From: a virus
Taxonomy: Duplodnaviria; Caudoviricetes
IMG/VR virus record: IMGVR_UViG_3300030419_003532
Location: 588-64,587 of that record
Length of the DNA: 64,000 bases
Direction: 5' to 3' (one strand)
The notes beneath the pieces were generated by a model. The model did not search any database, was not told where the DNA came from, and was given only the letters and a program-made list of their open reading frames with translations. The translations under genes were made by a program, and so were the position numbers. Every line of letters starts with the position of its first letter. Position 1 is the first letter of the stretch. Positions 1-64,000 of the stretch are shown one piece after another.

Positions 1-65
1 TATTACTATTGATTTTGTACTAAAAGCAAAGAAATTATAATAAATTTATAAGACAATTTGACAGG

Positions 66-90
66 TTATTAACATTATTTGTGTGGATAA
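66..90. promoter_or_regulatory. Pair of DnaA-box-like sites (TTATTAACA 66-74; perfect TGTGGATAA 82-90)
   Basis: 82-90 is the exact reverse complement of TTATCCACA; a similar pair occurs at 313-330 (TTATGAACA, TGTGGGTAA). Confidence 0.55.
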
Positions 91-92
91 CT

Positions 93-156
93 TAACTGCT
101 TGATAATCAGCACTATAAGTAGTGAATGAGCTAAGTGTTTGATAATCAATGAGTTA
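93..156. promoter_or_regulatory. Three IHF-consensus sites
   Basis: WATCAANNNNTTR matches at 93-105 (-), 132-144 (-) and 144-156 (+). Confidence 0.5.
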
Positions 157-743
157 CAGGCTTATTGTAATGCGTTCTAATGCAATATCTGTAATTCTTA
201 ATGGTAATATACTAGAGGAAGGGTTAAGTCCTTTATATGCGTTCTATTGGCTTCGTATGAGTTTTCATTATATAACAAATTAAATGAGATGTGCAAATGA
301 TTTGGGTAAAAGTTATGAACATGTGGGTAATTTAGATTAGTTCTAATTAAGAGGGGGATAAATTCCCTGCTCTGATTAGCTCAATCGTATTGACTAAACA
401 AATATAAATCCGTGACGTGTGAGCTGTTAATGTTTGGATAAAATACATAGAGATAATTAAGGGGCTTTATATTATATATATTGTATATAAATGGATGATA
501 TATGCAGTAGATTATTCCGTTTCGTTTTCCCCTTTTGTATTTTAGTTTGAAGTATTACGGAATTGGGAGAATTAGGGTACCCCCTAAATTGATTTCGTTT
601 TAGTAATCGTAACTAATATTGGGATATTGTATATTACCCCAAACCTACGTACATCTCACATCATTTTCATACCCACCCGTTGTATATATATTTATATATT
701 TATTTATTTATTTATGGGATTCCCGTGGGATATGCTGTGGTAT

Positions 744-766
744 AAAAAAAGCCCCATATAGGGGCC
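744..766 (-). terminator. Intrinsic terminator closing the leftward small-gene operon
   Basis: GCCCC-ATATA-GGGGC stem with a 7-nt A tract on its left (U tract on the minus strand). Confidence 0.7.
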
Positions 767-782
767 TAAAAGAGCGTAAATA

Positions 783-905
783 CTAATCTTTGTATAGTGC
801 GTATATTTTTGCTCCTTTAACTTCTCTGATGAGAACTTTTCTTACGTTTTCATCATTAGTTTTAGTTCGTGCTTTTTTAGCTCTTATGCGTGAATTTCTA
901 CTCAT
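783..905 (-). CDS. Small basic protein, 40 aa (MSRNSRIRAKKARTK...)
   Basis: Translated by hand; ATG 1 nt after the stop of ORF 907-1116; ends just before the terminator. Confidence 0.6.
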   Translation of the reverse strand: MSRNSRIRAKKARTKTNDENVRKVLIREVKGAKIYALYKD

Positions 906-906
906 T

Positions 907-1116
907 TTATTTTCCGCAGCCGCAGCCAGCTTGTTTTGCTCTCTTAATAGAATCTCTTCTCAAGTCGCTATCAGGCATATTAGCTATCTCTGCACATAAA
1001 TTTTTACACTTCTCTGCTTGAGTTGTTCCTGAATAACCTTCTCCTAGTTTAGTTCTAAAAGATGTTGTATCTGATGGGGCTACTGGCACCCCTTTTCCTG
1101 GTTCGTTAATTGCCAT
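907..1116 (-). CDS. Hypothetical protein with C-terminal GCGCGK
   Basis: ORF track; tightly packed operon. Confidence 0.65.
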   Translation of the reverse strand: MAINEPGKGVPVAPSDTTSFRTKLGEGYSGTTQAEKCKNLCAEIANMPDSDLRRDSIKRAKQAGCGCGK

Positions 1117-1118
1117 AA

Positions 1119-1328
1119 TTATTTAATATTAGATTTTAAGTAGTCTGCTATTTCTACATTTATTTTACCAGATTCTACTTGTTGATTAATTTGTTTTATT
1201 CTAGACTCTACATATTCTCCATGTACTTTATCTATATGATTTTGTATATCATTTAATCTTTGTTCAGTACCTGCTGTGCGACCTATATTTGAGTCTACGT
1301 TTCTTAATTTACCTTTTATATGTCCCAT
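1119..1328 (-). CDS. Hypothetical protein
   Basis: ORF track; operon packing. Confidence 0.65.
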   Translation of the reverse strand: MGHIKGKLRNVDSNIGRTAGTEQRLNDIQNHIDKVHGEYVESRIKQINQQVESGKINVEIADYLKSNIK

Positions 1329-1402
1329 TATTTTTTGCTTTTTTTATATAAATTAGTGTTAGAAGACATTTTTTTTGGTTTTCTTTTTTTTCTTTTAGAC
1401 AT
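1328..1402 (-). CDS. Lys/Arg-rich micropeptide, 24 aa (MSKRKKRKPKKMSSNTNLYKKSKK)
   Basis: Hand translation; TAATG stop/start overlap with the next gene. Confidence 0.55.
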   Translation of the reverse strand: MSKRKKRKPKKMSSNTNLYKKSKK

Positions 1403-1417
1403 AGTTACTTTTTTTAT

Positions 1418-1672
1418 TTATGATTCAGTTGATTTTTTCTTTAAATAATCTTGTGCGGTTGCAAAATTTTCAAGAGGATTAACATAAGTGTACTCTTTTT
1501 TGCTATCCTTACCTATATTTAATTTCATTGCTGATACTCTATTAGATAAAGCCGTAGCTTCTTCTATAGCTAATTTTGTTCCACGAACATATTCATTATA
1601 TTCGGCCATACTTCCGTTTGGATTAACTTGTTGCCATTGCTCCCATGTTATTAAACCGCTTCCAGTACTCAT
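1418..1672 (-). CDS. Hypothetical protein, paralog of 1669-1953 N-terminus
   Basis: Shared motif W..VNP.GSMA.YNEYVR. Confidence 0.7.
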   Translation of the reverse strand: MSTGSGLITWEQWQQVNPNGSMAEYNEYVRGTKLAIEEATALSNRVSAMKLNIGKDSKKEYTYVNPLENFATAQDYLKKKSTES

Positions 1673-1953
1673 AATTCAGGGAAATTTAATGTTTTTTTAC
1701 TAAATTTTTTACTTGCTATTGTTATAACGCCTCCCTCTGGAGGTAACCCATATTTAGAATGAGAAAGGGGTTTGGTTCTGGGGTCATCAGTACTTGTACC
1801 TTCTATTATCATTTTATTTACAATATTCCCAGTTGTAGGGAAATTTACAGCTTTTACATTTTTAATTTTTAACTTATGTCTACGAACATATTCGTTATAT
1901 GCTGCCATGCTCCCTCCAGGGTTTACTTTTGACCATTCTTCATAATTTAACAT
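1669..1953 (-). CDS. Hypothetical protein, paralog of 1418-1672 N-terminus
   Basis: Shared motif; ATGA overlap. Confidence 0.7.
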   Translation of the reverse strand: MLNYEEWSKVNPGGSMAAYNEYVRRHKLKIKNVKAVNFPTTGNIVNKMIIEGTSTDDPRTKPLSHSKYGLPPEGGVITIASKKFSKKTLNFPEL

Positions 1954-1955
1954 AT

Positions 1956-2249
1956 CTATACTTTTCTTTTACCTGTTGAACGTGTTTTTCTATTAGATGG
2001 ATAATTATGTGCTACACCTTTACGTCTACCACCTTCTCCTTTACCACCTCTATTTTTACTCTTCTTTCTACATGTCAAGTTAGATGCAGTGTTGTTCCTA
2101 GGATTACCATCTTTATGGTGAACTTCATATCCAGGAGGACATTTCTTTTTCCTATTTGCTGCATTTCTTGCTGCTCTATCTTTCTTAGCTTTAGCAGAAG
2201 ACTGGAATTTTTTATATTCCGCTTTATAATCTCTTTTAGCGTGTGGCAT
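1956..2249 (-). CDS. HNH endonuclease-like protein
   Basis: EVHHKDGNPRNN..SNL...SKNR HNH motif; basic tail. Confidence 0.75.
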   Translation of the reverse strand: MPHAKRDYKAEYKKFQSSAKAKKDRAARNAANRKKKCPPGYEVHHKDGNPRNNTASNLTCRKKSKNRGGKGEGGRRKGVAHNYPSNRKTRSTGKRKV

Positions 2250-2314
2250 TATCTTTTACATTTACAAGGTTTCCTCTTACATGTAGTACATACTTTATTG
2301 CATCCGCACCCCAT
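2249..2314 (-). CDS. Cys-rich micropeptide, 21 aa (MGCGCNKVCTTCKRKPCKCKR)
   Basis: Hand translation; TAATG overlaps at both ends. Confidence 0.6.
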   Translation of the reverse strand: MGCGCNKVCTTCKRKPCKCKR

Positions 2315-2373
2315 TATCTTCTACCTTTACTTTTAACTTTCCCACCTTTTCTTTGATATTTTCTTTTTGGCAT
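2314..2373 (-). CDS. Basic micropeptide, 19 aa (MPKRKYQRKGGKVKSKGRR)
   Basis: First ATG downstream of the minus-strand promoter at 2403-2410; TAATG overlap with the next ORF. Confidence 0.6.
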   Translation of the reverse strand: MPKRKYQRKGGKVKSKGRR

Positions 2374-2402
2374 AATTATATATTTTAATAATTAGTAATA
2401 CG

Positions 2403-2462
2403 CAAATATAATGATTTTTTTATTAACATCATAGTTTTATATTGTTTTTATTACTATATTTG
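2403..2462. promoter_or_regulatory. Divergent Bacteroidota sigmaA-type promoters
   Basis: TATATTTG on minus (2403-2410) and plus (2455-2462) strands = TAnnTTTG -7 consensus. Confidence 0.75.
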
Positions 2463-2482
2463 TTCCAATTAAAGTTAATAAT

Positions 2483-2722
2483 ATGGCAGAAAATAAGAAA
2501 TTAAACCTAGCAGAAAAAGGATGGAGTCTTACAAAATCCTTAATGAGATACGCAATGCAAGGATTCCCCAATGTATCAGAAAAAGTGTACGAAGACAGAA
2601 TGATGATTTGCAATAGTTGTGAGTTATTGAATAAAGAAAAAGGTGCATGTATGGCATGTGGCTGTGCGGTAGAATATAAGGGGAGAATGGAAACAGAAAG
2701 CTGCCCAAAAAAGAAATGGTAA
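2483..2722 (+). CDS. Small Cys-rich protein (DUF6171-like)
   Basis: R...CxxC...CxxCGC...CP..KW pattern. Confidence 0.6.
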   Translation: MAENKKLNLAEKGWSLTKSLMRYAMQGFPNVSEKVYEDRMMICNSCELLNKEKGACMACGCAVEYKGRMETESCPKKKW

Positions 2723-2991
2723 TGGAAATATCACAAGGATTAATTAGAAAAGTAATAGTAACAGCTGGAGATAGAGATATAACTTATGTTAAAGGACAAA
2801 CAATTGCTAATGGAGCAATTAAAATTGTAGATATAAATTTTGATACTGCATATGCAGAACACTTTGGAGAGGGTAGATATAATATCTACGTCATACCTAA
2901 TAAAGAAAACTACGTTAGATTATGGAAATCTATTCCCTCTACTAAGTGTGTTCCAGAATATGACTTATCGTTAGAACCTCAATTAAAATGA
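2716..2991 (+). CDS. Hypothetical protein preceding the GroES-like gene
   Basis: ORF track; IRKV...YVKGQ...LWK pattern; overlaps both neighbours. Confidence 0.65.
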   Translation: MVMEISQGLIRKVIVTAGDRDITYVKGQTIANGAIKIVDINFDTAYAEHFGEGRYNIYVIPNKENYVRLWKSIPSTKCVPEYDLSLEPQLK

Positions 2992-3560
2992 AAATAACAC
3001 CTATAGGAGATTTCGTTTATGTAGAGCTAGAAAGGGAAGAAGAGAATGTTGTTAAACTTCCTAATGGTAAAGAGTTGTGGCTAGATACTAGTTATGATAG
3101 ATATGTTAATGCTAGACAATACGGTATAGTTAAAATGACATCTATAAATATAAATAAAAGAGTAAAAGATAATTTAACTCTAAAAGAAGGAGATAAGGTT
3201 TATTTCCATCATCATGTAATAGATGAAAGGATGGCTAGTGAATTTGGAGGAGAGAATATATATAAAGTTCATTATGACCAGATATATTGTTATGTTAGAG
3301 ATAATAAAATAACAATGACTCAAGACTATGTATTTGTAGAGCCAATTAAGTCAGAAGATAAAATAAAAAACCTATATGTTCAATCTAAAGAATCAACTAA
3401 AAGAGGGAAGGTTGCTTATGTAAATAAATTTTCTAAAGATGAAGGGTTTGGTATAGGAGATGAAATAATGTTTCTAAAGAATGCTAACTATGATATGATT
3501 ATTGAAGGAGAAAGATTGTTTAGAATGAAAAATAATGAGATAATATGCAAGATAGCGTAG
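2988..3560 (+). CDS. GroES/Cpn10-like co-chaperonin with two tandem GroES-like units
   Basis: ITPIGDFVYVE...G.V...LKEGDKVYF and a second unit DYVFVEP...RGKV...IGDEIMF...IEGERLFRMKNNEI. Confidence 0.65.
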   Translation: MKITPIGDFVYVELEREEENVVKLPNGKELWLDTSYDRYVNARQYGIVKMTSININKRVKDNLTLKEGDKVYFHHHVIDERMASEFGGENIYKVHYDQIYCYVRDNKITMTQDYVFVEPIKSEDKIKNLYVQSKESTKRGKVAYVNKFSKDEGFGIGDEIMFLKNANYDMIIEGERLFRMKNNEIICKIA

Positions 3561-3856
3561 AAAAAAGTGAAGTTCAAACATATGTAGAAGATACTCTTCA
3601 AGAGTTATTGAGTGCTGCAAAAGATGGTATTGCTACATTAATAGCGGATGTTCGTAGACCTATAGCAGATGATGTAGCAGACGAAAGACGCAAATCTGCA
3701 TTAGAGTCTAAAAAGAAAGCCTTTATGGATGCTCAAGAAATGTTAGCAGCATTAGTATCTTTAGAAGGTAAGATAAGGGGACAGGAAGTTGATGAAGAGG
3801 TAAATGAAAATAATTTTAAAGGAGGTTTCTCCGAAAAATACGCAAGAAAAAAATGA
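3545..3856 (+). CDS. Helical protein, possible terminase small subunit
   Basis: Helical 103 aa ending GGFSEKYARKK; function inferred only. Confidence 0.35.
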   Translation: MQDSVEKSEVQTYVEDTLQELLSAAKDGIATLIADVRRPIADDVADERRKSALESKKKAFMDAQEMLAALVSLEGKIRGQEVDEEVNENNFKGGFSEKYARKK

Positions 3857-4125
3857 TTCCAGAAATAGAAGAAATGTATGAAGAAAGTAAAATAGTTTAT
3901 AATTCCATGTATTGGTCTTATATGTTGCTTACAAAGAAAATAACCTTTGATGAGTTAATAGAAAGAGATGAAGAGTTTGGACTTATATATAACCCAGATG
4001 AATTAACTGAATTAACACCTGAGGTTAAAATTGATTTAATTAATGTTCTTATAGAGTATTTTGTTGAGGAGGAAGAATATGAAAAGTGCCAAGAATTGGT
4101 AAACGCTAAAAAGTTATATAAATAA
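3853..4125 (+). CDS. Acidic protein with UVR-like C-terminal motif
   Basis: YFVEEEEYEKCQEL resembles the UVR helix-hairpin. Confidence 0.5.
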   Translation: MIPEIEEMYEESKIVYNSMYWSYMLLTKKITFDELIERDEEFGLIYNPDELTELTPEVKIDLINVLIEYFVEEEEYEKCQELVNAKKLYK

Positions 4126-4150
4126 AAAAAGGGGCTTACGCCCCTTTATT
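4124..4150. terminator. Bidirectional intrinsic terminator
   Basis: AAAGGGGC-TTAC-GCCCCTTT between convergent genes. Confidence 0.8.
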
Positions 4151-4166
4151 TTATATAAATGTTATA

Positions 4167-4391
4167 TTATTTCTTTTCTAACATACCATATAAGATAACA
4201 AGTGCAATTAATCCTACAACACCACTACCTCCAAGCATATTAATAATTTGCATTACATTGTCAATAACTGACATTCCCATTACTGGGCTGCCAAATAAAA
4301 TTTCTGCCATTACCCCAAAAGACAAAAGTCCCATAAGCAATGATGTCATTTTTTTAAAAAATCCGTTTACCATGTTAAATATATTTTCCAT
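4167..4391 (-). CDS. Small integral membrane protein (2 TM)
   Basis: Two hydrophobic Gly/Met-rich segments. Confidence 0.7.
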   Translation of the reverse strand: MENIFNMVNGFFKKMTSLLMGLLSFGVMAEILFGSPVMGMSVIDNVMQIINMLGGSGVVGLIALVILYGMLEKK

Positions 4392-4415
4392 TTTTTTTAT
4401 GTTTTAAGTTAATAA

Positions 4416-4829
4416 TTAGAATCGGTAAGATAATCCGATATTAAATTTTCCTTCTCTTTCTCCGTTTTCATCTTCTTTTAATCCCATACTGTAGTTAGGT
4501 TCTATATTTAAACCTTTCCATACAGACATAGAATAACCTACACCAATAGTTAGATTATCCATCATCTCTTCTGTTGGTGCTTGTCCAGAGATATACATTT
4601 TATCATTCATAAGGTATCTACCAAATAAATCATAATCTTCTCCGTTTTTTACAAAACCAAGTACCATCTTATCGTTCATCTGATAACCGATACCCATGTT
4701 GTCTGTAAAGTTACTCATCTCCCAACTAGCAGTATCTGCAGGTTGACTTACAGTAGTGACTACCATAAATTGTGCAGAGGCCAGTAAAGTTGAGCAAGCC
4801 GTAATAATTGTTAAAATTGTTTTCTTCAT
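4416..4829 (-). CDS. Small outer-membrane beta-barrel protein
   Basis: Sec signal peptide (MKKTILT...ASA/QF), amphipathic strands, C-terminal FNIGLSYRF BAM-type motif. Confidence 0.7.
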   Translation of the reverse strand: MKKTILTIITACSTLLASAQFMVVTTVSQPADTASWEMSNFTDNMGIGYQMNDKMVLGFVKNGEDYDLFGRYLMNDKMYISGQAPTEEMMDNLTIGVGYSMSVWKGLNIEPNYSMGLKEDENGEREGKFNIGLSYRF

Positions 4830-4921
4830 TTTTGTAATGTTTAATGTTAATAAATAGAAGAGCTACCCTTAAAGTTAATTAAAGATAGCTCTTGTTGATT
4901 GTTGTTTAATAATTTGTTCTA

Positions 4922-5287
4922 TTATGATACTGACCAATACCCGTATTCAACTACACATGCCCCTCCATAAGCCTCAGCTGTTACAGCCTGACTACTATAT
5001 AAAGGAAGCCAAGTAAATTCTCCTACTCTTAGCTTTAATTTTGCGTCTCCTCCAAGTTTTACTTGAAGAAAATCTGTTGTATTAGCTCCAGAAACTACTT
5101 TTATATATACATATGAAAAAGCAGAGTTGCTAGGAATTAATGCTTGTGCTGACCCTGTAGCTATTGATGTTCTTGCTGAATTAACAGAAGGTTTAGTTAC
5201 TGTTAAAGAATCAGTTACAGTGATACTTAAAGCATCAGAAGTTGAATCTGCATTAGTTATTATTAATGTTGGTTTTAATGTTGCCAT
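4922..5287 (-). CDS. Beta-rich protein, probable virion component; paralog of 5311-5673
   Basis: Shared MATLKPTL start, Y.YIK, GEF, VEYG.W end. Confidence 0.6.
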   Translation of the reverse strand: MATLKPTLIITNADSTSDALSITVTDSLTVTKPSVNSARTSIATGSAQALIPSNSAFSYVYIKVVSGANTTDFLQVKLGGDAKLKLRVGEFTWLPLYSSQAVTAEAYGGACVVEYGYWSVS

Positions 5288-5310
5288 GTCTATTCTGTTT
5301 TTTTAATTAG

Positions 5311-5673
5311 TTATAATACGTGCCAAAATCCGTACTCAACTTCTGTTGTTGCACTAAGAGCAATAACTTCTACTCCAGTACTTGCTTTACAAGGGAAGAA
5401 CATAAATTCTCCTCCATCTAATTCTGAAAATACAGAGTCATCTACCATTCTTACGTTTATTGCATTAGATGCATCCATATTTTTAATGTATATATAACAT
5501 CTTACAGCTACAGAGTTTGATATTAATTCAGTTGCAGCTCCTGTAGTTACATCTACTCTAGCCATACTGATATTAGGCTCTCCAGTAGTTAATGTATCTG
5601 TTAACGTAACACTTAAATCGTCAGAAGTAGCATCAGAACTTGTTAATGTTAATGTTGGTTTTAACGTTGCCAT
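5311..5673 (-). CDS. Beta-rich protein, probable virion component; paralog of 4922-5287
   Basis: Same shared motifs as 4922-5287. Confidence 0.6.
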   Translation of the reverse strand: MATLKPTLTLTSSDATSDDLSVTLTDTLTTGEPNISMARVDVTTGAATELISNSVAVRCYIYIKNMDASNAINVRMVDDSVFSELDGGEFMFFPCKASTGVEVIALSATTEVEYGFWHVL

Positions 5674-5697
5674 TTTTTCTAATTTTTTAAGTTAATA

Positions 5698-6687
5698 TTA
5701 TTCTACTATATTTGTTGCGTCTGTTGAACCTACCACATTAGAAAGGGTATCGTTTATCACTAAAGTGTCCCAGCTGTTTTTACCCATTCCTTTTATTTTT
5801 AAATAAGTTTTAGACCCAGACTCGTAAGCACTTGCTACACAAGTAAGTCTTACTATTCCAGAAGATGATACGTCTGGAAAACTAACAGTTCTACCGTTTA
5901 CCGTTAAACTTTCAAAATTCTCAGGCCCTCCCAATGCACCAATGTGATTTATAAATTTAGCAAGAGTTCCTCCAGAATTTAAAGAAGTCTCTAACTCTAA
6001 TACATCAACAAAAGGAGAATCTAAACCAGCCATGTTTGTGTTAGAAGCATCGTAAAAAGTTTTCCAGTCATCACTTCCGCCATCATATGATAACATAACT
6101 CTGTGAGTATTTATTACCATGTTGTTATCAGTTCCAGAATAAGCTACTCCATTTTTTTCATTGCAGTCTACAATTAATAGGTTTTGAGATAATGCTTGAA
6201 CTGTATCTCCTGCATGATTTTGTCTGATAAGACCTCTATTTACGATAATATCAACAGGTCTTCCATTGTTAGTTGTATCAGCGTAAATAATTTGTCCTTC
6301 AATTTTAAAAACATTTGGTGTGTCAGAAGTACCGTCAGCAGCAATATTCTGAACGCTTCCACCCAAAGTATCTGAAACAGTAATAGTATCAGCTGTTGGA
6401 ACAGTTTTAACGAAATATACTCTGTTAGCAAGAACGTTTGTAGCCTCACATTCTGCATCAAAATATATAGCATCGTTCACTTGTAGTCCATGTCCAGTAA
6501 TAGTAATAGTGTCACCAGAATCTGTTTGAGCAGAAACCGCTTTTCCTAAATTAGTTTCTGTGTCAAAAGCATAGATGATTTTGTTTACATCTATACCCAT
6601 AGTGTTGTACCCAGTAGTTCCGTCACCAGCATCGCTGAAATCTTCGTGACCGTACTTTTTTACAGGCACCGAAATAAAATTTGCCAT
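5698..6687 (-). CDS. Probable virion structural protein with FCCH-like beta domain
   Basis: TITITGHGLQVNDAI...YFVK...TITVS motif typical of phage structural inserts. Confidence 0.5.
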   Translation of the reverse strand: MANFISVPVKKYGHEDFSDAGDGTTGYNTMGIDVNKIIYAFDTETNLGKAVSAQTDSGDTITITGHGLQVNDAIYFDAECEATNVLANRVYFVKTVPTADTITVSDTLGGSVQNIAADGTSDTPNVFKIEGQIIYADTTNNGRPVDIIVNRGLIRQNHAGDTVQALSQNLLIVDCNEKNGVAYSGTDNNMVINTHRVMLSYDGGSDDWKTFYDASNTNMAGLDSPFVDVLELETSLNSGGTLAKFINHIGALGGPENFESLTVNGRTVSFPDVSSSGIVRLTCVASAYESGSKTYLKIKGMGKNSWDTLVINDTLSNVVGSTDATNIVE

Positions 6688-6727
6688 TTTTTTATTTTTT
6701 TAATTATTAATAGATTGATTATACTTG

Positions 6728-6775
6728 CAAATATACTAAAATCATTTGATATATAAAAATTTATTTGTATATTTG
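6728..6775. promoter_or_regulatory. Divergent sigmaA-type promoters
   Basis: TATATTTG minus 6728-6735; plus strand TTTG 6745-6748 + 19 nt + TATATTTG 6768-6775. Confidence 0.8.
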
Positions 6776-6779
6776 TATC

Positions 6780-8810
6780 ATGTCAAGTAAAGTAATTTAT
6801 GGAATACCAATTAGCATTCCAAAAAAACCTTCTAAACGTTTTATATTAGGAAGTGATAAGCCTAAGAAAAAACAAAAATGGGAAAGAACTGAGCTACCAG
6901 AAAACTGGGAAATACTTCCACAATCTAAAAAAGCAAAGTTTATAGAACAAGAATTTAAAAGAAGAGTAGAAGGGGTTTGGTTTATGAATAATGGAGTAGC
7001 TACCTATATAACAGGAGTTCATTACTATTATTTAAATTGGTGTAAAATAGATATTGGGTATCCAGATTACTGGGATAGAGATAGAAGATTTTTTCTAATA
7101 TGGGATGGTGTAAGAAGAAATCCTGATTGTTATGGATTAATTATGCCGAAACATAGAAGGCAAGGAGCTTCTTGGAAAGCTGCAGCTATTGTGATGCATG
7201 ATATAACTCTATCATATAATTCTAATGGAGGAATTATGAGTAAGACGGGTGCTGATGCTAAAAAGCTCTTTGACAAAGTTGTATTTATGTTTAGGAAATT
7301 ACCTGAGTTTTTCCAGCCTATTATTGAAGGAACAGACTCTCCTAAAACCGTGCTTTCATTTAAGAAGCCTGGAGAGAAGATTACTAAAAATAATGTTAAG
7401 GTAAAAAAATCAGAAGCATTAGATAGTCAAATAGATTGGAGAAATACTAGGGATAACTCTTATGATGGCGAAAAATTAAAAACATTTGTATCTGATGAGG
7501 GAGGAAAATGGTTGGAGGCAGATGTTTCTAAAAATTGGCAAATTGTTAAACCTGCATTGTCTGAAGGAAGAAGAATAATAGGTAAGGCTTTTTTACCATC
7601 AACAGTAAATGAGATGGAATCAGGAGGTAAGGGATTTAAGGACATATGGGATGATTCTGACCAAGAAGATATAGTTCCAGGAATTAATAGAACTAAATCT
7701 GGATTGTTTAGGTATTTTACTCCAGCCTATGATGGGTTTGAAGGGTTTATAGATGAATATGGTAATAGTGTTATTGAAAACCCTACTAAAGTAATATATG
7801 ATAAATATGGAGAAAAAATTACTGTAGGAAGCAAACAGTATCTTGAAAATATAAGAGATAGTTTTGCTAATGATACTAACAAGCTTGCAGAATATAAAAG
7901 ACAGTTTCCTTTTACTCCTGAAGAAGCTTTTAGGGTAAGTACAGATGATTGCTTATTTGATTCAGAAAGAATATATCAGCAATTAGATTATATAGAAGGA
8001 GCAGGAAATAAGATAACTACAACAGGTAATTTTATATGGAAGAATGCAGAAAGAGATAGCGAAGTAATATGGATTCCAGATAGAAAAGGTAAATGGAATG
8101 TTGTTTGGTTGCCTAAGAAAGAAGAAAGTAATAATATGAATATAAAGCGTTCAGGAAAATATCCTGGTAATGAATTAAGTTTAGTTTCAGGATGTGACCC
8201 TTTTGACCATGATGTAACAACAGATGGTAGAAGGTCTGATGCGGCTTCATATGTTTTTAAAAAATTAGATGTTCATGACCAGGATAATTCTAATATGTTT
8301 GTAGCTGAATATATAAATAGACCTCCTAAAGCAGAAATGTTTTTTGAGGATATTTTAATGCAATGCATCTATTATGGAGCTCCAATATTAGTTGAAAATA
8401 ATAAAATAGGTCTTATACAGTATTTTAAAAGAAGAGGATATGAAAAATATCTTATGGCTAGGCCAGAATCTACACATACAAAATTTAGTAAAAAACAAAC
8501 AGAAGTAGGAATACCTGCAACTGGGGTTGCTGTTGCAAATGCAATAGTAGATTCTATACAAGCATATGTATATGACTATGTTGGAGTAAATGAAGAAACA
8601 GGAGAAGTTGGGAGAGTCTTTTTTGAAAGATTATTAAAAGACTGGTTAGAGTTTGATATAAATAATAGAACAAAGTTTGATGCAACAATGGCATCTGGGT
8701 TTACATTGCTTGCTTCACAAAAAAATGTAAGACCTAAAATAAAAATAAAAGAAATACAAGCTTTTGTAAGAAAATATAGTAATAGCGGTAAAGTATCTAA
8801 ATTAATATAA
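6780..8810 (+). CDS. terL: Terminase large subunit
   Basis: Walker A-like PKHRRQGAS, Walker B FVSDEGGK, nuclease GCDPFD and ILVENNK; start moved to ATG 6780 because the track's TTG start lies inside the promoter. Confidence 0.9.
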   Translation: MSSKVIYGIPISIPKKPSKRFILGSDKPKKKQKWERTELPENWEILPQSKKAKFIEQEFKRRVEGVWFMNNGVATYITGVHYYYLNWCKIDIGYPDYWDRDRRFFLIWDGVRRNPDCYGLIMPKHRRQGASWKAAAIVMHDITLSYNSNGGIMSKTGADAKKLFDKVVFMFRKLPEFFQPIIEGTDSPKTVLSFKKPGEKITKNNVKVKKSEALDSQIDWRNTRDNSYDGEKLKTFVSDEGGKWLEADVSKNWQIVKPALSEGRRIIGKAFLPSTVNEMESGGKGFKDIWDDSDQEDIVPGINRTKSGLFRYFTPAYDGFEGFIDEYGNSVIENPTKVIYDKYGEKITVGSKQYLENIRDSFANDTNKLAEYKRQFPFTPEEAFRVSTDDCLFDSERIYQQLDYIEGAGNKITTTGNFIWKNAERDSEVIWIPDRKGKWNVVWLPKKEESNNMNIKRSGKYPGNELSLVSGCDPFDHDVTTDGRRSDAASYVFKKLDVHDQDNSNMFVAEYINRPPKAEMFFEDILMQCIYYGAPILVENNKIGLIQYFKRRGYEKYLMARPESTHTKFSKKQTEVGIPATGVAVANAIVDSIQAYVYDYVGVNEETGEVGRVFFERLLKDWLEFDINNRTKFDATMASGFTLLASQKNVRPKIKIKEIQAFVRKYSNSGKVSKLI

Positions 8811-8816
8811 TAATAA

Positions 8817-11102
8817 ATGAAAAATAAAGATTTTTATGGATTTCCTAATCCATTAGCTTCACGAGAAGAGAAGTTAACAAAAGAGTACGGATTGCAATAC
8901 TTTAAACAAATGTTTAGAGAATGGGAAGATGAAGGCTCTGGAGTTAATCTAATGTCAACACGTAATCAAAGATATAGAAGGTATAGAGAGTATGCAGAAG
9001 GCATGCAATCTATAGACCAATATAAAGAACTAGTAGGTGCAAATGGAGATAGCTCTTATCTTAACTTAAATTGGGAAGTAGTCCCTATTATTCCTAAATT
9101 TGTAGATGTTTTAGTTGGTGGACTTACTAATCAAGATTATAATATAAGATGTACAGCTATAGACCCTGTTTCTGTAGATAAAAAACATCAAGACACATAC
9201 AAGGCTCTTGCAAAAATAGAATTAAGAAGTTTCGCAACAGAGGTCGCTGGGATGACTGGATTACCTTTAGATAAGGAATTTCAAGACCTACCTGAAAATA
9301 AAGAAGAATTAGAGCTTTATATGGAATTAAATTATAAGCAGGCTGTTGAGATAGGTATGGAGCAAGGAATAGAATTAACGTTTTATTTAAATGATTGGGA
9401 AGAAATAAGAAAAAGAGTTGTTAGAGATTTAACCGTATTAGATATAGGTGTTACAAAAACAGGGGTTGAGAATGGAAAAATAATAATACGTTATGTAGAC
9501 CCAGTTAATTTTGTTTCTTCACATTCTTCTAGTCCAGATTTTAAGAATATGGAGTATGCTGGAGAGGTTATGTATATTACTATACATGATTTAAAACGAA
9601 TGGCTGGAGACCAATTTACAGATGAGGAATATGAAGATATAGCAAAATCTGTTTTAGGCAGACATGGCAATCCTGCAAAAATGTCTTTAAGTACAGTAAA
9701 TTATAATGGATATGAAGTTACCGAATATGATACTTATAAAATATCTTTAATTGATGGGGTGTTTAAATGTACAGATAGCTTAAAATATGAAAAAAAGAAT
9801 AATAAATATGGAGGGTATTCTTTTAATAAAAAAGACTCTAAATATAAGCCACCTAAAAATCCTAGATATAAAAGAACTCAGATAAACTCACATGTAGAGA
9901 TGATTTATAAAGGAAAGTATATTATAGGTACAGATTATATATTTGATTATGGAGTTGCAGATAATATTGTAAGGCCTAAAAGTAATTTATCAAAAGCATT
10001 AATGCCTTTTTCTGTTTATGCTCCTAATATTTTAAATATGAATAATAAAGGAATGGTTGAAAGAATGATTCCTTTTGCTGACCAAATACAGCTTGCACAT
10101 TTAAAGATACAACACTTAATATCAAAAGTAAAACCTCAAGGCTCTGCTATTGAATTAGGAGCTATAGAAAATGTAGGTAAGGGAGATGGAGGTACATTTA
10201 CTCCTTTAGAAGTTCAGGATATATATCAGCAGACAGGTAATCTTTATTATAGATTGCAACAAGATGATGGTACTCCTGGCCCTGCTAATCCTATACAAGA
10301 ATTAAGAGGAGGTATAGGTGGTGCTCTTCAAGAACTTATTGCTATATATCAATATAATTTACAAATGATAAGAGATGTAACTGGTATTAATGAGGCTAGA
10401 GATGCTTCTCAACCAGATAAAGAATCTTTAGTTGGTGTACAAAAAATGGCTCTTTTAGCATCTAATAATGCAACTAGATGGTTAAATCAAGCTTTTTTAA
10501 GTATTACAAGGAATACAGCAAAAAGTATTGCGTTAAGAGTACAGGATTTAGTTAAATATTCAGGAACATATAAAGGATATGTTCAATCTATAGGAGAGTA
10601 TAATATGAAAGCTATAGAGGTTACAAAAGATGTTACTTTAGCAGATTTCGGTATTATGATAGAGCCTTTACCAGATGAAGAGCAAAAACAATTATTAGAA
10701 CAAAATATTCAAGTATCCATACAACAAGGAGAACTTAGAATAGAAGATGCTATATTAATAAGAAGTATTCCTAATATTAAACTTGCTAATCAAATGTTAA
10801 TTCTTAGACGTAAAAAGTATGCTGAAGAGCAGCAAGAAATGGCAATGGCAAATGCTAAAGCAAATGCTGAGCAGCAACAAGTTTCTATACAAGCTAAAGC
10901 TCAGGCAGATTCGCAACTTAAAATGCAAGATGTTCAGGCTGATATTGAGAAGCTTAAAGCAGAATATGAGCTTAGAGAAACTTTCGCACAAGCAGAACAC
11001 GAAAGAAAATTAAGAGAATTAGAGGTTCAGGGGGAAATCAAGGGAGAGCATATAGGTTTAGCTCAAGATGATTCCGACCTAGTTAGAACAAAAGTAAAAT
11101 AA
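8817..11102 (+). CDS. Portal protein
   Basis: Follows TerL; 761 aa; VPIIPKFVDV, RYVDP, IRDVTGINEARD, C-terminal coiled coil. Confidence 0.85.
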   Translation: MKNKDFYGFPNPLASREEKLTKEYGLQYFKQMFREWEDEGSGVNLMSTRNQRYRRYREYAEGMQSIDQYKELVGANGDSSYLNLNWEVVPIIPKFVDVLVGGLTNQDYNIRCTAIDPVSVDKKHQDTYKALAKIELRSFATEVAGMTGLPLDKEFQDLPENKEELELYMELNYKQAVEIGMEQGIELTFYLNDWEEIRKRVVRDLTVLDIGVTKTGVENGKIIIRYVDPVNFVSSHSSSPDFKNMEYAGEVMYITIHDLKRMAGDQFTDEEYEDIAKSVLGRHGNPAKMSLSTVNYNGYEVTEYDTYKISLIDGVFKCTDSLKYEKKNNKYGGYSFNKKDSKYKPPKNPRYKRTQINSHVEMIYKGKYIIGTDYIFDYGVADNIVRPKSNLSKALMPFSVYAPNILNMNNKGMVERMIPFADQIQLAHLKIQHLISKVKPQGSAIELGAIENVGKGDGGTFTPLEVQDIYQQTGNLYYRLQQDDGTPGPANPIQELRGGIGGALQELIAIYQYNLQMIRDVTGINEARDASQPDKESLVGVQKMALLASNNATRWLNQAFLSITRNTAKSIALRVQDLVKYSGTYKGYVQSIGEYNMKAIEVTKDVTLADFGIMIEPLPDEEQKQLLEQNIQVSIQQGELRIEDAILIRSIPNIKLANQMLILRRKKYAEEQQEMAMANAKANAEQQQVSIQAKAQADSQLKMQDVQADIEKLKAEYELRETFAQAEHERKLRELEVQGEIKGEHIGLAQDDSDLVRTKVK

Positions 11103-11133
11103 TTGCAATATTCAAAAACTTTTTGTATATTTG
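11103..11133 (+). promoter_or_regulatory. SigmaA-type promoter for head genes
   Basis: TTG 11103-11105 + 20 nt + TATATTTG 11126-11133. Confidence 0.7.
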
Positions 11134-11159
11134 CATAAGTTTAATTTAAATTTAAGAAA

Positions 11160-12302
11160 ATGGTAGAAAACAGATTTGAGGAGTTAGTAGCTAAAAGTAT
11201 GGGTGCTGAAATAGCTAAAGAAGATACTCCTAAGACCGAAGAGGTTAAAAAAGAAGTACCAAAAGAAGAAGCTCCACAACAAGAAGTAAAAGAAGAAGTA
11301 AAAGAAAATGTGGAGACTAAAGAAGAAGTTGTTTCTGAAAAAGTTACAGAAGAAACTACTACTGAAAGTTCTTTGAAAGAAGGAGAGGAATCTCCTAAAG
11401 AAAAAGAAGATAATACTCCTAGCGAGGAAAAAGTTGTTTCTCAACAACCTAGTTTTGATGATATGTTAAGCGAAAAGACTGACGGTAAGTTCAAAACTTA
11501 TGATGAGTTAATTACAGCTTTATCTGAGCAAAACACTGTGGAAGAAAATAATTTTGCTAACGACCAGATAGCTAAATTAAATGAATATGTTTCCAAAGGT
11601 GGTAAAATGGAGGATTTCTTTCGCACTCAAGTACAGAATTATGAAGATATGGATTCTGAAGGTCTCGTAAAAAATTATATGAAACTTAATAATCCAGACC
11701 TTAATAATGAAGATATTGATTTACTTTATGAAGATACATATCGTTTAGATGAGGGCGAATACACAGATAATGAAATAAGGTTATCTAAAATTAAGTTGAA
11801 ACAAAAATCTGCAGAAGCAAAGAGAGAACTTCTTAAATTTCAAAAAGAAAATTCTTTACCTGACCCAGCAAAAAGAGCTGAGCAGGATAAAATAAAGTTA
11901 GAAGCTCAACAAAAAAATTGGGCTAAACAAGTTACAGAATCTCTTGAAAACTTTAAAGAAGTGACTTTCCCTCTTAATGATAAGGGAGAAAATTTTACTT
12001 TTGCAGTTAATGATGATACTATGAAGTATGTAAAAGATACTTCTTTGAATCTTCCAAATTTTTGGAATAGATATGTTAATGCGGATGGAACAGAAAATGT
12101 TGCAAAACTTAATAAGGAAATAGCTATTTTAGAAAATATAGATTCAATTGTTAGAAATGCATATGCTCAAGGAAAGTCTAGTGGAAAAGAAGATGTTGTA
12201 AAAGATATTAAAAATCCATCATATAATCCAGAAAGTAAGCAAGATACCAATAAGCCATTGTCTGTACAAGACCAAATTAATAAGCAATTAAGAGGTTATT
12301 AA
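11160..12302 (+). CDS. Capsid scaffolding-like protein
   Basis: Very acidic low-complexity N-terminus, helical body, position between portal and MCP. Confidence 0.7.
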   Translation: MVENRFEELVAKSMGAEIAKEDTPKTEEVKKEVPKEEAPQQEVKEEVKENVETKEEVVSEKVTEETTTESSLKEGEESPKEKEDNTPSEEKVVSQQPSFDDMLSEKTDGKFKTYDELITALSEQNTVEENNFANDQIAKLNEYVSKGGKMEDFFRTQVQNYEDMDSEGLVKNYMKLNNPDLNNEDIDLLYEDTYRLDEGEYTDNEIRLSKIKLKQKSAEAKRELLKFQKENSLPDPAKRAEQDKIKLEAQQKNWAKQVTESLENFKEVTFPLNDKGENFTFAVNDDTMKYVKDTSLNLPNFWNRYVNADGTENVAKLNKEIAILENIDSIVRNAYAQGKSSGKEDVVKDIKNPSYNPESKQDTNKPLSVQDQINKQLRGY

Positions 12303-12346
12303 TAGGTTAAAAATAAATTAATAATAACATTTAAAAGAATAAAAAA

Positions 12347-13765
12347 ATGGCATATTCAACAACTAGCAATACTGCGTCTACGGTTCTCCAAGGAGTTACT
12401 CCAGTTTACGCAAATGGTATACCGTCAGCACACGCTATTGCTACAACAGAAAATTACGTTTCTACGTTAAACGTACACGCTCCTGATGTTGCCGAAGATT
12501 TTGTGTCTCGTTATGGAGACCAATCTTTAACAGGTTTTCTAGATTCAATGGGAGCTATGGCTCCAGTTTCTTCTAGAAAATTTGAGCATTGGGAAGATGA
12601 TTGGGTTCATCAAAGTTTTGTAAACACAGGAACACCTACTGTTACTCAAGCAGGTGCTACTGTAGGTATTAACACTTCATATTCATCAACAGGAGCTGCT
12701 GGCGGAAATTACTTTCCAAGAGTAGGAGATATTGTAATGAATAGTAATGGAGACCTTGCATGGTGTAGTGCAATTAACTATGGTTCTGACCAAGTTACAT
12801 TAGTAGCTTATAATGCTGCGTGGTCAGCTTTATCAGCTGGTGAAACTTTAGTTGTTATTGGTAATGAATGGGCTGAGAACACTCAACAACCAGAAGGTGT
12901 TACTCCTCAGGCTAATCACTACTATAACTATACAATGATTATGAAAGAAACATTTGAAGTTTCAGGTTCTGAAGCTACAAATAAAACATGGTTTAAAGTT
13001 AATGACCCTAATACAGGTCAGTCTGGATACCTTTGGTACTTAAAAGGTGAGGCTGATACTTATAAGCGTTTCATGAACTATTGTGAGACTATGATGCTTC
13101 AAGGTAAGATTGCAACTAACTCAAATGCTGCATTAACTGGTACTATTGGTCAAGGTGGTATTACAGGTTCTGAAGGACTTATTGAGTTCATGAGAACAGG
13201 TAACACTCAAACTTATAACCAATTAGCTGGATTTAACTTATCTGATTTTGATTCAATGATTCGTACACTAGATACAAATAGAGGTGCAAAAGAAAACACT
13301 ATTTGGGCTGGTATAGATTTATCATTAGCAATTGATGATGCGGTTGCAGCTATGTTTGCTGGTGGCGGTATTTCTTATGGTGCATTTAATGGTGCTGAAG
13401 AAATCGCTGTAGCATTTGGATTTAAATCTTTCACTAGAGGTGGTTATACATTCCATAAGAAAACTTATGATGTGTTTAACTACTTACCAATGTTTGGTGC
13501 TTCTGGTTACAATTATCCAGGAATGGGTATGGTAATACCAGGAGATATGAGAAAAGATGCTAGAACTGGAGATTCAATGCCTTCTTTACGAGTTAGATAT
13601 AAAGAAGGAGGAGGATACTCAAGAAAAATGGAACACTGGTTAACAGGTTCTGCAGGTCTTGCAAATCCAACTAATGAGGTTGATGGAATGAAAGTTCATT
13701 ATAGAACTGAAAGAGGTTTTGAAGGTTTTGCTTCAAACAGATTCATCTTGTTAGAAAGAGCTTAA
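12347..13765 (+). CDS. Major capsid protein
   Basis: 472 aa; FEHWED, NYTMIMKETFEVSGS, EGLIEF, FGFKSF..GGYTFH; followed by a strong terminator. Confidence 0.85.
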   Translation: MAYSTTSNTASTVLQGVTPVYANGIPSAHAIATTENYVSTLNVHAPDVAEDFVSRYGDQSLTGFLDSMGAMAPVSSRKFEHWEDDWVHQSFVNTGTPTVTQAGATVGINTSYSSTGAAGGNYFPRVGDIVMNSNGDLAWCSAINYGSDQVTLVAYNAAWSALSAGETLVVIGNEWAENTQQPEGVTPQANHYYNYTMIMKETFEVSGSEATNKTWFKVNDPNTGQSGYLWYLKGEADTYKRFMNYCETMMLQGKIATNSNAALTGTIGQGGITGSEGLIEFMRTGNTQTYNQLAGFNLSDFDSMIRTLDTNRGAKENTIWAGIDLSLAIDDAVAAMFAGGGISYGAFNGAEEIAVAFGFKSFTRGGYTFHKKTYDVFNYLPMFGASGYNYPGMGMVIPGDMRKDARTGDSMPSLRVRYKEGGGYSRKMEHWLTGSAGLANPTNEVDGMKVHYRTERGFEGFASNRFILLERA

Positions 13766-13785
13766 TAAGCTTAGTTATTTAAGAA

Positions 13786-13818
13786 AGGGAGGGAAAGCCT
13801 CCCTCCTTTTCTTTTTTT
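13786..13818 (+). terminator. Intrinsic terminator after MCP
   Basis: AGGGAGG-GAAAG-CCTCCCT followed by a T tract. Confidence 0.8.
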
Positions 13819-13843
13819 ATTAATTATATTAAATTTTAGAAAA

Positions 13844-14674
13844 ATGGCAAATAAAAGAAAATCAACGATATATCAATTATCGTACAGAAATGAAGTCCCT
13901 TCAACAAGAGGTAAACATTTCCCATCAAGTTCACGAATACCTTCTATAGACGAAATCTATTGTGAAGAGACAAATACTAATAGAATGATTCGTTATGTTA
14001 TGGGGGAACAATCAATTTATCAAGACGAACAAACATCTGCAAATCCTATTATAGGAGATATTGTTTTTACTAATGGGGTATTACCTGTTCAGTATAACCA
14101 AGTAACCTTAAAGAAGTATTTAGATGCTTGTAATTATAATTCAAATAATCCTCATAGGATTAAAGATAAGAAAGCATTATTTGGAGTTGTAGATAATGAG
14201 TTTAATGCTGAAAAATCATTAGACGCAATGGAAATTCAGTATTTAGCTGTAGATACATTAATGAAAATGGATGCTCAAAAAATGGTAGGTTATGCTAGAG
14301 CTATGGATATTAATGTAGATAGAAGTGTTTATGAAATTAAACATGATATGATGGTTATGGCTAAAAATAATCCAGAAAAATTTATGGAAGAAATTTCAAA
14401 TCCTATGATTGAAAGAAAACAAGTTATGATGGATGCATTAGAAGAAAGGTTAATTATTGAAAATAAAGGTAAAAGACAATTCTTCTGGGGAGATACTAAA
14501 GATTTGATTTTTACTGTTCCAGTAGGAATCAATCCAGTAGATGCCTTAACAGAATATACTTTTGATGATGAAGGAACTGCAGTATTTAGTAGAGTTAAAA
14601 GACTACTATCTGGAGAACCTGAAAAGGTTAAAACTAAGAAACCATTAAAAAAGGCAGTTAGTAAAGAAGATTAA
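13844..14674 (+). CDS. Conserved protein downstream of MCP
   Basis: ORF track; position typical of crAss-related capsid modules. Confidence 0.6.
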   Translation: MANKRKSTIYQLSYRNEVPSTRGKHFPSSSRIPSIDEIYCEETNTNRMIRYVMGEQSIYQDEQTSANPIIGDIVFTNGVLPVQYNQVTLKKYLDACNYNSNNPHRIKDKKALFGVVDNEFNAEKSLDAMEIQYLAVDTLMKMDAQKMVGYARAMDINVDRSVYEIKHDMMVMAKNNPEKFMEEISNPMIERKQVMMDALEERLIIENKGKRQFFWGDTKDLIFTVPVGINPVDALTEYTFDDEGTAVFSRVKRLLSGEPEKVKTKKPLKKAVSKED

Positions 14675-14695
14675 CTAATTTACTAATATATTATT

Positions 14696-14753
14696 AAAGA
14701 GAGATATTTTAAGGTATCTCTCTTTTTTTTGTTAAAAGTTTTTCGTATATTTG
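14696..14753 (+). terminator. Terminator followed by a promoter -7 element
   Basis: AAAGAGAGATA...TATCTCTCTTT + T tract; TATATTTG at 14746-14753. Confidence 0.7.
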
Positions 14754-14776
14754 TAGAATCACTTATTACATTTTTT

Positions 14777-17700
14777 ATGAATCATAAAATAATAGATGCA
14801 AGGGGTTATACTTTTGCTATAGGTAGTTTTCCAAGAGGAGGAGTCTCTGTTGGAGGAAAAGATTTTAACGGAGCTTATGTTGATATTGTTGTTTGGCATG
14901 CTGACGATACAGAAATCCAAGAGATAGATTTAGTTACTGGATTTCAAGACATAACAGGAGATGTTGATTTAAATAATAATACAGTTACGCATTACGATGT
15001 ATTAGTTGGGACTGATGGCCCTGATGGTTTTTACAAGAATTGTAGTTTTGCAAGAGGGTATAGGCTTAGATATATGGACTATGATACTTCTAATGGAGTT
15101 CAGGCTTGTCCTGGTAATATGCCTCATATATCTACTGAAAGAAGAATAAAGATAACCTTTAATGAAAGTGCTCCAGGAGCTGGAGATGCCTCTGAAGCTT
15201 ATATTGATATATTTGTTCCAGGAACAAACATGAATTGGACAAATATTTATGATTCTCCTATTGTTGTTGATGCACAAACTATAAGTGCATTACCTTCGGG
15301 AATAACTCCTGCAATAATGGCTCAACCTAATTTTGATGTTGGGGGAGTTTGTCATCCAGGAGTATCAGGTTGGTATCAAAGTCCTCCATTTTGTGATGGC
15401 TCTGGTCTTGGTAAAGACCCTTTTCTTGGATGGAATGATGGATGTATATGGTATGAACCTAAACAGTGGGAACGAGTATCAGACCCTGGGTCGTTGCAAG
15501 GACAGATACATCCTTTTCCTCATGCAGGACATGTTTTTACAAAGTCTGCATCTGGCCAAGGAACATTATCTCATAGTTCTATTAATGAATTTACAAAGAC
15601 TTGGCAATCAGATTGTACAAGTTGCTATGGTAATGACCCTGCACTTACTGGTATAGGAGCTCCAGTTCTTAGTAATGAATATCTTCCAAGCGGGCAATTT
15701 TTGGGTTTTTATGACCACTTTGGGCCTAATGATGGTGTAGTTAAATTAAGAGATGCGTATAATGTTACTCCACTAGGATTAAATTCTTTGAATTTACCTA
15801 ATTGTGCTTCTACAAGAGTTCAGCAGCCTCAACCAGGAGGTGTTTACCAAGATGGCTATCAAAGGTCTCAAATACATTGGATTTTTGGTGAGGAATATTG
15901 GGGGACTTTATATGGTAATTATACTGAATTATTAACTGCTGCACAAAACCCTGATTATAATAAGGTAGATAATAGATGGATGTATGGAGGAGCTTTATAT
16001 AATTTAGAATGTGTTCCTACAGCTGACCCTTGTTTAACTAATCCTGTAATAATTAATCCTACTGCTTTTGGAGGTACTCTTCAGGAATCTAATATAGGAG
16101 CATGTGATGCAAACATTACTGTTAATCCTGCTCTTATATCAGGAGGAACACCTGGCTATACTTATCAATGGGAAGTAAGTTATGATAATGGGACTACATG
16201 GACTAATTTTTCAACGAGTTTAAATATTAGTAATTTATGTCCTGCTGACTATAGATTAACTGTAACAGATTCATTAGGATGTGTTACTATGGCATCTCCT
16301 ATAGAATGTCTTCCAGGAACTACCTTACCATGCGTTTTAAATTTTAATCCTACATTTGCACATAATTGTACAGGAACAGATTTAGATGTTGGGCTTATGG
16401 CTCCAACAAATACAAATACAAATATATCTATAACTTGGACACATCCTTCTGGGAATATAATTACCGCTTGTCAAGATAATCCTTTATGTTCAGTTGATAG
16501 TGGTAATAATCCAGGAATATACTCTTTTGAAATAGAAGATACTAGTATTAATGGTTGTGTACAAACATTTTCTTTTCCTCATGTTTCTGTCACCCCTCTT
16601 ACAGGGACTATAACAGGAACAGATGTTACTACTCCAGGAGGTAATGATGGTACAGCTATTGTAATGGTTAGTGGTGGTACTCCACCATATACTTATTCTT
16701 GGACAACTGGAGATACAACTGCAGCTGTTACTGGGCTTTCAGCACAATGCTATGTTGTAGCTGTTACTGATGCAAATGGATGTCAAGCATCATTTAGTAT
16801 ATGTATTGGAGAGCCAGTTGTTATTCCTACGAATGTTCAGCCTTTAGATGTATGTGTTCGTCTAGCTTCTGTATATACTAATGGGGCTCCAGATATACTT
16901 CCGTATTTTGAATTTATAGATAATCAGTTATATCATCCTTCTGGGCCTAATCTACCTTATAGTATTGCTATAAGTATACTTCATTCTAATGGGACTCCAG
17001 TTTATCAAGGTAGTTTAAATAATCCAGATATACTTATAGACAATAATTCACCTACTTCTAGAACATATGATTTTACTACAAAATATGGAATGAATAATTC
17101 AATATTATTTCCAGTAGATAATTTATATTTTCGCCCTATTGATGATATTTATACAATTAATATGAGTTGGAATTTTACTGGGAGTACTGTTGCTGATTTT
17201 TCTACATCTATTCAGATAGATGCTAGAGATATAAGAATATTTAGTGATTTTGAATTAAATAATATTGTAGCGTATGATTGTAGTGCTTCTTATGTTTATG
17301 GTTGGGATTATACTAATTATGAAATACCTCCAACTACATTTACTTTGACTAGAACTCATGAATTATTTGCTCCAACATCTAGCGGGCTACCTGCTCCTGC
17401 AGTATCTAGTGGAAGTCAGAATATTTCTTATCCATTATATGAGGGAGAATGGACTGGTTCAGTTATTTCTGATTTAATTTGGAATAAACCAGCATCACCT
17501 TCTTTAGTACCAAATCAATATTTTCATCCTTTCTGTATTAAAAGAATAGTTTCTAATAATGCTATTGAAAATGTTGTTTGTAGTGTAGACCCTTGTCTTA
17601 TTCAGCATTTTTCTAAAAAAATTAAAAATAGGTATGATAAGGCAGTTTGTGATTGTGATATATTAAAGATAAAAAAATATAGAAAAAAATATCAAAGATT

Positions 17701-18397
17701 AATTGAGTTATTAAATATGTATATAATAGGGGAAAATGCTAGTTGTGCAGATGATTATAATGAATTAATGGATATACTAGAAATAACTAATTTAGATAAA
17801 ATTACAGACCCTAATTGTTGTGGTAATTATGATGTTAATCCTAATTTAATAACTGATGGTAATAATAATTATGTTAACCCTAATCCAGACCCTGAACCAT
17901 GTCCATGTCTTGATTCTAATCCATGGAGTAAGACAAATCAGATAGCTTCAGAATATAATATTGGAGATTATGTTACTGTAGAATATTTTAAAAATGCAAC
18001 TACATCTTATAATGTTTGTTATCAGCTTTCAGCTATTCCTAGTGCAGGATGGTCTGCTACTCCTGAATTTCATGAAGAAGTACCAGGTGAAGATTCTGGT
18101 AATTATTGGACTTATATACCATGTGATTCTGACGGAGGGCCTATATGGGGATGTACAAATAATACAGCTGTAAACTTTAATCATTTAGCTGATTTTGATG
18201 ATGGAAGTTGTGTTGGTCAATGGCAAGGAACTATTTATGGATGTACTGATGTTGCAGCGGTTAATTATGATTCAACAGCAAATACAGATGATGGTTCATG
18301 TGTATATCAAGGGCAAGAAGTTTATGGCTGTACAGATTCAAATGCAAATAACTATAACCCTTTAGCTACTATAGATGATGGTAGTTGTAATTATTAA
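14777..18397 (+). CDS. Large Cys-rich virion-surface/adhesin-like protein with SprB repeats and three GCTD repeats
   Basis: SGGTPPYTYSW...TGL...YVVAVTDANGC (SprB repeat); three GCT[DN]..A.N[YF]...DDGSC at the C-terminus; start moved to the ATG downstream of the promoter. Confidence 0.65.
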   Translation: MNHKIIDARGYTFAIGSFPRGGVSVGGKDFNGAYVDIVVWHADDTEIQEIDLVTGFQDITGDVDLNNNTVTHYDVLVGTDGPDGFYKNCSFARGYRLRYMDYDTSNGVQACPGNMPHISTERRIKITFNESAPGAGDASEAYIDIFVPGTNMNWTNIYDSPIVVDAQTISALPSGITPAIMAQPNFDVGGVCHPGVSGWYQSPPFCDGSGLGKDPFLGWNDGCIWYEPKQWERVSDPGSLQGQIHPFPHAGHVFTKSASGQGTLSHSSINEFTKTWQSDCTSCYGNDPALTGIGAPVLSNEYLPSGQFLGFYDHFGPNDGVVKLRDAYNVTPLGLNSLNLPNCASTRVQQPQPGGVYQDGYQRSQIHWIFGEEYWGTLYGNYTELLTAAQNPDYNKVDNRWMYGGALYNLECVPTADPCLTNPVIINPTAFGGTLQESNIGACDANITVNPALISGGTPGYTYQWEVSYDNGTTWTNFSTSLNISNLCPADYRLTVTDSLGCVTMASPIECLPGTTLPCVLNFNPTFAHNCTGTDLDVGLMAPTNTNTNISITWTHPSGNIITACQDNPLCSVDSGNNPGIYSFEIEDTSINGCVQTFSFPHVSVTPLTGTITGTDVTTPGGNDGTAIVMVSGGTPPYTYSWTTGDTTAAVTGLSAQCYVVAVTDANGCQASFSICIGEPVVIPTNVQPLDVCVRLASVYTNGAPDILPYFEFIDNQLYHPSGPNLPYSIAISILHSNGTPVYQGSLNNPDILIDNNSPTSRTYDFTTKYGMNNSILFPVDNLYFRPIDDIYTINMSWNFTGSTVADFSTSIQIDARDIRIFSDFELNNIVAYDCSASYVYGWDYTNYEIPPTTFTLTRTHELFAPTSSGLPAPAVSSGSQNISYPLYEGEWTGSVISDLIWNKPASPSLVPNQYFHPFCIKRIVSNNAIENVVCSVDPCLIQHFSKKIKNRYDKAVCDCDILKIKKYRKKYQRLIELLNMYIIGENASCADDYNELMDILEITNLDKITDPNCCGNYDVNPNLITDGNNNYVNPNPDPEPCPCLDSNPWSKTNQIASEYNIGDYVTVEYFKNATTSYNVCYQLSAIPSAGWSATPEFHEEVPGEDSGNYWTYIPCDSDGGPIWGCTNNTAVNFNHLADFDDGSCVGQWQGTIYGCTDVAAVNYDSTANTDDGSCVYQGQEVYGCTDSNANNYNPLATIDDGSCNY

Positions 18398-18408
18398 ATA
18401 AATAATAT

Positions 18409-19158
18409 ATGTCAAGAGTAAATTATAAAATAAATACATCAGAAAATGAATCTTCTAATAAGTTTTCTAGTCGTATTGGAGTTGGTAGAGTAAGAGAAAA
18501 AGTAGGTGTTAAAGGAGATTATGCTATAGTTAATTTTGATTCTTCATTTATATCTAACAATAGAGAAGGAGATGGTAGTTCTGCAAATCCTTATACATAT
18601 ATGTTAGATATAGAAGATAAGTTAGTTAATTCTATTACAGCTAATAAAAGTAAGGTTACTACTTTATTATCTGACAGTAAGTCATTAAAAGAAAAACTTT
18701 CTGTTATCGGGAAAAAGCAATTAGTAAATTATGCTTCTTCAAATAGTTTAATGTTTACTTGTGAATTACCACAAGAAAATATTAGTAATAATTTTAATCA
18801 AAAAAATCTTAAAGTAACTAGTCAAAAAGGATTAACAATAAAAAATGTATTTAATACATCATCAGTAGGATTAAAAGTTAAACCTATAAATATTAATAAT
18901 TTAATGTTTAATAATGGATTTATGGTTGAAGTAGTAGATGGAATTAATTTTTTAGATTCTAAAATTATAGTTGATTTACAATATGACATGGGAGATACAT
19001 ATACTTCAGCAGTCCCTTTAGATAAATATGATGTTAAAATAAAAAATATAACAAGAAAATCTTTTGTATTTTATATTACAGAAGATAAAATACCTTTAAC
19101 ACATCATAAATTATTAAGTAAGTATCATAGAATGAGTGTAACTTGCGTGATAGAATGA
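18409..19158 (+). CDS. Hypothetical protein, probable structural
   Basis: ORF track; GDGSSANPY motif similar to GTGTSADPV in the next gene. Confidence 0.55.
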   Translation: MSRVNYKINTSENESSNKFSSRIGVGRVREKVGVKGDYAIVNFDSSFISNNREGDGSSANPYTYMLDIEDKLVNSITANKSKVTTLLSDSKSLKEKLSVIGKKQLVNYASSNSLMFTCELPQENISNNFNQKNLKVTSQKGLTIKNVFNTSSVGLKVKPININNLMFNNGFMVEVVDGINFLDSKIIVDLQYDMGDTYTSAVPLDKYDVKIKNITRKSFVFYITEDKIPLTHHKLLSKYHRMSVTCVIE

Positions 19159-19190
19159 AAAAAATAATAGGAATATTCATAAAATTTGAG

Positions 19191-19198
19191 TATATTTG
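19191..19198 (+). promoter_or_regulatory. Promoter -7 element
   Basis: TATATTTG 22 nt upstream of ATG 19221. Confidence 0.6.
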
Positions 19199-19220
19199 TA
19201 ATAATAAATAACAGTATAAG

Positions 19221-20816
19221 ATGGCGATTTCATTAAAAGTAATATTTGATTTAGATAATAGTAAATTAAAAATAGAGGATAAAACAGATTATTCAAGTGG
19301 GTATACTACTGCAGTTCATGGAGTAATTGTAGCTGTTGGGCCTGGAGGTACTGTTCATGCTGGAGGTACAAATACTTCTCCAGATTTAACTGTACCATCA
19401 GCTGATTTTACACTTGCAACTCCTACTCAAACTTCAAGAAAATGGGATATAGCATTACCTTCTTCTTTAGGAGGAAATTGGACTATAACATATTATATAT
19501 ATGATAATTCAGGAGCTAGTTCTACAGCTACAGATAGTAAGGTACATGAATTTACTTATATACCTCCTGGTTCTGTAAATTTAAGTATTGCTGCTGTTCC
19601 TAGTTCTTCTCAAGTAACTAGTACAGATGGTACTGATTATACTTTTGGTAGCTTTACAACAGTAAGTAATACAAGAACACATCAATTATTTCCTCCTCCT
19701 GGAGCATTGGATTTTCAGGGAGACCCTATTCCTTGGCCTGCAGATTCAGGAAGTAGTGCTATACTTACTTATACTGGTATTACTACAGGAAATTGGACTT
19801 CTACTGTTTCTTCTATTCTTGAGCTTCTTTATGGTACTGGAGCAGGAGCTTATTATATATTAACAACAATAACTGGAGGTGCTAGTATAAATATAGATAG
19901 CGATTTAGGATTATGTGATGTTTATTGTTGTTTGCAAGCATTAAATTCACGATATGAAGAAGCAAAATGTAAAAATAAAGAATTAGCAGAAGATTATAAA
20001 GTAAAGATAGAAGATGTAACAAGACTGGTTACTTTGTTTGTTCAAGCTGTTAATTGTGGATTAACTTCAGATGCAGAAACATATTTAGCAGAAATAAAAA
20101 ATATATCAGAATGCGGAACTGATTGTAGTTGTTATGGAGATAATTCAATTCCAGCAAATATACCTATAGTTTCTTCTACTTCATCAAAAAGTTATCAAGT
20201 AGTATCTAACTCTTCTAGGCTTTCTGTTAGTTCTTCTGGTACTGGTACTTCTGCAGACCCTGTAGTTTATTCTTTAGATTTAGGTAGTTCTATAAGTGGA
20301 GATATAGATTATACTGCAGCAAATTTACAAACAGCTATTTCAACTACAAGTGCTGTGTCTTCTCAGTTAGATAATTTATCTTCAACCTTAGATAATCAAG
20401 GTTCTTCTCCTCAAAGACATACTTTTTTATTATCTCAAGTAATAGTAGGGGGAGGTTCTCCATCTTTTAGTGCTTCAGCTTCTACTGAGTTTATAACAGG
20501 GACAAGATTTATTCCTGCAAGTAATATAACAATTACTTCAGATAATTACGGGGAATCAAATTGGTTATTTATGAATAATGCAACTAGAGTTACAAATATT
20601 CATAATTTATTACCAGCTAGTACTGATTTTACTGTTACTGGATATTTTACAGAAGAACAAGATAAGACAATAGTAATAACAAATACTTCTAATGATAATA
20701 ATGGTTCTTTTGTTTTTAAAGTACAAAGTACAGAAAATTTCTCTGGAGTACAAGACGTTAGTAACAATAAATTAGTAGGAACAAGCAAAATAAGATTTAA
20801 TATAATTTCATCATAA
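19221..20816 (+). CDS. Structural protein, Ser/Thr-rich with a Cys-rich helical segment
   Basis: N-terminal ~300 aa resembles part of 14777-18397. Confidence 0.6.
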   Translation: MAISLKVIFDLDNSKLKIEDKTDYSSGYTTAVHGVIVAVGPGGTVHAGGTNTSPDLTVPSADFTLATPTQTSRKWDIALPSSLGGNWTITYYIYDNSGASSTATDSKVHEFTYIPPGSVNLSIAAVPSSSQVTSTDGTDYTFGSFTTVSNTRTHQLFPPPGALDFQGDPIPWPADSGSSAILTYTGITTGNWTSTVSSILELLYGTGAGAYYILTTITGGASINIDSDLGLCDVYCCLQALNSRYEEAKCKNKELAEDYKVKIEDVTRLVTLFVQAVNCGLTSDAETYLAEIKNISECGTDCSCYGDNSIPANIPIVSSTSSKSYQVVSNSSRLSVSSSGTGTSADPVVYSLDLGSSISGDIDYTAANLQTAISTTSAVSSQLDNLSSTLDNQGSSPQRHTFLLSQVIVGGGSPSFSASASTEFITGTRFIPASNITITSDNYGESNWLFMNNATRVTNIHNLLPASTDFTVTGYFTEEQDKTIVITNTSNDNNGSFVFKVQSTENFSGVQDVSNNKLVGTSKIRFNIISS

Positions 20817-20830
20817 TAAAAATTTAAAAA

Positions 20831-22369
20831 ATGGCAATAAGTAATTTAGGAAACGGTACAGGTAAGATATACATTACAGATAGTAGTGGGAATATAATAT
20901 CTAATCTTACTAATAATGCTGATGGTAAAAAAACTATACTAGCAGACGCTTTAACTAATTCAGCTCTTGCAAGCGAAACATCATCATTTTATACAAGTAC
21001 TAATCAAAGAAAATATTATTTGTACGCTAACAGTGCAGCAGCAGAAGGCTCTACATCTGGAGCTACAGAAATAACTAATTATATTGTAAATATAGGATTT
21101 AACAATAGACTTCCTTATTCTTCTGTTAGTGTTTCTTCAGGAATAGTAACGTATACAAGAAGTAGTAGCATACAAAGGATAATTGTAGATACTCAGTCAG
21201 ATGCTACAACAGATGATGTATTATTTATTAGAGAAACTAATAGTTTAATTTCTGATGGAGATATAATTATTATTGTTGGAGAAGCAATTACAAAAGTATC
21301 AAAATTTTGTGATAGAGAAAGCGACTACGCTGAAGAAGCATATGGGGGTACAGCATTGTCAGGAGTTGGACAAATGGAGTTAGACAATAATGCTCCGTTT
21401 AATACTTATGATAATAATCATACATTAATGTTAATGTATTCTACTACTACAACAAGATGGCATGAAATTAATAGAACCCCTTCTGCTGTTACTACAATTA
21501 AAAATTTGAGAGACAGTGATATTAATATTGCTGAGAAAGGAGCTAGGATTATAGAAACAGCATCTGGAGGAGATATTATAGATACTATTGCAGGGTCAAC
21601 GGAAGGAGTTACTCTTATTACTGGCACTCATAGTTTAGGTAGTGGTAATTATACTGTAGAAAAACCAAGCGGAGGAACTCCTAAAGAAGGAGATAGATTT
21701 ACGATTTTATGGAATGCTGCTTTAACTACTTCTGGAGCTGTAAATGTTTTTGGGAAAACTCTTACTGCAAGTCAAGCTTCATCAGGAGCTACTAATGCTA
21801 TGGAGATTACAAGTACATACGCAAATGGAGCTTGGCAAGATGGTCTTATTTCTAGAAATGATGCTGCTGCTGAGGATGCATTAGGTAATCCTACCTCTGA
21901 TGGTATGATTTTATCTTCTACTGCTGCAGGAGTTAGAAGCTGGACATCTTTAGGAGATAGTGTAGTTGTTAAGAAGTTTTCGTATGATTTTTCTGTTTCA
22001 GCAGGGGATGTAGGAACTATTACTCCAGTTGCTGCAGATGTGGGAGGTATACCTAAAGGAGCTATTATAGATGCATCAAAATGTTATATTCAATGTGAAA
22101 CAGCATTAGCTTCTAGTGGCTCTGCAACACTTAAAATTGGAATTACTTGTAGTGCTACTTCAGCAGGTTATCAAGCAACTGATGATGATTTCTTTTTAGC
22201 ACAAACTAATTATAACGCATCTCCTTTAGCTGCGGAAGGTACTGTTGCGGCAGGAGCATCTAATGTTGGTATGCTTAAAGATACTGCTACTCCAACATGG
22301 ACAATAGGAACAGCAGCATTAACAGCAGGAAAAATACACTTACATGTAGCATATTATCCTGCACAATAA
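20831..22369 (+). CDS. Probable fibre/structural protein
   Basis: Ala/Ser/Thr/Gly-rich; ALGNP...ILSST.AGVRSW fibre motif; jelly-roll-like C-terminus (IPKGAII...AGKIHL.V.Y). Confidence 0.55.
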   Translation: MAISNLGNGTGKIYITDSSGNIISNLTNNADGKKTILADALTNSALASETSSFYTSTNQRKYYLYANSAAAEGSTSGATEITNYIVNIGFNNRLPYSSVSVSSGIVTYTRSSSIQRIIVDTQSDATTDDVLFIRETNSLISDGDIIIIVGEAITKVSKFCDRESDYAEEAYGGTALSGVGQMELDNNAPFNTYDNNHTLMLMYSTTTTRWHEINRTPSAVTTIKNLRDSDINIAEKGARIIETASGGDIIDTIAGSTEGVTLITGTHSLGSGNYTVEKPSGGTPKEGDRFTILWNAALTTSGAVNVFGKTLTASQASSGATNAMEITSTYANGAWQDGLISRNDAAAEDALGNPTSDGMILSSTAAGVRSWTSLGDSVVVKKFSYDFSVSAGDVGTITPVAADVGGIPKGAIIDASKCYIQCETALASSGSATLKIGITCSATSAGYQATDDDFFLAQTNYNASPLAAEGTVAAGASNVGMLKDTATPTWTIGTAALTAGKIHLHVAYYPAQ

Positions 22370-22381
22370 CATCTATAGAAT

Positions 22382-23131
22382 ATGATAAATGTTAATGATT
22401 TATATAGATTTGTACAGTTTATTGCTAATAAAGAGCAATCAGGATTTATAACTCCAGAAGAATTTAATTTGGTTGCTGATAGAGCACAAATGCAATTTTT
22501 TATGGAAAGATATAATAATCCTGCTGAATATCAGCCTGGAAGACCTGTTCCTAGAGTAGCTTATCAACAAACACAAAAAGTATCAGATGATTTAAGAGAG
22601 TTTATAACAAGAATAACTCTTAATGTTCCTGCTACAGGATTAACTCCTTATCCTGGTAATTATGTTCATTTTAGCTCCGCTACTAATCCTTATGCAGAAA
22701 CAACTGTTACAGATGATGCTAATTGTGAAGGATGTAAAACAGAAGGAACAACTACATCTAATGTAGTTGCTAAAATGGCTGCTGTTAGACCTATTGATGA
22801 TAATGAATTACAAAAAATATTTTCTAGTAATATAGTTTATCCAGATGCTGCTCATCCAATTTTAGTATTTTATGATAATGGAATGCAATTTTATCCTATA
22901 GATATAGGACTTATACAGTTAACATATTTGAGAAGACCTGTAGCTCCAATTTGGGGGTTTACTCTTGTTAATGGCAGGCCTGTTTATGCTCCTGCTAATT
23001 CAGTAGATTTAGAATGGCCTGAACAAGTTTTTAATGAGATAGCAATTAGGATGTTAGCATTTATAGGTATTAATTTACGAGAAGCAGATTTAGCACAATA
23101 TAGTGAAACAAAAAGACAAACAGGAGTATAA
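22382..23131 (+). CDS. Tail ring / head-tail adaptor protein
   Basis: ANKEQSGFITPEEFN..A, YLRRP..P.W motifs of podovirus adaptor proteins. Confidence 0.65.
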   Translation: MINVNDLYRFVQFIANKEQSGFITPEEFNLVADRAQMQFFMERYNNPAEYQPGRPVPRVAYQQTQKVSDDLREFITRITLNVPATGLTPYPGNYVHFSSATNPYAETTVTDDANCEGCKTEGTTTSNVVAKMAAVRPIDDNELQKIFSSNIVYPDAAHPILVFYDNGMQFYPIDIGLIQLTYLRRPVAPIWGFTLVNGRPVYAPANSVDLEWPEQVFNEIAIRMLAFIGINLREADLAQYSETKRQTGV

Positions 23132-23133
23132 AC

Positions 23134-23760
23134 ATGGCAACAACTAAAGCACAGTTAGCAGAACAAATAGTCAGAATACTAAATTCTGGAGATATAACTA
23201 CTGATAATTCTATTGATTCAAGAGAAATAATATTAGCAATAGAGCAGGAAAGAGATAGGTTAGTTAGAGTTAGATTATTTGAATCAATGAATATGGGGGA
23301 AACCTCAATTCCTGGAGATATAGTTTCTTCTTTTAGTGAAATTTCTATTAAAAAAGATTTAGTTAAAAATTTATTATATTCAGAATTACCAGGAAGACCT
23401 ATTTCTTTAAATCACGATATGGGTATCGTTCATGTTAGTTATACTAAAGACCAATATAATGGATTTATTAGAGTTCCAAACAGCTCTTTAAGTTTATATA
23501 ATGGGCTTCTTTCTTCAAATTTAGGAGGTAGAGAGGGGTACTGGGTAGAAGGTAATAGATTATATTATACTGAAAGTGTTGATGATTGTTGTGGTAATAC
23601 TATTATACTTAAAATGATTATGCATTCTGGAGATATAGATTCAACAAAACCATTTCCTATTCCTGCAGATTTAGAGTCAGAGATTATAAGAAATATTGTT
23701 CAATTATATTCTAGTATGAAATCAGCTCCTAATGATGACCAAAATGATAATATAGAATAA
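23134..23760 (+). CDS. Tail ring/adaptor protein
   Basis: Position; C-terminal FPIPADLESEII. Confidence 0.55.
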   Translation: MATTKAQLAEQIVRILNSGDITTDNSIDSREIILAIEQERDRLVRVRLFESMNMGETSIPGDIVSSFSEISIKKDLVKNLLYSELPGRPISLNHDMGIVHVSYTKDQYNGFIRVPNSSLSLYNGLLSSNLGGREGYWVEGNRLYYTESVDDCCGNTIILKMIMHSGDIDSTKPFPIPADLESEIIRNIVQLYSSMKSAPNDDQNDNIE

Positions 23761-23761
23761 T

Positions 23762-24499
23762 ATGGCAAAAGATGTAACATTAAATGAAGTTGTTAAATCT
23801 ATTTTAATACAACAAGGAGAAACTAGTGAGCATAAATATATGCAATATCTTGATATTGCTATACGAGGACTTAAAGAGCTTACGTTTGATATATTACATC
23901 AGGTTAAAACAACAATATTAACAGTAAATACTAATTTAACAGTTGATTTACCTTGTGATTATGTTAATTACACAAGAATAGGGCAATGTAAGGATAATGG
24001 CAGAATTAAGACTTTAGGATATGACGAATATTTATGTATACAAAATAAGATAGATACTTGTGGAGACCCTGCAGCAAAAGATTCTTCAGGCCTTAAAAGT
24101 GTCAGTGGTGGTCATTCAAGAAATGGAGAGCTTACTGGAGGATGGTACGGTATGGGAGCTGGTTATCGTGACGGTTATTATAGAATAGATAGAGAAAGAG
24201 GTCAAATAGCTTTATCTTCAGAACTTTCTGGAGAATCTATAGTTTTAGAATATATTAGTGATGGTTCTAATGCTAACGGAGACATGAAAGTTAATGTGTT
24301 AGCAGAAGAAGCTTTAAGAGCATATATATGGTGGAAGGTTAATCAAAGAAGAAGAAATGTTCCTATGCAAGAAAAAGAAGCTGCTAGAAGAGATTATTTT
24401 AACGAAAAAAGACTTGCTAGAGCAAGAATAATTAATTTTACTCCAGACCAAGCATGGAGAATATCCAGAAAGCAAGTTAAGCAATCACCTAAATTTTAA
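23762..24499 (+). CDS. Tail ring/adaptor protein
   Basis: LPCDYVNY.RI, IVLEYISDG, AEEALRAYI, RLARAR. Confidence 0.65.
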   Translation: MAKDVTLNEVVKSILIQQGETSEHKYMQYLDIAIRGLKELTFDILHQVKTTILTVNTNLTVDLPCDYVNYTRIGQCKDNGRIKTLGYDEYLCIQNKIDTCGDPAAKDSSGLKSVSGGHSRNGELTGGWYGMGAGYRDGYYRIDRERGQIALSSELSGESIVLEYISDGSNANGDMKVNVLAEEALRAYIWWKVNQRRRNVPMQEKEAARRDYFNEKRLARARIINFTPDQAWRISRKQVKQSPKF

Positions 24500-24502
24500 T
24501 CC

Positions 24503-27500
24503 ATGGCTATTGAAAAGAAGATATTTTCAGGCGGTGGAATGGACTTTGATACTGACCAGAGATTTATTGCTCAAACAGATTATAGAAAAGCAATTAATTG
24601 TAGAATAGCTTTGTCTGACGAGGGAAATCAAGGGATAGTAGAAAATATACGTTCTAATTTTAGAATTGATAATACCCTTATTAATTCTGACGATATATGT
24701 ATTGGGGCTTATGAAGATAAAGATGGAGATAAAATTTACTTCTTTATTTGGGCTGCACCAGGAGGAACACATGGTATATATTCTTATGACCCTCTAACAC
24801 AAACAACAGAAGTGATACTTCAAAACAGTTTATTAAATTTTGATAGATGGCATTTAATTACAGGTGTTAATGTAATTGGTACTGATGAAGATATATTTCC
24901 AGAAGGACTACTATATTGGACTGATGATTTTAATCCTCCTAGAAAAATAAATATATTTAAAGCAAGAACTGGAGGGTATTCTGCAGTTGATTTTCAAGTT
25001 TTAGATGCTATAAAGTATCCTCCTTTAAAACATCCTAGCATTTCTGATTTTAAAACTGATATATCTGTTGAAAACAATCAATTAAAAGAAAAATCTTGGC
25101 AATTTAAATATAGATGGATATATGATGATTTAGAAAAATCTGCTTGGTCTCCTATGAGTATTAATGTTTGTGATGAAAGTTTTAATCCTGAATTTAATCC
25201 TGCAGGAACAGTATCTTATGAAAATAACTGTATTGGTGTATATTTTAATACAGGTCATCCTATTGTTCAAAGAATACAGATAGCTGTAAGAAATACAAAC
25301 GGAACAGATGATTTTGTTTTAGTTGCAGATATAGATAAAGATAATGTTAATGAAATGGTTACATCTTCACTACCTGCAACTTTTAATGGGCCTTCATCAT
25401 TAACACTAGATACTTCTTTAGCAGATAATCAAAATAGATGGTTTATATTTTATAACGATAGTGTAAGCTCTATGGTTAATGTCGTAGAGTCTAATAAGCT
25501 TTATGATAATGTTCCTCATTTAGCTAAAGCACAAGAAGTGGTAGATGGCAATAGGTTGGTCTATGGTAATGTAGAGTCAGGACAAACTGTAGATAAACAG
25601 ATAGATACAAGGCTTTCTCCAACACATCCTGTTGAGGCTTCGGTAGGAGGAGTGATTACTGACCATATTTTACCAAATGGCGAATATCAGATTTTCTCTC
25701 AACATTACGCTGGTAATAGTCAAGGAAATAGAAAATGGAGAGGTAAGGCTTATATAAGATGGAAATTCCCAGATGTTTCAGAAGGATGTAGAGCAAGATA
25801 TAAAATAAGAATGGAAAATTTTTGGTTTGCAGGAGCTTATGCTCATGGAACCAATAGCCAAGCTTCGTATTGTGGATTTGGTTCCCCTTACCATCATGGG
25901 TTTGTTATTTCTGCTGATATAGATTATACATCTCAACAATTTTCTGTTTATGATACAGTCCCTGAAATGATTGATATTATGGTTAATGAATTAAATAATA
26001 GTGGTTCTCCTATAGTTGAGGTTGTTGAAAGGCATAAAAGTGCGGGTGGAACCGCTGATAGGCTACAAACAGTGGGTTATATGGATGAGCTTAATTTGCA
26101 TCATTATGAATTTACTAATGAGGTTATTGGAGGAGAAAACTATCTTCAGTTAAAAATTCAAACAAACGGTACTATGAGGTACAACTGGTCAACCTACATG
26201 AACCAAGAAATTTATAGTCTAGACAGACAAAGATGGAATGCTGGTGGTGGTATATGTGGTAATAATTGTGGTATAGATGGATGGAGGTCACAAAATAATG
26301 GAAATTATGGAAATGGATATATTACTTTAGGTACAGATTACACTTGGATTGAGCAACTTTATGATTTTCACTGGAATCCCCATGGTCTTGTACATATGAT
26401 TGGAGGTCAAGATATTCCTGAGCACCACACGTGGAATAGTTGGTGCACTTGGGGAGCCATGGGAAATATTGAGCACTGTGGTACAGATGATTATACGGGT
26501 ACATCTTCTTGGGCAATAATTCACGGTAAAATTCTAAGAAACTATAAATATCCTGGTACAAATGCTAAGAGAACTAAAATATGGGGCAAGGGTATCGGTT
26601 ACACAGAACCTAATTGGTTTTGGTGGAGGGCAAGACATAATGAATTTTTAAGTGGTAATCATGTATCTGAAAATCTATTTCTATTTGAGGAAACTTGTGC
26701 AGATACAGATTTTAGAAAGGTAGTCCCTTCTTTTAAAAGTGGAGCTAAACATAGGTTTGGATTAGTTTATTATGATAGAGCAAATAGAAGTTCTTCTGTT
26801 CAGTTAGGTAAACGTTCTGATGTATATATTCCTAAAGTTGCTGAGTCTACTTCCGCTGACCCTCTTGGCTGGACAGGAGAATGGCATGTTGACTGGGAAA
26901 TACATCATTCTCCACCAGATTGGGCTACACATTACCAGTGGGTTTATGGAGGTAATATGCTAACAGATAATTTTATTCATTTTGTTTGTGAAGGAATATA
27001 TGATGGGATTCATGCTGTTAAGGATAGCGGCAGAACACATGCAACTACTAGTGGAGAGACTTACGCAGTACCAGAAGGAACTTATAGAGACAACTTATTA
27101 GTTGATATTACTAATATAAGAAGATTTGCAAGAAAATATAGTGGAGAGGTTGTTCATTATGATTTTGTTCCAGGAGATATTTTGAGATTTGTATTAGATG
27201 AGACTGACCAGCCTTGTGTTAATAGCCCTTATGAATTTAAAATTGTAGGCGTTGTAGGGGAAGGAGAGTTTAAACATATTTTAGCTTCTACTGAAGGAGA
27301 AAATAATACTGCTGGAGCATCAGGCACATGGGAGCAAGATGATGGAATAGGTGGCCAACCTGGACAACCAAAAGATTTTTTACTTTTATCTAGAGAGGTA
27401 GTACTAACCGAGGCTGCTGCGGGAGGCCCTTTTCAGGTTGATAGCACTATTGATTCTGGCCATAATAATCCTATATATAGAGGGTATAATATGGAGATAT

Positions 27501-28921
27501 ATTCTCCTAAAAAAGTTCCTATGGAAGAGCATGCTATGTATTATGAGTTTGGTCATGTAGGACAAATAGGGTTAGATTATGATGGCAATAAAGTTCATAA
27601 AAGAATGTCAGGTTCTTATAAGAGTCAAAGTTTTTCTACACATCCTTTATCAGTATGGGGAGCAAGTACAGGCCCTGCGACAGGAAGATTTACAGCAGGT
27701 GATGTTTATTATAAATATAGAACGACAACATCACAAAAACTTAATACTTTTGTTGAGTCTTTCCATTATTCAGATAGGTTTAAATCTGATTATTATGATA
27801 AAGGAAGACCTAATGCTGTTTTACAAGACTTTAAAAGAGTACGTAAACATTCTACATGTTTATATTCAGACCCTTATATTCCTAATACAAATATAAATGG
27901 ATTAAGTTCTTTTTATCCAGATGTTGCATTTGCTGAATTTGAAAGAAGTAATAACTCAATACAAAAATTACATACTAGAGATAATAAATTAATTATCTTT
28001 CAGGAAGATAAAGTTTCTGCATCTTTAGTTAAAAGAGATATTATTTATAACGTAGATGCAACTGGGAATGTCGCTACTTCAGATAATGTTTTATCTCCTG
28101 CTATACCATATGCTGGTAATTATGGTATAAATAAAAATCCAGAATCTTTTGCTTCTTTTGGTAATAGAATGTATTTTGCTGATATAAGAAGAGGTTGTGT
28201 AATTAGATTATCTCAGGATGGATTTACAAAAATTTCTGAATATAAGATGAAGGAATATTTTACAGATAAATGTACTCATATATATAACTCTATATCACAT
28301 GACCATCATCCATATTTTGTTTATGGTGCATATGATTCTAGATTTAGTGAATATATAATTTCTTTTTCTGAACATATACACGGAAATCCATATTCAGGAT
28401 ACGCTCCTATATATGCGGAGACCTTAGGATTTTGTGAAGATATTAATAAATGGAGTTCTTTTTATAGTTATCAACCTGAATATATGTGCTCTATAGCTAC
28501 AAATTTATGTACTTTCAAAGATGGGCATATTTATAGTCATAATCATGAAGGAGCTGGTTCAGGATATAACAATTTTTATGGAGTAGACTATCCAAGTGAT
28601 TTATGGATAGTTAGTAATCAAGAGCCTTCTAATAATAAGGTTTATCAAGCATTTAGTCAAGAATCTGATGATATTTGGAGTGTAGATTTTGTTTCTCCAA
28701 ATGGTCAGGAGTCAAACTTAATAGTTCAAGATTTTCAGACAAGAGAAAATATGCATTATAGTAATATATATAATGACACTAATAGTCCTGGAGGATTAAT
28801 AGAAGGAGATAGAATGAGAGATGCTAGCATGTTAGCTAAATTATCAATACAGTCAAATGTATTAACTAGATTATTTGCAGTTAACTTTAATATTGTACCT
28901 AGTTATAGAAGTAATAAATAA
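24503..28921 (+). CDS. Tail nozzle / stabilization protein (P22 gp10-like, crAss muzzle-like)
   Basis: 1472 aa; YRKAINCRI, LYWTDDFNPPRKIN, GNRLVYGN, FGLVYYD, YGINKNPESFA, RLSQDGFT.IS, WSSFYSY.P. Confidence 0.75.
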   Translation: MAIEKKIFSGGGMDFDTDQRFIAQTDYRKAINCRIALSDEGNQGIVENIRSNFRIDNTLINSDDICIGAYEDKDGDKIYFFIWAAPGGTHGIYSYDPLTQTTEVILQNSLLNFDRWHLITGVNVIGTDEDIFPEGLLYWTDDFNPPRKINIFKARTGGYSAVDFQVLDAIKYPPLKHPSISDFKTDISVENNQLKEKSWQFKYRWIYDDLEKSAWSPMSINVCDESFNPEFNPAGTVSYENNCIGVYFNTGHPIVQRIQIAVRNTNGTDDFVLVADIDKDNVNEMVTSSLPATFNGPSSLTLDTSLADNQNRWFIFYNDSVSSMVNVVESNKLYDNVPHLAKAQEVVDGNRLVYGNVESGQTVDKQIDTRLSPTHPVEASVGGVITDHILPNGEYQIFSQHYAGNSQGNRKWRGKAYIRWKFPDVSEGCRARYKIRMENFWFAGAYAHGTNSQASYCGFGSPYHHGFVISADIDYTSQQFSVYDTVPEMIDIMVNELNNSGSPIVEVVERHKSAGGTADRLQTVGYMDELNLHHYEFTNEVIGGENYLQLKIQTNGTMRYNWSTYMNQEIYSLDRQRWNAGGGICGNNCGIDGWRSQNNGNYGNGYITLGTDYTWIEQLYDFHWNPHGLVHMIGGQDIPEHHTWNSWCTWGAMGNIEHCGTDDYTGTSSWAIIHGKILRNYKYPGTNAKRTKIWGKGIGYTEPNWFWWRARHNEFLSGNHVSENLFLFEETCADTDFRKVVPSFKSGAKHRFGLVYYDRANRSSSVQLGKRSDVYIPKVAESTSADPLGWTGEWHVDWEIHHSPPDWATHYQWVYGGNMLTDNFIHFVCEGIYDGIHAVKDSGRTHATTSGETYAVPEGTYRDNLLVDITNIRRFARKYSGEVVHYDFVPGDILRFVLDETDQPCVNSPYEFKIVGVVGEGEFKHILASTEGENNTAGASGTWEQDDGIGGQPGQPKDFLLLSREVVLTEAAAGGPFQVDSTIDSGHNNPIYRGYNMEIYSPKKVPMEEHAMYYEFGHVGQIGLDYDGNKVHKRMSGSYKSQSFSTHPLSVWGASTGPATGRFTAGDVYYKYRTTTSQKLNTFVESFHYSDRFKSDYYDKGRPNAVLQDFKRVRKHSTCLYSDPYIPNTNINGLSSFYPDVAFAEFERSNNSIQKLHTRDNKLIIFQEDKVSASLVKRDIIYNVDATGNVATSDNVLSPAIPYAGNYGINKNPESFASFGNRMYFADIRRGCVIRLSQDGFTKISEYKMKEYFTDKCTHIYNSISHDHHPYFVYGAYDSRFSEYIISFSEHIHGNPYSGYAPIYAETLGFCEDINKWSSFYSYQPEYMCSIATNLCTFKDGHIYSHNHEGAGSGYNNFYGVDYPSDLWIVSNQEPSNNKVYQAFSQESDDIWSVDFVSPNGQESNLIVQDFQTRENMHYSNIYNDTNSPGGLIEGDRMRDASMLAKLSIQSNVLTRLFAVNFNIVPSYRSNK

Positions 28922-28953
28922 TTTGGAGGTTTAATAAAAAATAATTATATTTG
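28922..28953 (+). promoter_or_regulatory. SigmaA-type promoter
   Basis: TTTG 28922-28925 + 20 nt + TATATTTG 28946-28953. Confidence 0.75.
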
Positions 28954-28970
28954 TAATAATTAAAGTAAAT

Positions 28971-29489
28971 ATGAAATTAGAGAAAAAATCAGACTTATTA
29001 ACTAAGTCAATTAGGAAAAAAATATTTGATATTGAAGACTCTATAAAATCAAATGTTAATCCTAAATATAAAACGTTTTTTAATGACACAAAAAATTGTC
29101 CTTTAAAACATTATTTCTCTGATGGTATATATGTTAGGGAGATATTTATTCCTAAAGGGATGATTATTGTTGGTAAGATACATAAACATAGACATCCTAA
29201 TTTTCTTTTAAAAGGAAAAGTTATGGTTATAACAGAACAAAAAGGAGAAGAAATAATTGAAGGCCCTTGCTTTATGATGTCTGAAGGTGGGACAAAAAGA
29301 GCTCTTTATGCAGTTACAGATTTGGTATGGACAACTATTCATCATAATCCTACAAATACTCAAGATTTGGATAAAATAGAAGATATAGTAATAGCAAAAA
29401 ATTATAATGAATATGAAAAATTTATATCTTCTGAGAAGAGCGTAGTTAAAAAAATAAAAAATAAAATAATTAAAATGTTAAGTTTATGA
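28971..29489 (+). CDS. Cupin-fold protein
   Basis: HYFSDGIYVREIFIPKG..IVGKIHKHRH...GTKR...WTTIH. Confidence 0.7.
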   Translation: MKLEKKSDLLTKSIRKKIFDIEDSIKSNVNPKYKTFFNDTKNCPLKHYFSDGIYVREIFIPKGMIIVGKIHKHRHPNFLLKGKVMVITEQKGEEIIEGPCFMMSEGGTKRALYAVTDLVWTTIHHNPTNTQDLDKIEDIVIAKNYNEYEKFISSEKSVVKKIKNKIIKMLSL

Positions 29490-30322
29490 GTTGGGTAGCA
29501 GCAGGTGTATCCGTAATAGGCGGTATTGTACAATATTCTCAAGGTAAATCACAGCAAGCAGCAGGGGAAAGAATGGAGGCTAATCTTAATAAGCCTGTAT
29601 TTCAAATACCAAGAGAAATAGAACAAAATATGTCTTATGCGGAAAAGATGGCGTTCCAAGGATTGCCTGAAGAGCAGAAGCAGCAATATATACAGAATCA
29701 GCAAAGACGAATGCAGACTGCTATGATGAATGTTACAGACAGAAGAGGAGGTCTAGGAATGGTATCTCAACTTGCAGCTGAAGAAAGTCGTTCTAATATA
29801 GGATTAATGCAGGCAGATGTTGCTGCTAGGCAAGCTAATATGGAAAGACTTATGCAGAGTCGTCAAGTAATGGCTGATTATAGAATGAAAGGTTTTGAAC
29901 ATCAATATAATCAATATTCTGCAGATTTAGATTACGCTAGAGCAATGCAGGGTGCTGGACAACAAAACGTTATGGGAGGATTTTCAACTGCATTAGGTGG
30001 TCTAGCAACTGGAGTGGCTGGATATGTAGGTAATATACAGGCAGGTAAACAGCATGCAAGAGATATGGAGTTAATAAAAGAAATTAATAAGGGGACTATT
30101 AGTGATAGAAAATTAAAACAAAATATAGTGTTTATTAAAAAGTCACCAAGTGGGCTAAATATATATAACTTTGAATATAAAGATAGTGAGTTTGGTACTG
30201 GTGTTTACCAAGGTGTTATGTCTGATGAGATACCACAAAGTGCGGTTATTAGAAATAATAATGGTTATGATATGGTTGATTATAGTAAAATAGATGTTGA
30301 TTTCATTAAAATAAAGAATTAG
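29486..30322 (+). CDS. Ejection/pilot protein with C-terminal peptidase S74-like chaperone domain
   Basis: Gly/Ala hydrophobic termini and Gln-rich helix; SDRKLKQNI...IYNFEY...GVMSDE...VDYSKI. Confidence 0.65.
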   Translation: MSWVAAGVSVIGGIVQYSQGKSQQAAGERMEANLNKPVFQIPREIEQNMSYAEKMAFQGLPEEQKQQYIQNQQRRMQTAMMNVTDRRGGLGMVSQLAAEESRSNIGLMQADVAARQANMERLMQSRQVMADYRMKGFEHQYNQYSADLDYARAMQGAGQQNVMGGFSTALGGLATGVAGYVGNIQAGKQHARDMELIKEINKGTISDRKLKQNIVFIKKSPSGLNIYNFEYKDSEFGTGVYQGVMSDEIPQSAVIRNNNGYDMVDYSKIDVDFIKIKN

Positions 30323-30324
30323 AT

Positions 30325-32118
30325 ATGGCGATAAAATACCCAGGGAGTACTGGAATAGGAATAGGATACGGGAAGGCTCAAGTATATGATTTTTCTAAAA
30401 TTAGTGAGGGAGCTCAAAAAGTGGCCGCTTCATTTAGAACAAAGAAAAAATCAACAAAAGATTCTAGCGATAAGCTATTAAAAGCTCTTTCAGATGTTGA
30501 TATTTCAAAAGTAAGAAATGCTGATGTTCCTTGGTTTACCGAAGAATTTAATTCAATATTAGAAGACCAACAAAAATATATGATGACAGGAGCTAGTGTT
30601 GATGGTCTTCATAATGTACCTCTTTTAAAAAGAATAGCTCAATATAAACATAAGGTTGCTCAGTCTGTTATGGCTAAGGATAATTATGATAAGATGATAA
30701 ATCAGTATAGAACTAATCAAGATGATTATGGAAATGAGGATAACGAATTAGGTCTTGCTGGTCAGCACGAAACACCTATGTTTTTAGGGCAAGACTATAA
30801 TCCTGCATGGATTGGAACTGAAGAAAGTAGTGAAGATGTAGTTGTAGAAGGAGGGTATAGGCGTGGAGATATTGTGGAAGGAACTCAGATTGACCCTGAA
30901 AATGTAAGAGAAAATAGAGAAATGCGTGCTGGTAAAAAGGATTATTTTAAAATATATAATAATCTTGTAAAAGCACAAGAGAGAGGAAGAAAATTAAATG
31001 AAGAAGAACTTGCGGAATTAGAGGAGGCTGCAAATGCAATACAAAATGATGACCAATTATGGGATTCAGAAGCTGGAGCATTTAGACATAATGTAGACCA
31101 AACAGAAACAGTAACTACAGAGGCTATACCTGGGGCTGGTAATTTTAGATTAAATCCTAATTTAAAGATTGAGGAGCACTTTAAAAAGATTGCTGATAAT
31201 CTTAATGCTACTGAAATAACACGAACTGTAGGAGGTAAATATTCATTAGGGTCAGGAACTAATGTTCAGTATTTTGATGAATTAAGTCAAGTAGGAGAAG
31301 CCCAATTAGAGGCAGCCGTTGACCAAGTTTTACAAACACATAATTATCCTGATGAATTAAAAGCAGAATTACAAAAAATTGCTGGAGAAGGGGGAGATGT
31401 TAGAGAGTTTGTAAAAGAGAAACTTAGAGGAATGACTTCTGAATCTAAAGGTATACAAGCTATACAAAGACCTCCATCATATATTCAAGTAGGAGAGAAA
31501 AGAGAAGCTGCTTCTGGACAGTCTTTAGCTCCTGAAACTTATCAGTATCACGGTCAGAGAAGAGATGAAAATGGAAATATGGTTGTTGTAGAAGGTATTA
31601 AATATAGTACACAAGTAATAGGCACGGAAGGGGAAGACGACTTTAGGCAGGGACATAGATTTGATTTTGGAGGAAAATCTATGGATATAAGACCTGGCGA
31701 GGCAGGATTTATGGTTCTAGAAAAAGGAACAGGAGAGGGAGCTTCAAATCCAGGATATTATACAGAGAGTAGAAATATTAAATTCATTCCTAATGCTATT
31801 GCTTTCTATCATACAGCAAAAGAAGATGTTTCTGTTGTTATAAATGGAATACAACAAACTTATAAAAAAGGTGAAATGCTAGATGATGATGCTGTAGCAA
31901 ATATGGAAGCAGAAGATTATGTTATTCTTCCATGGCTAGAAGGAAAGAATGATGATGGAATGACTATATCTATAGGATTTAATCAATCTGTACATGATGC
32001 ATTTGCTTCTTGGGCTAGTGCAACTCCAAAAGATAAAGAAGTGTATAGAAATATAATTAGTAGTACTGGTATAGACCCTGCAAGGGTTGCACAATCTAGA
32101 ATTAAAAAAGACGAATAA
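30325..32118 (+). CDS. Internal virion (ejection) protein
   Basis: Position between the pilot and the giant protein; helical. Confidence 0.55.
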   Translation: MAIKYPGSTGIGIGYGKAQVYDFSKISEGAQKVAASFRTKKKSTKDSSDKLLKALSDVDISKVRNADVPWFTEEFNSILEDQQKYMMTGASVDGLHNVPLLKRIAQYKHKVAQSVMAKDNYDKMINQYRTNQDDYGNEDNELGLAGQHETPMFLGQDYNPAWIGTEESSEDVVVEGGYRRGDIVEGTQIDPENVRENREMRAGKKDYFKIYNNLVKAQERGRKLNEEELAELEEAANAIQNDDQLWDSEAGAFRHNVDQTETVTTEAIPGAGNFRLNPNLKIEEHFKKIADNLNATEITRTVGGKYSLGSGTNVQYFDELSQVGEAQLEAAVDQVLQTHNYPDELKAELQKIAGEGGDVREFVKEKLRGMTSESKGIQAIQRPPSYIQVGEKREAASGQSLAPETYQYHGQRRDENGNMVVVEGIKYSTQVIGTEGEDDFRQGHRFDFGGKSMDIRPGEAGFMVLEKGTGEGASNPGYYTESRNIKFIPNAIAFYHTAKEDVSVVINGIQQTYKKGEMLDDDAVANMEAEDYVILPWLEGKNDDGMTISIGFNQSVHDAFASWASATPKDKEVYRNIISSTGIDPARVAQSRIKKDE

Positions 32119-32121
32119 TAT

Positions 32122-35100
32122 ATGCTTGTAGAAGAACAAAAATATGCTAATGTATCCGAAGGGATAAAAAGTATTTTTCAGCTTAACAAAAAAGAAGAAG
32201 ATGAAGGAGATGTTAAAAATGAAAAGTATAATAAAGATGTAGATATTACTTCTTTAAGTGATTCGGATTTGACTCCTTTACAATTTGCAGCTAAAGAGCT
32301 TGCTTTAACTATGTCTGATAAACCTGATATAACTGATGAAGAAATTTTTGAGTTGTTTCCAGAGTTTAATAATAATCCTGATATTTTAAAATCAGCTAAA
32401 AGCATGGCCTTTACTTTTGGAGGAGATGCCTTAAAAAAAAAAGATACAACTGTCGTTTCCGAAGATTCTTCAGAAGATGTAGAAAACTTAGAATCAGAAA
32501 CCCCTTCTACTTCAAAAGATAGACAAACATTAGATAATATAACATCCAAATGGCCTGCCTTAAAAAATCTAGGTGATATTGTTTTAAACCCAGATGAATC
32601 TTATGATATGTCTGAATATGGTGCGGGATTTATAGAATATCAATCACCTGAACAAGGAGCAGTAACTTATGCGGAAGGAGTAACTTTAGAACATCCGTCA
32701 CCTGGAAATCACGCTATTACTTATAATCCTAATAAAACTAACGAACAATCTATTAAGTTAGATATGCTTCATGCTATGCATTCTATCCCTGAATATAAAG
32801 GGCTTTATGATGAATTTGCAACATCATTCAAATCGTCTAAATTTGAAGGAGAGATAAAAAGAAGTTATAAAGCATCAAAAGCTGAAGGTTATAAAGATAG
32901 TTATGAAGTTTTTGAAACAAATTTTATTGATGGAATTATAAGAAACTTATTGTTTGAAGGTACACCAGAAGATTTTAAAAAACATAAATACTGGGATAAA
33001 GCTAGTGAAGTATATTTATCTGATGAAAATATTAAATCATCTTTTAATGAATTAAAAACATATTTAGAAACAGGAGGTGAAGAAACAGAAAAAGTAGAAT
33101 TTTCAGAAAAAGATTTAAAAAGAGCTCAATCTTATATAGACAAAGATTTTGCTGCAGATGAAACTGTTAATAAAGAAGCTTATGACTATTTACTTAGTCA
33201 GCAAAAACCTCAAAAAGAAATCATACCAGAAATCCCTTCAGATTTTGATTCTGATGTATTTAAACAAGGAATTATAAGAAGCGAGGCTACAGGGTATTTA
33301 ACAGGAACTCCAGACAATTTAGATGATAAAGATTATTCTATAAGTAGTAAACATTCTTCTGCTGTTGGCCCTTATCAAATAAGATATAATGAATTTAAGG
33401 ATATATTAAAAGATAAATGGGGAATAAAATCTAAAAAAGAATTTATAGGTAATAAAAAAGTTCAGGAAGAATTTATGAGTTATATGCTTGAAAATAAACC
33501 AGGCAGATATACTTATATGGCTAATAGGATTCAAAAAGATTATAGCGAATATATTCCTAAAGACATGAGTTATCAGGATTTAGTATCCTTACAGCATTTT
33601 ATCGGACATGGAAATTCAAGAAAATTATTTGCTAAAGTTAGAGATAATAAAGATTTTAACTCTGAGGATGTATATGATTTTATTCCTAAAGGAAAAAATA
33701 TGAGTGTTGGAGATTATCTTAAAAAGATGAGCGTTCCTAAAAAATCAAAAGAGAAAGAAGAACCTACTGGCATGCTTGATAAATATGGGAATTATATAAA
33801 TCCCTTAGACGACCCTAATTTAACTGCTGGTGGTGACGATGCAGTTCAGGCATATGTTAATTCTCAGATTGACGATGATGAAGAAGAAGAAAAAAAGAAG
33901 AAGAAAAAAAGCGGAATTAGATATGTAGAAGTACTAGATGCTGACGGAACTCCTATAAAAATACCTGAAGGTAGACCAGGACAATCTTCAGAAGAGTATC
34001 GTAAAGAGTTAAATGAGGCTTTTGAGAGTCTTGCTAATTCAGAAACTATAGAGGAAAATAATAGAATTAAAAAAAGCCTTGGATATAATATTATTGACAG
34101 AGCTAAAGAGCATGGCACTACAATAACTGCTGAAGAGTTTCAAATTGTATTAGGAGATGCTTATCAAAAATTTGAAGAAAGCAGATTAGAGACTTATCAA
34201 AAAGTTATAGAATCTATTGATAATAATAAAGATATGAATCCTTTGAATAAAGGCTTTATAGCTAATGTAACAGAGTTAGTTAAAACTGAACATCTTTATA
34301 CTCTTCATAAAGCTCTTATGGAAAGAAATATTGATTTACATCCTTCTCAAATTGATTCAGAAAGATTAAAGATTCTTCCTCATGTATTGCATCATTATTA
34401 TAGTAAATTAGGAGAAGGGGATGCTTATCAAGAATTTGTAAAATATATTGAGGAAAAAGGTGGTCTTGAAGAGATACATAAGTTAAATGTTGAAGCTTGG
34501 CGTTCCGCAATTGGAGGTGAACAGATGGTTATTTCAAATGAATTAATGGGAGGAGGAGTAATAGAAGATGCTTTTGGAGATATTAAAGATATGACTCCAG
34601 CTGAAAGAAGCAAGTATATTATAAACGCTGCTCATCATATATTAGAGAGAGAGAAATATGATGATATACCAGAGTCATGGATTTCGGAAGTAGCTAATGT
34701 AATAGCAAATAAATATCATAAGGAATCTCCAGAATATAAGGATATTGAAGAAGAAGCAAGAGTAGCAGCCTTAGCCGTATATAATGAAGAAAATAATACT
34801 GATTATGATACTCCTGGAGTTGAGATACAAGGGTTTCAACAAACAATAATGGAATTAAATGAATCTGATTTAACAGTTCAAGAAAAAGTTAATATAATAA
34901 AAGATAAACATAATATTATTGTAAAAGCTAATGGAGCATGGAAATGGACAGATGATTATAAAAATGTTTTAAATGATGTAATACAGAAATCTGACGATAA
35001 AGTTTGGAAAAAATATGTGAAAGATAATGGAATGGAAAAATTTCATCTTGCAGAAGTATTTGAAAATTCTTTAGCAGGACAACTATTTACTTTGTTTATA

Positions 35101-38100
35101 GACAGGCCAATAAATCCAGAATGGGGAGTTGAATATAGCGAATTAGAAAACTTTATAATTGGGGTTGGTTCTGTAGCTTTTGATTTAGCAATACCCGTTA
35201 TAGGTAGTGGTGTAGGTAAGGTTAAAAGCGTTAAAATTGCTCAACAAAGAGCTTGGCTTAACGAGCAAAAACTTATAAAAATTCAACAATTTAGAAACCA
35301 GGGAATGAAAGGTAAGCAGTTACAAAATGCAATTATAAGAGCTGATTTAGCTATGGAGGCTCAGCTTGCAAAATATGCAACTAAAACTGGATATTATTCC
35401 TCTGCTGCTACTTTAGGTACTTGGTTTGCGGCTATGGATATGACTGCTCAATATAAAGAAACTCATGATGTTACAGAGATACATTATTCAGATGTTTTAT
35501 TAGAAGGAGCGAAGGGAGGTGTTTTAGGGCCAGTAACTTTTGGAATAGCTAGAGGAACACAAAGAATTAATAAGTATGTTAAAGATAGAGGGCTCCCTCT
35601 TATTATAGAGAAACCTCTTCTTGGATATACTTGGTTTCAAGGTGTTGCAGTTGAAGCAGGGGCTTTTATGACAGCTGAATCAATAGCACATGGTACAGCT
35701 CCTAGCTTTGAACTTTATAAAGATAATTTAGCTTTTATATTAGGTCTTAGGTTTGCTAAAATGCCTTTTACTCTTGCACAGCATGAGGCTTGGGATTTTA
35801 AAAAATCTAATAAAGGCCCTTATAGTTTTAAACTTACGGAAGCAGAAAGAGAATATATGGGTATAGACTCTAAACTTAATGATGCACAAGTTTATAATGC
35901 TTTAGTTAGAGAAATGAATAAATCTGAAAAAAGTGCTGAGGCTATGATGAATATTATGCCTATGAGTGTATTAAGTAAATATATTTGGGCTAATGTAGGA
36001 GGGAAAATTAATTTAAGTAATCCATTAGATGCTGTAGGAGTAGAATACAGGTCTGTTGAAGGAAAGCCTAATGTTGTGGAAGCTGTTAATTCTCAAGGAG
36101 AAGTTCTTTTTGTAGAAAGATTTAAATCTGAAAAAGAAGTTATTGAGTATATAAATAAAAAGAATACTGAAGCTCCAGGGGTTATAGCAAGAGAAATCCT
36201 AGAAAAGGATGTGTTAACGATAGAAAGTAAGGCTAAGCTTAAAGCTGCATTAGATAAATTAGGGGTAACAAGAGAAAGGGCTGAAGAGATACTTAATCAA
36301 GAAAAGAAAAACCCTGAAGAGCAAGTTGTATCAGATGCTGTCTCTGAAGCTGTAAAAAATGTTTATGCTGAACAAAAAACTAAACAAGACAAACAACAAA
36401 AAGAATTTGATGATGCTATTAGAGAAGAAGCTGTTAAAGTATTAGAAAAAAATAATATTACAAAAGAAAACCCAAACTGGGATGAATTATTAGCTAAAGA
36501 AATATTAACTCAAACAGAAAAAGCATTAAAGCAAGCAGAAGTAATTCAAACAGAAAAATTAAATAAGGCTGCAGAAATACTGTTAGAACAAGAACAAAAA
36601 GAAGCAGCTGGAATTAAGGAGACTGATAACTGGATGATAAGGGTTAATTTAGCTTTGGGTAAAAAACCTGAAGCTCCTATTGAAGTAACTGCAGACAATA
36701 TAAAGATTCTTAGAGAAAGTGCTATTACAGATAATCAAAAGGCTGCTGTTGAGGATATTATTAAAGCTACCGAATCTCTAAAAAACTTAAAAGGAAAAGT
36801 TATTGTTCATACAGATAATGCAAGTTATCAACAAGTATTAGACGCTGTTGAAAAAGGAAATATAGCTAATGTTACTGGTGGTCATAGGAATTTAAAAACT
36901 GGAGATATACATTATAATTTAAATGCGGTTAATAAATGGACTGCCACTCATGAAGCGGGACATGCATGGACTGAAACTATTAGAGAAAAGAATCCTGAAA
37001 AATATCAAAAGATTGAAGATAAGGTTTATGAGCTTATTAAAGATACTCCTGAATATGCTGGTATATTAGATTTTATATCTACAAAAACAGAAGGAGGAGA
37101 ATTTGTTTATAAGACAGAGCAACAACAAAAAAATGAAGCTTTAGTAGAATTTTCTGCTAGAGTAGCTAAAGGGGATTATAAAATAAAAGAAAATAATAAG
37201 TTTGTAAATAAAGCTAAGATACAATTAAATAAATTAATGGAAAGTATTGGGGTGGAATATAGATTTGCTACTAATGATGAAGTTATAAGTTTTGTAAATA
37301 AAATATCTAAGCAAGTAGGAAAGGGCAAGGTTCTTGAAGAGCAGGTACTTATAGAAGGGTTTAAAGATGAAGCTAATTTAACCAGAAGAGAAGAGGTTAG
37401 TAAAGATATGCCAAAGAATCAGCTTAGAGTAAACCAATCTAAAAAACAATTTGAAAAAGAGATTAAAGATATAATAGAAAAGAAAAAAGGTTCCTTCGCT
37501 AATATTACCGCTCAAAATCCAGGAGCAAAAGAATTATCTCCTGCAGAAAATGCAGAACGAAATAAAAAATTATATTCTAGGTTAGTAGAAATGGGATATA
37601 AACCTATTCTTATTCAAGGGAAGCATGGGGTGGCAGAAGATTCTTTTTATGTTAAAGGAATAACTATAAAAGATGCTGTAAAATTAGGAAAAGAATTTGG
37701 TCAAGAATCTGTTGCTCATAGTGAAGGTTTATTATATACTAGCGGTAAGAATGAAGGTAAAATGCAGAAATCTACGGGTAAGGTTGAGTTTAATCAAGAT
37801 GTAAAAGATTATTATAGTATTATAGAAACTAAAGAAGGAGGATATAAATATCAAATTGGGTATGAAGAAAGTTTTGAAAATATTCCTTATGAACAAGTAA
37901 GAGGAGAGTATACTTATTCTTCAATGGTTCGTGGAGAGAAAGCAGGTAGGAAAGAAAGTGATTTTAATGCTGGTATTGAATCTATTAAAGAAGGTTATTC
38001 TGATAATATTATGAGTATTGAAAAGAAATATGGTACTTCAATACCAGGAGATAAACAAAAAAATAAAGAAATTAAAAGGGTTAAAAAAGATTTAATAAAA

Positions 38101-41100
38101 TATATAAAAGGCTCAGATTATTTGAGTAAAGGAGTTAAAAAATCTGTATTAGAAGAAGCTGTTAAAATAAAAACTTCTCAACAATTAGATAGATTTATAT
38201 CTAATGTTGAAGAGATGTCTGAAGCTCAATCTTTATCATCTAATATATCTCATGTAAATAATTTAGGTAAAAAAGTAAAAAAGAAACAATCTAAAGGTCT
38301 TTATGGGGACAAAAGTAAACTTGTTGAAGAGTTTTTAAATAAAGATTTTTCACAGATAACAGACCCTGCTCTTGTAGCTGAAGTTAATAATATTTTAGTT
38401 GATTTAAATAGACGTAAACAGCCTCTTGTAAACCCTAAAGAAATTGAGGTTCTTACAGAAAAATTAGATAATGTTATTGGTACTATAGAGGCTTCTCAAC
38501 CTAAAATTCAAGGAGTTGAAAAGCTGAATACACGGATGGAAAAGATAGAATCAACATTAAAAGATGCAAAATTTGACGTAACATCTACAGAAGGGGCTAA
38601 TGAAGTTATATCTTTAGGTAGAAGTATAGAAGCGTTAAAAAAATCTCTTTATTTATCAGAAACTGAAGGTAAGATAAGCCTTGCTGAATCTCAGAAAATA
38701 CAAGAAAAAATTATTAAATTATCATCTAAGATACAAGGAAAGGTTACTGAGTTTAATACAGAGCGATTTAACCTATCAAAAAATATATTAAAAAATTCTG
38801 ATTTAAGCTCTTATAATAAATATCAAAGAGAAATAATAGAGAAGCTTAAAGAAGTTGATTTTGTTGATAATATTGGGTATAATGACAATATGTATATTGC
38901 TTCTATAAATATATCAAATGGATTCCCTCCTATTAATAATATAAGCAAACTATTAGTTGAAGCTAATAATGGAAGACACGGAAATAATCTATCAGATTTA
39001 TTATCTGAAAGAATAGATAAATGGGCTGGTAAGAAAAAGTATGGTGTTGGGAAAACAGGTTTATGGAGTATGATTCCAACAAATTCTAAATTATTACAAG
39101 AAAGGATGGGGTATAGGCCTTTATCTTTAATTTCTGAATTTTTTAGAGCTGAAGCTGATGTTGAGCATGCTGGGTTAATAGATAAAGCTATTATTGCTCC
39201 TCTTACTAGAAGTTTTTCTAGACATGCAAAAGGGGTTAGAATGGATATAAATGAATGGCAAAATATTTATTCCTCTAAATTAGATAAGGTTTCAAATTGG
39301 ATGATGGATGAAACATCAGGAAGAATACTAGCGATTCCTTTTACTCAAAAATTAAATCCTCTTTATCATAAAAAGCAAAGTTCTGATAATAAGATAGGGG
39401 TTATATTAGCTCAGATAGAAAGAAACTCTCATGATGGTCAGAATGTTTTAAAAACTATAATAGAAAATAAAAGTTTATTTAATCATTATAGTAAATCAGA
39501 GCAATTATATTTAAAAACTATATATAAAAATCTTCCTAAAAAAACAGTTGATGGTAAGGAAGTGATAGATATTGATGCTGCTATTAAAGGATTGACTAAA
39601 AGAGAGAAAAAAATTCTTGATAAATTTAGAGAGTTTACAGATAATGTTTTAAGTCCTAAACAGCAGCTTGCAAATGAATTACGTGGTATTCCTTTTGAAG
39701 TAGTAGAAAATTACTTTCCTCATATATTAAAACCAGGACAGAAAGCTCCTGTTGTTGCTACAGAATTTGAACAATGGGCTGAAAATATTTTTATTAATAA
39801 CAGTAAGATACAGTCTGATGCTGGTAAACAAAGAACTTCTACTGATATTTTAGCTTATGAATTTAATGTTAATAAAGTTATGATGGATAGAATTATGCAG
39901 GTGAATCGTGATTATTATTTAACACAAACTATAAATGAAGTTCGTGAGTTAATAAATAATGGAAAATTAAATAGCGGAAAAGATTATCATATGTATTTTG
40001 ATGCTTTATCTAACAGAATGAGAGAAGCTGTAGAATTAGATTTACATAGAAGCTCTAGCTTAATAAATCAAGAGCTTTTATCTCCTTTTATGACTGCTAC
40101 TTATAGTACAAAATTATTAAGACCAGGGAGGTTGGCTGGTGAGGCTGTTAGTGAAACTATAAGGGTTGGAATAGGAGCTTCAGAAAGACCTTTTCAAGAT
40201 TTGCCTAATTCTTTTAAATCTGTAGCTGATAGAGCTGAAACAAATATTTATAATTCTACAAAAATTGCTGAAGATTTATATCTAAAAACATTTTCACAAA
40301 ATAGTGGTAAAAATATTGGTAAAGAAAATATGAATACCGTATTAAACGAAATTTTAAAAATGACAGATAGTCCATTTATACATAGGTATTCAAGATGGGA
40401 TGTTGAATTTGGAAAAGAAGTTGGGAGAGAGAAGGGTTATTTAAATAAATTTAGTAATTGGGGATTAAGTCTTGTAGATAGAAATACATTATTTATGGCT
40501 TATATGCCTGCCTTTAATAAAGAGTTTAAAAGCATAACTGGAAAAGAATTTGATTATTCTGCATTTAGAGACCCTAAATATAAAGAAACTCATAAACAAG
40601 CAATATTAGATGCTGCAGCTATTGGGGATAGAGCTGCTGCACAATGGAAGAATATTGCTGTAAAGGGAGCTGCTCCTTCAAAAATACGTACTCCTTTATC
40701 TTTATTTGATTTAGCTGGAGTAAAGAGAACTAGCGAATGGGCTCCTGTTTTAACCTATATGAGTTCTTTTGGTGCTCTAGAGACAGCTATGTATCAAAAA
40801 TCAATTAGAGATGTTATGAGTGGAGAAAGTGCAAATACTAAAGCCTTAGGAGGTAAGAGGGCTGTTGCTATTCTTGGTGCTGGGATAACGTATGGTACTA
40901 TTATTGGCCTTGAAATAGCATGGGGTAAACATCTTATGGATAGGCATATAATAGAGACAAGCGATGAGTATGACGCTATGAATAAGTATGACAAAGAACA
41001 AGCTTTAAAAGCAGTTGATGACGAGTGGAATGAATATGTAGACGGGGTTTTTAAGGTTAGTGGATTAAAAAAGCAGATAGTTTCTAATACTGCCTTTTTA

Positions 41101-41691
41101 GTTAACTCTAAATATTCTCAAGCTATGCGTATGTCTTTAGTGGGATTTGGAGGAGCATATCAGCAGTGGTTAAAATCTGATGAATCTACTAGAGAATTTG
41201 ATAAATCTGCTTTAGTAGAAGAGAGTGAGGCTACAAAACAATGGCTTTCAGAAATTATGGGAGAAGATGGTAATAATGTAGACGCACTTCTTAGAGGGGG
41301 TATATACGCAAAGCCTGCTGCAGATGTAGGAGGTGTAGCAGAACAAATGCTTCCTCATATAGATATGGCTATGGAAGTTATGATTAAAGACTTTCCTAAA
41401 GATTTCTGGGAATGGTATCAAGAAGGTCATCATGACCAGCTTGAAGGAGCTGCTTTAACACATGCTAAATACAGAGATGAATTACAGTTTGCTAACTTGG
41501 TTCAGCAAGGAATAAGAATGTATTTTATGTTTAGAGGAACAGCAGTGCCTGGAGACAGATATGTATCAACATATTATAAAGAAATGATGAAAAGATACAA
41601 CTATCCTACAGTACCATATTTTAAAATGAAAGGAGAGGGACATGGAGAACCTGCAGGTTTTGGTAAACCAAAGGGTCATGGTAAAAGATAA
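32122..41691 (+). CDS. Giant internal virion polyvalent protein (3189 aa)
   Basis: Lysozyme-like segment (IIRSE...SSAVGPYQI), hydrophobic segments, zincin HEAGH, DUF3293-like segment (ITAQNP...EN..RN...EDSF...FGQESV). Confidence 0.7.
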   Translation: MLVEEQKYANVSEGIKSIFQLNKKEEDEGDVKNEKYNKDVDITSLSDSDLTPLQFAAKELALTMSDKPDITDEEIFELFPEFNNNPDILKSAKSMAFTFGGDALKKKDTTVVSEDSSEDVENLESETPSTSKDRQTLDNITSKWPALKNLGDIVLNPDESYDMSEYGAGFIEYQSPEQGAVTYAEGVTLEHPSPGNHAITYNPNKTNEQSIKLDMLHAMHSIPEYKGLYDEFATSFKSSKFEGEIKRSYKASKAEGYKDSYEVFETNFIDGIIRNLLFEGTPEDFKKHKYWDKASEVYLSDENIKSSFNELKTYLETGGEETEKVEFSEKDLKRAQSYIDKDFAADETVNKEAYDYLLSQQKPQKEIIPEIPSDFDSDVFKQGIIRSEATGYLTGTPDNLDDKDYSISSKHSSAVGPYQIRYNEFKDILKDKWGIKSKKEFIGNKKVQEEFMSYMLENKPGRYTYMANRIQKDYSEYIPKDMSYQDLVSLQHFIGHGNSRKLFAKVRDNKDFNSEDVYDFIPKGKNMSVGDYLKKMSVPKKSKEKEEPTGMLDKYGNYINPLDDPNLTAGGDDAVQAYVNSQIDDDEEEEKKKKKKSGIRYVEVLDADGTPIKIPEGRPGQSSEEYRKELNEAFESLANSETIEENNRIKKSLGYNIIDRAKEHGTTITAEEFQIVLGDAYQKFEESRLETYQKVIESIDNNKDMNPLNKGFIANVTELVKTEHLYTLHKALMERNIDLHPSQIDSERLKILPHVLHHYYSKLGEGDAYQEFVKYIEEKGGLEEIHKLNVEAWRSAIGGEQMVISNELMGGGVIEDAFGDIKDMTPAERSKYIINAAHHILEREKYDDIPESWISEVANVIANKYHKESPEYKDIEEEARVAALAVYNEENNTDYDTPGVEIQGFQQTIMELNESDLTVQEKVNIIKDKHNIIVKANGAWKWTDDYKNVLNDVIQKSDDKVWKKYVKDNGMEKFHLAEVFENSLAGQLFTLFIDRPINPEWGVEYSELENFIIGVGSVAFDLAIPVIGSGVGKVKSVKIAQQRAWLNEQKLIKIQQFRNQGMKGKQLQNAIIRADLAMEAQLAKYATKTGYYSSAATLGTWFAAMDMTAQYKETHDVTEIHYSDVLLEGAKGGVLGPVTFGIARGTQRINKYVKDRGLPLIIEKPLLGYTWFQGVAVEAGAFMTAESIAHGTAPSFELYKDNLAFILGLRFAKMPFTLAQHEAWDFKKSNKGPYSFKLTEAEREYMGIDSKLNDAQVYNALVREMNKSEKSAEAMMNIMPMSVLSKYIWANVGGKINLSNPLDAVGVEYRSVEGKPNVVEAVNSQGEVLFVERFKSEKEVIEYINKKNTEAPGVIAREILEKDVLTIESKAKLKAALDKLGVTRERAEEILNQEKKNPEEQVVSDAVSEAVKNVYAEQKTKQDKQQKEFDDAIREEAVKVLEKNNITKENPNWDELLAKEILTQTEKALKQAEVIQTEKLNKAAEILLEQEQKEAAGIKETDNWMIRVNLALGKKPEAPIEVTADNIKILRESAITDNQKAAVEDIIKATESLKNLKGKVIVHTDNASYQQVLDAVEKGNIANVTGGHRNLKTGDIHYNLNAVNKWTATHEAGHAWTETIREKNPEKYQKIEDKVYELIKDTPEYAGILDFISTKTEGGEFVYKTEQQQKNEALVEFSARVAKGDYKIKENNKFVNKAKIQLNKLMESIGVEYRFATNDEVISFVNKISKQVGKGKVLEEQVLIEGFKDEANLTRREEVSKDMPKNQLRVNQSKKQFEKEIKDIIEKKKGSFANITAQNPGAKELSPAENAERNKKLYSRLVEMGYKPILIQGKHGVAEDSFYVKGITIKDAVKLGKEFGQESVAHSEGLLYTSGKNEGKMQKSTGKVEFNQDVKDYYSIIETKEGGYKYQIGYEESFENIPYEQVRGEYTYSSMVRGEKAGRKESDFNAGIESIKEGYSDNIMSIEKKYGTSIPGDKQKNKEIKRVKKDLIKYIKGSDYLSKGVKKSVLEEAVKIKTSQQLDRFISNVEEMSEAQSLSSNISHVNNLGKKVKKKQSKGLYGDKSKLVEEFLNKDFSQITDPALVAEVNNILVDLNRRKQPLVNPKEIEVLTEKLDNVIGTIEASQPKIQGVEKLNTRMEKIESTLKDAKFDVTSTEGANEVISLGRSIEALKKSLYLSETEGKISLAESQKIQEKIIKLSSKIQGKVTEFNTERFNLSKNILKNSDLSSYNKYQREIIEKLKEVDFVDNIGYNDNMYIASINISNGFPPINNISKLLVEANNGRHGNNLSDLLSERIDKWAGKKKYGVGKTGLWSMIPTNSKLLQERMGYRPLSLISEFFRAEADVEHAGLIDKAIIAPLTRSFSRHAKGVRMDINEWQNIYSSKLDKVSNWMMDETSGRILAIPFTQKLNPLYHKKQSSDNKIGVILAQIERNSHDGQNVLKTIIENKSLFNHYSKSEQLYLKTIYKNLPKKTVDGKEVIDIDAAIKGLTKREKKILDKFREFTDNVLSPKQQLANELRGIPFEVVENYFPHILKPGQKAPVVATEFEQWAENIFINNSKIQSDAGKQRTSTDILAYEFNVNKVMMDRIMQVNRDYYLTQTINEVRELINNGKLNSGKDYHMYFDALSNRMREAVELDLHRSSSLINQELLSPFMTATYSTKLLRPGRLAGEAVSETIRVGIGASERPFQDLPNSFKSVADRAETNIYNSTKIAEDLYLKTFSQNSGKNIGKENMNTVLNEILKMTDSPFIHRYSRWDVEFGKEVGREKGYLNKFSNWGLSLVDRNTLFMAYMPAFNKEFKSITGKEFDYSAFRDPKYKETHKQAILDAAAIGDRAAAQWKNIAVKGAAPSKIRTPLSLFDLAGVKRTSEWAPVLTYMSSFGALETAMYQKSIRDVMSGESANTKALGGKRAVAILGAGITYGTIIGLEIAWGKHLMDRHIIETSDEYDAMNKYDKEQALKAVDDEWNEYVDGVFKVSGLKKQIVSNTAFLVNSKYSQAMRMSLVGFGGAYQQWLKSDESTREFDKSALVEESEATKQWLSEIMGEDGNNVDALLRGGIYAKPAADVGGVAEQMLPHIDMAMEVMIKDFPKDFWEWYQEGHHDQLEGAALTHAKYRDELQFANLVQQGIRMYFMFRGTAVPGDRYVSTYYKEMMKRYNYPTVPYFKMKGEGHGEPAGFGKPKGHGKR

Positions 41692-41737
41692 TTAAATCAT
41701 GATGATAGTGATTTGAATAAAATAATTAACATAGAAC

Positions 41738-41768
41738 TTGTTAATAAGAATAAAAAACATTATATTTG
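41738..41768 (+). promoter_or_regulatory. SigmaA-type promoter
   Basis: TTG 41738-41740 + 20 nt + TATATTTG 41761-41768. Confidence 0.7.
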
Positions 41769-41790
41769 TAACTAATAAAAATTTAAAAAA

Positions 41791-42450
41791 ATGAATCAAA
41801 CGGATTATTTAGCATTAGGGATGGGAGGGCCTACCTTGCTAATGCACGATGGAGACGCATGTGCTCAAATAAGAGGGTTTGCAGTTCAAGCTTTAGAAGA
41901 CTGTGTATTTTCTGAATTTAGTTTAAACACATTTCCATTTGTGACTTATGATGGTCAACCAGACTACATAGAATCTTCAACACACGGAAGTGATTTAGTA
42001 ACTTTAACTGCACATCAATTTAAAACAGGAGACAAAGTTGTTGTTTCTACAAATGGTAAAGCTTCTTTGCCTAACGGATTATCTGATGACCAGATATATT
42101 ATATAATAAAAGCTTCTGATGACACAGTTAAGTTTGCTTTATCTTATGCTAATGCAATTGCAGGAACCGTTGTAGCTACGTCAAGTGATGGAAGTAGTAT
42201 TACAAATGCTACTATACAAAAAGTAACTGACGAAAATTTAGCTACTCATCGTAGTAATACAAAACAAGCTACATTTACTATATCAGGAGGTAGTGCTTTA
42301 GAGATAACTAAACATGTAGATGGTAATACAGATATGTTTGACACAGATGGAGCTGAAGATGTAAAACTTCCTAAAGGCATGACTGTATATTTACCTGTAT
42401 GGGCTATTACCCTTACTACTGGTGCTTGTATAGTTTATACTAGAAAATAA
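41791..42450 (+). CDS. Probable tail-associated protein with FCCH-like insert
   Basis: AHQFKTGDKV...GL....YYIIK....KFALS. Confidence 0.55.
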   Translation: MNQTDYLALGMGGPTLLMHDGDACAQIRGFAVQALEDCVFSEFSLNTFPFVTYDGQPDYIESSTHGSDLVTLTAHQFKTGDKVVVSTNGKASLPNGLSDDQIYYIIKASDDTVKFALSYANAIAGTVVATSSDGSSITNATIQKVTDENLATHRSNTKQATFTISGGSALEITKHVDGNTDMFDTDGAEDVKLPKGMTVYLPVWAITLTTGACIVYTRK

Positions 42451-42451
42451 A

Positions 42452-42730
42452 ATGGGAGGAAGTCTAGGGTTAGGATTAGGTTTTGAAGAGCATAATGTTG
42501 CTTCTGATGCGGCAGCAGCAATTATAGACGGTTCTTGCTTCTGGATTAAAACAGGTACGGGAGCTAGTGCAGAATTAAAACCTTATGAGAAAGGAACTGT
42601 AACTGACTATAATTTGATATGGGATTTAGATGTTAGTCCAGGACTTAATAATTATATGCCTGAGTCATCTCCTGCCACAGATTGTAACTGGGAAAAAGAC
42701 GGCTCAAATATAATGCCTATAAGCACTTAA
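42452..42730 (+). CDS. Small probable structural protein
   Basis: LGLGLG N-terminus typical of fibre-associated proteins. Confidence 0.5.
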   Translation: MGGSLGLGLGFEEHNVASDAAAAIIDGSCFWIKTGTGASAELKPYEKGTVTDYNLIWDLDVSPGLNNYMPESSPATDCNWEKDGSNIMPIST

Positions 42731-42756
42731 TATGCCGTGGGATTCCCATAAATAAA
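42731..42756 (+). repeat. Dispersed 26-nt element TATGCCGTGGSATTSCCATAAATAAA (copy 1)
   Basis: 24/26 identical to the minus-strand copy at 61216-61241; degenerate copy at ~700-733. Confidence 0.75.
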
Positions 42757-42783
42757 TAACTAAATAAATTAAATTTAAGAAAA

Positions 42784-42999
42784 ATGGCAAAAGAAAATAA
42801 TGTTGAAATAGACAAAAACGCAAAAATAGAAAAGAAACCTATTAGTCTTGAAGAGAAAAGACTTATAGAACTAAGAAATAAAATGTCTGAAAAGATAGAG
42901 GATGTACAAGATTTAGACGAATATGTAAAAATATATATGACATTAGTATTAAGTTATGCATCTACATTAAATATAAATTTTGATAATTTAAAAGAATAA
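42784..42999 (+). CDS. Hypothetical protein
   Basis: ORF track; A-rich leader. Confidence 0.55.
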   Translation: MAKENNVEIDKNAKIEKKPISLEEKRLIELRNKMSEKIEDVQDLDEYVKIYMTLVLSYASTLNINFDNLKE

Positions 43000-43003
43000 A
43001 ATT

Positions 43004-43927
43004 ATGGCAACACCAAATATAGTACCTAGAAACGATGGAGAAGGGGGTTTAGGAACCGCAGCAAAAGGTTGGGGCGGTGCCTTTATAACAAATAAAACAG
43101 CAAGTAGTGCTACTGAAGGTGGTAAATTAGTATTAGCAGCTGATGACGGTGCGACAATAGCACAAAACCATAGGTTAGGAGTTATAGAATTTAAAGGAGC
43201 TGAAGATTCTAGTAGCAACCTAACTGTAGGAGCAAGAATTGAGGCTATTGTTCATGATGATTGGTCTCCCTCATCAAATAATTGTAATTTAGATTTTTAT
43301 ACCACATCTGGAAATGCATCAGAAGCTAAAGTGTTAAGATTAGATAAAGATAAATTAGCTACATTTGAAGGGGCTGTAAAGGCTAGTAATGATTCTGTAA
43401 CTGGAAGAAATTACAGGACAATATATGTGGATGCAGGAGCAATGGTTCCTACAGAAACAAACGGAGCTCAAGCTGGTACAGAAGAGCTAGCAACTAATGA
43501 TGTTATGGTTGATTACTTTGCTTTTGATGCAAGTACAGATGAGAAAGTGCAATTTAAAATGGTTATGCCTGAGCAATGGGACAATGGAACTATTAAGGCT
43601 AAATTTTATTGGAAATCGTCAAATACAGATACAGGAACCGTTGCTTGGTTTATACAAGCTGTAGCACATGCAGATAGTGCAGTTTTAGATACAGCTTTTG
43701 GTACTGCCGTAACAGCAACAGCTGATGCAGGTAGTGGTACAGATAATGATTTACATATAACAGCTGCTTCTGCCGCTATGACTGTAGCTGGTAGTCCAGC
43801 GGAAGGCGAGATGGTAATGTTTCAGATATATAGAGATGTTAGTGCTGATAATTATAATGCAGACGCTCACTTGTTAGGTGTAAACCTACAATATAGAGAA
43901 TCAGCAACAGCAAGTGCTGCTTGGTAA
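43004..43927 (+). CDS. Tail fibre/spike-like protein
   Basis: NIVPR..EGGLGT..K.W fibre N-terminus; beta-sandwich C-terminus. Confidence 0.6.
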   Translation: MATPNIVPRNDGEGGLGTAAKGWGGAFITNKTASSATEGGKLVLAADDGATIAQNHRLGVIEFKGAEDSSSNLTVGARIEAIVHDDWSPSSNNCNLDFYTTSGNASEAKVLRLDKDKLATFEGAVKASNDSVTGRNYRTIYVDAGAMVPTETNGAQAGTEELATNDVMVDYFAFDASTDEKVQFKMVMPEQWDNGTIKAKFYWKSSNTDTGTVAWFIQAVAHADSAVLDTAFGTAVTATADAGSGTDNDLHITAASAAMTVAGSPAEGEMVMFQIYRDVSADNYNADAHLLGVNLQYRESATASAAW

Positions 43928-43939
43928 TAAATAAATAAC

Positions 43940-44755
43940 ATGCATACAGGAAGACATAGATATAGAACTCATGCTGGTATACCTCATGGAAGTACTGTAA
44001 ATGCTGGTACAGATTTAGAAATATGTTATTTGTGGAAACAAGCAGTGACATATGCAGGGGCAGAACATACTACTGAAGAAGATGAAAGTGCTACAGTAAA
44101 TTTGGTTTCTTTATGGCGAGACAGTGGTGCTAACGGTAATAATGCGTCACAAGAAACTGATGAGGTAAAACCTGTGTATCAAAGCGATGGAGGTATAGAT
44201 TTTCAGAATAAAGGGGATAACGCTAGTTATGCAGATGAAATGGAATTTACTAAATTTAATACCGCTGCCAATACAGACTTTATTTCTTTTATAGTATGTA
44301 GTTTAGGTAATGTAGCTACATCTTGTTATTTATCAGATGGTGGGGCAGAGGTATTACAATATACCAGTGCAACTCAACATCAGTTTAAAACAAGTTCTAC
44401 AAGTAATATGACTCATGGCGGAGGAACAGTTAGTGGAGGAAGTTTATTTCAACATACAGCCGATGAAAAACATCTTATGGTTGTACATAGAACAAATGGA
44501 AGTACTGGGACTATGAAGATATATAAAAACGGAATAGTTTGTAATGGACATAATAATAACGGAACTACAAATGCAAATGCTTTTGATTTGAAATGGTTAG
44601 GGGCAAAAAATAGTGCTTCAAACTGGTTTGACGGAGTAATGTATGATGTAATTTTTATAAACGGAAATTCAGCAACCGATAGGAATAGAGAGTTAATAAC
44701 AAATTATTTATTAACAAAACATGGTATAGAGTTTCAAAGTAATTCTGACGCTTAA
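43940..44755 (+). CDS. Concanavalin A/LamG-like lectin domain protein (receptor-binding candidate)
   Basis: VSLWRD.SG.N...KIYKNG...LG...WFDG.MYDVI...YL..KHG. Confidence 0.6.
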   Translation: MHTGRHRYRTHAGIPHGSTVNAGTDLEICYLWKQAVTYAGAEHTTEEDESATVNLVSLWRDSGANGNNASQETDEVKPVYQSDGGIDFQNKGDNASYADEMEFTKFNTAANTDFISFIVCSLGNVATSCYLSDGGAEVLQYTSATQHQFKTSSTSNMTHGGGTVSGGSLFQHTADEKHLMVVHRTNGSTGTMKIYKNGIVCNGHNNNGTTNANAFDLKWLGAKNSASNWFDGVMYDVIFINGNSATDRNRELITNYLLTKHGIEFQSNSDA

Positions 44756-44766
44756 AAAACAAGGTT

Positions 44767-45825
44767 ATGATTAGGGGATTAATCTTAATAATTTTCATTT
44801 TTATATCCTTTTCTGGAAAGGCACAATTTGATTTAAAAGAATTTTACAAAAAAACATTTAAGTTTTCTACTTTTTATGGAGCTGTAAGTGGAGGTACTTC
44901 AATTTCAGATGAAGAAGTTTTTAACGTTTCTACGGGGTTACTAGAGCAGAGTAGTATACAGACACCTTTTGACTATAATATTGCTTTAGGAGTGCGGAAA
45001 ATAGCTAGATTCGGCTACGAGAACAAAGCAAACACCTTTTATGATGGTACAGAGTCAACATATAGTGATGCTGCTACTATTGGTAAAGTTAAAGGGTTTG
45101 AATTTTTATTTGAATACAACTATAAAAGACAGGAGGGGGTTAACTACTTAGACCAGAATCATTTTCTTAGATATGTAGGTAAAAATTACATACTAAAAGG
45201 AGAGTATGTAGAGGATGGTTTTGCAGATATAAAATACTTTGAAACTTCTCAAAGATATAGATATAATAAAAATAATAAACTTTCATTTAATATAGGGGCT
45301 GTTCAAAGAATGTCAGAACCTTATGGTTACGACCCTTTAGAGGAATGGCTACTTTCAAACGGTAGCTTGCATTACACTTATTTAGCAATACAAGAAGGTT
45401 ATACTATAGATGTCGCTAAAAGCGAATATAAAAACCCACAAGGAGAGATTGTGGCTACTAGCGTAGAAGTTTGGGAAGCTGTGGTGATACCAGAAGTATT
45501 GGCAGATTATGTAGAGAAGAAAAGAGATGAATTAGATAGGAAGATGCTCCAGTCTTTTGTTGTGGGTTTTGATTTCTATCATTATAAAAAAGATTTTTGG
45601 TTACACTCTTGGGGTAGTCTTATGCCTTGGCATTATGATGATGGAGGCAGTTATTCTTATCATAATTACAACAACGGAGAGCAGTGGTATGACTATTCTG
45701 GAGGTTTAATATTTGGATATAAAGTAACTAAAAATTTAGGTACATTTATAGAGGGAAAATATAATAAATATTGGAATCGTGAATGGTACGATTTTAAATT
45801 TGGTGTTAACTATATTATACTATGA
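44767..45825 (+). CDS. Outer-membrane beta-barrel protein
   Basis: Signal peptide (…GKA/QF), Tyr/Phe/Trp-rich alternating strands, terminal strand YDFKFGVNYII. Confidence 0.65.
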   Translation: MIRGLILIIFIFISFSGKAQFDLKEFYKKTFKFSTFYGAVSGGTSISDEEVFNVSTGLLEQSSIQTPFDYNIALGVRKIARFGYENKANTFYDGTESTYSDAATIGKVKGFEFLFEYNYKRQEGVNYLDQNHFLRYVGKNYILKGEYVEDGFADIKYFETSQRYRYNKNNKLSFNIGAVQRMSEPYGYDPLEEWLLSNGSLHYTYLAIQEGYTIDVAKSEYKNPQGEIVATSVEVWEAVVIPEVLADYVEKKRDELDRKMLQSFVVGFDFYHYKKDFWLHSWGSLMPWHYDDGGSYSYHNYNNGEQWYDYSGGLIFGYKVTKNLGTFIEGKYNKYWNREWYDFKFGVNYIIL

Positions 45826-46031
45826 ACATAACTAACGAGCAACTACATCAAGAAATGCTTATTATGAAGCAGGATTTAAGAGAGATTAAAAAGAAACTTT
45901 TAGACCCAGATGATGGTGCAGTTGCTAGAGTAAATAGAAACACATCATTTAGAAAAGGAGCTCAAAAGACCTTGTGGTCTATATGGCTTGCAATTATAGG
46001 AATATTAGGTAAATTATTATTTTTTGATTAA
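45822..46031 (+). CDS. Coiled-coil protein with C-terminal TM helix
   Basis: Heptad N-terminus, hydrophobic C-terminus. Confidence 0.6.
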   Translation: MNITNEQLHQEMLIMKQDLREIKKKLLDPDDGAVARVNRNTSFRKGAQKTLWSIWLAIIGILGKLLFFD

Positions 46032-46032
46032 G

Positions 46033-46308
46033 ATGGCGAAAGAATTAAACGAAGATACAAGTTTTAAATTAAGTATAAAAACACTTATTGCAATTGGATT
46101 TGCTATGGCAACTCTTATTAGTATGTATTTTATGTTGCAATCTGATATAGAAGAAGCTAAAGAGCTTCCAAAACCAGATGTAACTAGAATGGAGTTTAAT
46201 ATGAAAGATGTTAATATACGTCAATCTATTGAGCATACAGAGAAAGCTGTTGATGAGATTAAAGAAGATTTGAAAAGAATGGAGGATAAAATAGACGATT
46301 TGAGATGA
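46033..46308 (+). CDS. Membrane-anchored coiled-coil protein
   Basis: TM at the N-terminus, then coiled coil; ATG start at MAKEL. Confidence 0.6.
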   Translation: MAKELNEDTSFKLSIKTLIAIGFAMATLISMYFMLQSDIEEAKELPKPDVTRMEFNMKDVNIRQSIEHTEKAVDEIKEDLKRMEDKIDDLR

Positions 46309-46655
46309 AAGAAACTTGGAGAGTATTTAGTGTGTATATGTTGATTTTAATATTAATGTTATTTTGTGGAATAACTTTTGGACAGGTTAAGGTAGTACAA
46401 TACAATGCGGATTGGAATAATGCAAACAAAGTTGAATGGTTAAATAAATTAACAGACTGCAGTATAAAATATATAGATATAACAGAAAAACCTGAAGCAC
46501 AAAAAAAATATGAAATAGTAGTTGTACCGACAATTATTGTTTTTAAAGACGGAGAGGAAGTTAAAAGATTCCAAGCAGACATATCTTTTAGTATAAAAGC
46601 TAAATTAGAAGATGTACAAGAAATTATTGACGAACAATTAATGAGTGATTTTTAA
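46305..46655 (+). CDS. Exported thioredoxin-fold protein lacking CxxC
   Basis: Signal/TM; VVQYNADWN in place of F.A.WCxxC; YEIVVVPTIIVFKDGEEVKRF cis-Pro motif. Confidence 0.7.
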   Translation: MKETWRVFSVYMLILILMLFCGITFGQVKVVQYNADWNNANKVEWLNKLTDCSIKYIDITEKPEAQKKYEIVVVPTIIVFKDGEEVKRFQADISFSIKAKLEDVQEIIDEQLMSDF

Positions 46656-46766
46656 ATGAAAAAAATATTATTTATATTAATATTAGTTTTAACAAGTTGC
46701 TCATTACAAAAACAGACCTGCAACAAAGAAACAAAAAAATGTTGTGAAAAAAAAGAATTAAAATGA
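46656..46766 (+). CDS. Small lipoprotein, 36 aa (MKKILFILILVLTS/CSLQKQTCNKETKKCCEKKELK)
   Basis: Hand translation; lipobox LTSC; abuts both neighbours. Confidence 0.65.
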   Translation: MKKILFILILVLTSCSLQKQTCNKETKKCCEKKELK

Positions 46767-46840
46767 AAGGAAAAATTTGTAAATTAGTGTATAAGATTAG
46801 CTGTGGTAAAATTTGCTTCGGCTGGTGTGGAACAAAATAA
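46763..46840 (+). CDS. Cationic 4-Cys micropeptide, 25 aa (MKGKICKLVYKISCGKICFGWCGTK)
   Basis: Hand translation; ATGA overlap upstream; stop directly abuts ATG 46841. Confidence 0.6.
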   Translation: MKGKICKLVYKISCGKICFGWCGTK

Positions 46841-47209
46841 ATGTATTCTTATAAAATAAAATTAGATAGAGTAGTTGATGGGGATACTATTGATGCTTAT
46901 ATAGACTTAGGCTTTGATGTTTCAATAAAAAAAAGAATTAGATTTATGGGGATTAATACTCCTGAATCAAGAACTAGAGATTTAGAAGAAAAAGCAAGAG
47001 GTTTAGCTGCTAAAGATAGAGTTAAACAATTATTAGAGGGAGCTAATTTAATAAAATTAGATTCTCACGGAGTCGGAAAATATGGAAGATGTCTAGGAGA
47101 ATTACATATAGATGTAGTAGATGGGCAAGAAAAAATGACGTTAGAAAGTATAAATGAATTATTAATTAAAGAGGGTCATGCTGTAGAGTATCATGGCGGT
47201 AAAAGATGA
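46841..47209 (+). CDS. Staphylococcal nuclease (thermonuclease)-like protein
   Basis: RVVDGDT, RIRFMGINTPE, GKYGRCLG, INELLIKEGHA. Confidence 0.85.
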   Translation: MYSYKIKLDRVVDGDTIDAYIDLGFDVSIKKRIRFMGINTPESRTRDLEEKARGLAAKDRVKQLLEGANLIKLDSHGVGKYGRCLGELHIDVVDGQEKMTLESINELLIKEGHAVEYHGGKR

Positions 47210-47384
47210 TGTTATGATAAACTGGATAAATAGTTGGAAGTCAGGTAATAAAAGAGAAAAATATAATATTGAGTTAAGATTAGGTAGGTTTACTTTACTT
47301 GAAATAAAATTTTGTGTTTGTACAATTCCTTGTGATTGTGCTCGTTTTAGAATGATAGTATTAAATTTTGGATTTGAGTTATGA
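47193..47384 (+). CDS. Small hypothetical protein
   Basis: ORF track; probable start at MINWINSW. Confidence 0.55.
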   Translation: MAVKDDVMINWINSWKSGNKREKYNIELRLGRFTLLEIKFCVCTIPCDCARFRMIVLNFGFEL

Positions 47385-50164
47385 AAAAAATATTATTTTT
47401 ATTATTATTAATTCCTTTGTTTGTATTTACGCAAACAAAAGAAACTATTATTCATATAAACACAGATAACTACCCACAGGAAACTAGATGGGTATTACAC
47501 GCTGATAGTTTGTATGGAGCTATATTAGGACAAGTAAACTATGGATATTATACAATTCCAGACTCAGCTTATGCAGATACTCTATATATACCAGATAGTC
47601 TAACAAATATTACGTTTGTAATATATGATAGTTACGGAGACGGGATGTCTCCTCCAGGAAGTTATTACGTTTCTATATGTAATGATACTATAGTTAGCTA
47701 TCCAAACCCTTCCTTTACAACAGGGTTGTATTCTAACAGGATGGTACCTCAATGTATGCCTAACCCTCCTCCATCTGGGAATTGTGTTCCTTCAGTTCTA
47801 AATATAAACTTAGACCAATTCCAAAGCGAAACAACTTGGGAGATACATGATTCAACAGGAACTTTACTGTACGCAGGAGGCCCTTATTCACAAGCCCCTG
47901 ATTATCAACCTCAATACGAGAATTTATGCTTACCTGTAGGAGAACTCACCCTAACCATGTATGATTCTTATGGTGACGGGTTAGCTGGTAGCTTGTGGGG
48001 AGGGAATGATGGCTCATATTATCTCATGCAATGTGGGGACACCTTAGTTTATGGAGATGTTCCAAACTTTGGCACCGATACCCTACATGTATTTCAATCT
48101 GACACATGTTTGCCTCCACCACCAGTACCAGGATGTATGGATGAAAATTACGTGGAATATAATCCGCTAGCTACAGTTGATGATGGTAGCTGTTCAATCC
48201 TTAAAATATACGGATGTACAGATAGTACAATGTTTAACTATGACCCATTAGCTAACACAATGGATTATGTTGATAGTTGTATGTATACTTTAATATTGTA
48301 TGATTTAGCTGGAAACGGATGGATAGGAAGCAGATTAGATATTATGCAAGATGATACCACATCTTATTATTTAACTAGTGGTTTTTTACAAACATACACA
48401 TTAAATTTAAAATCCCCAGAAGAAGTCAGAGCAAAATTCTTTATTAACGCTCAAGCTTCAATGACATCCATAGAATGTGGGTTTAGTTTAATTAGTTCTA
48501 CTGGAGATACCGCCATACATGTTCCTGGAGGTTTTTCAAATCCTATATTACCTTTTTATGAATATTCAGGAACTACATATTGCGGAAATGAATGTATTCC
48601 TATTGTAACAGGATGTATGGATACTATAGCTTATAATTATAATAATTTAGCTAATACTAATGACATTTGTTATTATAATCCTGGATGCACTTCTCCTGCT
48701 TACTTAGAATACTATACACAAGGATTTACAGCAGATGTAGATGATGGTAGTTGTAGTATTTTAGCTGTATTTGGATGTACAGACAGTACTTCTTTTAATT
48801 ATAACTCATTAGCTAACGTGGATAACGGTGGATGTATTCCTGTAATAACAGGGTGTATGAATCCATTAGCTTTTAATTATAATGCTTTAGCTAATACTCC
48901 AGATACATGTATATCTATAATTTACGGATGTACAAACCCTTTAGCTTTTAATTTTGATTCTTTAGCTAATACTGACGATGGAAGCTGTATAGCTATTATT
49001 TATGGCTGTACCGATAGCACAATGTTTAATTTTATGCCTAGTGCAAATATAGACGACAGTTCTTGCGTGCCTTATATATATGGGTGTATGGATGCTACTA
49101 TGTGGAATTATAATTCTCAAGCAAATACTGATAATGGTAATTGTATCCCATTTATGTATGGTTGTACTGATTCAACCATGTTTAATTATGACCCGTTAGC
49201 AAATACAGATAACGGCACCTGTGAACCTTTTGTATATGGATGCACAAATCCAATTGCTTTAAATTATAATCCACAGGCAAATACAGATGATTTCTCCTGT
49301 ATATTACCAATCTATGGATGTATGGATTCTACAGCATTTAATTATGACCCTTTAGCTAATGTAGATAACGGAAGTTGTATCCCTATAATATTAGGATGTA
49401 CTAATCCGATAGCACTTAATTATTGTGATACCTGTAATACTGATGATTTTAGTTGTATACTTCCGATATATGGTTGTACTGATAGTACTATGTTTAATTA
49501 TAATCCTTTAGCCAATGTTGATAACAATTCTTGCGTTCCTTTTATCTATGGTTGTACTGACCCTTCTATGCTCAACTACAATCCACAAGCTAATACAGAA
49601 GATTTTAGTTGTATTGCTTATATTTATGGTTGTACCGATAGCACTGCTCTTAACTATGACCCGTTGGCTAATACTGACAATGGTTCGTGTGTGGCTGTGG
49701 TTGAAGGATGTATGGATGCAAATGCCTACAACTACGACATTACGGCTAATGTTAATGACTCTGCTTCTTGCTTATATAATGCTAATTGTATCACTGGTGC
49801 GGGTAATCCTTATTGGCTCAATGACCCTTGTTATGCCTGGGTAATATCAGTAGATGATTATTGTTGTGAGAATGAATGGGATAATATATGTCAGCTAACT
49901 TATAATTATTGTGACAATAATTGGACTGGAGCACAACCTCCAGCTAGAACAAACGCAGATAATATATTTGTTTACCCAAATCCAACAAATAATATTTTAT
50001 ATATTAATAAAACTGTTGATTTAGAAGTTTATAACAGTATTGGAGAATTAATTATAAAAAGTAATGGAAATATGGTTGATTTATCTGATTATAGTAATGG
50101 AATTTATAATATTATGATTATATTTGAAGGTAATAATAATACCTACAAAATTATAAAAAGATAA
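47381..50164 (+). CDS. T9SS type-A sorting-domain protein with Cys-rich GC[TM][DN] repeats
   Basis: Signal peptide; D.Y..ET.W/DSYGDG domains; 17 GC[TM][DNS] repeats; C-terminal VYPNP...VYNSIGE...DLS..SNGIY...KIIK. Confidence 0.85.
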   Translation: MKKILFLLLLIPLFVFTQTKETIIHINTDNYPQETRWVLHADSLYGAILGQVNYGYYTIPDSAYADTLYIPDSLTNITFVIYDSYGDGMSPPGSYYVSICNDTIVSYPNPSFTTGLYSNRMVPQCMPNPPPSGNCVPSVLNINLDQFQSETTWEIHDSTGTLLYAGGPYSQAPDYQPQYENLCLPVGELTLTMYDSYGDGLAGSLWGGNDGSYYLMQCGDTLVYGDVPNFGTDTLHVFQSDTCLPPPPVPGCMDENYVEYNPLATVDDGSCSILKIYGCTDSTMFNYDPLANTMDYVDSCMYTLILYDLAGNGWIGSRLDIMQDDTTSYYLTSGFLQTYTLNLKSPEEVRAKFFINAQASMTSIECGFSLISSTGDTAIHVPGGFSNPILPFYEYSGTTYCGNECIPIVTGCMDTIAYNYNNLANTNDICYYNPGCTSPAYLEYYTQGFTADVDDGSCSILAVFGCTDSTSFNYNSLANVDNGGCIPVITGCMNPLAFNYNALANTPDTCISIIYGCTNPLAFNFDSLANTDDGSCIAIIYGCTDSTMFNFMPSANIDDSSCVPYIYGCMDATMWNYNSQANTDNGNCIPFMYGCTDSTMFNYDPLANTDNGTCEPFVYGCTNPIALNYNPQANTDDFSCILPIYGCMDSTAFNYDPLANVDNGSCIPIILGCTNPIALNYCDTCNTDDFSCILPIYGCTDSTMFNYNPLANVDNNSCVPFIYGCTDPSMLNYNPQANTEDFSCIAYIYGCTDSTALNYDPLANTDNGSCVAVVEGCMDANAYNYDITANVNDSASCLYNANCITGAGNPYWLNDPCYAWVISVDDYCCENEWDNICQLTYNYCDNNWTGAQPPARTNADNIFVYPNPTNNILYINKTVDLEVYNSIGELIIKSNGNMVDLSDYSNGIYNIMIIFEGNNNTYKIIKR
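48611..49772 (+). repeat. Tandem coding repeats of ~78 nt (26 aa: YGCTDSTMFNYDPLANTDDGSCIP)
   Basis: 15 consecutive degenerate units visible in DNA and protein. Confidence 0.85.
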
Positions 50165-50234
50165 TGTTATGGCTTATTATATAGGTAAAGAAGCTTTAGA
50201 CACAAAGGTTGATGGAATTGAATTATAAAATAGT

Positions 50235-50585
50235 ATGGCAAAAAAATATGCAAAAATAACAGGAAATTCAGCACAGATATTAGTTGCTAGGCAAAAAGTT
50301 GCAAACACAACAACAAAAGGATTCACCAGAACATTTAGTGGGAAAACTATAGTTGGAATGTCTTTATGTAATATACATGCTACAGATTCTGTGGATGTAG
50401 ACTTATTCATATATGACGCTGCAAATACTACAGAAATAGCTAGGATTTTACACAATAAAACAATAGAAGCTGGAACAACTTTGTTTTTAGAAGGGCATGA
50501 AGTTTCTTTTAATAACGGAAAGGATTATGATTTAAGAATACAATTAAGTGCTGCAGATAGTGCTGTTGATGTTATAATAAGATAA
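50235..50585 (+). CDS. Small beta-sandwich protein, probable virion component
   Basis: SLCNIH...VDVDL...TIEAGTTL.L pattern. Confidence 0.5.
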   Translation: MAKKYAKITGNSAQILVARQKVANTTTKGFTRTFSGKTIVGMSLCNIHATDSVDVDLFIYDAANTTEIARILHNKTIEAGTTLFLEGHEVSFNNGKDYDLRIQLSAADSAVDVIIR

Positions 50586-50600
50586 ATTAAAAAATAAATT

Positions 50601-50993
50601 ATGAGTATACTAACAAAAATATTTTCGGCTGGAGCTAGCGATTTAGTAAAAAATGTAGGTGGAGTTATAGATAATCTACATACTTCTAAAGAAGAAAAGC
50701 TTGAAGCTGAAAGAAAAATTAAAGACATGATAATGGGTTACGAAGCTGAGATGCAAAAGCAAGTAACCGAAAGATGGAAAGTAGATATGCAATCTGATTC
50801 ATGGCTTTCAAAAAATATAAGACCTATGGTTTTAATATTCTTAGTAGTATCTACAGTATTATTAATTTTTATTGATGCTGGGATAATACAATTTGAAGTT
50901 AAGGCTTCTTGGGTGGATTTATTACAGCTCGTTTTAATTACTGTAATTGGAGCATACTTTGGAGGTAGGTCGCTTGAAAAGGTTAAAAAATGA
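50601..50993 (+). CDS. Holin (GTA 3TM-holin-like)
   Basis: RW..DM.SDSWLSKNIRP, TM helices, YFGGRSLEK. Confidence 0.8.
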   Translation: MSILTKIFSAGASDLVKNVGGVIDNLHTSKEEKLEAERKIKDMIMGYEAEMQKQVTERWKVDMQSDSWLSKNIRPMVLIFLVVSTVLLIFIDAGIIQFEVKASWVDLLQLVLITVIGAYFGGRSLEKVKK

Positions 50994-51460
50994 AATTAAA
51001 AGTATTAAGATTTAGTAGTCAGGAAGACTCAACTTCAGGAGCATTATTTAAAGAGCGTGATGATAGTAATTTAGAGTTCCTATGTTACACATTAGAAGAC
51101 GAGCATAGAGATAGTAAAATACGTGGCGAGACAAGAGTGCCTGCTGGTATTTATAATATAAAATTAAGAACTGAAGGCGGTTTTCATGAAAGATATAAAA
51201 AAAGGTTTTCTAGTATACATAAAGGAATGTTACACGTCACTGAAGTACCAGGTTTTGAGTACATCCTTATACATACTGGTAATACTGATGAACATACTGC
51301 TGGATGCCTTCTTGTGGGTGATTCACAGGAAAACAATATTATCGTCAAAGATGGTTTTATTGGAAAATCCACTAATGCGTACAAAAGAATATATCCAGAT
51401 ATTGCTAGAGCAATTGAAAAAGGAGAAGAGGTTATTATAGAATATATAGATTTAGCTTAA
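50990..51460 (+). CDS. DUF5675-family putative endolysin (L,D-transpeptidase-like His/Cys)
   Basis: CYTLED, VPAGIY, ILIHTGN...HTAGCLLVG; next to the holin. Confidence 0.75.
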   Translation: MKLKVLRFSSQEDSTSGALFKERDDSNLEFLCYTLEDEHRDSKIRGETRVPAGIYNIKLRTEGGFHERYKKRFSSIHKGMLHVTEVPGFEYILIHTGNTDEHTAGCLLVGDSQENNIIVKDGFIGKSTNAYKRIYPDIARAIEKGEEVIIEYIDLA

Positions 51461-51461
51461 A

Positions 51462-51830
51462 ATGGCTCTTCAAAAATTAGTAATACATTCTACTAAAACT
51501 CCTTATGGAATTTATGTCCCCTTAGATGAAATACAAGAAGAACATATAACGGATAGAGGATTTTCTGAAATAGGATTCTCCGATATTATTACTTTTGAAG
51601 GCGTTATAGAGTCTACCTTACAAATAAGAAACGGAGAGAAAACTCATGACTGGGGAATGACAGACTCAAGACATGTAGCTTATATGGGTGGTATATCTGA
51701 AGATGGTTTTAATATAGAAGATACTAGAACTCCAGAACAAAGAGAATCTTTACGAATATATATAGAATTTCTAAAAAGAAGATACCCTAGAATAGAAATT
51801 GTAGACTATACAAAAACAAGAATTATTTAG
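51462..51830 (+). CDS. Degenerate T7-lysozyme-like amidase
   Basis: LVIHST, RGFSEIGF, VAYMGG, DTRTPEQRESL; lacks the C-terminal GH...K.CP. Confidence 0.6.
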   Translation: MALQKLVIHSTKTPYGIYVPLDEIQEEHITDRGFSEIGFSDIITFEGVIESTLQIRNGEKTHDWGMTDSRHVAYMGGISEDGFNIEDTRTPEQRESLRIYIEFLKRRYPRIEIVDYTKTRII

Positions 51831-52050
51831 ATTTTACTGGAGTACTTCCGTATTCTATATAATCTTCAATCTTTTTAGCCTCATCAATTATTTTATTGAA
51901 ATCTTTTTCTTTTTCAGACATAACTGCAACTGCAAATTTCATTGCTTCCAGTCTTATCATTCTTCTTTCTTGTTTTTGCTGTTTATCATTCATTAATTGA
52001 ACTCCAGCGTGGTCACTCATTGAAGGTGGTGGGTTATATTTTTTTGCCAT
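51823..52050 (-). CDS. Hypothetical protein
   Basis: ORF track. Confidence 0.55.
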   Translation of the reverse strand: MAKKYNPPPSMSDHAGVQLMNDKQQKQERRMIRLEAMKFAVAVMSEKEKDFNKIIDEAKKIEDYIEYGSTPVKSK

Positions 52051-52058
52051 TTTTTTAT

Positions 52059-52829
52059 TTATTTATTCCATTTATATTTAGCTCCTAAATTCATTGGGAT
52101 GAATATTGCAGTTCTCCCTTCGTCTAAAACGATTCCGCATCCTAACGTGGGTTTCTTAGGAAAATGTTTCCCGTAAGAAAAAGCCATATGATGCACATCT
52201 ATACCACATCCAACATTCATTCCAAATATAATATCATTTCTTGATGCCATGTAATTAACCCCTCCAAAAGAGTGGCTATGACCTATAACTGTAGACTGTC
52301 TATTAGCTATAGCTCTATTACGTGCTCCAGATACTCCAGAAGAACCTGTTCCGTGAGTATATAAAACATTATCTATCTCCCATTCCATTTGCCACTTCCA
52401 TCCATCAGGTGCGTTCCATATTTCTTCGTAAGTCTTCATGTATCTTTTCGGTATACCAGCTGAGGTTGCCTGGCGAAAAGGCAAGGCTGAATGATTGCCT
52501 ACGCAAACCTTAACATCAGGGAAGGTTTCATACCATCTCTCCATAGCTTTCTGAGCCTGCTCAGCTTCTCTAACAGCATTAGGCATTTCTAATTCAGACT
52601 CATGGTATGAAAGAGCTGCGTTATCGCACTCGTCTCCAATATGTATTATTTCTGTACACCCAAAACGATTAAAAACATCATAAACAAAATCTCTATAATC
52701 TGGATGACAAAAAGGCTCATGAGTGTCTCCTATAATACCTACATTAGACGTTCTTCTATGGTTAAGAATCAAGTCCTCCTCTTGAGGAGTTAACCTGATT
52801 CTTCTACCATATATTTTTTTACTTGACAT
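52059..52829 (-). CDS. Calcineurin-like metallophosphoesterase
   Basis: GDTH, GDECD, GNH, THG, GHSH motifs. Confidence 0.9.
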   Translation of the reverse strand: MSSKKIYGRRIRLTPQEEDLILNHRRTSNVGIIGDTHEPFCHPDYRDFVYDVFNRFGCTEIIHIGDECDNAALSYHESELEMPNAVREAEQAQKAMERWYETFPDVKVCVGNHSALPFRQATSAGIPKRYMKTYEEIWNAPDGWKWQMEWEIDNVLYTHGTGSSGVSGARNRAIANRQSTVIGHSHSFGGVNYMASRNDIIFGMNVGCGIDVHHMAFSYGKHFPKKPTLGCGIVLDEGRTAIFIPMNLGAKYKWNK

Positions 52830-52843
52830 ATCTTAAATTTATA

Positions 52844-52851
52844 CAAATATA
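52844..52851 (-). promoter_or_regulatory. Promoter -7 element
   Basis: TATATTTG 14 nt upstream of the phosphoesterase ATG. Confidence 0.65.
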
Positions 52852-52886
52852 TTAAATATTTATAACGCCTAATAAAATGTTAATAA

Positions 52887-53171
52887 CTACATTCTTTTTG
52901 AATGTTTAAACCTAGTATAAATTTTAGGTTTTTTTCTAAAAGAATTGTTATATATCCCATCATCTGCTATCTTTTTAAAAGACTGGTATCTGTTACTTGA
53001 TAATCTTTGCTGGTTGTTTTTATCAAATGCCAAGCCTCTACATTTAGAACATATTCCAACATCTGATTTGCCTCCCCCAAGTAAAATCATAGGCTCCTTA
53101 CAGCATAAACTATTTTTTTCACTCAGGTTATTTTTTATATTTTCCCAATTATATTTCTTTCTAATCTCCAT
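52887..53171 (-). CDS. Small Zn-ribbon protein
   Basis: SLCC...CSKC. Confidence 0.55.
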   Translation of the reverse strand: MEIRKKYNWENIKNNLSEKNSLCCKEPMILLGGGKSDVGICSKCRGLAFDKNNQQRLSSNRYQSFKKIADDGIYNNSFRKKPKIYTRFKHSKRM

Positions 53172-53174
53172 AAT

Positions 53175-53720
53175 TTATTTTTTGTTTTTTATATTCTCTA
53201 ACCTTTGTAACTCAAAATCCAAGTGATTAATTGCTTTCTCAATACATTCTTGAGGAGATTTGTGTTTATTTTCTGCTCTCAATAAATATGTGACTGCATT
53301 TCCAATATTAAAATTCAAATTATAATCTTCAATGATTTTTCTTGCCTCATAGCCATAAATTTTACCAATATAGTAATCAGGTATTCCTGAATTTCTAAAG
53401 CTTGATTGATTAATCTGAATGTATTTTTCTAAATCTACAACATATCTCTCAAGGTCTTTAATATACTTGTCTTTATTTATTTCTTTTGATGATATTGATT
53501 CTTCATCTTTACCCATGTTTTCAACTACAGACTCCATTTCTTCTACAATATCTTTAATTTCGTCTTTATCTTCATCCTTGAAAGGATTTTTTATATGGGA
53601 TTTTTCCTCAGGTAATTCGTCTAAGGTTGTTGTTCTTACGTAATCTTTAGGAGGAAGGTTACGTTCTTTATCCCAATAATACTCGCTGTATTTACTGTTC
53701 TCTTCTTTTTGCTCTGTCAT
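53175..53720 (-). CDS. DUF3310 (T7 gp1.7-like) domain protein
   Basis: P.YY...EARKII...FNIGNAVTYLLRA..K...KAI..L. Confidence 0.7.
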   Translation of the reverse strand: MTEQKEENSKYSEYYWDKERNLPPKDYVRTTTLDELPEEKSHIKNPFKDEDKDEIKDIVEEMESVVENMGKDEESISSKEINKDKYIKDLERYVVDLEKYIQINQSSFRNSGIPDYYIGKIYGYEARKIIEDYNLNFNIGNAVTYLLRAENKHKSPQECIEKAINHLDFELQRLENIKNKK

Positions 53721-53922
53721 TTTCTAAAATTTTAATTAAACCATTTTGAGTGTGTAAGCTTCTACATTTTGCTCCGTATCTTTCTTGATTTCGTTTACGA
53801 TATTCTTCTGGGTTATGTATTAGTTTTACCTCTCTAACTAACCCAGTTTCTTCGTTGTATTTTACAATCCATCTACAGCTGTAGTGCATTTTATTTTTTT
53901 TAAGATGTGTTAAGTAGCTCAT
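53692..53922 (-). CDS. Hypothetical protein
   Basis: ORF track; ATG start at MSYL. Confidence 0.55.
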   Translation of the reverse strand: MSYLTHLKKNKMHYSCRWIVKYNEETGLVREVKLIHNPEEYRKRNQERYGAKCRSLHTQNGLIKILENDRAKRREQ

Positions 53923-54066
53923 AATTTTATTTTTCTTTTTTATCAAATTTTTCAATATTTTTCATTATATTATTTTGGTCTACTCCTAACTTTAGTGCAT
54001 ATCTTGCTAGTTTAAGTATAGCTAATAGAACCAAAATAAATATTATTAATTCAAATGTCATAGTTA

Positions 54067-54264
54067 TTAATTTAAAGTTGTTTTTCTAAATCCTAATTCG
54101 TTTCTTATAATAGTAGGCATTCCAGAATGCTCTTCTGTCATAACCTGATTCATATATTTTCCGCATTCACATTTAACGTCTTGTATCCATTTACCATCAA
54201 TAAATTTAGTTGTGGTTTTGTAAACTTCTTTAGTTTTATTACATTCATTACATTTAAAAATCAT
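54067..54264 (-). CDS. Zn-ribbon protein (FmdB-like)
   Basis: FKCNEC...KCECG..M. Confidence 0.6.
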   Translation of the reverse strand: MIFKCNECNKTKEVYKTTTKFIDGKWIQDVKCECGKYMNQVMTEEHSGMPTIIRNELGFRKTTLN

Positions 54265-54390
54265 AACTTAAATTTTTTATGAATTTTACCTGTTACCATG
54301 CAGACGTACTTATTTTTTGTGGTAAATACTCTTCTTCTACATTTTTTATTATGAATCCCTATATAATGAGGTAGTCTCATTAACCATAAT

Positions 54391-54585
54391 TTAATACATT
54401 TCATGTCCATCATCTTGATATTTATTTAAATACATATTTAAGTGTTCTGTTTTAGAGTCTAACTCTTTTAATAGTTCTTTCCTTTCTTTTATACCTACTA
54501 ATATAGTAATTATACAGCCTATAATAATCCCAAGAAGAAAGGATAGCATTATCATTATAAGTATTTCAAAGTCTGTTATATACAT
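54391..54585 (-). CDS. Small membrane protein
   Basis: One TM plus coiled coil. Confidence 0.55.
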   Translation of the reverse strand: MYITDFEILIMIMLSFLLGIIIGCIITILVGIKERKELLKELDSKTEHLNMYLNKYQDDGHEMY

Positions 54586-54959
54586 TATGATAGTATTTTA
54601 ATTATTACTCCTGGTTTTTTCTTATTATACTCATACTTTTCAAATATAGGTATAATCTCATCACAATTATCATCTTTTATCCAATTATATTTAACCATTA
54701 AATCCTGTACTGTCTGAGCAGGATTAATATAATCAAATTTATGTTTAGTGCCTCTAATGAATTGTAAAGACAATTTATAAGGCTTTGTTTTCCCTTTTAG
54801 CATTTTCTGGAAGCCCACCCTGTATTTCATATAAAACTCCATAGATTTTTTTATATAATTCCTAGTGGCTTTTGAGTTAATTAACATTTTACCAGTCCAT
54901 TGCTTAGAGTTTTTACTGCTAGGCACATTTCCTGGTATAAATATACTACTTTTGTTCAT
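54585..54959 (-). CDS. RusA-like Holliday junction resolvase
   Basis: IPGNVPSSKN, FDYINP...QDL...WIKDDN, PGVIIKI. Confidence 0.7.
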   Translation of the reverse strand: MNKSSIFIPGNVPSSKNSKQWTGKMLINSKATRNYIKKSMEFYMKYRVGFQKMLKGKTKPYKLSLQFIRGTKHKFDYINPAQTVQDLMVKYNWIKDDNCDEIIPIFEKYEYNKKKPGVIIKILS

Positions 54960-55446
54960 CCCAATAAGTTTTCTTTATAGTGTCAACACCAAAGTATTGA
55001 GCATATTTCTTTCTAGGTATTAATACTAATTCAGACCAATTATTATCACCACCTTTAACCACTTTTAAATCCTGTATATTTTCTTTTATAAATCTTTTTA
55101 ATTTATCGCACTCCATCATCCATAGATTGTTAACAGATATATCTGGCATGTAATATATCCACCAATCTGATTTAGTAGTGCTAATTCCTGACGGATTGCC
55201 TTTATACCTTATTTCAATAGCTATATTTCCTGTATCATTAATATCATCAACATAATTATCTGTTTTTATTTCCATGTAAAGATTCTTGTCTTGTTTTGGA
55301 GAATACATAATTATATCATAATCTTTGGAGTCTGAACTTTCATCGTTAACTATACTCATTCCATTTATAGCAAGATAAAAAGCTACTATCTTTTCCCCTT
55401 GATTCCCATATTTTAAATCTTTTTTAAATTTTTTGTTTAAATCCAT
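54946..55446 (-). CDS. PD-(D/E)XK nuclease-fold protein
   Basis: GE..V, YDI, EIKTD, TGNIAIE, SGISTTKSDWW. Confidence 0.65.
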   Translation of the reverse strand: MDLNKKFKKDLKYGNQGEKIVAFYLAINGMSIVNDESSDSKDYDIIMYSPKQDKNLYMEIKTDNYVDDINDTGNIAIEIRYKGNPSGISTTKSDWWIYYMPDISVNNLWMMECDKLKRFIKENIQDLKVVKGGDNNWSELVLIPRKKYAQYFGVDTIKKTYWDEQK

Positions 55447-55448
55447 AT

Positions 55449-57203
55449 TTAGTAGGGTAATAAATTTTCACTAATGTTAACTAAATCTTCTAGCGGATAA
55501 TCTCCTGTAAATGTTTTAAATCTATTTGAAAGCCTGTCATATCTTAATTTGATAGGGTTCCCAGTTGGTACTCCTACTAATTTTTGAAATTTTATTTTCT
55601 GAACGTGTATATCTACAGTTGTGTCAGAAAAATCTTTTGGGTTAGGCCTATGAACAGTTATTATATTATCCGCTTTATTAAACCAGTTACTTCCACCTGC
55701 TATTCTGTATGCTGTAGGAACCTCATTGTCTCCAGAGCCTTTATCACTTCTCATAGTTATAGGGTGTGCTACAACCATAAATTTAAGATGATAGTTTTTC
55801 GTAAATTTTCTAATTTTATTTAATGTATCCGCTACATATATAGCTTCTGTCATTCCTCTAAAATCATGGTCTATCTGATTAAACGGGTCAATCAAAACCC
55901 CTTTTATACCTTTTCTTAAAACTAAATGTTTAAATTTATCAAGTATATTACTCAGGGTAAAACTATCTTCTGGATATACAATAAAGAAATGTTTATTGAC
56001 AAATTTCATCCCTCTAGAATACTCTGTCATACTCATTCTTCGTTTAGACTCAATATCAGAAGTTTTTCCTATATACATTTCAACCAATGTCTCGTACAGC
56101 TCTCCTATAGGATAATTCTCTGGAGAAAAAACACCCCATTTCCACCCATATAATATAGAGCCATTCATCATAAGTTGAAAACAAAATGAGGTTTTCCCAT
56201 GACCAGGTATTCCTGTAAAGACATCAAATTCTCCCATCCTGAAAGTGTAGTGTGGATTTAAATCATCGTAACCAGTGGTGTCCCCTTTTTTCTTACCATT
56301 ATGATAAGAATCTATCATCATATCTTCAACGTCAGAAACAGAAAATACTCCATCTACTGGATAATCCCTAGCGTTATTATAGCACTCTAGCAGTTTATCT
56401 TTACCATAATTTACTAGAACATCATTTGCATCTTTACAATTTTCTGGAAAATCAATAATCATTATCCTTTCCTTCCCTAGTCTTCTAGCTAATTCTTCAA
56501 GCAACCTTCTTCCGTTTACATCATTATCTACTGCTATAAATATATTATCCATACTCTCAAAATATCTATGACAATTATCAAGATAAGAGAATTTAGTTTC
56601 TACATTTTTAGCATTAGGATTAGGAGCTCCATCTGGAACGCTCACCGTTTCTGTTTTACCTATAACGTCAAAAGATAATTTATCAATTTCTCCCTCAACA
56701 ATTATACAGGTGTTAGTATCTTTAATATCATCCAGACCATAAAATATTTTTTCTGCCCCAGCAACTTGTTTAAAATTCTTATCTCCATCTCTGTATTTTA
56801 TATTTATTAACTCTCCATCTCTATAATAGTTAAAACAAATACAATTTCTGTTTTTCTCAACTTGAGGCATATATATACTGCACTCTGTAACCTTATTTCT
56901 TTCAAGAATACTTTTAGAAATACCTCTTTTATCAAAATACTCTACAATCTTACTAGGAAGAACTCTCTTCTTTATAAGCTTTGGTTTTGTGTACTGTTTA
57001 TTATCCATTAATTTATCTTTAATAACCCCAGACCAAGCACAGTGATGACATGTGAACAAGCCTGTATCAGTATTTATAGCTAAACAAGGTTCTTTCTTCT
57101 TTTTTCTTTGGTGAGAACATCTAGGACATACAGCCTTAACTTCAGAAGACCATCTTCCTTTATAGGTTATTCCAAAGTCTGAAAGAAGGCTTCTGTCTAT
57201 CAT
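55449..57203 (-). CDS. Primase-helicase (T7 gp4/Twinkle-like)
   Basis: Zn finger CPRC...CHHC, Toprim EGEID and DND, Walker A GIPGHGKT, IDPFN, VAHP. Confidence 0.9.
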   Translation of the reverse strand: MIDRSLLSDFGITYKGRWSSEVKAVCPRCSHQRKKKKEPCLAINTDTGLFTCHHCAWSGVIKDKLMDNKQYTKPKLIKKRVLPSKIVEYFDKRGISKSILERNKVTECSIYMPQVEKNRNCICFNYYRDGELINIKYRDGDKNFKQVAGAEKIFYGLDDIKDTNTCIIVEGEIDKLSFDVIGKTETVSVPDGAPNPNAKNVETKFSYLDNCHRYFESMDNIFIAVDNDVNGRRLLEELARRLGKERIMIIDFPENCKDANDVLVNYGKDKLLECYNNARDYPVDGVFSVSDVEDMMIDSYHNGKKKGDTTGYDDLNPHYTFRMGEFDVFTGIPGHGKTSFCFQLMMNGSILYGWKWGVFSPENYPIGELYETLVEMYIGKTSDIESKRRMSMTEYSRGMKFVNKHFFIVYPEDSFTLSNILDKFKHLVLRKGIKGVLIDPFNQIDHDFRGMTEAIYVADTLNKIRKFTKNYHLKFMVVAHPITMRSDKGSGDNEVPTAYRIAGGSNWFNKADNIITVHRPNPKDFSDTTVDIHVQKIKFQKLVGVPTGNPIKLRYDRLSNRFKTFTGDYPLEDLVNISENLLPY

Positions 57204-57868
57204 CCTTTAAAGGCTTTATCAAAATCCTCCTTAGTCATATTATCGTAAGACTTTTCAGATACGACTGAATTATTATTTATTAGCTCATCATTCCAAGACT
57301 CATTTCTTAGATAAGTCTCTGGGTTTTTTCTGTATTTCTTATCAGGCTGTGCTTTTTTATATTTATCTATGTAATTTATCGCTTCTTCTTTTTTATCTTT
57401 TGAAAGTTTCTTCCATAAAGACTCGCATTTAGTTCTAGCGGTCTTCTTATCATATTCATCCCAAAATTCATCAAACCTATCTAGATTTCCCCATCTTTTC
57501 ATAGATTTATCTTTCTGCATTTGATTTTTTTTGTCTCTGATGCTCAGTCTTTTAATCAAACTAGAAGACCAAAAGAAAGAGTCATCAGATTCAAAAAGAG
57601 AGAAAGAGTCCACACAATCTTTTATAAATTCAGATAATTTATCTGGATTAGTTTGCATTCTCTTTGATAATACAGAAAGATAACCTTTATTATTAATCGG
57701 TAGTCTGTATTCTTCCTCCATTGATAGTGTTTCTATGATAATCCAATAGAACCCATACCCTTCAGCACCCCATACAGACATCATGAGTTCTATTTTTATA
57801 TCACTCCACGCATCAGTGTCGTGTGAGAAATAAAACGATTTAGTTTTAGCCATCTCTTCAGCAGTCAT
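57200..57868 (-). CDS. DUF4373/Lin1244-like replication initiator
   Basis: YFSHD...GAEGYGFYWIIIE; C-terminal FDEFW..Y.KK...NPETYL...WNDE. Confidence 0.75.
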   Translation of the reverse strand: MTAEEMAKTKSFYFSHDTDAWSDIKIELMMSVWGAEGYGFYWIIIETLSMEEEYRLPINNKGYLSVLSKRMQTNPDKLSEFIKDCVDSFSLFESDDSFFWSSSLIKRLSIRDKKNQMQKDKSMKRWGNLDRFDEFWDEYDKKTARTKCESLWKKLSKDKKEEAINYIDKYKKAQPDKKYRKNPETYLRNESWNDELINNNSVVSEKSYDNMTKEDFDKAFKG

Positions 57869-58147
57869 TTAGAATGGTAAATCATCATCATCTTTTGACG
57901 ATTCAGTACTTGAGTTATCATTTTCAAAAACAAACTCCTTACCATTTCCAAGGTAATTTTTGTCAGTCTTATTTTCTCTTTCTTCTTTAGACTGAGACTG
58001 AAACACGTAATGTGTGTTCCCATATTGGTCTTCACCATCTCGGTTAGCTCCAACAGTTATGTTGAGGTATTTACCTTTTTTACCATCAACAATTTTACTT
58101 TTATCAATTTTACTTAAATTGATACTTGCATTAATTATACTACTCAT
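57869..58147 (-). CDS. Single-stranded DNA-binding protein (putative)
   Basis: GKYLNI...DQYGN...YLGNG and acidic DDDDLPF tail. Confidence 0.65.
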   Translation of the reverse strand: MSSIINASINLSKIDKSKIVDGKKGKYLNITVGANRDGEDQYGNTHYVFQSQSKEERENKTDKNYLGNGKEFVFENDNSSTESSKDDDDLPF

Positions 58148-58204
58148 AGTTAATAATTTTAATTCACCTACTCTAATTAAGGTTTTCGGCTTCCCCTTTT
58201 ATTT

Positions 58205-58519
58205 TTACATAAACCCGTGTCTTTCTAATTTATTATATAGTTTTTTTACTTCTATTTTCCCTCTACCTGTTATTCCGTATAAGGCTTTAGTTTTATTCTT
58301 TCCGCCTCCTCCTTTTACCATATGTATTAATCCTAATTTTCTCAACCTTCTAATCCCTCTACTTATAGTTTCGCACCCATAAGGAACCTCTTTAACAACT
58401 TGATTATTGCTAAAAACTTCAGAATGATAAGCATATACTAAAATAAATACATAGCTAAACTTTAAGTCTAAGTCTTCTGATACTTTCTTCATTTCTAATC
58501 TGAGATATTTTAAATTCAT
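58205..58519 (-). CDS. MarR-like winged-helix DNA-binding protein
   Basis: TISRGIRRLRKLGLI...Y.ITGRG. Confidence 0.65.
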   Translation of the reverse strand: MNLKYLRLEMKKVSEDLDLKFSYVFILVYAYHSEVFSNNQVVKEVPYGCETISRGIRRLRKLGLIHMVKGGGGKNKTKALYGITGRGKIEVKKLYNKLERHGFM

Positions 58520-59109
58520 TATACTAAGACCTCTTTACCAGTACAAAAAATTCTATGCCCATCTCCAGCACACATAAACCCTTCCTCTTCATACATCATA
58601 TCGTCTCTAAATTCCCATCCTGAACCTTTTCTAACCCTGCCTTTAATATAAGTTCTTCCCCCTCTAGTCTCTATAGATTCATGCTCCCATATTATAGTGT
58701 TTTCTCCTTCTATTCCATATTTTAAATGTAGTTTATCCCCTTTATTAACTCTCATAAACCAATTTATATCTACATAATCCCTTCTATTCAAACATAGGTT
58801 GTCACATATTGTGTTTAAATCTTCTTTAACCGCCTTGTTATATCTTAGCTCTGTTTCAACTATAGATACCCCATGCATTACTGTAGCATGATTATTAACG
58901 CTACCACGAAAAGCAAAAAAGTCTCTTATACCAACAAATGTATTGATATTTCCGTGATGTCTCATAATATACATAGCCATCTGTCTTGCTTTTGCTTGTA
59001 GTCTTTTTCTATTTCTAGCAAAAAACTGCTCTTCTGTTATTGAATAGTAGCTACAAACCTCAACCACTATATTATATAAATTGATTTTTCTTTTTTTCAT
59101 TCTTTCCAT
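58519..59109 (-). CDS. DnaA C-terminal (domain IV) HTH protein
   Basis: IV..VC.YY.I......R....ARQMAMYIMR...NHATVMHG matches the Bac_DnaA_C signature. Confidence 0.8.
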   Translation of the reverse strand: MERMKKRKINLYNIVVEVCSYYSITEEQFFARNRKRLQAKARQMAMYIMRHHGNINTFVGIRDFFAFRGSVNNHATVMHGVSIVETELRYNKAVKEDLNTICDNLCLNRRDYVDINWFMRVNKGDKLHLKYGIEGENTIIWEHESIETRGGRTYIKGRVRKGSGWEFRDDMMYEEEGFMCAGDGHRIFCTGKEVLV

Positions 59110-59879
59110 TATAATTCTTCTTTAAAATAAAATTCTTTTATTGATTTTTCTTTATCTATAAAATACTCTCTATACTTTTCCATTAATTTTGATATTTCAA
59201 TTCTTCCATTGTTTAAAAACTCATCAGAAGCTTTATATAATCCTGTTCTGTATGGGGCTTCTTTTTCAACTACAGCAAACCAAAATTCATCAGCCCCCAT
59301 TCCATCTGTATAAAAAGCCGCTTGCCTATGATAACCATATTTATAAGCAGACCTCCTAAATGCATCAGGGCTAGCGTCTTGTGTAGTTTTAACATCAATG
59401 AGTATCTTTTTATCATTAGAGTCATAAACACAATCAACCTTTCCTTTACAATTAATATTCAAAGTATTCCAAACATTTACAACCTCATGAGTAGAGTTTT
59501 CTATAAACTCATAAGACTCATCAGGAGTGACTAGATGTTTTCTCATATCAAGTATTTTTTTATATTCAGCCTCGGTTATGATAGTGATTCCTTCATTTTT
59601 TTCTTTAAATTCCTCCCATACCTTACCACGTCTAGTCTTGCCTTCAAATACAGCTATATCTGTTTCAAATTTTTCTGGCTCCAAGACTATTGTGTGAAAT
59701 GCTTTCCCAAAATTAAGTGCCGAAGACTCTTCCTTGTGTCCTTCTAACATTCTTTGCAGATGTTGAGGGGATTTATTAAGTAAAGATAACATGCTATTAG
59801 TTACAAAATTCGTATCTGAATAATATACTTTATCATCACTTAAAATTAATTCGTGTTTTAATTTATCCTGTATATCCAT
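59109..59879 (-). CDS. RecE/ExoVIII-like PD-(D/E)XK exonuclease (DUF3799)
   Basis: FGKAFH..VLEP, CKGKVD, DVKTT, YGYHRQAAFY. Confidence 0.85.
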   Translation of the reverse strand: MDIQDKLKHELILSDDKVYYSDTNFVTNSMLSLLNKSPQHLQRMLEGHKEESSALNFGKAFHTIVLEPEKFETDIAVFEGKTRRGKVWEEFKEKNEGITIITEAEYKKILDMRKHLVTPDESYEFIENSTHEVVNVWNTLNINCKGKVDCVYDSNDKKILIDVKTTQDASPDAFRRSAYKYGYHRQAAFYTDGMGADEFWFAVVEKEAPYRTGLYKASDEFLNNGRIEISKLMEKYREYFIDKEKSIKEFYFKEEL

Positions 59880-60490
59880 TATGCTAGTGCTTTATCTAAT
59901 TTTTCTTTTTGTGTTTTTGTCATGATATAATCGTGCATCCTTTCTTTTACCTTATCTCCTTTACCTTGTTTAATAGCCTCCATCATAAGACTAAAAATTT
60001 CTGCTGTCATTTTAGTGCCTGGAGCATGTTTATCTTTGTCTGCTTTAGCGTTAACCTTAGAAAACTCTTTCTTCATCTGAGCAACATATCTATTATCATC
60101 CCATTGGCCTAAGAATACATCAGCATTGAAGCCTAGTTTAGATAATCCTTTAGTAAGAGCATCCGTAGATACTTTCTTAAAGCACTCATCGTCTAACTTA
60201 CCTGACTTACTGTGCGTAGCAATAGAAGAATTTATCTCAAATATATGTTTCCCTTCAGAGTCTTTCCACCATAGCTCAGCTGTATAGCCAATAAGTCCAT
60301 CAATAATTGGATTAAAAAATTCTCTTGTTATTCCCCATCCTTTACCAAAAGCTCCAAATTGTTCAGTAGCACACATGATTTGATACTGTGCCTGAACACT
60401 TGTAAACTTACGACCAAAACCCACTTGTTTAGTGTATTTTGGATTTGTTTTTTCAACTGCTTTCCACAGCTTCATGTTGTTTTTGTCCAT
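59879..60490 (-). CDS. Rad52/Sak-like single-strand annealing protein
   Basis: EQFG..GKGWG, KKVSTDALTK.LS.LG..ADVF; paired with the exonuclease. Confidence 0.75.
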   Translation of the reverse strand: MDKNNMKLWKAVEKTNPKYTKQVGFGRKFTSVQAQYQIMCATEQFGAFGKGWGITREFFNPIIDGLIGYTAELWWKDSEGKHIFEINSSIATHSKSGKLDDECFKKVSTDALTKGLSKLGFNADVFLGQWDDNRYVAQMKKEFSKVNAKADKDKHAPGTKMTAEIFSLMMEAIKQGKGDKVKERMHDYIMTKTQKEKLDKALA

Positions 60491-60517
60491 AATTTAATTT
60501 AATTTAATTTAAAAATA

Positions 60518-60622
60518 AGAGAATTTGTAAAGAGGAAACTGGGCACAAGTATTACGACTAATAACAGAGTGGATATGAAGCCCCGCAGTCCTCACGGATA
60601 CTGCCCTCTTTACTTATCTCTT
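60518..60622 (-). ncRNA. Candidate structured RNA in the SSAP leader
   Basis: Closing stem GTAAAGAGG/CCTCTTTAC, GCAG..TCC-GTGA-GGA-CTGC hairpin, GGGC/GCCC arm. Confidence 0.45.
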
Positions 60623-60759
60623 TTACTTAATTTTTTTTCTAATTCTTTCACTCTAGTTTTTAGTTTTGATACTTTATTTCTTTCTTCACTATACATTAAC
60701 ACCCAAAAGCTTACCTCCTTACTGTTAATTTTAGTAAAATTTCTAGTATAGTTAGTCAT
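60610..60759 (-). CDS. Small coiled-coil protein, 49 aa (MTNYTRNF...KKLSKRDK)
   Basis: Hand translation; first ATG after promoter 60784-60791. Confidence 0.55.
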   Translation of the reverse strand: MTNYTRNFTKINSKEVSFWVLMYSEERNKVSKLKTRVKELEKKLSKRDK

Positions 60760-60783
60760 GGTTTTAATGTTTTAATTTCTCTG

Positions 60784-60791
60784 CAAATATA
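60784..60791 (-). promoter_or_regulatory. Promoter -7 element for the replication operon
   Basis: TATATTTG; TTG about 22 nt upstream. Confidence 0.65.
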
Positions 60792-60819
60792 TAACAACTT
60801 TATTAAATAGAGTCAATTG

Positions 60820-61194
60820 TTAATAACTTTTTATGTCATTCATGTAGTCTAGGAGGTCGTCAACCACTTCTTTAGGTACATTTCCTTCTGAAACTTCATT
60901 TTTCATAGCTTCTATTGTTGTTAATTGTTGTATTTTATGCATAACTTGAGGATATTTTATAGCATACATCACACTTATTAAGACTTGTTTTGTCTTAATG
61001 CAGTGCATTATAAAAGCTTCTTGACCTTCTAGCTCTAAAACCTCCATATCCTCGTATTTATCTACCATATGCTCATCATACACCTTATCTGATAGCTCTA
61101 GTTTCCTTATAGATTCATTTAAAACTAGAGCAATCTCATCTATAAGCATCTTTATTAAAGATACTTTTTCTTCAAATTCCATTTTTCCAAACAT
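60820..61194 (-). CDS. Hypothetical protein
   Basis: ORF track; start at MFGK after the A-rich leader (alternative start 61245). Confidence 0.6.
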   Translation of the reverse strand: MFGKMEFEEKVSLIKMLIDEIALVLNESIRKLELSDKVYDEHMVDKYEDMEVLELEGQEAFIMHCIKTKQVLISVMYAIKYPQVMHKIQQLTTIEAMKNEVSEGNVPKEVVDDLLDYMNDIKSY

Positions 61195-61215
61195 TATATT
61201 TTTTTTATTTATTAA

Positions 61216-61241
61216 TTTATTTATGGCAATGCCACGGCATA
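61216..61241 (-). repeat. Dispersed 26-nt element (copy 2)
   Basis: TATGCCGTGGCATTGCCATAAATAAA. Confidence 0.75.
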
Positions 61242-61484
61242 TCATATCTCTAGTATAGTTACTGTTTCATCTGCATCACCTTGAGCATCTGCGTTGAAAA
61301 TTATATAATTAGATTCTTCCCTATATTTATCTAATAGGAGTTCTATAACATCTAAATCATACATATCATAATCCCAATCTTTAATGGGAGAGCCAAACAC
61401 TTTTTCAAACTCTTTTTCTAATCCAAATCCTGTCAAAAATTCTGACAAAGAAACATTATATCTTTCTTTTATTTCTATTACCAT
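61242..61484 (-). CDS. Small acidic early protein
   Basis: ORF track. Confidence 0.6.
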   Translation of the reverse strand: MVIEIKERYNVSLSEFLTGFGLEKEFEKVFGSPIKDWDYDMYDLDVIELLLDKYREESNYIIFNADAQGDADETVTILEI

Positions 61485-61596
61485 AGTTAATTATTTATTA
61501 ATTTATAAAATTCTACCAATAGTCATTCCTATCACAAACATTGTAGCACCAAAACATGCTATAAATAATAGTAATTCGTTATCTCTTTTCTGGTTA

Positions 61597-61854
61597 TTAT
61601 TCTTCATTATTTTTCTTTTTAAGTTTAAGTTCTTGTGCAAGAGAGTCTATCCTTTTTCGTATAGTCATAATGTTTTCTGTGATAGCTCTATCTAATATAT
61701 GAAAAGAAGTATCTTTATCGCACTCATATATATCCTGAACATCAGAATACTTCCATAGTCTTTCCACATAATATCCTAATTTTCTTAGGTTTTCTTTACC
61801 AACATTTTCTAATTCATATTGTTCTTCTAATTTATTTAGTTCAGATTTTTCCAT
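61597..61854 (-). CDS. Small early protein
   Basis: ORF track. Confidence 0.6.
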   Translation of the reverse strand: MEKSELNKLEEQYELENVGKENLRKLGYYVERLWKYSDVQDIYECDKDTSFHILDRAITENIMTIRKRIDSLAQELKLKKKNNEE

Positions 61855-61883
61855 TTTATTTATTTTTAATTGTTATTTTTATT

Positions 61884-62099
61884 TTATTCATCTCTCATAT
61901 CCTCTAAATAGTTTTCTCTTTGTATATCTTCATATTCGTAATCCTCAATTATCTCACAATAATCTCCACAAGCTATACATACTATTCTTTCCTCACAATT
62001 TTCATCCTCAATATCCTCATATTCATCTCCACAACATCTGCTTACCATACCACATCCCTCATCATCAGGGGACATTAGCTTCCAATTATCATAATTCAT
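61884..62099 (-). CDS. Small acidic Zn-binding early protein
   Basis: MNYDNWKLMSP, SRCCG...CIACGDYC. Confidence 0.6.
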   Translation of the reverse strand: MNYDNWKLMSPDDEGCGMVSRCCGDEYEDIEDENCEERIVCIACGDYCEIIEDYEYEDIQRENYLEDMRDE

Positions 62100-62290
62100 A
62101 ACGATACTTTTTCAAGTTTCTCTAATCTCCTTTCCCTTTCTTCCAATGATAGTGATTCCCAATTATTAGGTTTAATAATTCCTGGAGTTGCAAATACAAT
62201 CCTTTCTTTGAACGCTATCTTTTCTTCTCTAGTTTGTTCTGTCATTGAGCCTAGAGTTAGAAATAATTTCATAAAATTTAAGTTTTCCAT
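62096..62290 (-). CDS. Small early protein
   Basis: ORF track. Confidence 0.6.
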   Translation of the reverse strand: MENLNFMKLFLTLGSMTEQTREEKIAFKERIVFATPGIIKPNNWESLSLEERERRLEKLEKVSL

Positions 62291-62394
62291 AGTTATTTAG
62301 TTTTTTAAGGGCAAGAGTTGTTAACAAGTCTGATTTAACTTACCTCGTGAATTTTGTAAGTACCCTTATTTAGTTTTAGTTAATAGTTCCGTAG

Positions 62395-62703
62395 CTATTT
62401 ATTTTTATTGTTAATGTTTAAATCATTATATTTCGTCATTTCCAAGCTAGTATCCAATAATTCATTCATAACGGAGTGTATTGTAGTGCTTGCATTTGTT
62501 ACTTTTATATTGTGTGATGTACCTTTTCTCTCTAATTGAGATTTATAGTAATCTCTATTTTCCTCAACTAATCTTAATATAATTTTTGCTCTTTCAATTT
62601 TATCAAACTCTTCATCTGTTAATCTTGCTAGTATTCTATCTGAAGAGTCTCTCTCGTTTCTATCCCATACAATTTTTGTTGGTATTTTTATATATTTTCC
62701 CAT
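62395..62703 (-). CDS. Small early protein
   Basis: ORF track. Confidence 0.55.
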   Translation of the reverse strand: MGKYIKIPTKIVWDRNERDSSDRILARLTDEEFDKIERAKIILRLVEENRDYYKSQLERKGTSHNIKVTNASTTIHSVMNELLDTSLEMTKYNDLNINNKNK

Positions 62704-62717
62704 AGTTTTATTTGTTT

Positions 62718-62939
62718 TTAGTTATTTTTATCATTATATTCTACATTTAGCTGTTTATACATTTGATAATCTAAACCTGTTCTTTCAAGAATGTATTGCA
62801 TAGTCGCTCCATCTATATCTCTTTCTTTAATCATCTCTATTATATCTTCAGTAATCGTTTCTAATTCATCGTTTATTGTTTCATCTTCATAATAAACATG
62901 TTCTTCATTATCTATGTTAACCATTTTTCTTCTTTTCAT
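62718..62939 (-). CDS. Small acidic early protein
   Basis: ORF track. Confidence 0.55.
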   Translation of the reverse strand: MKRRKMVNIDNEEHVYYEDETINDELETITEDIIEMIKERDIDGATMQYILERTGLDYQMYKQLNVEYNDKNN

Positions 62940-62941
62940 AA

Positions 62942-63181
62942 TTATTTAGTTTTAGTTAATATTCTTTCTTTAATTATATCAGTATAATATGTTTTCCACT
63001 CATCATATTTTCCATCATACATCTCCTGTGCCTCTTCTGAGAATACTCTCGTAATTATATTATATTTTGGTATAAAATGTTGTTCAACCTCTTCTGCCCA
63101 AGTATCATCTCCATAATATAATTCAGTTAGTTGAGTAGCAATTTCTTCTATAAATGTTATCTCGTTTTCATTTAATTCCAT
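62942..63181 (-). CDS. Small acidic early protein
   Basis: ORF track. Confidence 0.55.
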   Translation of the reverse strand: MELNENEITFIEEIATQLTELYYGDDTWAEEVEQHFIPKYNIITRVFSEEAQEMYDGKYDEWKTYYTDIIKERILTKTK

Positions 63182-63276
63182 AATTTTATTTATTTAATTT
63201 TTAAAAATTAGTGTGTAGTTTCTCGGACACTCTTCACATACATAGTTTACTTTCAGGTGTCGCACTAATTTAATTA

Positions 63277-63531
63277 TTATAAGTGTCCTCCAAATCCATC
63301 AGGGCATTCATATCTCCATTCAGATTCATCAAGCTCATCAGTCCAATCTCCGTAATTCATTCCATTTCCAAACTCTATTTCTGCATTGTCTAATGCTATT
63401 TGCATATCATCATTCCATTTGTCTTCATTACATACAAGCCAATTTTGAACATCATCTACATCTTTAGGTACTTCTACTTCTATTTCTGCTATCTTATGAT
63501 AGACGCATCTTTGTTTAATTTTTACTTTCAT
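63277..63531 (-). CDS. Small acidic early protein
   Basis: ORF track. Confidence 0.6.
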   Translation of the reverse strand: MKVKIKQRCVYHKIAEIEVEVPKDVDDVQNWLVCNEDKWNDDMQIALDNAEIEFGNGMNYGDWTDELDESEWRYECPDGFGGHL

Positions 63532-63542
63532 TTTATTTAGTT

Positions 63543-63752
63543 TTAAATTATTTCGTATGCTTTATTATAACATCTTTTTCTGTCAAAATCATTCCAATAT
63601 AAATTTTCCTCATCATTTTCATCATACAATCCATTGTCCTCTCCTATTTGTATTGCTAACTCTATCATATCAAATGTATCTGCTTGCCCCTCATCATTAA
63701 CTTTAATATGTTTAGCAATAACCTTTGCATATTCAGATATTTTTAATTCCAT
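63543..63752 (-). CDS. Small acidic early protein
   Basis: ORF track. Confidence 0.55.
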   Translation of the reverse strand: MELKISEYAKVIAKHIKVNDEGQADTFDMIELAIQIGEDNGLYDENDEENLYWNDFDRKRCYNKAYEII

Positions 63753-64000
63753 AGTTATTTAGTTTTAAGTTTGTTAAAGTATTCTTTTATTTCTCCCCTT
63801 AATATATGTACTGGGTTATCATTCCCATAATCACAATTTTTATTCACAATATCAATCACATCACTTAATATATCACCAAACTTAATCATTCGTGTATATT
63901 TTTGTATATCCATTATTATCTTTAACACTTCTCTACCTTCTTCTTTTGGTAAATCATTGTAATCATAATAATTAGCTAGTGCTGTTATGATGATAGTGTT

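What the first reader, a model, noticed from the sequence alone, without database searches (positions are those of the whole stretch)
42731..42756. Dispersed element right after stop codons: covarying palindrome that also encodes a 7-aa minigene (MPWxxHK)
Seen: TATGCCGTGGGATTCCCATAAATAAA (42731,+) and TATGCCGTGGCATTGCCATAAATAAA (61241,-) each begin on the base after the upstream stop codon. They differ at just two positions, which covary (TGGG-ATT-CCCA versus TGGC-ATT-GCCA). Each reads ATG..TAA as MPWDSHK or MPWHCHK, followed by an A-rich leader and a new gene. A degenerate copy is at ~700-733 (-). Inference: an undescribed cis-element (operator palindrome, RNA hairpin/processing site, ribosome-stalling minigene, or recombination site of inserted gene cassettes) shared by early and late regions.
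Basis: partly seen in the sequence, partly recalled or inferred. Interest (0 to 1): 0.7.

Follow-up and report, generated by a model that had tools for sequence, protein, structure and literature searches.

The report
Dispersed replication-origin-type protein-binding sites in phage
The repeated palindrome is real, but it is most likely a binding site for the phage's own DNA-replication starter protein joined to an easily melted A/T-rich stretch, present three times in this marine phage genome, rather than an RNA hairpin or a tiny gene.

Summary
In detail: two 26-nt copies (42731-42756 +, 61216-61241 -) differ only at two dyad-symmetric positions. A degenerate third copy lies at 708-733 (-). 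None is expected by chance.

The window is nearly all of a 64.6-kb crAss-related podophage of a Bacteroidota host.

Relatives lack the exact motif but carry the same kind of element at equivalent places, with a different dyad in each phage. G001 has ATAGGTACCTAT three times, and G003, G004, L008 and L009 have GCATTGC. In several relatives the unit is repeated 2-4 times with an 11-nt period, and it always abuts YATAAR plus an A/T-rich tract.

The tandem form GCATTGC-N4-GCATTGCTAT occurs in 79 viral-contig stretches, against 2 for the backwards control. Where it lies inside an ORF, 15 of 20 tested ORFs are replication-initiator or primosomal genes. This phage encodes an initiator with the same N-terminal domain, Lin1244_N.

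Best reading (about 0.55): initiator-binding, origin-type sites like SPP1 oriL/oriR. The rivals are a factor-dependent promoter or operator, an RNA hairpin, a cassette junction and a minigene. The last is rejected, because 4 of 6 copies in G000 and G001 have no ATG.

The parts
42731..42756 (+). Copy 1 of the element. It has a 5' partial unit TATGCCG, the dyad TGGGA-T-TCCCA (42738-42748), then CATAAATAAA.
42757..42783 (+). A/T-rich tract and leader between copy 1 and the ATG of ORF71. It is 37 nt from the C of CATAAAT to the ATG.
42784..42999 (+). ORF71, an ORFan directly behind copy 1. Element plus ORF71 (42731-43000) form an insertion relative to L005 and L006.
61216..61241 (-). Copy 2. The dyad TGGCA-T-TGCCA (61234-61224) contains the canonical GCATTGC core. 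A TGCC also lies 11 nt upstream.
60820..61194 (-). ORF124 behind copy 2. The ATG lies 31 nt after the start of CATAAAT. Its only homologue among the compared relatives is in G001 (31% identity).
708..733 (-). Copy 3, degenerate: ATATCCCAC then the dyad GGGA-A-TCCC (724-716), then CATAAATAA. TCCCA recurs 11 nt apart.
683..715 (-). A 33-nt pure A/T tract behind copy 3. A 29-nt part of it is identical in G001, L145 (the contig of L008) and L146 (the contig of L007). It is a candidate DNA-unwinding element.
744..767 (-). Intrinsic-terminator-like hairpin (GGCCCC-TATAT-GGGGC plus a T run). It ends the upstream minus-strand operon just before copy 3.
   Evidence: read from the sequence
1..682 (-). 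Repeat-rich non-coding region behind copy 3. It continues to about record position 400, outside the window. It has CTGATTATCAAGC-type repeats and a perfect DnaA box TTATCCACA at window 82-90; a second box lies at record position 522.
57200..57868 (-). Phage replication-initiator gene (222 aa) with an N-terminal Lin1244_N domain. It is the inferred binder of the element.

Best explanation
The element is a double-stranded-DNA binding site for the phage's own replication initiator, the 222-aa Lin1244_N protein encoded at 57200-57868 (-). It is a dyad-symmetric unit derived from the widespread iteron core GCATTGC, joined to an A/T-rich tract that can serve as an unwinding element. The phage carries three such origin-type sites. 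Copy 3 sits at the head of a roughly 900-nt non-coding region and is the likely main origin. Copy 2 sits about 0.7 kb upstream of the recombination and replication genes. Copy 1 sits in the late arm next to an inserted ORFan. This layout resembles SPP1 oriL/oriR, where the initiator also binds a second site in the late region.

Shown: the sites; their conservation in position with lineage-specific cores; the 11-nt phasing in relatives; the association of GCATTGC arrays with initiator genes; and the presence of such an initiator here.

Inferred: that this initiator binds these sites, and that replication starts or stalls there.
For: (1) Equivalent sites occur in relatives with a phage-specific dyad. 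G001 has 3 copies of ATAGGT[A/T]CCTAT+TAC+TATAAATAA at 2024 (+), 20444 (-) and 27177 (-). G003 has 3 copies with GCA[A/T]TGC+TATAAGA. G004 has 2. L145, L146, L219, L009 and G002 have a copy-3 equivalent.

(2) The units repeat with an 11-nt period. Self-match at shift 11 is 0.64-0.92 at 5 of 14 sites, against 0.28 +/- 0.10 in 2000 control segments. In an unbiased scan of 11 sources, 6 of the 14 period-11 segments are these sites. Periods 10 and 13 give 2 and 3 segments.

(3) The last unit always abuts YATAAR and an A/T-rich tract, in 14 of 14 sites. At copy 3 a 29-nt A/T sequence is identical across G000, G001, L145 and L146 although the dyad differs.

(4) GCATTGC-N4-GCATTGCTAT occurs in 79 viral-contig stretches, against 2 for the pattern read backwards. 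After de-duplication there are 39 loci, and in 22 of them the array lies inside an ORF. I tested 20 of these 22 ORFs. 15 match replication-initiation, primosomal or replisome-organizer families. In these the array starts at residue 99-162, just behind the N-terminal domain, which is the lambda O/ori-lambda layout.

(5) The G000 initiator matches the same families (phrog_2562, 38715, 24189, 20981, 9327). It has Lin1244_N (E 9.3e-18), as do 4 of the 7 other initiators tested; the other 3 have DUF1376.

(6) Copy 3 is inverted in G003 and G004 relative to the local genes. This fits a DNA-level site.

(7) Precedent: the SPP1 origins oriL (inside gene 38) and oriR (in the late region beside moron genes) are both direct repeats plus an AT-rich unwinding element bound by gp38 (passages of PMC6316719).
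Against: G000 itself has only one full dyad per site plus a weak upstream partial unit (shift-11 self-match 0.32-0.40), so it is not an array. Copies 1 and 3 carry GGATTCC or GGAATCC rather than GCATTGC.

Sites 1 and 2 are co-oriented with the downstream gene in 7 of 7 cases. Their YATAAR lies 26-39 nt before the ATG. That is where host-type -7 boxes sit, 22-30 nt before the ATG, so a promoter reading also fits.

G004 has no late-arm copy, and the complete relative G006 has no recognisable element at all.

Among the 14 intergenic GCATTGC-array loci outside this phage group, at most 3 of the 53 neighbouring ORFs matched any one primosomal family (phrog_3992 3, phrog_9327 3). 3 others matched a transcription-regulator family.

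The G000 and G001 initiators are 80% identical although their dyads differ. No binding or replication data exist.
Confidence: 0.55

Rival explanations
1. The element is a factor-dependent promoter or operator. A phage-specific DNA-binding protein, which could even be the initiator acting as a regulator, binds the phased units just upstream of a -10-like YATAAR. It switches on, or blocks, three transcription units: the early/non-coding region, the replication module and the accessory-plus-lysis module. The logic would be that of lambda CII at TTGC-N6-TTGC or of PhoB boxes (7+4-nt repeats), both recalled.
For: Sites 1 and 2 are co-oriented with the next gene in 7 of 7 cases, and YATAAR lies 26-39 nt before the ATG. 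Host-type TAnnTTTG boxes sit 22-30 nt before the ATG. The two intergenic gaps that hold copies 1 and 2 contain no host-type promoter. In the early arm between copy 3 and window 60791, TAnnTTTG occurs only four times, and none of these passes the strict TTG-N16-22-TAnnTTTG scan of the window. Element plus ORF71 looks like a moron, that is a promoter plus a gene. 3 of the 53 ORFs next to intergenic GCATTGC arrays match a transcription-regulator family.
Against: Copy 3 is inverted in G003 and G004. 15 of the 20 ORFs that hold GCATTGC arrays are replication-initiator genes, where a promoter has no obvious role. YATAAR does not match the Bacteroidota TAnnTTTG box used throughout this genome. TATAAATA alone occurs 26 times in G000, so it carries little information. 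No sigma-like or RNA-polymerase gene was found.
Confidence: 0.25
2. The element acts as a folded single strand. The options are an RNA hairpin (a processing site, a nut-like antitermination site or a translational operator) or an N4-type DNA hairpin promoter for a virion RNA polymerase.
For: The two G000 differences are compensatory in a 5-bp stem with a 3-nt loop. The element is co-oriented with transcription at sites 1 and 2. The phage has a 3189-aa virion-type protein, and crAss-like phages inject an RNA polymerase whose early promoters have no known motif (passages of preprint 10.1101/2020.03.07.982082).
Against: The folds are no better than shuffles (z -0.8, -0.7 and -0.1 for G000). In G001 the dyad is not in the minimum-energy fold in 2 of 3 copies, and z is positive for all three. 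Relatives have direct 11-nt repeats rather than one stem. Copy 3 is inverted in G003 and G004. The 3189-aa protein shows no polymerase signal: it has no PHROG match, only DUF3293 in Pfam, no PDB sequence match, and Atlas features of lysozyme (N half, 0.81) and LPD38/LPD39 polyvalent proteins (C half, 0.91). No Rfam family matches the sites. No terminator-like sites above shuffle level lie downstream.
Confidence: 0.07
3. The element is a recombination junction of gene cassettes. Short conserved intergenic repeats would promote insertion, loss or swapping of accessory genes, as PeSL motifs are proposed to do in T4-type phages.
For: Element plus ORF71 is an insertion relative to L005 and L006. 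All three sites lie at breaks of nucleotide homology with G001. The genes behind the sites differ among relatives.
Against: There are only 2-3 copies per genome, at conserved positions in four genomes. The core differs between close relatives, which would hinder exchange between them. The copies do not flank cassettes on both sides. The link to initiator genes in other phages is not explained. This could be a side effect of any repeated site rather than its function.
Confidence: 0.08
4. The element is a translated 7-codon minigene (MPWxxHK) that stalls ribosomes or otherwise regulates the downstream gene.
For: Both full G000 copies read ATG..TAA in the same frame.
Against: There is no ATG in G000 copy 3 or in any of the 3 G001 copies. 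The peptide is not conserved in G003, L145 or L009, where ATGs arise from the GCAT/ATGC content of the dyads. The two differing positions change two residues (D-S to H-C), so the nucleotide symmetry is kept, not the peptide.
Confidence: 0.01

Closest known systems
Bacillus phage SPP1 origins oriL and oriR with the origin-binding protein gp38 (G38P)
   Same: There are two or more origin-type sites per genome, each made of initiator-binding repeats plus an AT-rich unwinding element. One lies in the late region in a segment that also holds moron genes. The initiator is a 'replisome organizer'-type protein (passages of PMC6316719; abstract of PMC3485210 seen in the listing). PHROG 'replisome organizer' and 'replication initiation' families match the array-bearing genes of other phages, and phrog_2562 matches the G000 protein.
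   Different: In SPP1, oriL lies inside gene 38. In G000 no site lies inside the initiator gene. G000 has three sites, each with one dyad rather than an array. The unit sequence is unrelated to what I recall of the SPP1 boxes. Binding and function are untested here.
Lambda ori inside gene O (iterons bound by O protein dimers) (recalled)
   Same: The units are dyad-symmetric, in helical phase and followed by an A/T-rich region. Specificity differs among close relatives. In 15 other phage contigs the GCATTGC array sits in the linker just behind the initiator's N-terminal DNA-binding domain.
   Different: The unit here is 7 nt with an 11-nt period, against 19-bp iterons in lambda (recalled). The initiator has a different N-terminal domain family (Lin1244_N or DUF1376). 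In the G000 lineage the sites lie outside the gene and are dispersed.
PeSL (promoter-early stem-loop) motifs of T4-type phages (PMC2839356, PMC4122927; listing and start of abstracts only)
   Same: These are short conserved intergenic motifs next to variable ORFans, proposed to mediate modular shuffling.
   Different: As I recall, PeSLs combine a host-type early promoter with a terminator-like stem-loop and occur in many copies in hyperplastic regions. Here there is no host-type promoter, no stable stem-loop and only 3 copies.
N4 virion-RNA-polymerase hairpin promoters P1-P3 (recalled; PMC4496689 seen in the listing only)
   Same: There are three copies of a short dyad with a 3-nt centre, and a giant virion protein gene is present.
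   Different: No polymerase signal was found in the 3189-aa protein. The stems are shorter and are not conserved as structures. One copy lies in the late arm.

Membership tests
Phage replication origin of the iteron type (initiator-binding repeats plus an AT-rich unwinding element) | Repeated binding units in helical phase | tested here: inconclusive
   Clear in relatives at the equivalent sites: shift-11 self-match is 0.64-0.92 at G002-3, G004-2, G004-3, L145-3 and L009-3, and 6 of 14 period-11 segments are these sites. In G000 itself there is one dyad plus a weak partial unit (0.32-0.40).
Phage replication origin of the iteron type (initiator-binding repeats plus an AT-rich unwinding element) | A/T-rich tract directly beside the units | tested here: met
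   Met in 14 of 14 aligned sites. There are 33 nt of pure A/T behind copy 3, and a 29-nt part is identical in G001, L145 and L146.
Phage replication origin of the iteron type (initiator-binding repeats plus an AT-rich unwinding element) | A cognate initiator encoded by the same genome, of a family linked to the same unit elsewhere | tested here: met
   The 222-aa protein at 57200-57868 matches phrog_2562 (2.2e-17) and Lin1244_N (9.3e-18). 15 of the 20 tested ORFs that hold GCATTGC arrays belong to initiator or primosomal families.
Phage replication origin of the iteron type (initiator-binding repeats plus an AT-rich unwinding element) | The initiator binds the units, and replication starts (or forks stall) there | not testable with these tools
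   This needs band-shift or footprint assays and marker-frequency or 2D-gel mapping.
N4-type hairpin promoter | Stable 5-7-bp stem with a 3-nt loop, conserved as a structure | tested here: not met
   G000 folds at -5.6, -5.1 and -2.7 kcal/mol with z -0.8 to -0.1. In G001 the dyads are not in the minimum-energy fold in 2 of 3 copies.
N4-type hairpin promoter | A virion-packaged RNA polymerase encoded by the phage | tested here: inconclusive
   No polymerase family was found in any large ORF. The 3189-aa ORF has no PDB sequence match and has Atlas features of lysozyme and LPD38/39. No structure was predicted, so a very divergent polymerase domain is not excluded.
PeSL-type mobile regulatory cassette | A host-type early promoter plus a stem-loop in each copy, with many copies flanking variable ORFs | tested here: not met
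   No TAnnTTTG box lies in the gaps holding copies 1 and 2. There is no stable stem. There are 3 copies. One variable ORF lies behind copy 1.
Regulatory minigene / leader peptide | Start codon and reading frame conserved in all copies and in relatives | tested here: not met
   The ATG is absent in G000 copy 3 and in 3 of 3 G001 copies.
Activator-dependent promoter with phased direct repeats (lambda CII or PhoB-box type; recalled) | Repeats one helical turn apart, placed just upstream of a -10-like element at promoter distance from the gene | tested here: inconclusive
   The geometry fits: an 11-nt period and YATAAR 26-39 nt before the ATG in 7 of 7 cases at sites 1 and 2. Copy 3 flips in G003 and G004, and no start sites are known.

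The most novel reading that the evidence does not exclude
GCATTGC units with an 11-bp period are an undescribed, widespread 'iteron code' of phage initiators that carry Lin1244_N or DUF1376 N-terminal domains. In this crAss-related flavobacterial phage lineage the origin has left the initiator gene and split into 2-3 dispersed sites whose core changes quickly between sister phages. The late-arm copy would act like SPP1 oriR, as a bound roadblock that switches theta replication to concatemer replication. It would also mark a place where ORFans are inserted.
Probability: 0.3. Interest if true: 0.6.

Novelty: new variant of a known kind. Interest (0 to 1): 0.45.

Why it matters
Replication origins of crAss-related and other Bacteroidota phages are essentially unmapped. 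A short sequence signature (GCATTGC-type dyads in 11-bp phase next to an A/T tract) that travels with one class of initiator genes would allow origins to be predicted in thousands of uncultured phage genomes. My one literature search on the point (DUF4373, Lin1244, iteron, replication origin) listed, among the 10 rows shown of 272 hits, no paper containing DUF4373 or Lin1244. Supplementary files were not consulted.

The lineage studied here shows how fast the site changes. Three different cores occur among phages whose terminase is 87-90% identical. This is a natural series for studying initiator-site co-evolution. For annotation, it warns that a 'covarying palindrome' in a phage intergenic gap need not be an RNA structure.

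Tried and rejected
- The exact motif was sought elsewhere. There were 0 matches in viral contigs. There were 2 in genome contigs, both without shared flanks and apparently inside coding sequence, so I took them as chance. There were 0 of 5 relatives at up to 3 mismatches.
- A blastn of window 41700-45900 against cultured phages gave no match.
- RNA evidence: no RNA holder was listed among 15 runs.
- Four DNA runs (X2-X5, Logan contigs) were laid on 42300-62000 at 80% likeness. The output was short contigs from mixed relatives and gave no usable information on the sites. One 252-nt contig of X2 bridges copy 1 (42645-42896) with 5 differences.
Of the 80 loci I screened, 6 passed a downstream filter and only L219 is a true relative.
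- The T4-late-promoter idea (TATAAATA) was dropped. The octamer occurs 26 times in G000, mostly inside genes.
- The phi14:2 middle promoters (4 gene upstream regions read) are of the host type TTG...TAnnTTTG. That is the other promoter class of this genome, not this element.
- The strict 11-nt scan (threshold 0.8) found none of the sites. The result rests on the threshold of 0.7.
- The cognate protein was sought by identity patterns across relatives, and no ORF tracks the core type. Pfam and PHROG searches of 20 small or unassigned ORFs gave only a weak HTH_36 hit (58205-58519) and Bac_DnaA_C (58519-59109).
- Terminator-like sites downstream of copies 1 and 2 numbered 10 found against 8.3 +/- 3.3 in shuffles.
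- Earlier-findings look-ups returned nothing.

Full report
**1. The observation**

The two full copies are at the stated coordinates, and each starts on the base after the stop codon of the upstream ORF. They differ at 2 of 26 positions, which are the symmetric pair of an 11-nt dyad, TGG[G/C]A-T-T[C/G]CCA. They translate as MPWDSHK* and MPWHCHK*.

With up to 3 mismatches the 26-nt pattern matches only these two places, and 0 of 100 shuffles give any match. A 21-nt pattern also recovers the degenerate copy at 708-728 (-), and 0 of 100 shuffles reach three matches.

**2. The genome**

The window is bases 588-64587 of a 64,587-bp virus record rated 97% complete. The + strand from 6780 to 51830 holds these genes:
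- terminase large subunit, portal and a capsid-like protein;
- structural and tail-fibre genes;
- a 3189-aa ORF;
- accessory genes, including a 927-aa protein with a T9SS sorting domain;
- a holin and an amidase.

The - strand from 52059 to the window end holds replication and recombination genes (primase-helicase, an initiator, two exonucleases, RusA) and then small early ORFs.

The nearest cultured phages by terminase are at 36-41% identity. They are Flavobacterium, Maribacter, Cellulophaga and Bacteroides crAss-like phages.

Many intergenic gaps on both arms carry the Bacteroidota promoter form TTG...TA..TTTG. This is the same form as the middle promoters of Cellulophaga phage phi14:2, which I read from its record. 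The gaps that hold copies 1 and 2 do not carry it.

Copy 3 follows a terminator-like hairpin. It opens a roughly 900-nt non-coding, repeat-rich region that runs across the record's start into the small early ORFs.

**3. Relatives**

The exact motif is absent from viral contigs and from 5 of 5 related records at up to 3 mismatches. Two matches in bacterial genomes look like chance. Reading the equivalent places shows the same kind of element with another core.

- **G001** (52.7 kb; terminase 87% identical) has exactly three copies of ATAGGT[A/T]CCTAT-TAC-TATAAATAA. One directly follows the stop of the tail-fibre-like gene on the late arm. One lies in the early arm before a gene. One lies at the copy-3 place.
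- **G003** (63.4 kb) has three copies built on GCA[A/T]TGC-TATAAGA. One lies just behind the homologue of the 80-aa ORF that precedes copy 2 in G000.
- **G004** has two copies.
- **G002, L145/L008, L146/L007, L219 and L009** each show the copy-3 equivalent.
- **G006**, a complete but more distant relative, shows none.

At copy 3 the A/T tract is conserved: 29 nt are identical in G000, G001, L145 and L146. The dyad beside it differs between these phages.

**4. Architecture**

I aligned 14 sites on the YATAAR that follows the last unit. The sequence upstream is often a tandem direct repeat of 11 nt.
- L009: CAGCATTGCTA three times.
- G004: GCATTGCTCAA, GCATTGCATCA, GCATTGCTATA.
- L145: GCAATGCAAAT, GCATTCCAAAT, GCAATGC.
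- G002: TCCCATCGCAT, TCCCATGGGAT, ACCCGTGGGAA, TCC.

Self-match at shift 11 is 0.64-0.92 at 5 sites and 0.52 at one more. In 2000 control segments it is 0.28 +/- 0.10. G003 has a 6/12-nt period. G000 is weak at 0.32-0.40, with TGCC or TCCCA recurring 11 nt apart.

A genome-wide scan of 11 sources found 14 period-11 segments, and 6 of them are these sites. Periods 10 and 13 give 2 and 3 segments. Periods 12 and 15 are common because of codon structure. A stricter threshold missed the sites.

One helical turn between units points to a protein array on double-stranded DNA.

As RNA, the G000 dyads fold no better than shuffles. The G001 dyads are not part of the best fold in 2 of 3 copies. No Rfam family matches any site.

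The TAAATAA part is generic for this phage. Four early ORFs share the leader AAAACTAAATAACTATGGAA.

**5. The link to replication**

The tandem form GCATTGC-N4-GCATTGCTAT occurs in 79 stretches of viral contigs (81 matches). The same pattern read backwards occurs in 2.

After removing near-duplicates, 39 loci remain. In 22 of them the array lies inside an ORF of at least 60 aa. I scanned 20 of those 22 ORFs and left out two short ones, in L289 and L313.
- 15 match replication-initiation, primosomal, O-like, DnaD-like or replisome-organizer families.
- One is a clamp loader.
- One is a tail fibre.
- Three have no family.

From the coordinates, the arrays begin at residue 99-162 in the 15 initiator ORFs. 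That is just behind the N-terminal domain, which is Lin1244_N in 4 and DUF1376 in 3 of the 7 tested. This is the layout of lambda ori inside gene O (recalled).

Of the 17 loci with an intergenic array, 3 belong to G004 or L009. For the other 14 I scanned 53 neighbouring ORFs. phrog_3992 and phrog_9327 (primosomal) each matched 3 members, a transcription-regulator family matched 3, and an unnamed family matched 5. That part is therefore weaker.

G000 encodes a 222-aa initiator (57200-57868, -) that matches the same PHROG set and Lin1244_N (E 9.3e-18). Its gene holds no array. Copy 2 of the G000 element contains GCATTGC exactly. Copies 1 and 3 carry the symmetric double variant GGATTCC or GGAATCC.

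**6. Reading**

The simplest account is that the element is an origin-type site: a dyad unit for the initiator plus an A/T-rich tract. It is present three times in this lineage and lies outside the initiator gene.

SPP1 offers a close precedent. oriL lies inside gene 38. oriR lies in the late region in a segment with moron genes. Both are direct repeats plus an AT-rich unwinding element bound by gp38. gp38 bound at oriR is thought to stall forks and trigger the switch to concatemer synthesis (passages of PMC6316719; abstract of PMC3485210 in the listing).

Copy 1 of G000 likewise sits in the late arm beside an ORFan. In L005 and L006 the homologues of the 92-aa and 307-aa genes are adjacent, so 42731-43000 is an insertion. 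ORF71 has no match in 7 of 7 compared relatives.

The inversion of the copy-3 module in G003 and G004 fits a DNA-level site.

The 'covariation' is then a change of both half-sites of a dimer site, or a hold-over of the older GCATTGC core at copy 2. It is not evidence of base pairing.

**7. What speaks against it**

- G000 has single dyads, not arrays.
- Sites 1 and 2 are co-oriented with the next gene in 7 of 7 cases, with YATAAR 26-39 nt before the ATG. That is the place a promoter would occupy (compare). I therefore keep a factor-dependent promoter or operator as a strong rival (0.25). The two readings could also both hold if the initiator doubles as a regulator, or if transcription activates the origin.
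- The G000 and G001 initiators are 80% identical although their dyads differ.
- Nothing here shows binding or initiation.

**8. Other rivals**

- **N4-like hairpin promoter.** It lacks a polymerase. The 3189-aa ORF has no PHROG match, only DUF3293 in Pfam, no PDB sequence match, and Atlas features of lysozyme (0.81) and LPD38/39 polyvalent proteins (0.91). I did not fold it, so a very divergent domain is not excluded. The phi14:2 preprint says early transcripts made by the virion polymerase show no common upstream motif (passages).
- **Cassette-junction idea.** It explains the variable neighbours but not the conserved positions or the initiator link.
- **Minigene.** It is contradicted by the missing ATG in 4 of the 6 copies of G000 and G001.

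**9. Limits**

- Relatives are metagenomic contigs.
- G002, G005, G007 and G008 are fragments.
- Gene calls in relatives come from my simple ORF script.
- No RNA data could be found.
- The laid DNA contigs were uninformative.
- Supplementary files of papers were not consulted.

Noticed in passing
window 82-90 (-), record position 522 (outside the window) and window 58519-59109 (-): Two perfect DnaA boxes TTATCCACA lie 155 nt apart on the same strand in the non-coding region behind copy 3. No perfect box occurs in the five relatives checked. The phage also encodes a 196-aa protein with a Bac_DnaA_C helix-turn-helix domain (E 7.7e-12).
   Followed up: partly
window 58165-58199 (-): An Rfam DUF805b RNA motif (45.5 bits, gathering score 35.6) lies in the gap between two minus-strand genes of the replication arm.
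   Followed up: no
G001 15948-25843; G004 14189-20835; G003 3290-15497: A second dispersed dyad, TCGGACAAGTCCGA, occurs about 8 times per genome in the early arms of G001 and G004. G003 has the variant TAGGAC(A/TT)GTCCTA. Where read, it lies about 20-30 nt before early start codons. G000 has no equivalent.
   Followed up: partly
viral-contig loci L263-L341: Arrays of 2-6 GCATTGC units with an 11-nt period are common in unrelated phage contigs of 4-145 kb, mostly inside replication-initiator genes. Some lie in non-coding regions rich in TGGCAATGGCA-like motifs.
   Followed up: partly
L144 9730-9758 (-): The same 29-nt A/T sequence as behind copy 3 occurs in a contig with quite different flanks (GTGTCGGGACAG repeats).
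   Followed up: no
window 783-2249 (-), and G003 16640-17479 and G004 21853-23305: An operon of very small, extremely lysine/arginine-rich proteins has its own host-type promoter and, in G000, a terminator. It ends just before copy 3.
   Followed up: no
window 32122-41691 (+): The 3189-aa ORF has no PHROG match. It has DUF3293 at residues 1795-1864 and Atlas features of lysozyme/SLT (N half, 0.81) and LPD38/LPD39 polyvalent proteins (C half, 0.91). It is probably an ejected multi-domain protein.
   Followed up: partly
window 47381-50164 (+): A 927-aa phage protein ends in a Por_Secre_tail (type IX secretion sorting) domain (E 4.7e-07).
   Followed up: no
window 62285-62304, 62387-62406, 62934-62953 and 63747-63766: Four early ORFs share a nearly identical 20-nt translation-start region. 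On the coding strand it reads AAAACTAAATAACTATGGAA.
   Followed up: no
window 60491-60819 (-): A 329-nt gap lies upstream of the exonuclease gene. It has a strong host-type promoter (TATATTTG ending at 60784) and a G+C-rich stretch of unknown role.
   Followed up: no

Follow-up and report, generated by a model that had tools for sequence, protein, structure and literature searches.

The window analysed here (the whole 64-kb stretch of DNA) comes from an uncultured marine phage whose hosts are flavobacteria-like, and its genome is estimated to be 97%-complete. Nine open reading frames, g1 to g9, fill positions 44767-50164 on one strand (+), where neighbours either overlap by 4 nt or are 0-1 nt apart. 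Tail-fibre-like genes lie on the 5' side, and a holin, a DUF5675 protein and an amidase on the 3' side (Table 1). The original prediction of nine tightly coupled genes between tail and lysis genes is thus borne out, as is its remark that there is no integrase: a search of the 97%-complete record turned up neither a tyrosine nor a serine recombinase. The identities proposed for the outer-membrane barrel, the exported thioredoxin fold, the SNase and the T9SS cargo are likewise supported, by AF2, PF00085, PF00565 and PF18962/TIGR04183, respectively.

Table 1 Features of the nine-gene stretch and of the genes that follow it (positions in the window).
Feature	Description	Positions	Strand	Basis
g1	Exported outer-membrane β-barrel, 352 aa, core (predicted)	44767..45825	+	Signal peptide, AF2 model
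g2	69-aa protein, accessory	45822..46031	+	Helix and C-terminal hydrophobic stretch
g3	91-aa type II inner-membrane protein, core (predicted)	46033..46308	+	N-terminal hydrophobic stretch
g4	Exported thioredoxin fold without active-site cysteines, core (predicted)	46305..46655	+	PF00085
g5	36-aa lipobox ORF, 4 Cys, rare accessory	46656..46766	+	Lipobox
g6	25-aa cationic 4-Cys micro-ORF, rare accessory	46763..46840	+	Sequence reading
g7	Staphylococcal-nuclease fold (SNase), accessory	46841..47209	+	PF00565, phrog_452
g8	Small Cys-cluster protein, 63 aa as listed, accessory	47193..47384	+	No family match
g9	Exported Cys-rich protein, 927 aa, variable fourth core member	47381..50164	+	Signal peptide
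g9 residues 140-204	Small β-sandwich domain, D-S-Y-G-D-G motif	47798..47992	+	hhalign
g9 residues 412-797	26-aa repeat with two Cys, ~15 copies	48614..49771	+	Cys spacing, motif scan
g9 residues 864-927	T9SS type A C-terminal sorting domain	49970..50161	+	PF18962, TIGR04183
g10	116-aa protein between g9 and holin	50235..50585	+	No family match
Holin		50601..50993	+	phrog_3427 2.7e-32
DUF5675 protein		50990..51460	+	PF18925 1.8e-27
Amidase-like lysis protein		51462..51830	+	phrog_822 8.1e-21

The true start of g3 is ATG 46033, a start common to its relatives. The DUF5675 protein is a probable cell-wall peptidase; crAss-like phages have relatives of it that carry the annotation L,D-carboxypeptidase/transpeptidase. 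Relatives of g10 occur in 14 of 80 related loci.

Linkage in related phages

Of 444 candidate viral stretches for g1, 440 were confirmed, and the relatives of g1 fall into 3784 clusters, none of them named. Linkage was assessed in 80 related viral loci, the close clade. Both g3 and g4 are present in 66 of these and are adjacent in 65 of the 66, at -10 to +15 nt; together with a cargo ORF they occur in 48 of the 80, and in each of the 32 incomplete loci the sequence stops within 4.5 kb of the module. A g9-like ORF is found in every close locus with enough DNA. There is also a second clade, whose barrel is 28-33% identical. Of its 31 loci, 29 keep the order g1-g3-g4 and two are cut, and the set directly adjoins endolysin and holin. 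A mini-g9 of 170-196 aa, always directly after g4, is present in 23 of 26 testable loci, and the trio stands without any g9-like gene in three (L089, L090 and L092). Among the carriers are phages with terminases 52%, 42% and 41% identical to that of the window, and two with only 28-30% identity.

Judged by sequence, the conserved module is one of four genes (g1, g3, g4 and g9) and not nine, and the nine genes do not hold together as a single cassette across relatives. Conservation of gene neighbourhood was found for these four, whose products have four predicted destinations: the outer membrane for g1, the inner membrane for g3, the periplasm for g4 and the cell surface for g9. It was not found for g2 and g5 to g8, which on the same grounds are mobile add-ons, each a separate accessory gene: matches to g2, SNase, g8, g5 and g6 occur in 7-29 of the 80 loci, and their positions shift.

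The protein g2, with an N-terminal helix and a C-terminal hydrophobic stretch, is matched in 11 of 80 loci by profile and 13 by tblastn, in varying places. Relatives of the SNase g7 (PF00565, 42.5 bits; phrog_452, 8e-38) occupy four different positions among the 29 of 80 loci in which they occur, and at the DNA level g7 shares 68-76% identity with endonuclease genes of cyanophages. It is probably cytoplasmic and not an envelope protein, because its sequence begins at the fold and has no export signal. Relatives of g8 (21 of 80 loci, mostly after the SNase) start at the second Met, and no family match was found for g8 in Pfam, PHROG or NCBIfam. The micro-ORF g6 contains 6 Lys in addition to its cysteines; intact ORFs of 25-37 aa that share its N-terminal half follow g1 or g4 in 8 of 80 loci. 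A separate g5 ORF is present in only one of the 80 (L015), six further tblastn matches being the N-termini of barrels. A lipobox head is carried by 34 of 73 related barrels, and the Cys-rich head of g5 resembles it.

Predicted properties of the core proteins

The barrel g1 belongs to the core and is strongly conserved, its relatives keeping 60-76% identity beside unrelated tail genes. Its signal peptide is followed by Gln at +1, as are those of g9 and of g4 (invariant in 45 of 45 sequences). This is described as a rule of the Bacteroidota (PMC5837995), and the signal peptides of the window obey it. The AF2 model has 14 strands and an insert at 184-256, with a pLDDT of 74.9. Its best fold matches are outer-membrane barrels, headed by the nucleoside channel Tsx (Z 11.3, rmsd 4.3, 191 aligned) and then the sugar-acid porins KdgM and NanC (NanC Foldseek E 1.5e-6), and include the autotransporter translocators EstA (Z 11.0) and NalP (10.5) as well as FapF. 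On the strength of Tsx and the porins, the barrel might be a phage uptake channel, for instance for nucleosides, that feeds replication beside unrelated neighbours, but this is scarcely credible. The model suggests a common fold only, in that the matches are generic 12-14-strand barrels, autotransporters included, tied within 1 Z unit. No sequence likeness to solved chains was seen at E up to 1, and no family was found in Pfam, PHROG, NCBIfam or PADLOC. Moreover, a late gene beside lysis genes is badly timed for nutrient uptake, and the strict linkage with g3 and g4 would be left unexplained.

The protein g3 is predicted to be a type II inner-membrane coiled-coil protein, with a hydrophobic stretch at the N-terminus and then a helical periplasmic tail of ~55 residues. 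Its homologues have an invariant R-M-E-F block, no Cys, and a mean column identity across both clades of 58%. One of 42 matches an Rz-like PHROG (E 0.0033), the value for g3 of the window being 0.074.

The protein g4 has the thioredoxin fold (PF00085, 26.9 bits against a cut-off of 23.5), and its alignment profile matches solved thioredoxins with an E of 2.9e-12 over a span that includes the active-site region. Unlike thioredoxin, it is exported by a signal peptide and has no CxxC: both active-site cysteines are absent in 45 of 45 aligned sequences, their place being taken by an invariant W-N-x-x-N. It is predicted to be a periplasmic thioredoxin fold incapable of redox chemistry, and the suggestion that it is a redox helper for the disulfide-rich cargo finds no support here.

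The variable member of the core is g9, which contains 51 Cys and matches no Pfam family outside its C-terminal domain. That domain scores 30.4 bits with PF18962 (cut-off 27) and 26 bits with TIGR04183 (cut-off 23). It is found in only 11 of 49 close relatives (window not counted), and the remaining 38 end in an unrecognised tail of ~38 aa; there is exactly one short-tail ORF per locus, and the tail is always at its C-end. The head domains also differ among phages, with MAM in L044, one to three D-S-Y-G-D-G domains, and other types. The mini-g9 alignment matches residues 140-204 of g9 in hhalign (E 4.2e-5, probability 70%), and the mini-g9 profile also matches most close-clade g9 ORFs. The 26-aa Cys repeat recurs in large proteins without a signal peptide, with two copies at the C-end of ORF 14729-18397 of the window and others in L009, L010, L012 and L064, which hints at ligands shared with virion parts.

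PorP/SprF-type barrels anchor T9SS type B cargo encoded beside them. The barrel g1 resembles them in its size of ~300-350 aa and in having as a neighbour the gene of a large secreted protein with repeats, again in a Bacteroidota context, but the cargo of the window carries a type A and not a type B domain. No match of g1 to PF11751 was found at E 0.1, and hhalign against 11 PorP/SprF proteins from two MAGs gives a probability of only 6-15%. The mean profile score of the barrel is 650.0 where g9 has the T9SS domain (11 loci) and 649.4 where it has the short tail (36 loci). Mapped on the barrel tree, the tail type shows a minimum of 4 and as many as 8 switches, with clustering barely above that of shuffled labels, and therefore barrel and tail do not co-vary. 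A barrel dedicated to T9SS cargo is not what these results describe.

A T9SS cargo is also reported from 'Cryophage', with a Sec signal and a type A sorting domain; it varies between variants and is presumed by its authors to be exported by the host system (PMC7468147). Like that cargo, g9 is a phage gene with an export signal and a type A sorting domain, and is variable among phages. Unlike the cargo as described there, it has no enzyme domain but small β-sandwich heads and ~15 Cys repeats, it is in linkage with three genes for envelope proteins, and most of its close relatives (38/49) have the short tail in place of the T9SS domain.

These features bear on the main rival to the lysis role considered below, namely that the four genes form a surface-display or export module, with g1 as anchor or channel, g3 and g4 as helpers, and g9 as the cargo that an infected cell would display, so as to adhere, mask receptors or keep out further phages. 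We consider this possible, if on balance doubtful. A display or secretion system would be expected to carry a variable exported partner, and secretion systems and their cargo likewise pair constant 'machine' parts with a partner whose head varies. The g9-type gene in all adequate close loci and its mini form in most distant ones, the single C-terminal short tail per locus, the likeness of the barrel to EstA, NalP and FapF, and the one precedent of 'Cryophage' (PMC7468147, as described there) all point the same way. Against this, the trio persists without a g9-like gene in three loci, the barrel is equally conserved whichever tail g9 carries and does not co-vary with it, its fold matches are generic, and it has no likeness to PorP/SprF. 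With no integrase, late display would also leave little time for a surface function.

Contact with the lysis genes

In every arrangement seen the module is in contact with holin or endolysin, and this extends to the phages with a terminase only 28-30% identical. The order is g9-g10-holin-DUF5675-amidase in the window, quartet-endolysin (phrog_894, 1.3e-33)-holin in L093, DUF5675-holin-quartet in L111, g1-holin in L031, g1-g2-DUF5675 in L005 and L074, and g1-g3-g4-endolysin-holin in L089. Because of this constant contact, the alternative offered in the original prediction, a spanin or lysis accessory set, agrees best with the gene order.

The resemblance is to two-component spanins such as lambda Rz/Rz1. 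As in these, there is a small type II protein of the inner membrane whose periplasmic part is helical (g3) and an outer-membrane partner, and the genes are clustered with holin and endolysin, tightly coupled, on the late strand. Unlike these, the outer-membrane part is a 14-strand barrel of ~350 aa and not a small lipoprotein, there is an obligatory third protein (the periplasmic thioredoxin fold), and the proteins are not members of spanin PHROGs by sequence. The lysis reading is weakened because g3, which belongs to no known spanin family, is short and has no Cys; intermolecular disulfides are described as near-universal in two-component spanins (PMC6139136). It is weakened also because ordinary spanins are reported from some phages of Bacteroidota (PMC10136315, PMC10367356), and because a hypervariable exported g9 has no place in a plain lysis model.

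The window itself might have an ordinary 'separated' spanin made of g3 and g5, the barrel and g4 serving another purpose. The search for spanins is described as beginning at the rare lipoprotein gene (PMC6139136), and g5 is the sole credible lipobox ORF in the window. It lies 350 nt after g3, has three Cys in addition to that of the lipobox, and weakly matches the Rz-like spanin phrog_6073 (0.0012). We nevertheless consider this very unlikely. The PHROG match, like that to T4 Spackle in Pfam, is mainly over the signal peptide (to which the Spackle match is restricted), mature g5 would have ~21 aa and no Pro-rich stretch, and g3 offers no Cys for pairing. Furthermore, a separate g5-like ORF is all but confined to the window, and the module lacks a lipobox ORF in close relatives, L001 among them.

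Surface genes of unrelated function can also lie close to lysis or tail genes, as lambda bor and lom do, and this again weakens the lysis reading. Phage exclusion proteins of the outer membrane or periplasm are often found there, including T5 Llp, T4 Imm and Sp, and lambda Bor and Lom. The trio might likewise have a non-lysis envelope function, such as superinfection exclusion, receptor or T9SS blocking, or envelope stabilisation until burst, next to a g9 that is an independent moron-type adhesin. The free swapping of the g9 tail and head, and the recurrence of its repeat in large proteins without a signal peptide, agree with this. We think it unlikely. Exclusion genes are usually patchy, and Lom, Bor, Llp and Sp, although also phage envelope proteins near tail or lysis genes, are single genes, whereas the module is a set of three to four genes in at least two phage lineages. 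The trio is a core set with mean column identities of 58%, 51% and 42% across two clades, and its contact with holin or endolysin survives several rearrangements. There is no PADLOC match, in a library that covers host defence and not phage exclusion.

Since the module always adjoins lysis genes, it probably acts on the envelope of the host as infection ends. We favour, at a probability of roughly 40%, an envelope-spanning lysis helper, spanin-like in action and built of unrelated parts. Spanins are reported missing in ~13% of surveyed phages, including Bacteroides and Croceibacter phages, and the authors of that survey propose that an outer-membrane protein could serve as o-spanin (PMC6139136). 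In the window, no lipobox ORF besides g5 and no other spanin pair was found. In such a lysis helper, g1, g3 and g4 would be made late, together with the lysis proteins; g3 would anchor in the inner membrane, g4 occupy the periplasm and g1 the outer membrane. The trio would act at the last step of lysis, when the outer membrane is breached or released after holin and endolysin, so that the job of the spanins would be performed with an outer-membrane protein replacing the small lipoprotein. The variable and losable partner g9 would be sent outward, by the host type IX secretion system here and with a different short C-terminal tail in most relatives, and may bind ligands on the surface or on debris at exit.

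Composition and conservation of the gene cluster

The nine ORFs of the original prediction (g1 to g9) are all present in the window with the features claimed for them, and are spaced by 0–1 nt or overlap by 4 nt. They lie between tail-fibre-like proteins upstream and the genes for holin, DUF5675 protein and amidase downstream. Family searches gave no match for the barrel g1, for g2 (69 residues), for the inner-membrane protein g3 (91 residues) or for g8 (63 residues).

The 80 best related loci were scored with our own profiles, g5 and g6 being counted separately. They contain g3 in 70 cases and the thioredoxin-fold protein g4 in 66, and all 66 loci with g4 also have g3, the two genes being spaced by −10 to +15 nt in 65 loci and by 782 nt in one. 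An ORF of at least 400 residues resembling g9, the long Cys-rich protein, is found in 49/80, and g3, g4 and a g9-type ORF occur together in 48. In all 32 incomplete loci the sequence stops within 4.5 kb of the module, and several show a cut g9 by tblastn. The remaining genes are patchy: the SNase g7 is found in 29 loci, g8 in 21, g2 in 11, g6 in eight, and g5, the ORF with a lipobox, as a separate ORF in only one. Two gene orders are seen among these close loci, g1-(add-ons)-g3-g4-(gap)-g9 and g3-g4-g9-g1, and the positions of the accessory genes differ from locus to locus. Conserved linkage, which had been proposed for all nine genes, thus holds for g1, g3, g4 and g9 and fails for g2, g5, g6, g7 and g8. 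Because only the former are linked and the accessory genes change position, the unit consists of four genes and the nine-gene cassette has to be given up. The sorting into a core and a set of add-ons is new here. Coordinates are collected in the table.

Coordinates of the features discussed (positions in the window, unless a locus of a related virus is named)
Feature	Position	Strand	Description
g1 to g9	44767-50164	+	nine ORFs
g6	46763-46840	+	cationic 25-aa ORF with four Cys
g7	46841-47209	+	SNase
1222-aa ORF	14729-18397	+	after capsid genes; 26-aa two-Cys repeat of g9 twice at C-terminal end, near 18263 and 18350
597-aa ORF	30325-32118	+	among tail genes; weak Thioredoxin_9 match (E 0.0023, below cut-off) at residues 93-132
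3189-aa ORF	32122-41691	+	single ORF upstream of tail-fibre-like genes
167-aa ORF	L113, 10198-10701		Met/Gly-rich, low complexity
gp13, Nonlabens phage P12024L	L121, 2190-2456		small gene, membrane helix and coiled coil
gp24, Vibrio phage 1.238.A	L120, 3538-3879		small gene, membrane helix and coiled coil

The phage and its host

The IMG/VR record behind the window (64,587 bases, of which the window is almost all) is rated 97% complete. It encodes a recognisable terminase, portal and capsid-type protein, the genes between about 6.8 and 51.8 kb are on the + strand, and there are no tRNA genes in the window. Among sequencing runs, one of DNA matches 0.97 of the sequence words and is probably from the sample of origin; no RNA run was listed. 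Searches of the record for tyrosine and serine recombinases were negative, which bears out the earlier remark that no integrase is seen. A sigma-70 promoter scan found 49 sites against 59.8 expected, a terminator scan 5 against 3.7, and a scan for a Bacteroidota promoter pattern 4 against 3.4; no transcription-unit boundaries could be drawn from these three scans.

The closest deposited terminases are 36–40% identical, and belong to phages of Flavobacterium, Cellulophaga, Maribacter and Tenacibaculum and to uncultured phages. The signal peptide of g4 is followed by Gln in 45/45 sequences, and by eye the same holds for g1, g9, the reduced g9 described below and the distant barrels. A Gln in this position is described as the Q-rule of Bacteroidetes (PMC5837995), and has been remarked on for Porphyromonas phage genes (PMC10367356). 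From the Gln rule and the nearest terminases we infer a host in the Bacteroidota. Among genome contigs the module occurs at eight loci, which lie in MAGs of mixed taxa and are therefore probably on mis-binned phage contigs; none is in an isolate genome or a prophage. Five of these contigs (L081, L084, L085, L086 and L087) are filed under Parvibaculum, Nitrosopelagicus, Rickettsiales and Maricaulis MAGs. They are most likely mis-binned phage contigs, and these labels are therefore uninformative on the host.

The exported partner and its C-terminal tails

The original description of g9 as a T9SS cargo is upheld. Residues 864–927 match the type A sorting domain with scores that exceed the two curated cut-offs (PF18962, 30.4 bits against 27; TIGR04183, 26 bits against 23), and with a Sec signal peptide at the N-terminus the protein is predicted to be exported. 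In one account, a phage-encoded T9SS cargo is reported as a unique occurrence (PMC7468147). The domain is not common to the g9 family. There are 55 g9-matching ORFs, six of which are large, lack a signal peptide and have only the Cys repeat in common with g9. Among the remaining 49 close relatives, a minority of 11 end, as judged by C-terminal motif, in the T9SS domain, and 38 in a tail of about 38 residues with a D-L-L-G-R core. PF18962 was detected in 3/3 tested relatives with the T9SS motif and in 0/7 tested with the short tail. The short tail might be a cut-down T9SS domain, an idea to which sequence lends no support (hhalign against the full domain, 1% probability over 8 columns).

On a tree of the barrels (47 rows) the tail type changes eight times, at least four of the changes being forced by well-supported branches, and it clusters hardly more than shuffled labels do (mean 9.8 changes; 46–53 of 500 shuffles as low). 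The barrel scores are the same with either tail (650.0 bits with T9SS, 649.4 with the short tail). The two tails are thus interchangeable, with a barrel that does not track them. That the T9SS tag is in the minority and has been swapped repeatedly is new here. It is quite unlikely that the other core genes have a non-lytic function in the envelope and that g9 is an unrelated adhesin beside them.

The distant loci were found with barrel P0137 (28–33% identical to that of the window in barrel alignment A3), and have the order g1-g3-g4 in 29/31, the other two being cut. In 23 of the 26 testable loci, g4 is followed directly by a protein of 170–196 residues, here called mini-g9, which is made up of a signal peptide, a single small D-S-Y-G-D-G domain and a C-terminal tail of about 35 residues. 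The domain aligns to residues 140–204 of g9 (hhalign E 4.2e-5, probability 70%), the tail aligns with the short tail, and the mini-g9 profile matches most of the close-clade g9 ORFs. Only three loci (L089, L090 and L092) have g1, g3 and g4 without any g9-like gene; elsewhere the reduced g9 is present. This reduced fourth member is also new. Its model (pLDDT 76.6) was matched by Foldseek to nothing at E ≤ 0.001, and the best VIA matches (Z 4.8) are generic small β-sandwiches, T9SS sorting domains being among them at Z 4.1–4.2. The head of g9 retrieved nothing above 0.83 in the ESM Atlas. Tandem Repeats Finder detected no DNA-level repeats in g9, the repeats being at the protein level only.

The 26-residue Cys repeat of g9 recurs in the 1222-aa ORF of the window, and L009, L010, L012 and L064 also have it, in proteins of 1399–1565 residues that lack a signal peptide. 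The exported g9 and likely virion proteins thus have a module in common. In one subclade the low-complexity ORF of L113, which belongs to no PHROG family, directly follows mini-g9.

The barrel, its small partners and the lysis genes

The AF2 model of g1 (64-sequence alignment; pLDDT 74.9, pTM 0.67) has 14 strands forming a closed antiparallel barrel, with a disordered loop at 80–106 and an insert at 184–256. By this predicted structure and its signal peptide, g1 is a predicted outer-membrane β-barrel. Foldseek and VIA-align retrieved only generic outer-membrane barrels: NanC by Foldseek (E 1.5e-6), and by VIA-align Tsx (Z 11.3, rmsd 4.3, 191 aligned), EstA (11.0), KdgM and NanC (both 10.9) and NalP (10.5). 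In the ESM Atlas it falls among unnamed viral clusters, the closest named entries being generic porins and autotransporters at 0.93. A role as an uptake channel is extremely unlikely. By sequence, g1 matches no solved chain at E up to 1, and PADLOC matched a domain model to the SNase alone. The possibility that g1 is a PorP/SprF protein was rejected, with no PF11751 match at E 0.1 and hhalign probabilities of 6% and 15% (barrel alignments A1 and A3) against 11 PorP/SprF proteins from two Bacteroidota MAGs. This negative test is new. Relatives of g1 were confirmed in 440 of 444 candidate stretches of viral contigs and form 3784 protein clusters at 90% identity, all unnamed (405 representatives at 50%); P0177 as sole query found no viral locus. 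Neither g1 nor g3 has a relative in 50,697 deposited phage records.

g3 has a hydrophobic stretch at about 15–37 followed by a charged helical tail (42-sequence alignment). By inspection, this is the type II topology of an i-spanin, with an N-terminal membrane helix and a helical periplasmic domain. Sequence does not place it in any described spanin family: the Rz-like phrog_739 was reached only at E 0.074, and the 42 homologues gave a single match to spanin PHROGs (phrog_7686, 0.0033). In a two-component spanin, periplasmic Cys are expected to form intermolecular disulfides, whereas g3 has no Cys, nor is there one among the conserved columns. An o-spanin would be a small outer-membrane lipoprotein encoded within, across or close to the i-spanin gene. 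The sole lipobox ORF of the window is g5, 350 nt after g3, and its family matches cover mainly the signal peptide. In 34 of 73 related barrels (for example L002, L007, L016 and L020) it is the barrel itself that has a lipobox, with the head C-x-x-P-K-x-C-C-x-Q behind it. On sequence, g5 looks like a detached and diverged copy of this head. That g3 and g5 are an ordinary spanin in the window is very unlikely. The same lipobox and head begin 3/56 g9-type ORFs (L053, L067 and L076); the other barrels, including that of the window, and the other g9-type ORFs start with an ordinary signal peptide that stops before a Gln. The headed proteins may be lipoproteins or have a long signal peptide, either reading fitting the sequence.

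g4 is a thioredoxin by fold (PF00085, 26.9 bits against a cut-off of 23.5; profile of relatives against solved thioredoxins, E 2.9e-12). The CxxC active site is absent, and W-N-x-x-N is aligned there, with both Asn invariant in 45/45 sequences. In deposited phage records it matches only unrelated thioredoxins, which come from three records of Gram-positive phages. In this cysteine-free thioredoxin a redox fold has clearly been turned to a different use. Complex prediction with four L116 proteins (barrel, g3 and g4, with mini-g9 as partner), run without controls, gave a score of 0.00 (mark 0.32).

Among the add-ons, g6 belongs to a family of intact ORFs of 25–37 residues, conserved in the N-terminal half and found after g1 or g4 (L010, L018, L020, L030, L032, L034, L040 and L064). 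Being small and cationic and lying near lysis genes, g6 is reminiscent of the disruptin of phage phiKT. g7 (PF00565, 42.5 bits against 21; phrog_452, 8e-38) has no signal peptide by reading, and over stretches of 130–190 bases its DNA is 68–76% identical to the 'endonuclease' genes carried by T4-like phages of Prochlorococcus and Synechococcus, which suggests exchange of the SNase gene between phages of unrelated marine hosts.

The module touches lysis genes in every arrangement seen. The window has g9-g10-holin-DUF5675-amidase, g10 being a 116-residue protein. A distant locus (L093) has a small two-helix ORF-g1-g3-g4-mini-g9-endolysin (phrog_894, 1.3e-33)-holin (phrog_3427, 6.2e-29), and another (L111) a DUF5675-type gene (phrog_1501)-holin-g1-g3-g4-mini-g9. 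The order is g1-holin in L031 and g1-g2-DUF5675 in L005 and L074. In crAss-like phages, DUF5675 relatives lie next to a holin and carry the annotation L,D-carboxypeptidase/transpeptidase. With single-sequence profiles and many flanks cut, a holin relative was found in 14/29 distant and 15/80 close loci. The carriers span lineages, their terminases being 52, 42 and 41% identical to that of the window in three complete genomes and, in two others, only 28–30% identical along part of its length. In the cultured Nonlabens phage P12024L and Vibrio phage 1.238.A, a small gene with a membrane helix and coiled coil (gp13 and gp24) adjoins the phrog_3427 holin and the endolysin, with no lipoprotein partner annotated there. 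The g3 profile matched neither, so the likeness to g3 is by eye alone.

We infer the localisation, binding and function of the module proteins, and on this footing hypothesise, with a probability of about 0.4, that the module is a late envelope-spanning lysis helper that would work like spanins. This is favoured by the conservation of the core genes, by the persistence, in different lineages and after rearrangement, of contact with holin and endolysin, by survival of g1, g3 and g4 without g9, and by a spanin survey which raises an outer-membrane protein as a possible o-spanin substitute, and which counts Bacteroides and Croceibacter phages among those without a spanin (PMC6139136). It is weakened by g3 being short, Cys-free and outside the known spanin families, and by the variable exported partner that is usually present. 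The latter agrees better with a module for display or export of g9, which is less probable, some loci having dispensed with g9 altogether. Such a module would be a phage-made surface-display system exploiting, and sometimes bypassing, the type IX secretion system. Whether the module serves lysis or display, there is in the short tail a candidate for a new sorting signal.

Searches in the text of open-access papers and preprints turned up no account of the set of barrel, g3 and g4. Taking the lysis-helper reading further, these three might be a third kind of device for breaching the outer membrane, the other two being spanins and cationic disruptin peptides, and a large share of the Bacteroidota phages of the ocean would use it. 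The usual g9-type partner would have either the T9SS domain or a new export/anchoring signal of about 38 residues, the one having replaced the other at least four times; this fuller picture is possible, if doubtful. The module is abundant in viral contigs yet absent from deposited phages, and the turnover of marine flavobacteria may therefore include a common step that is run on unstudied parts.
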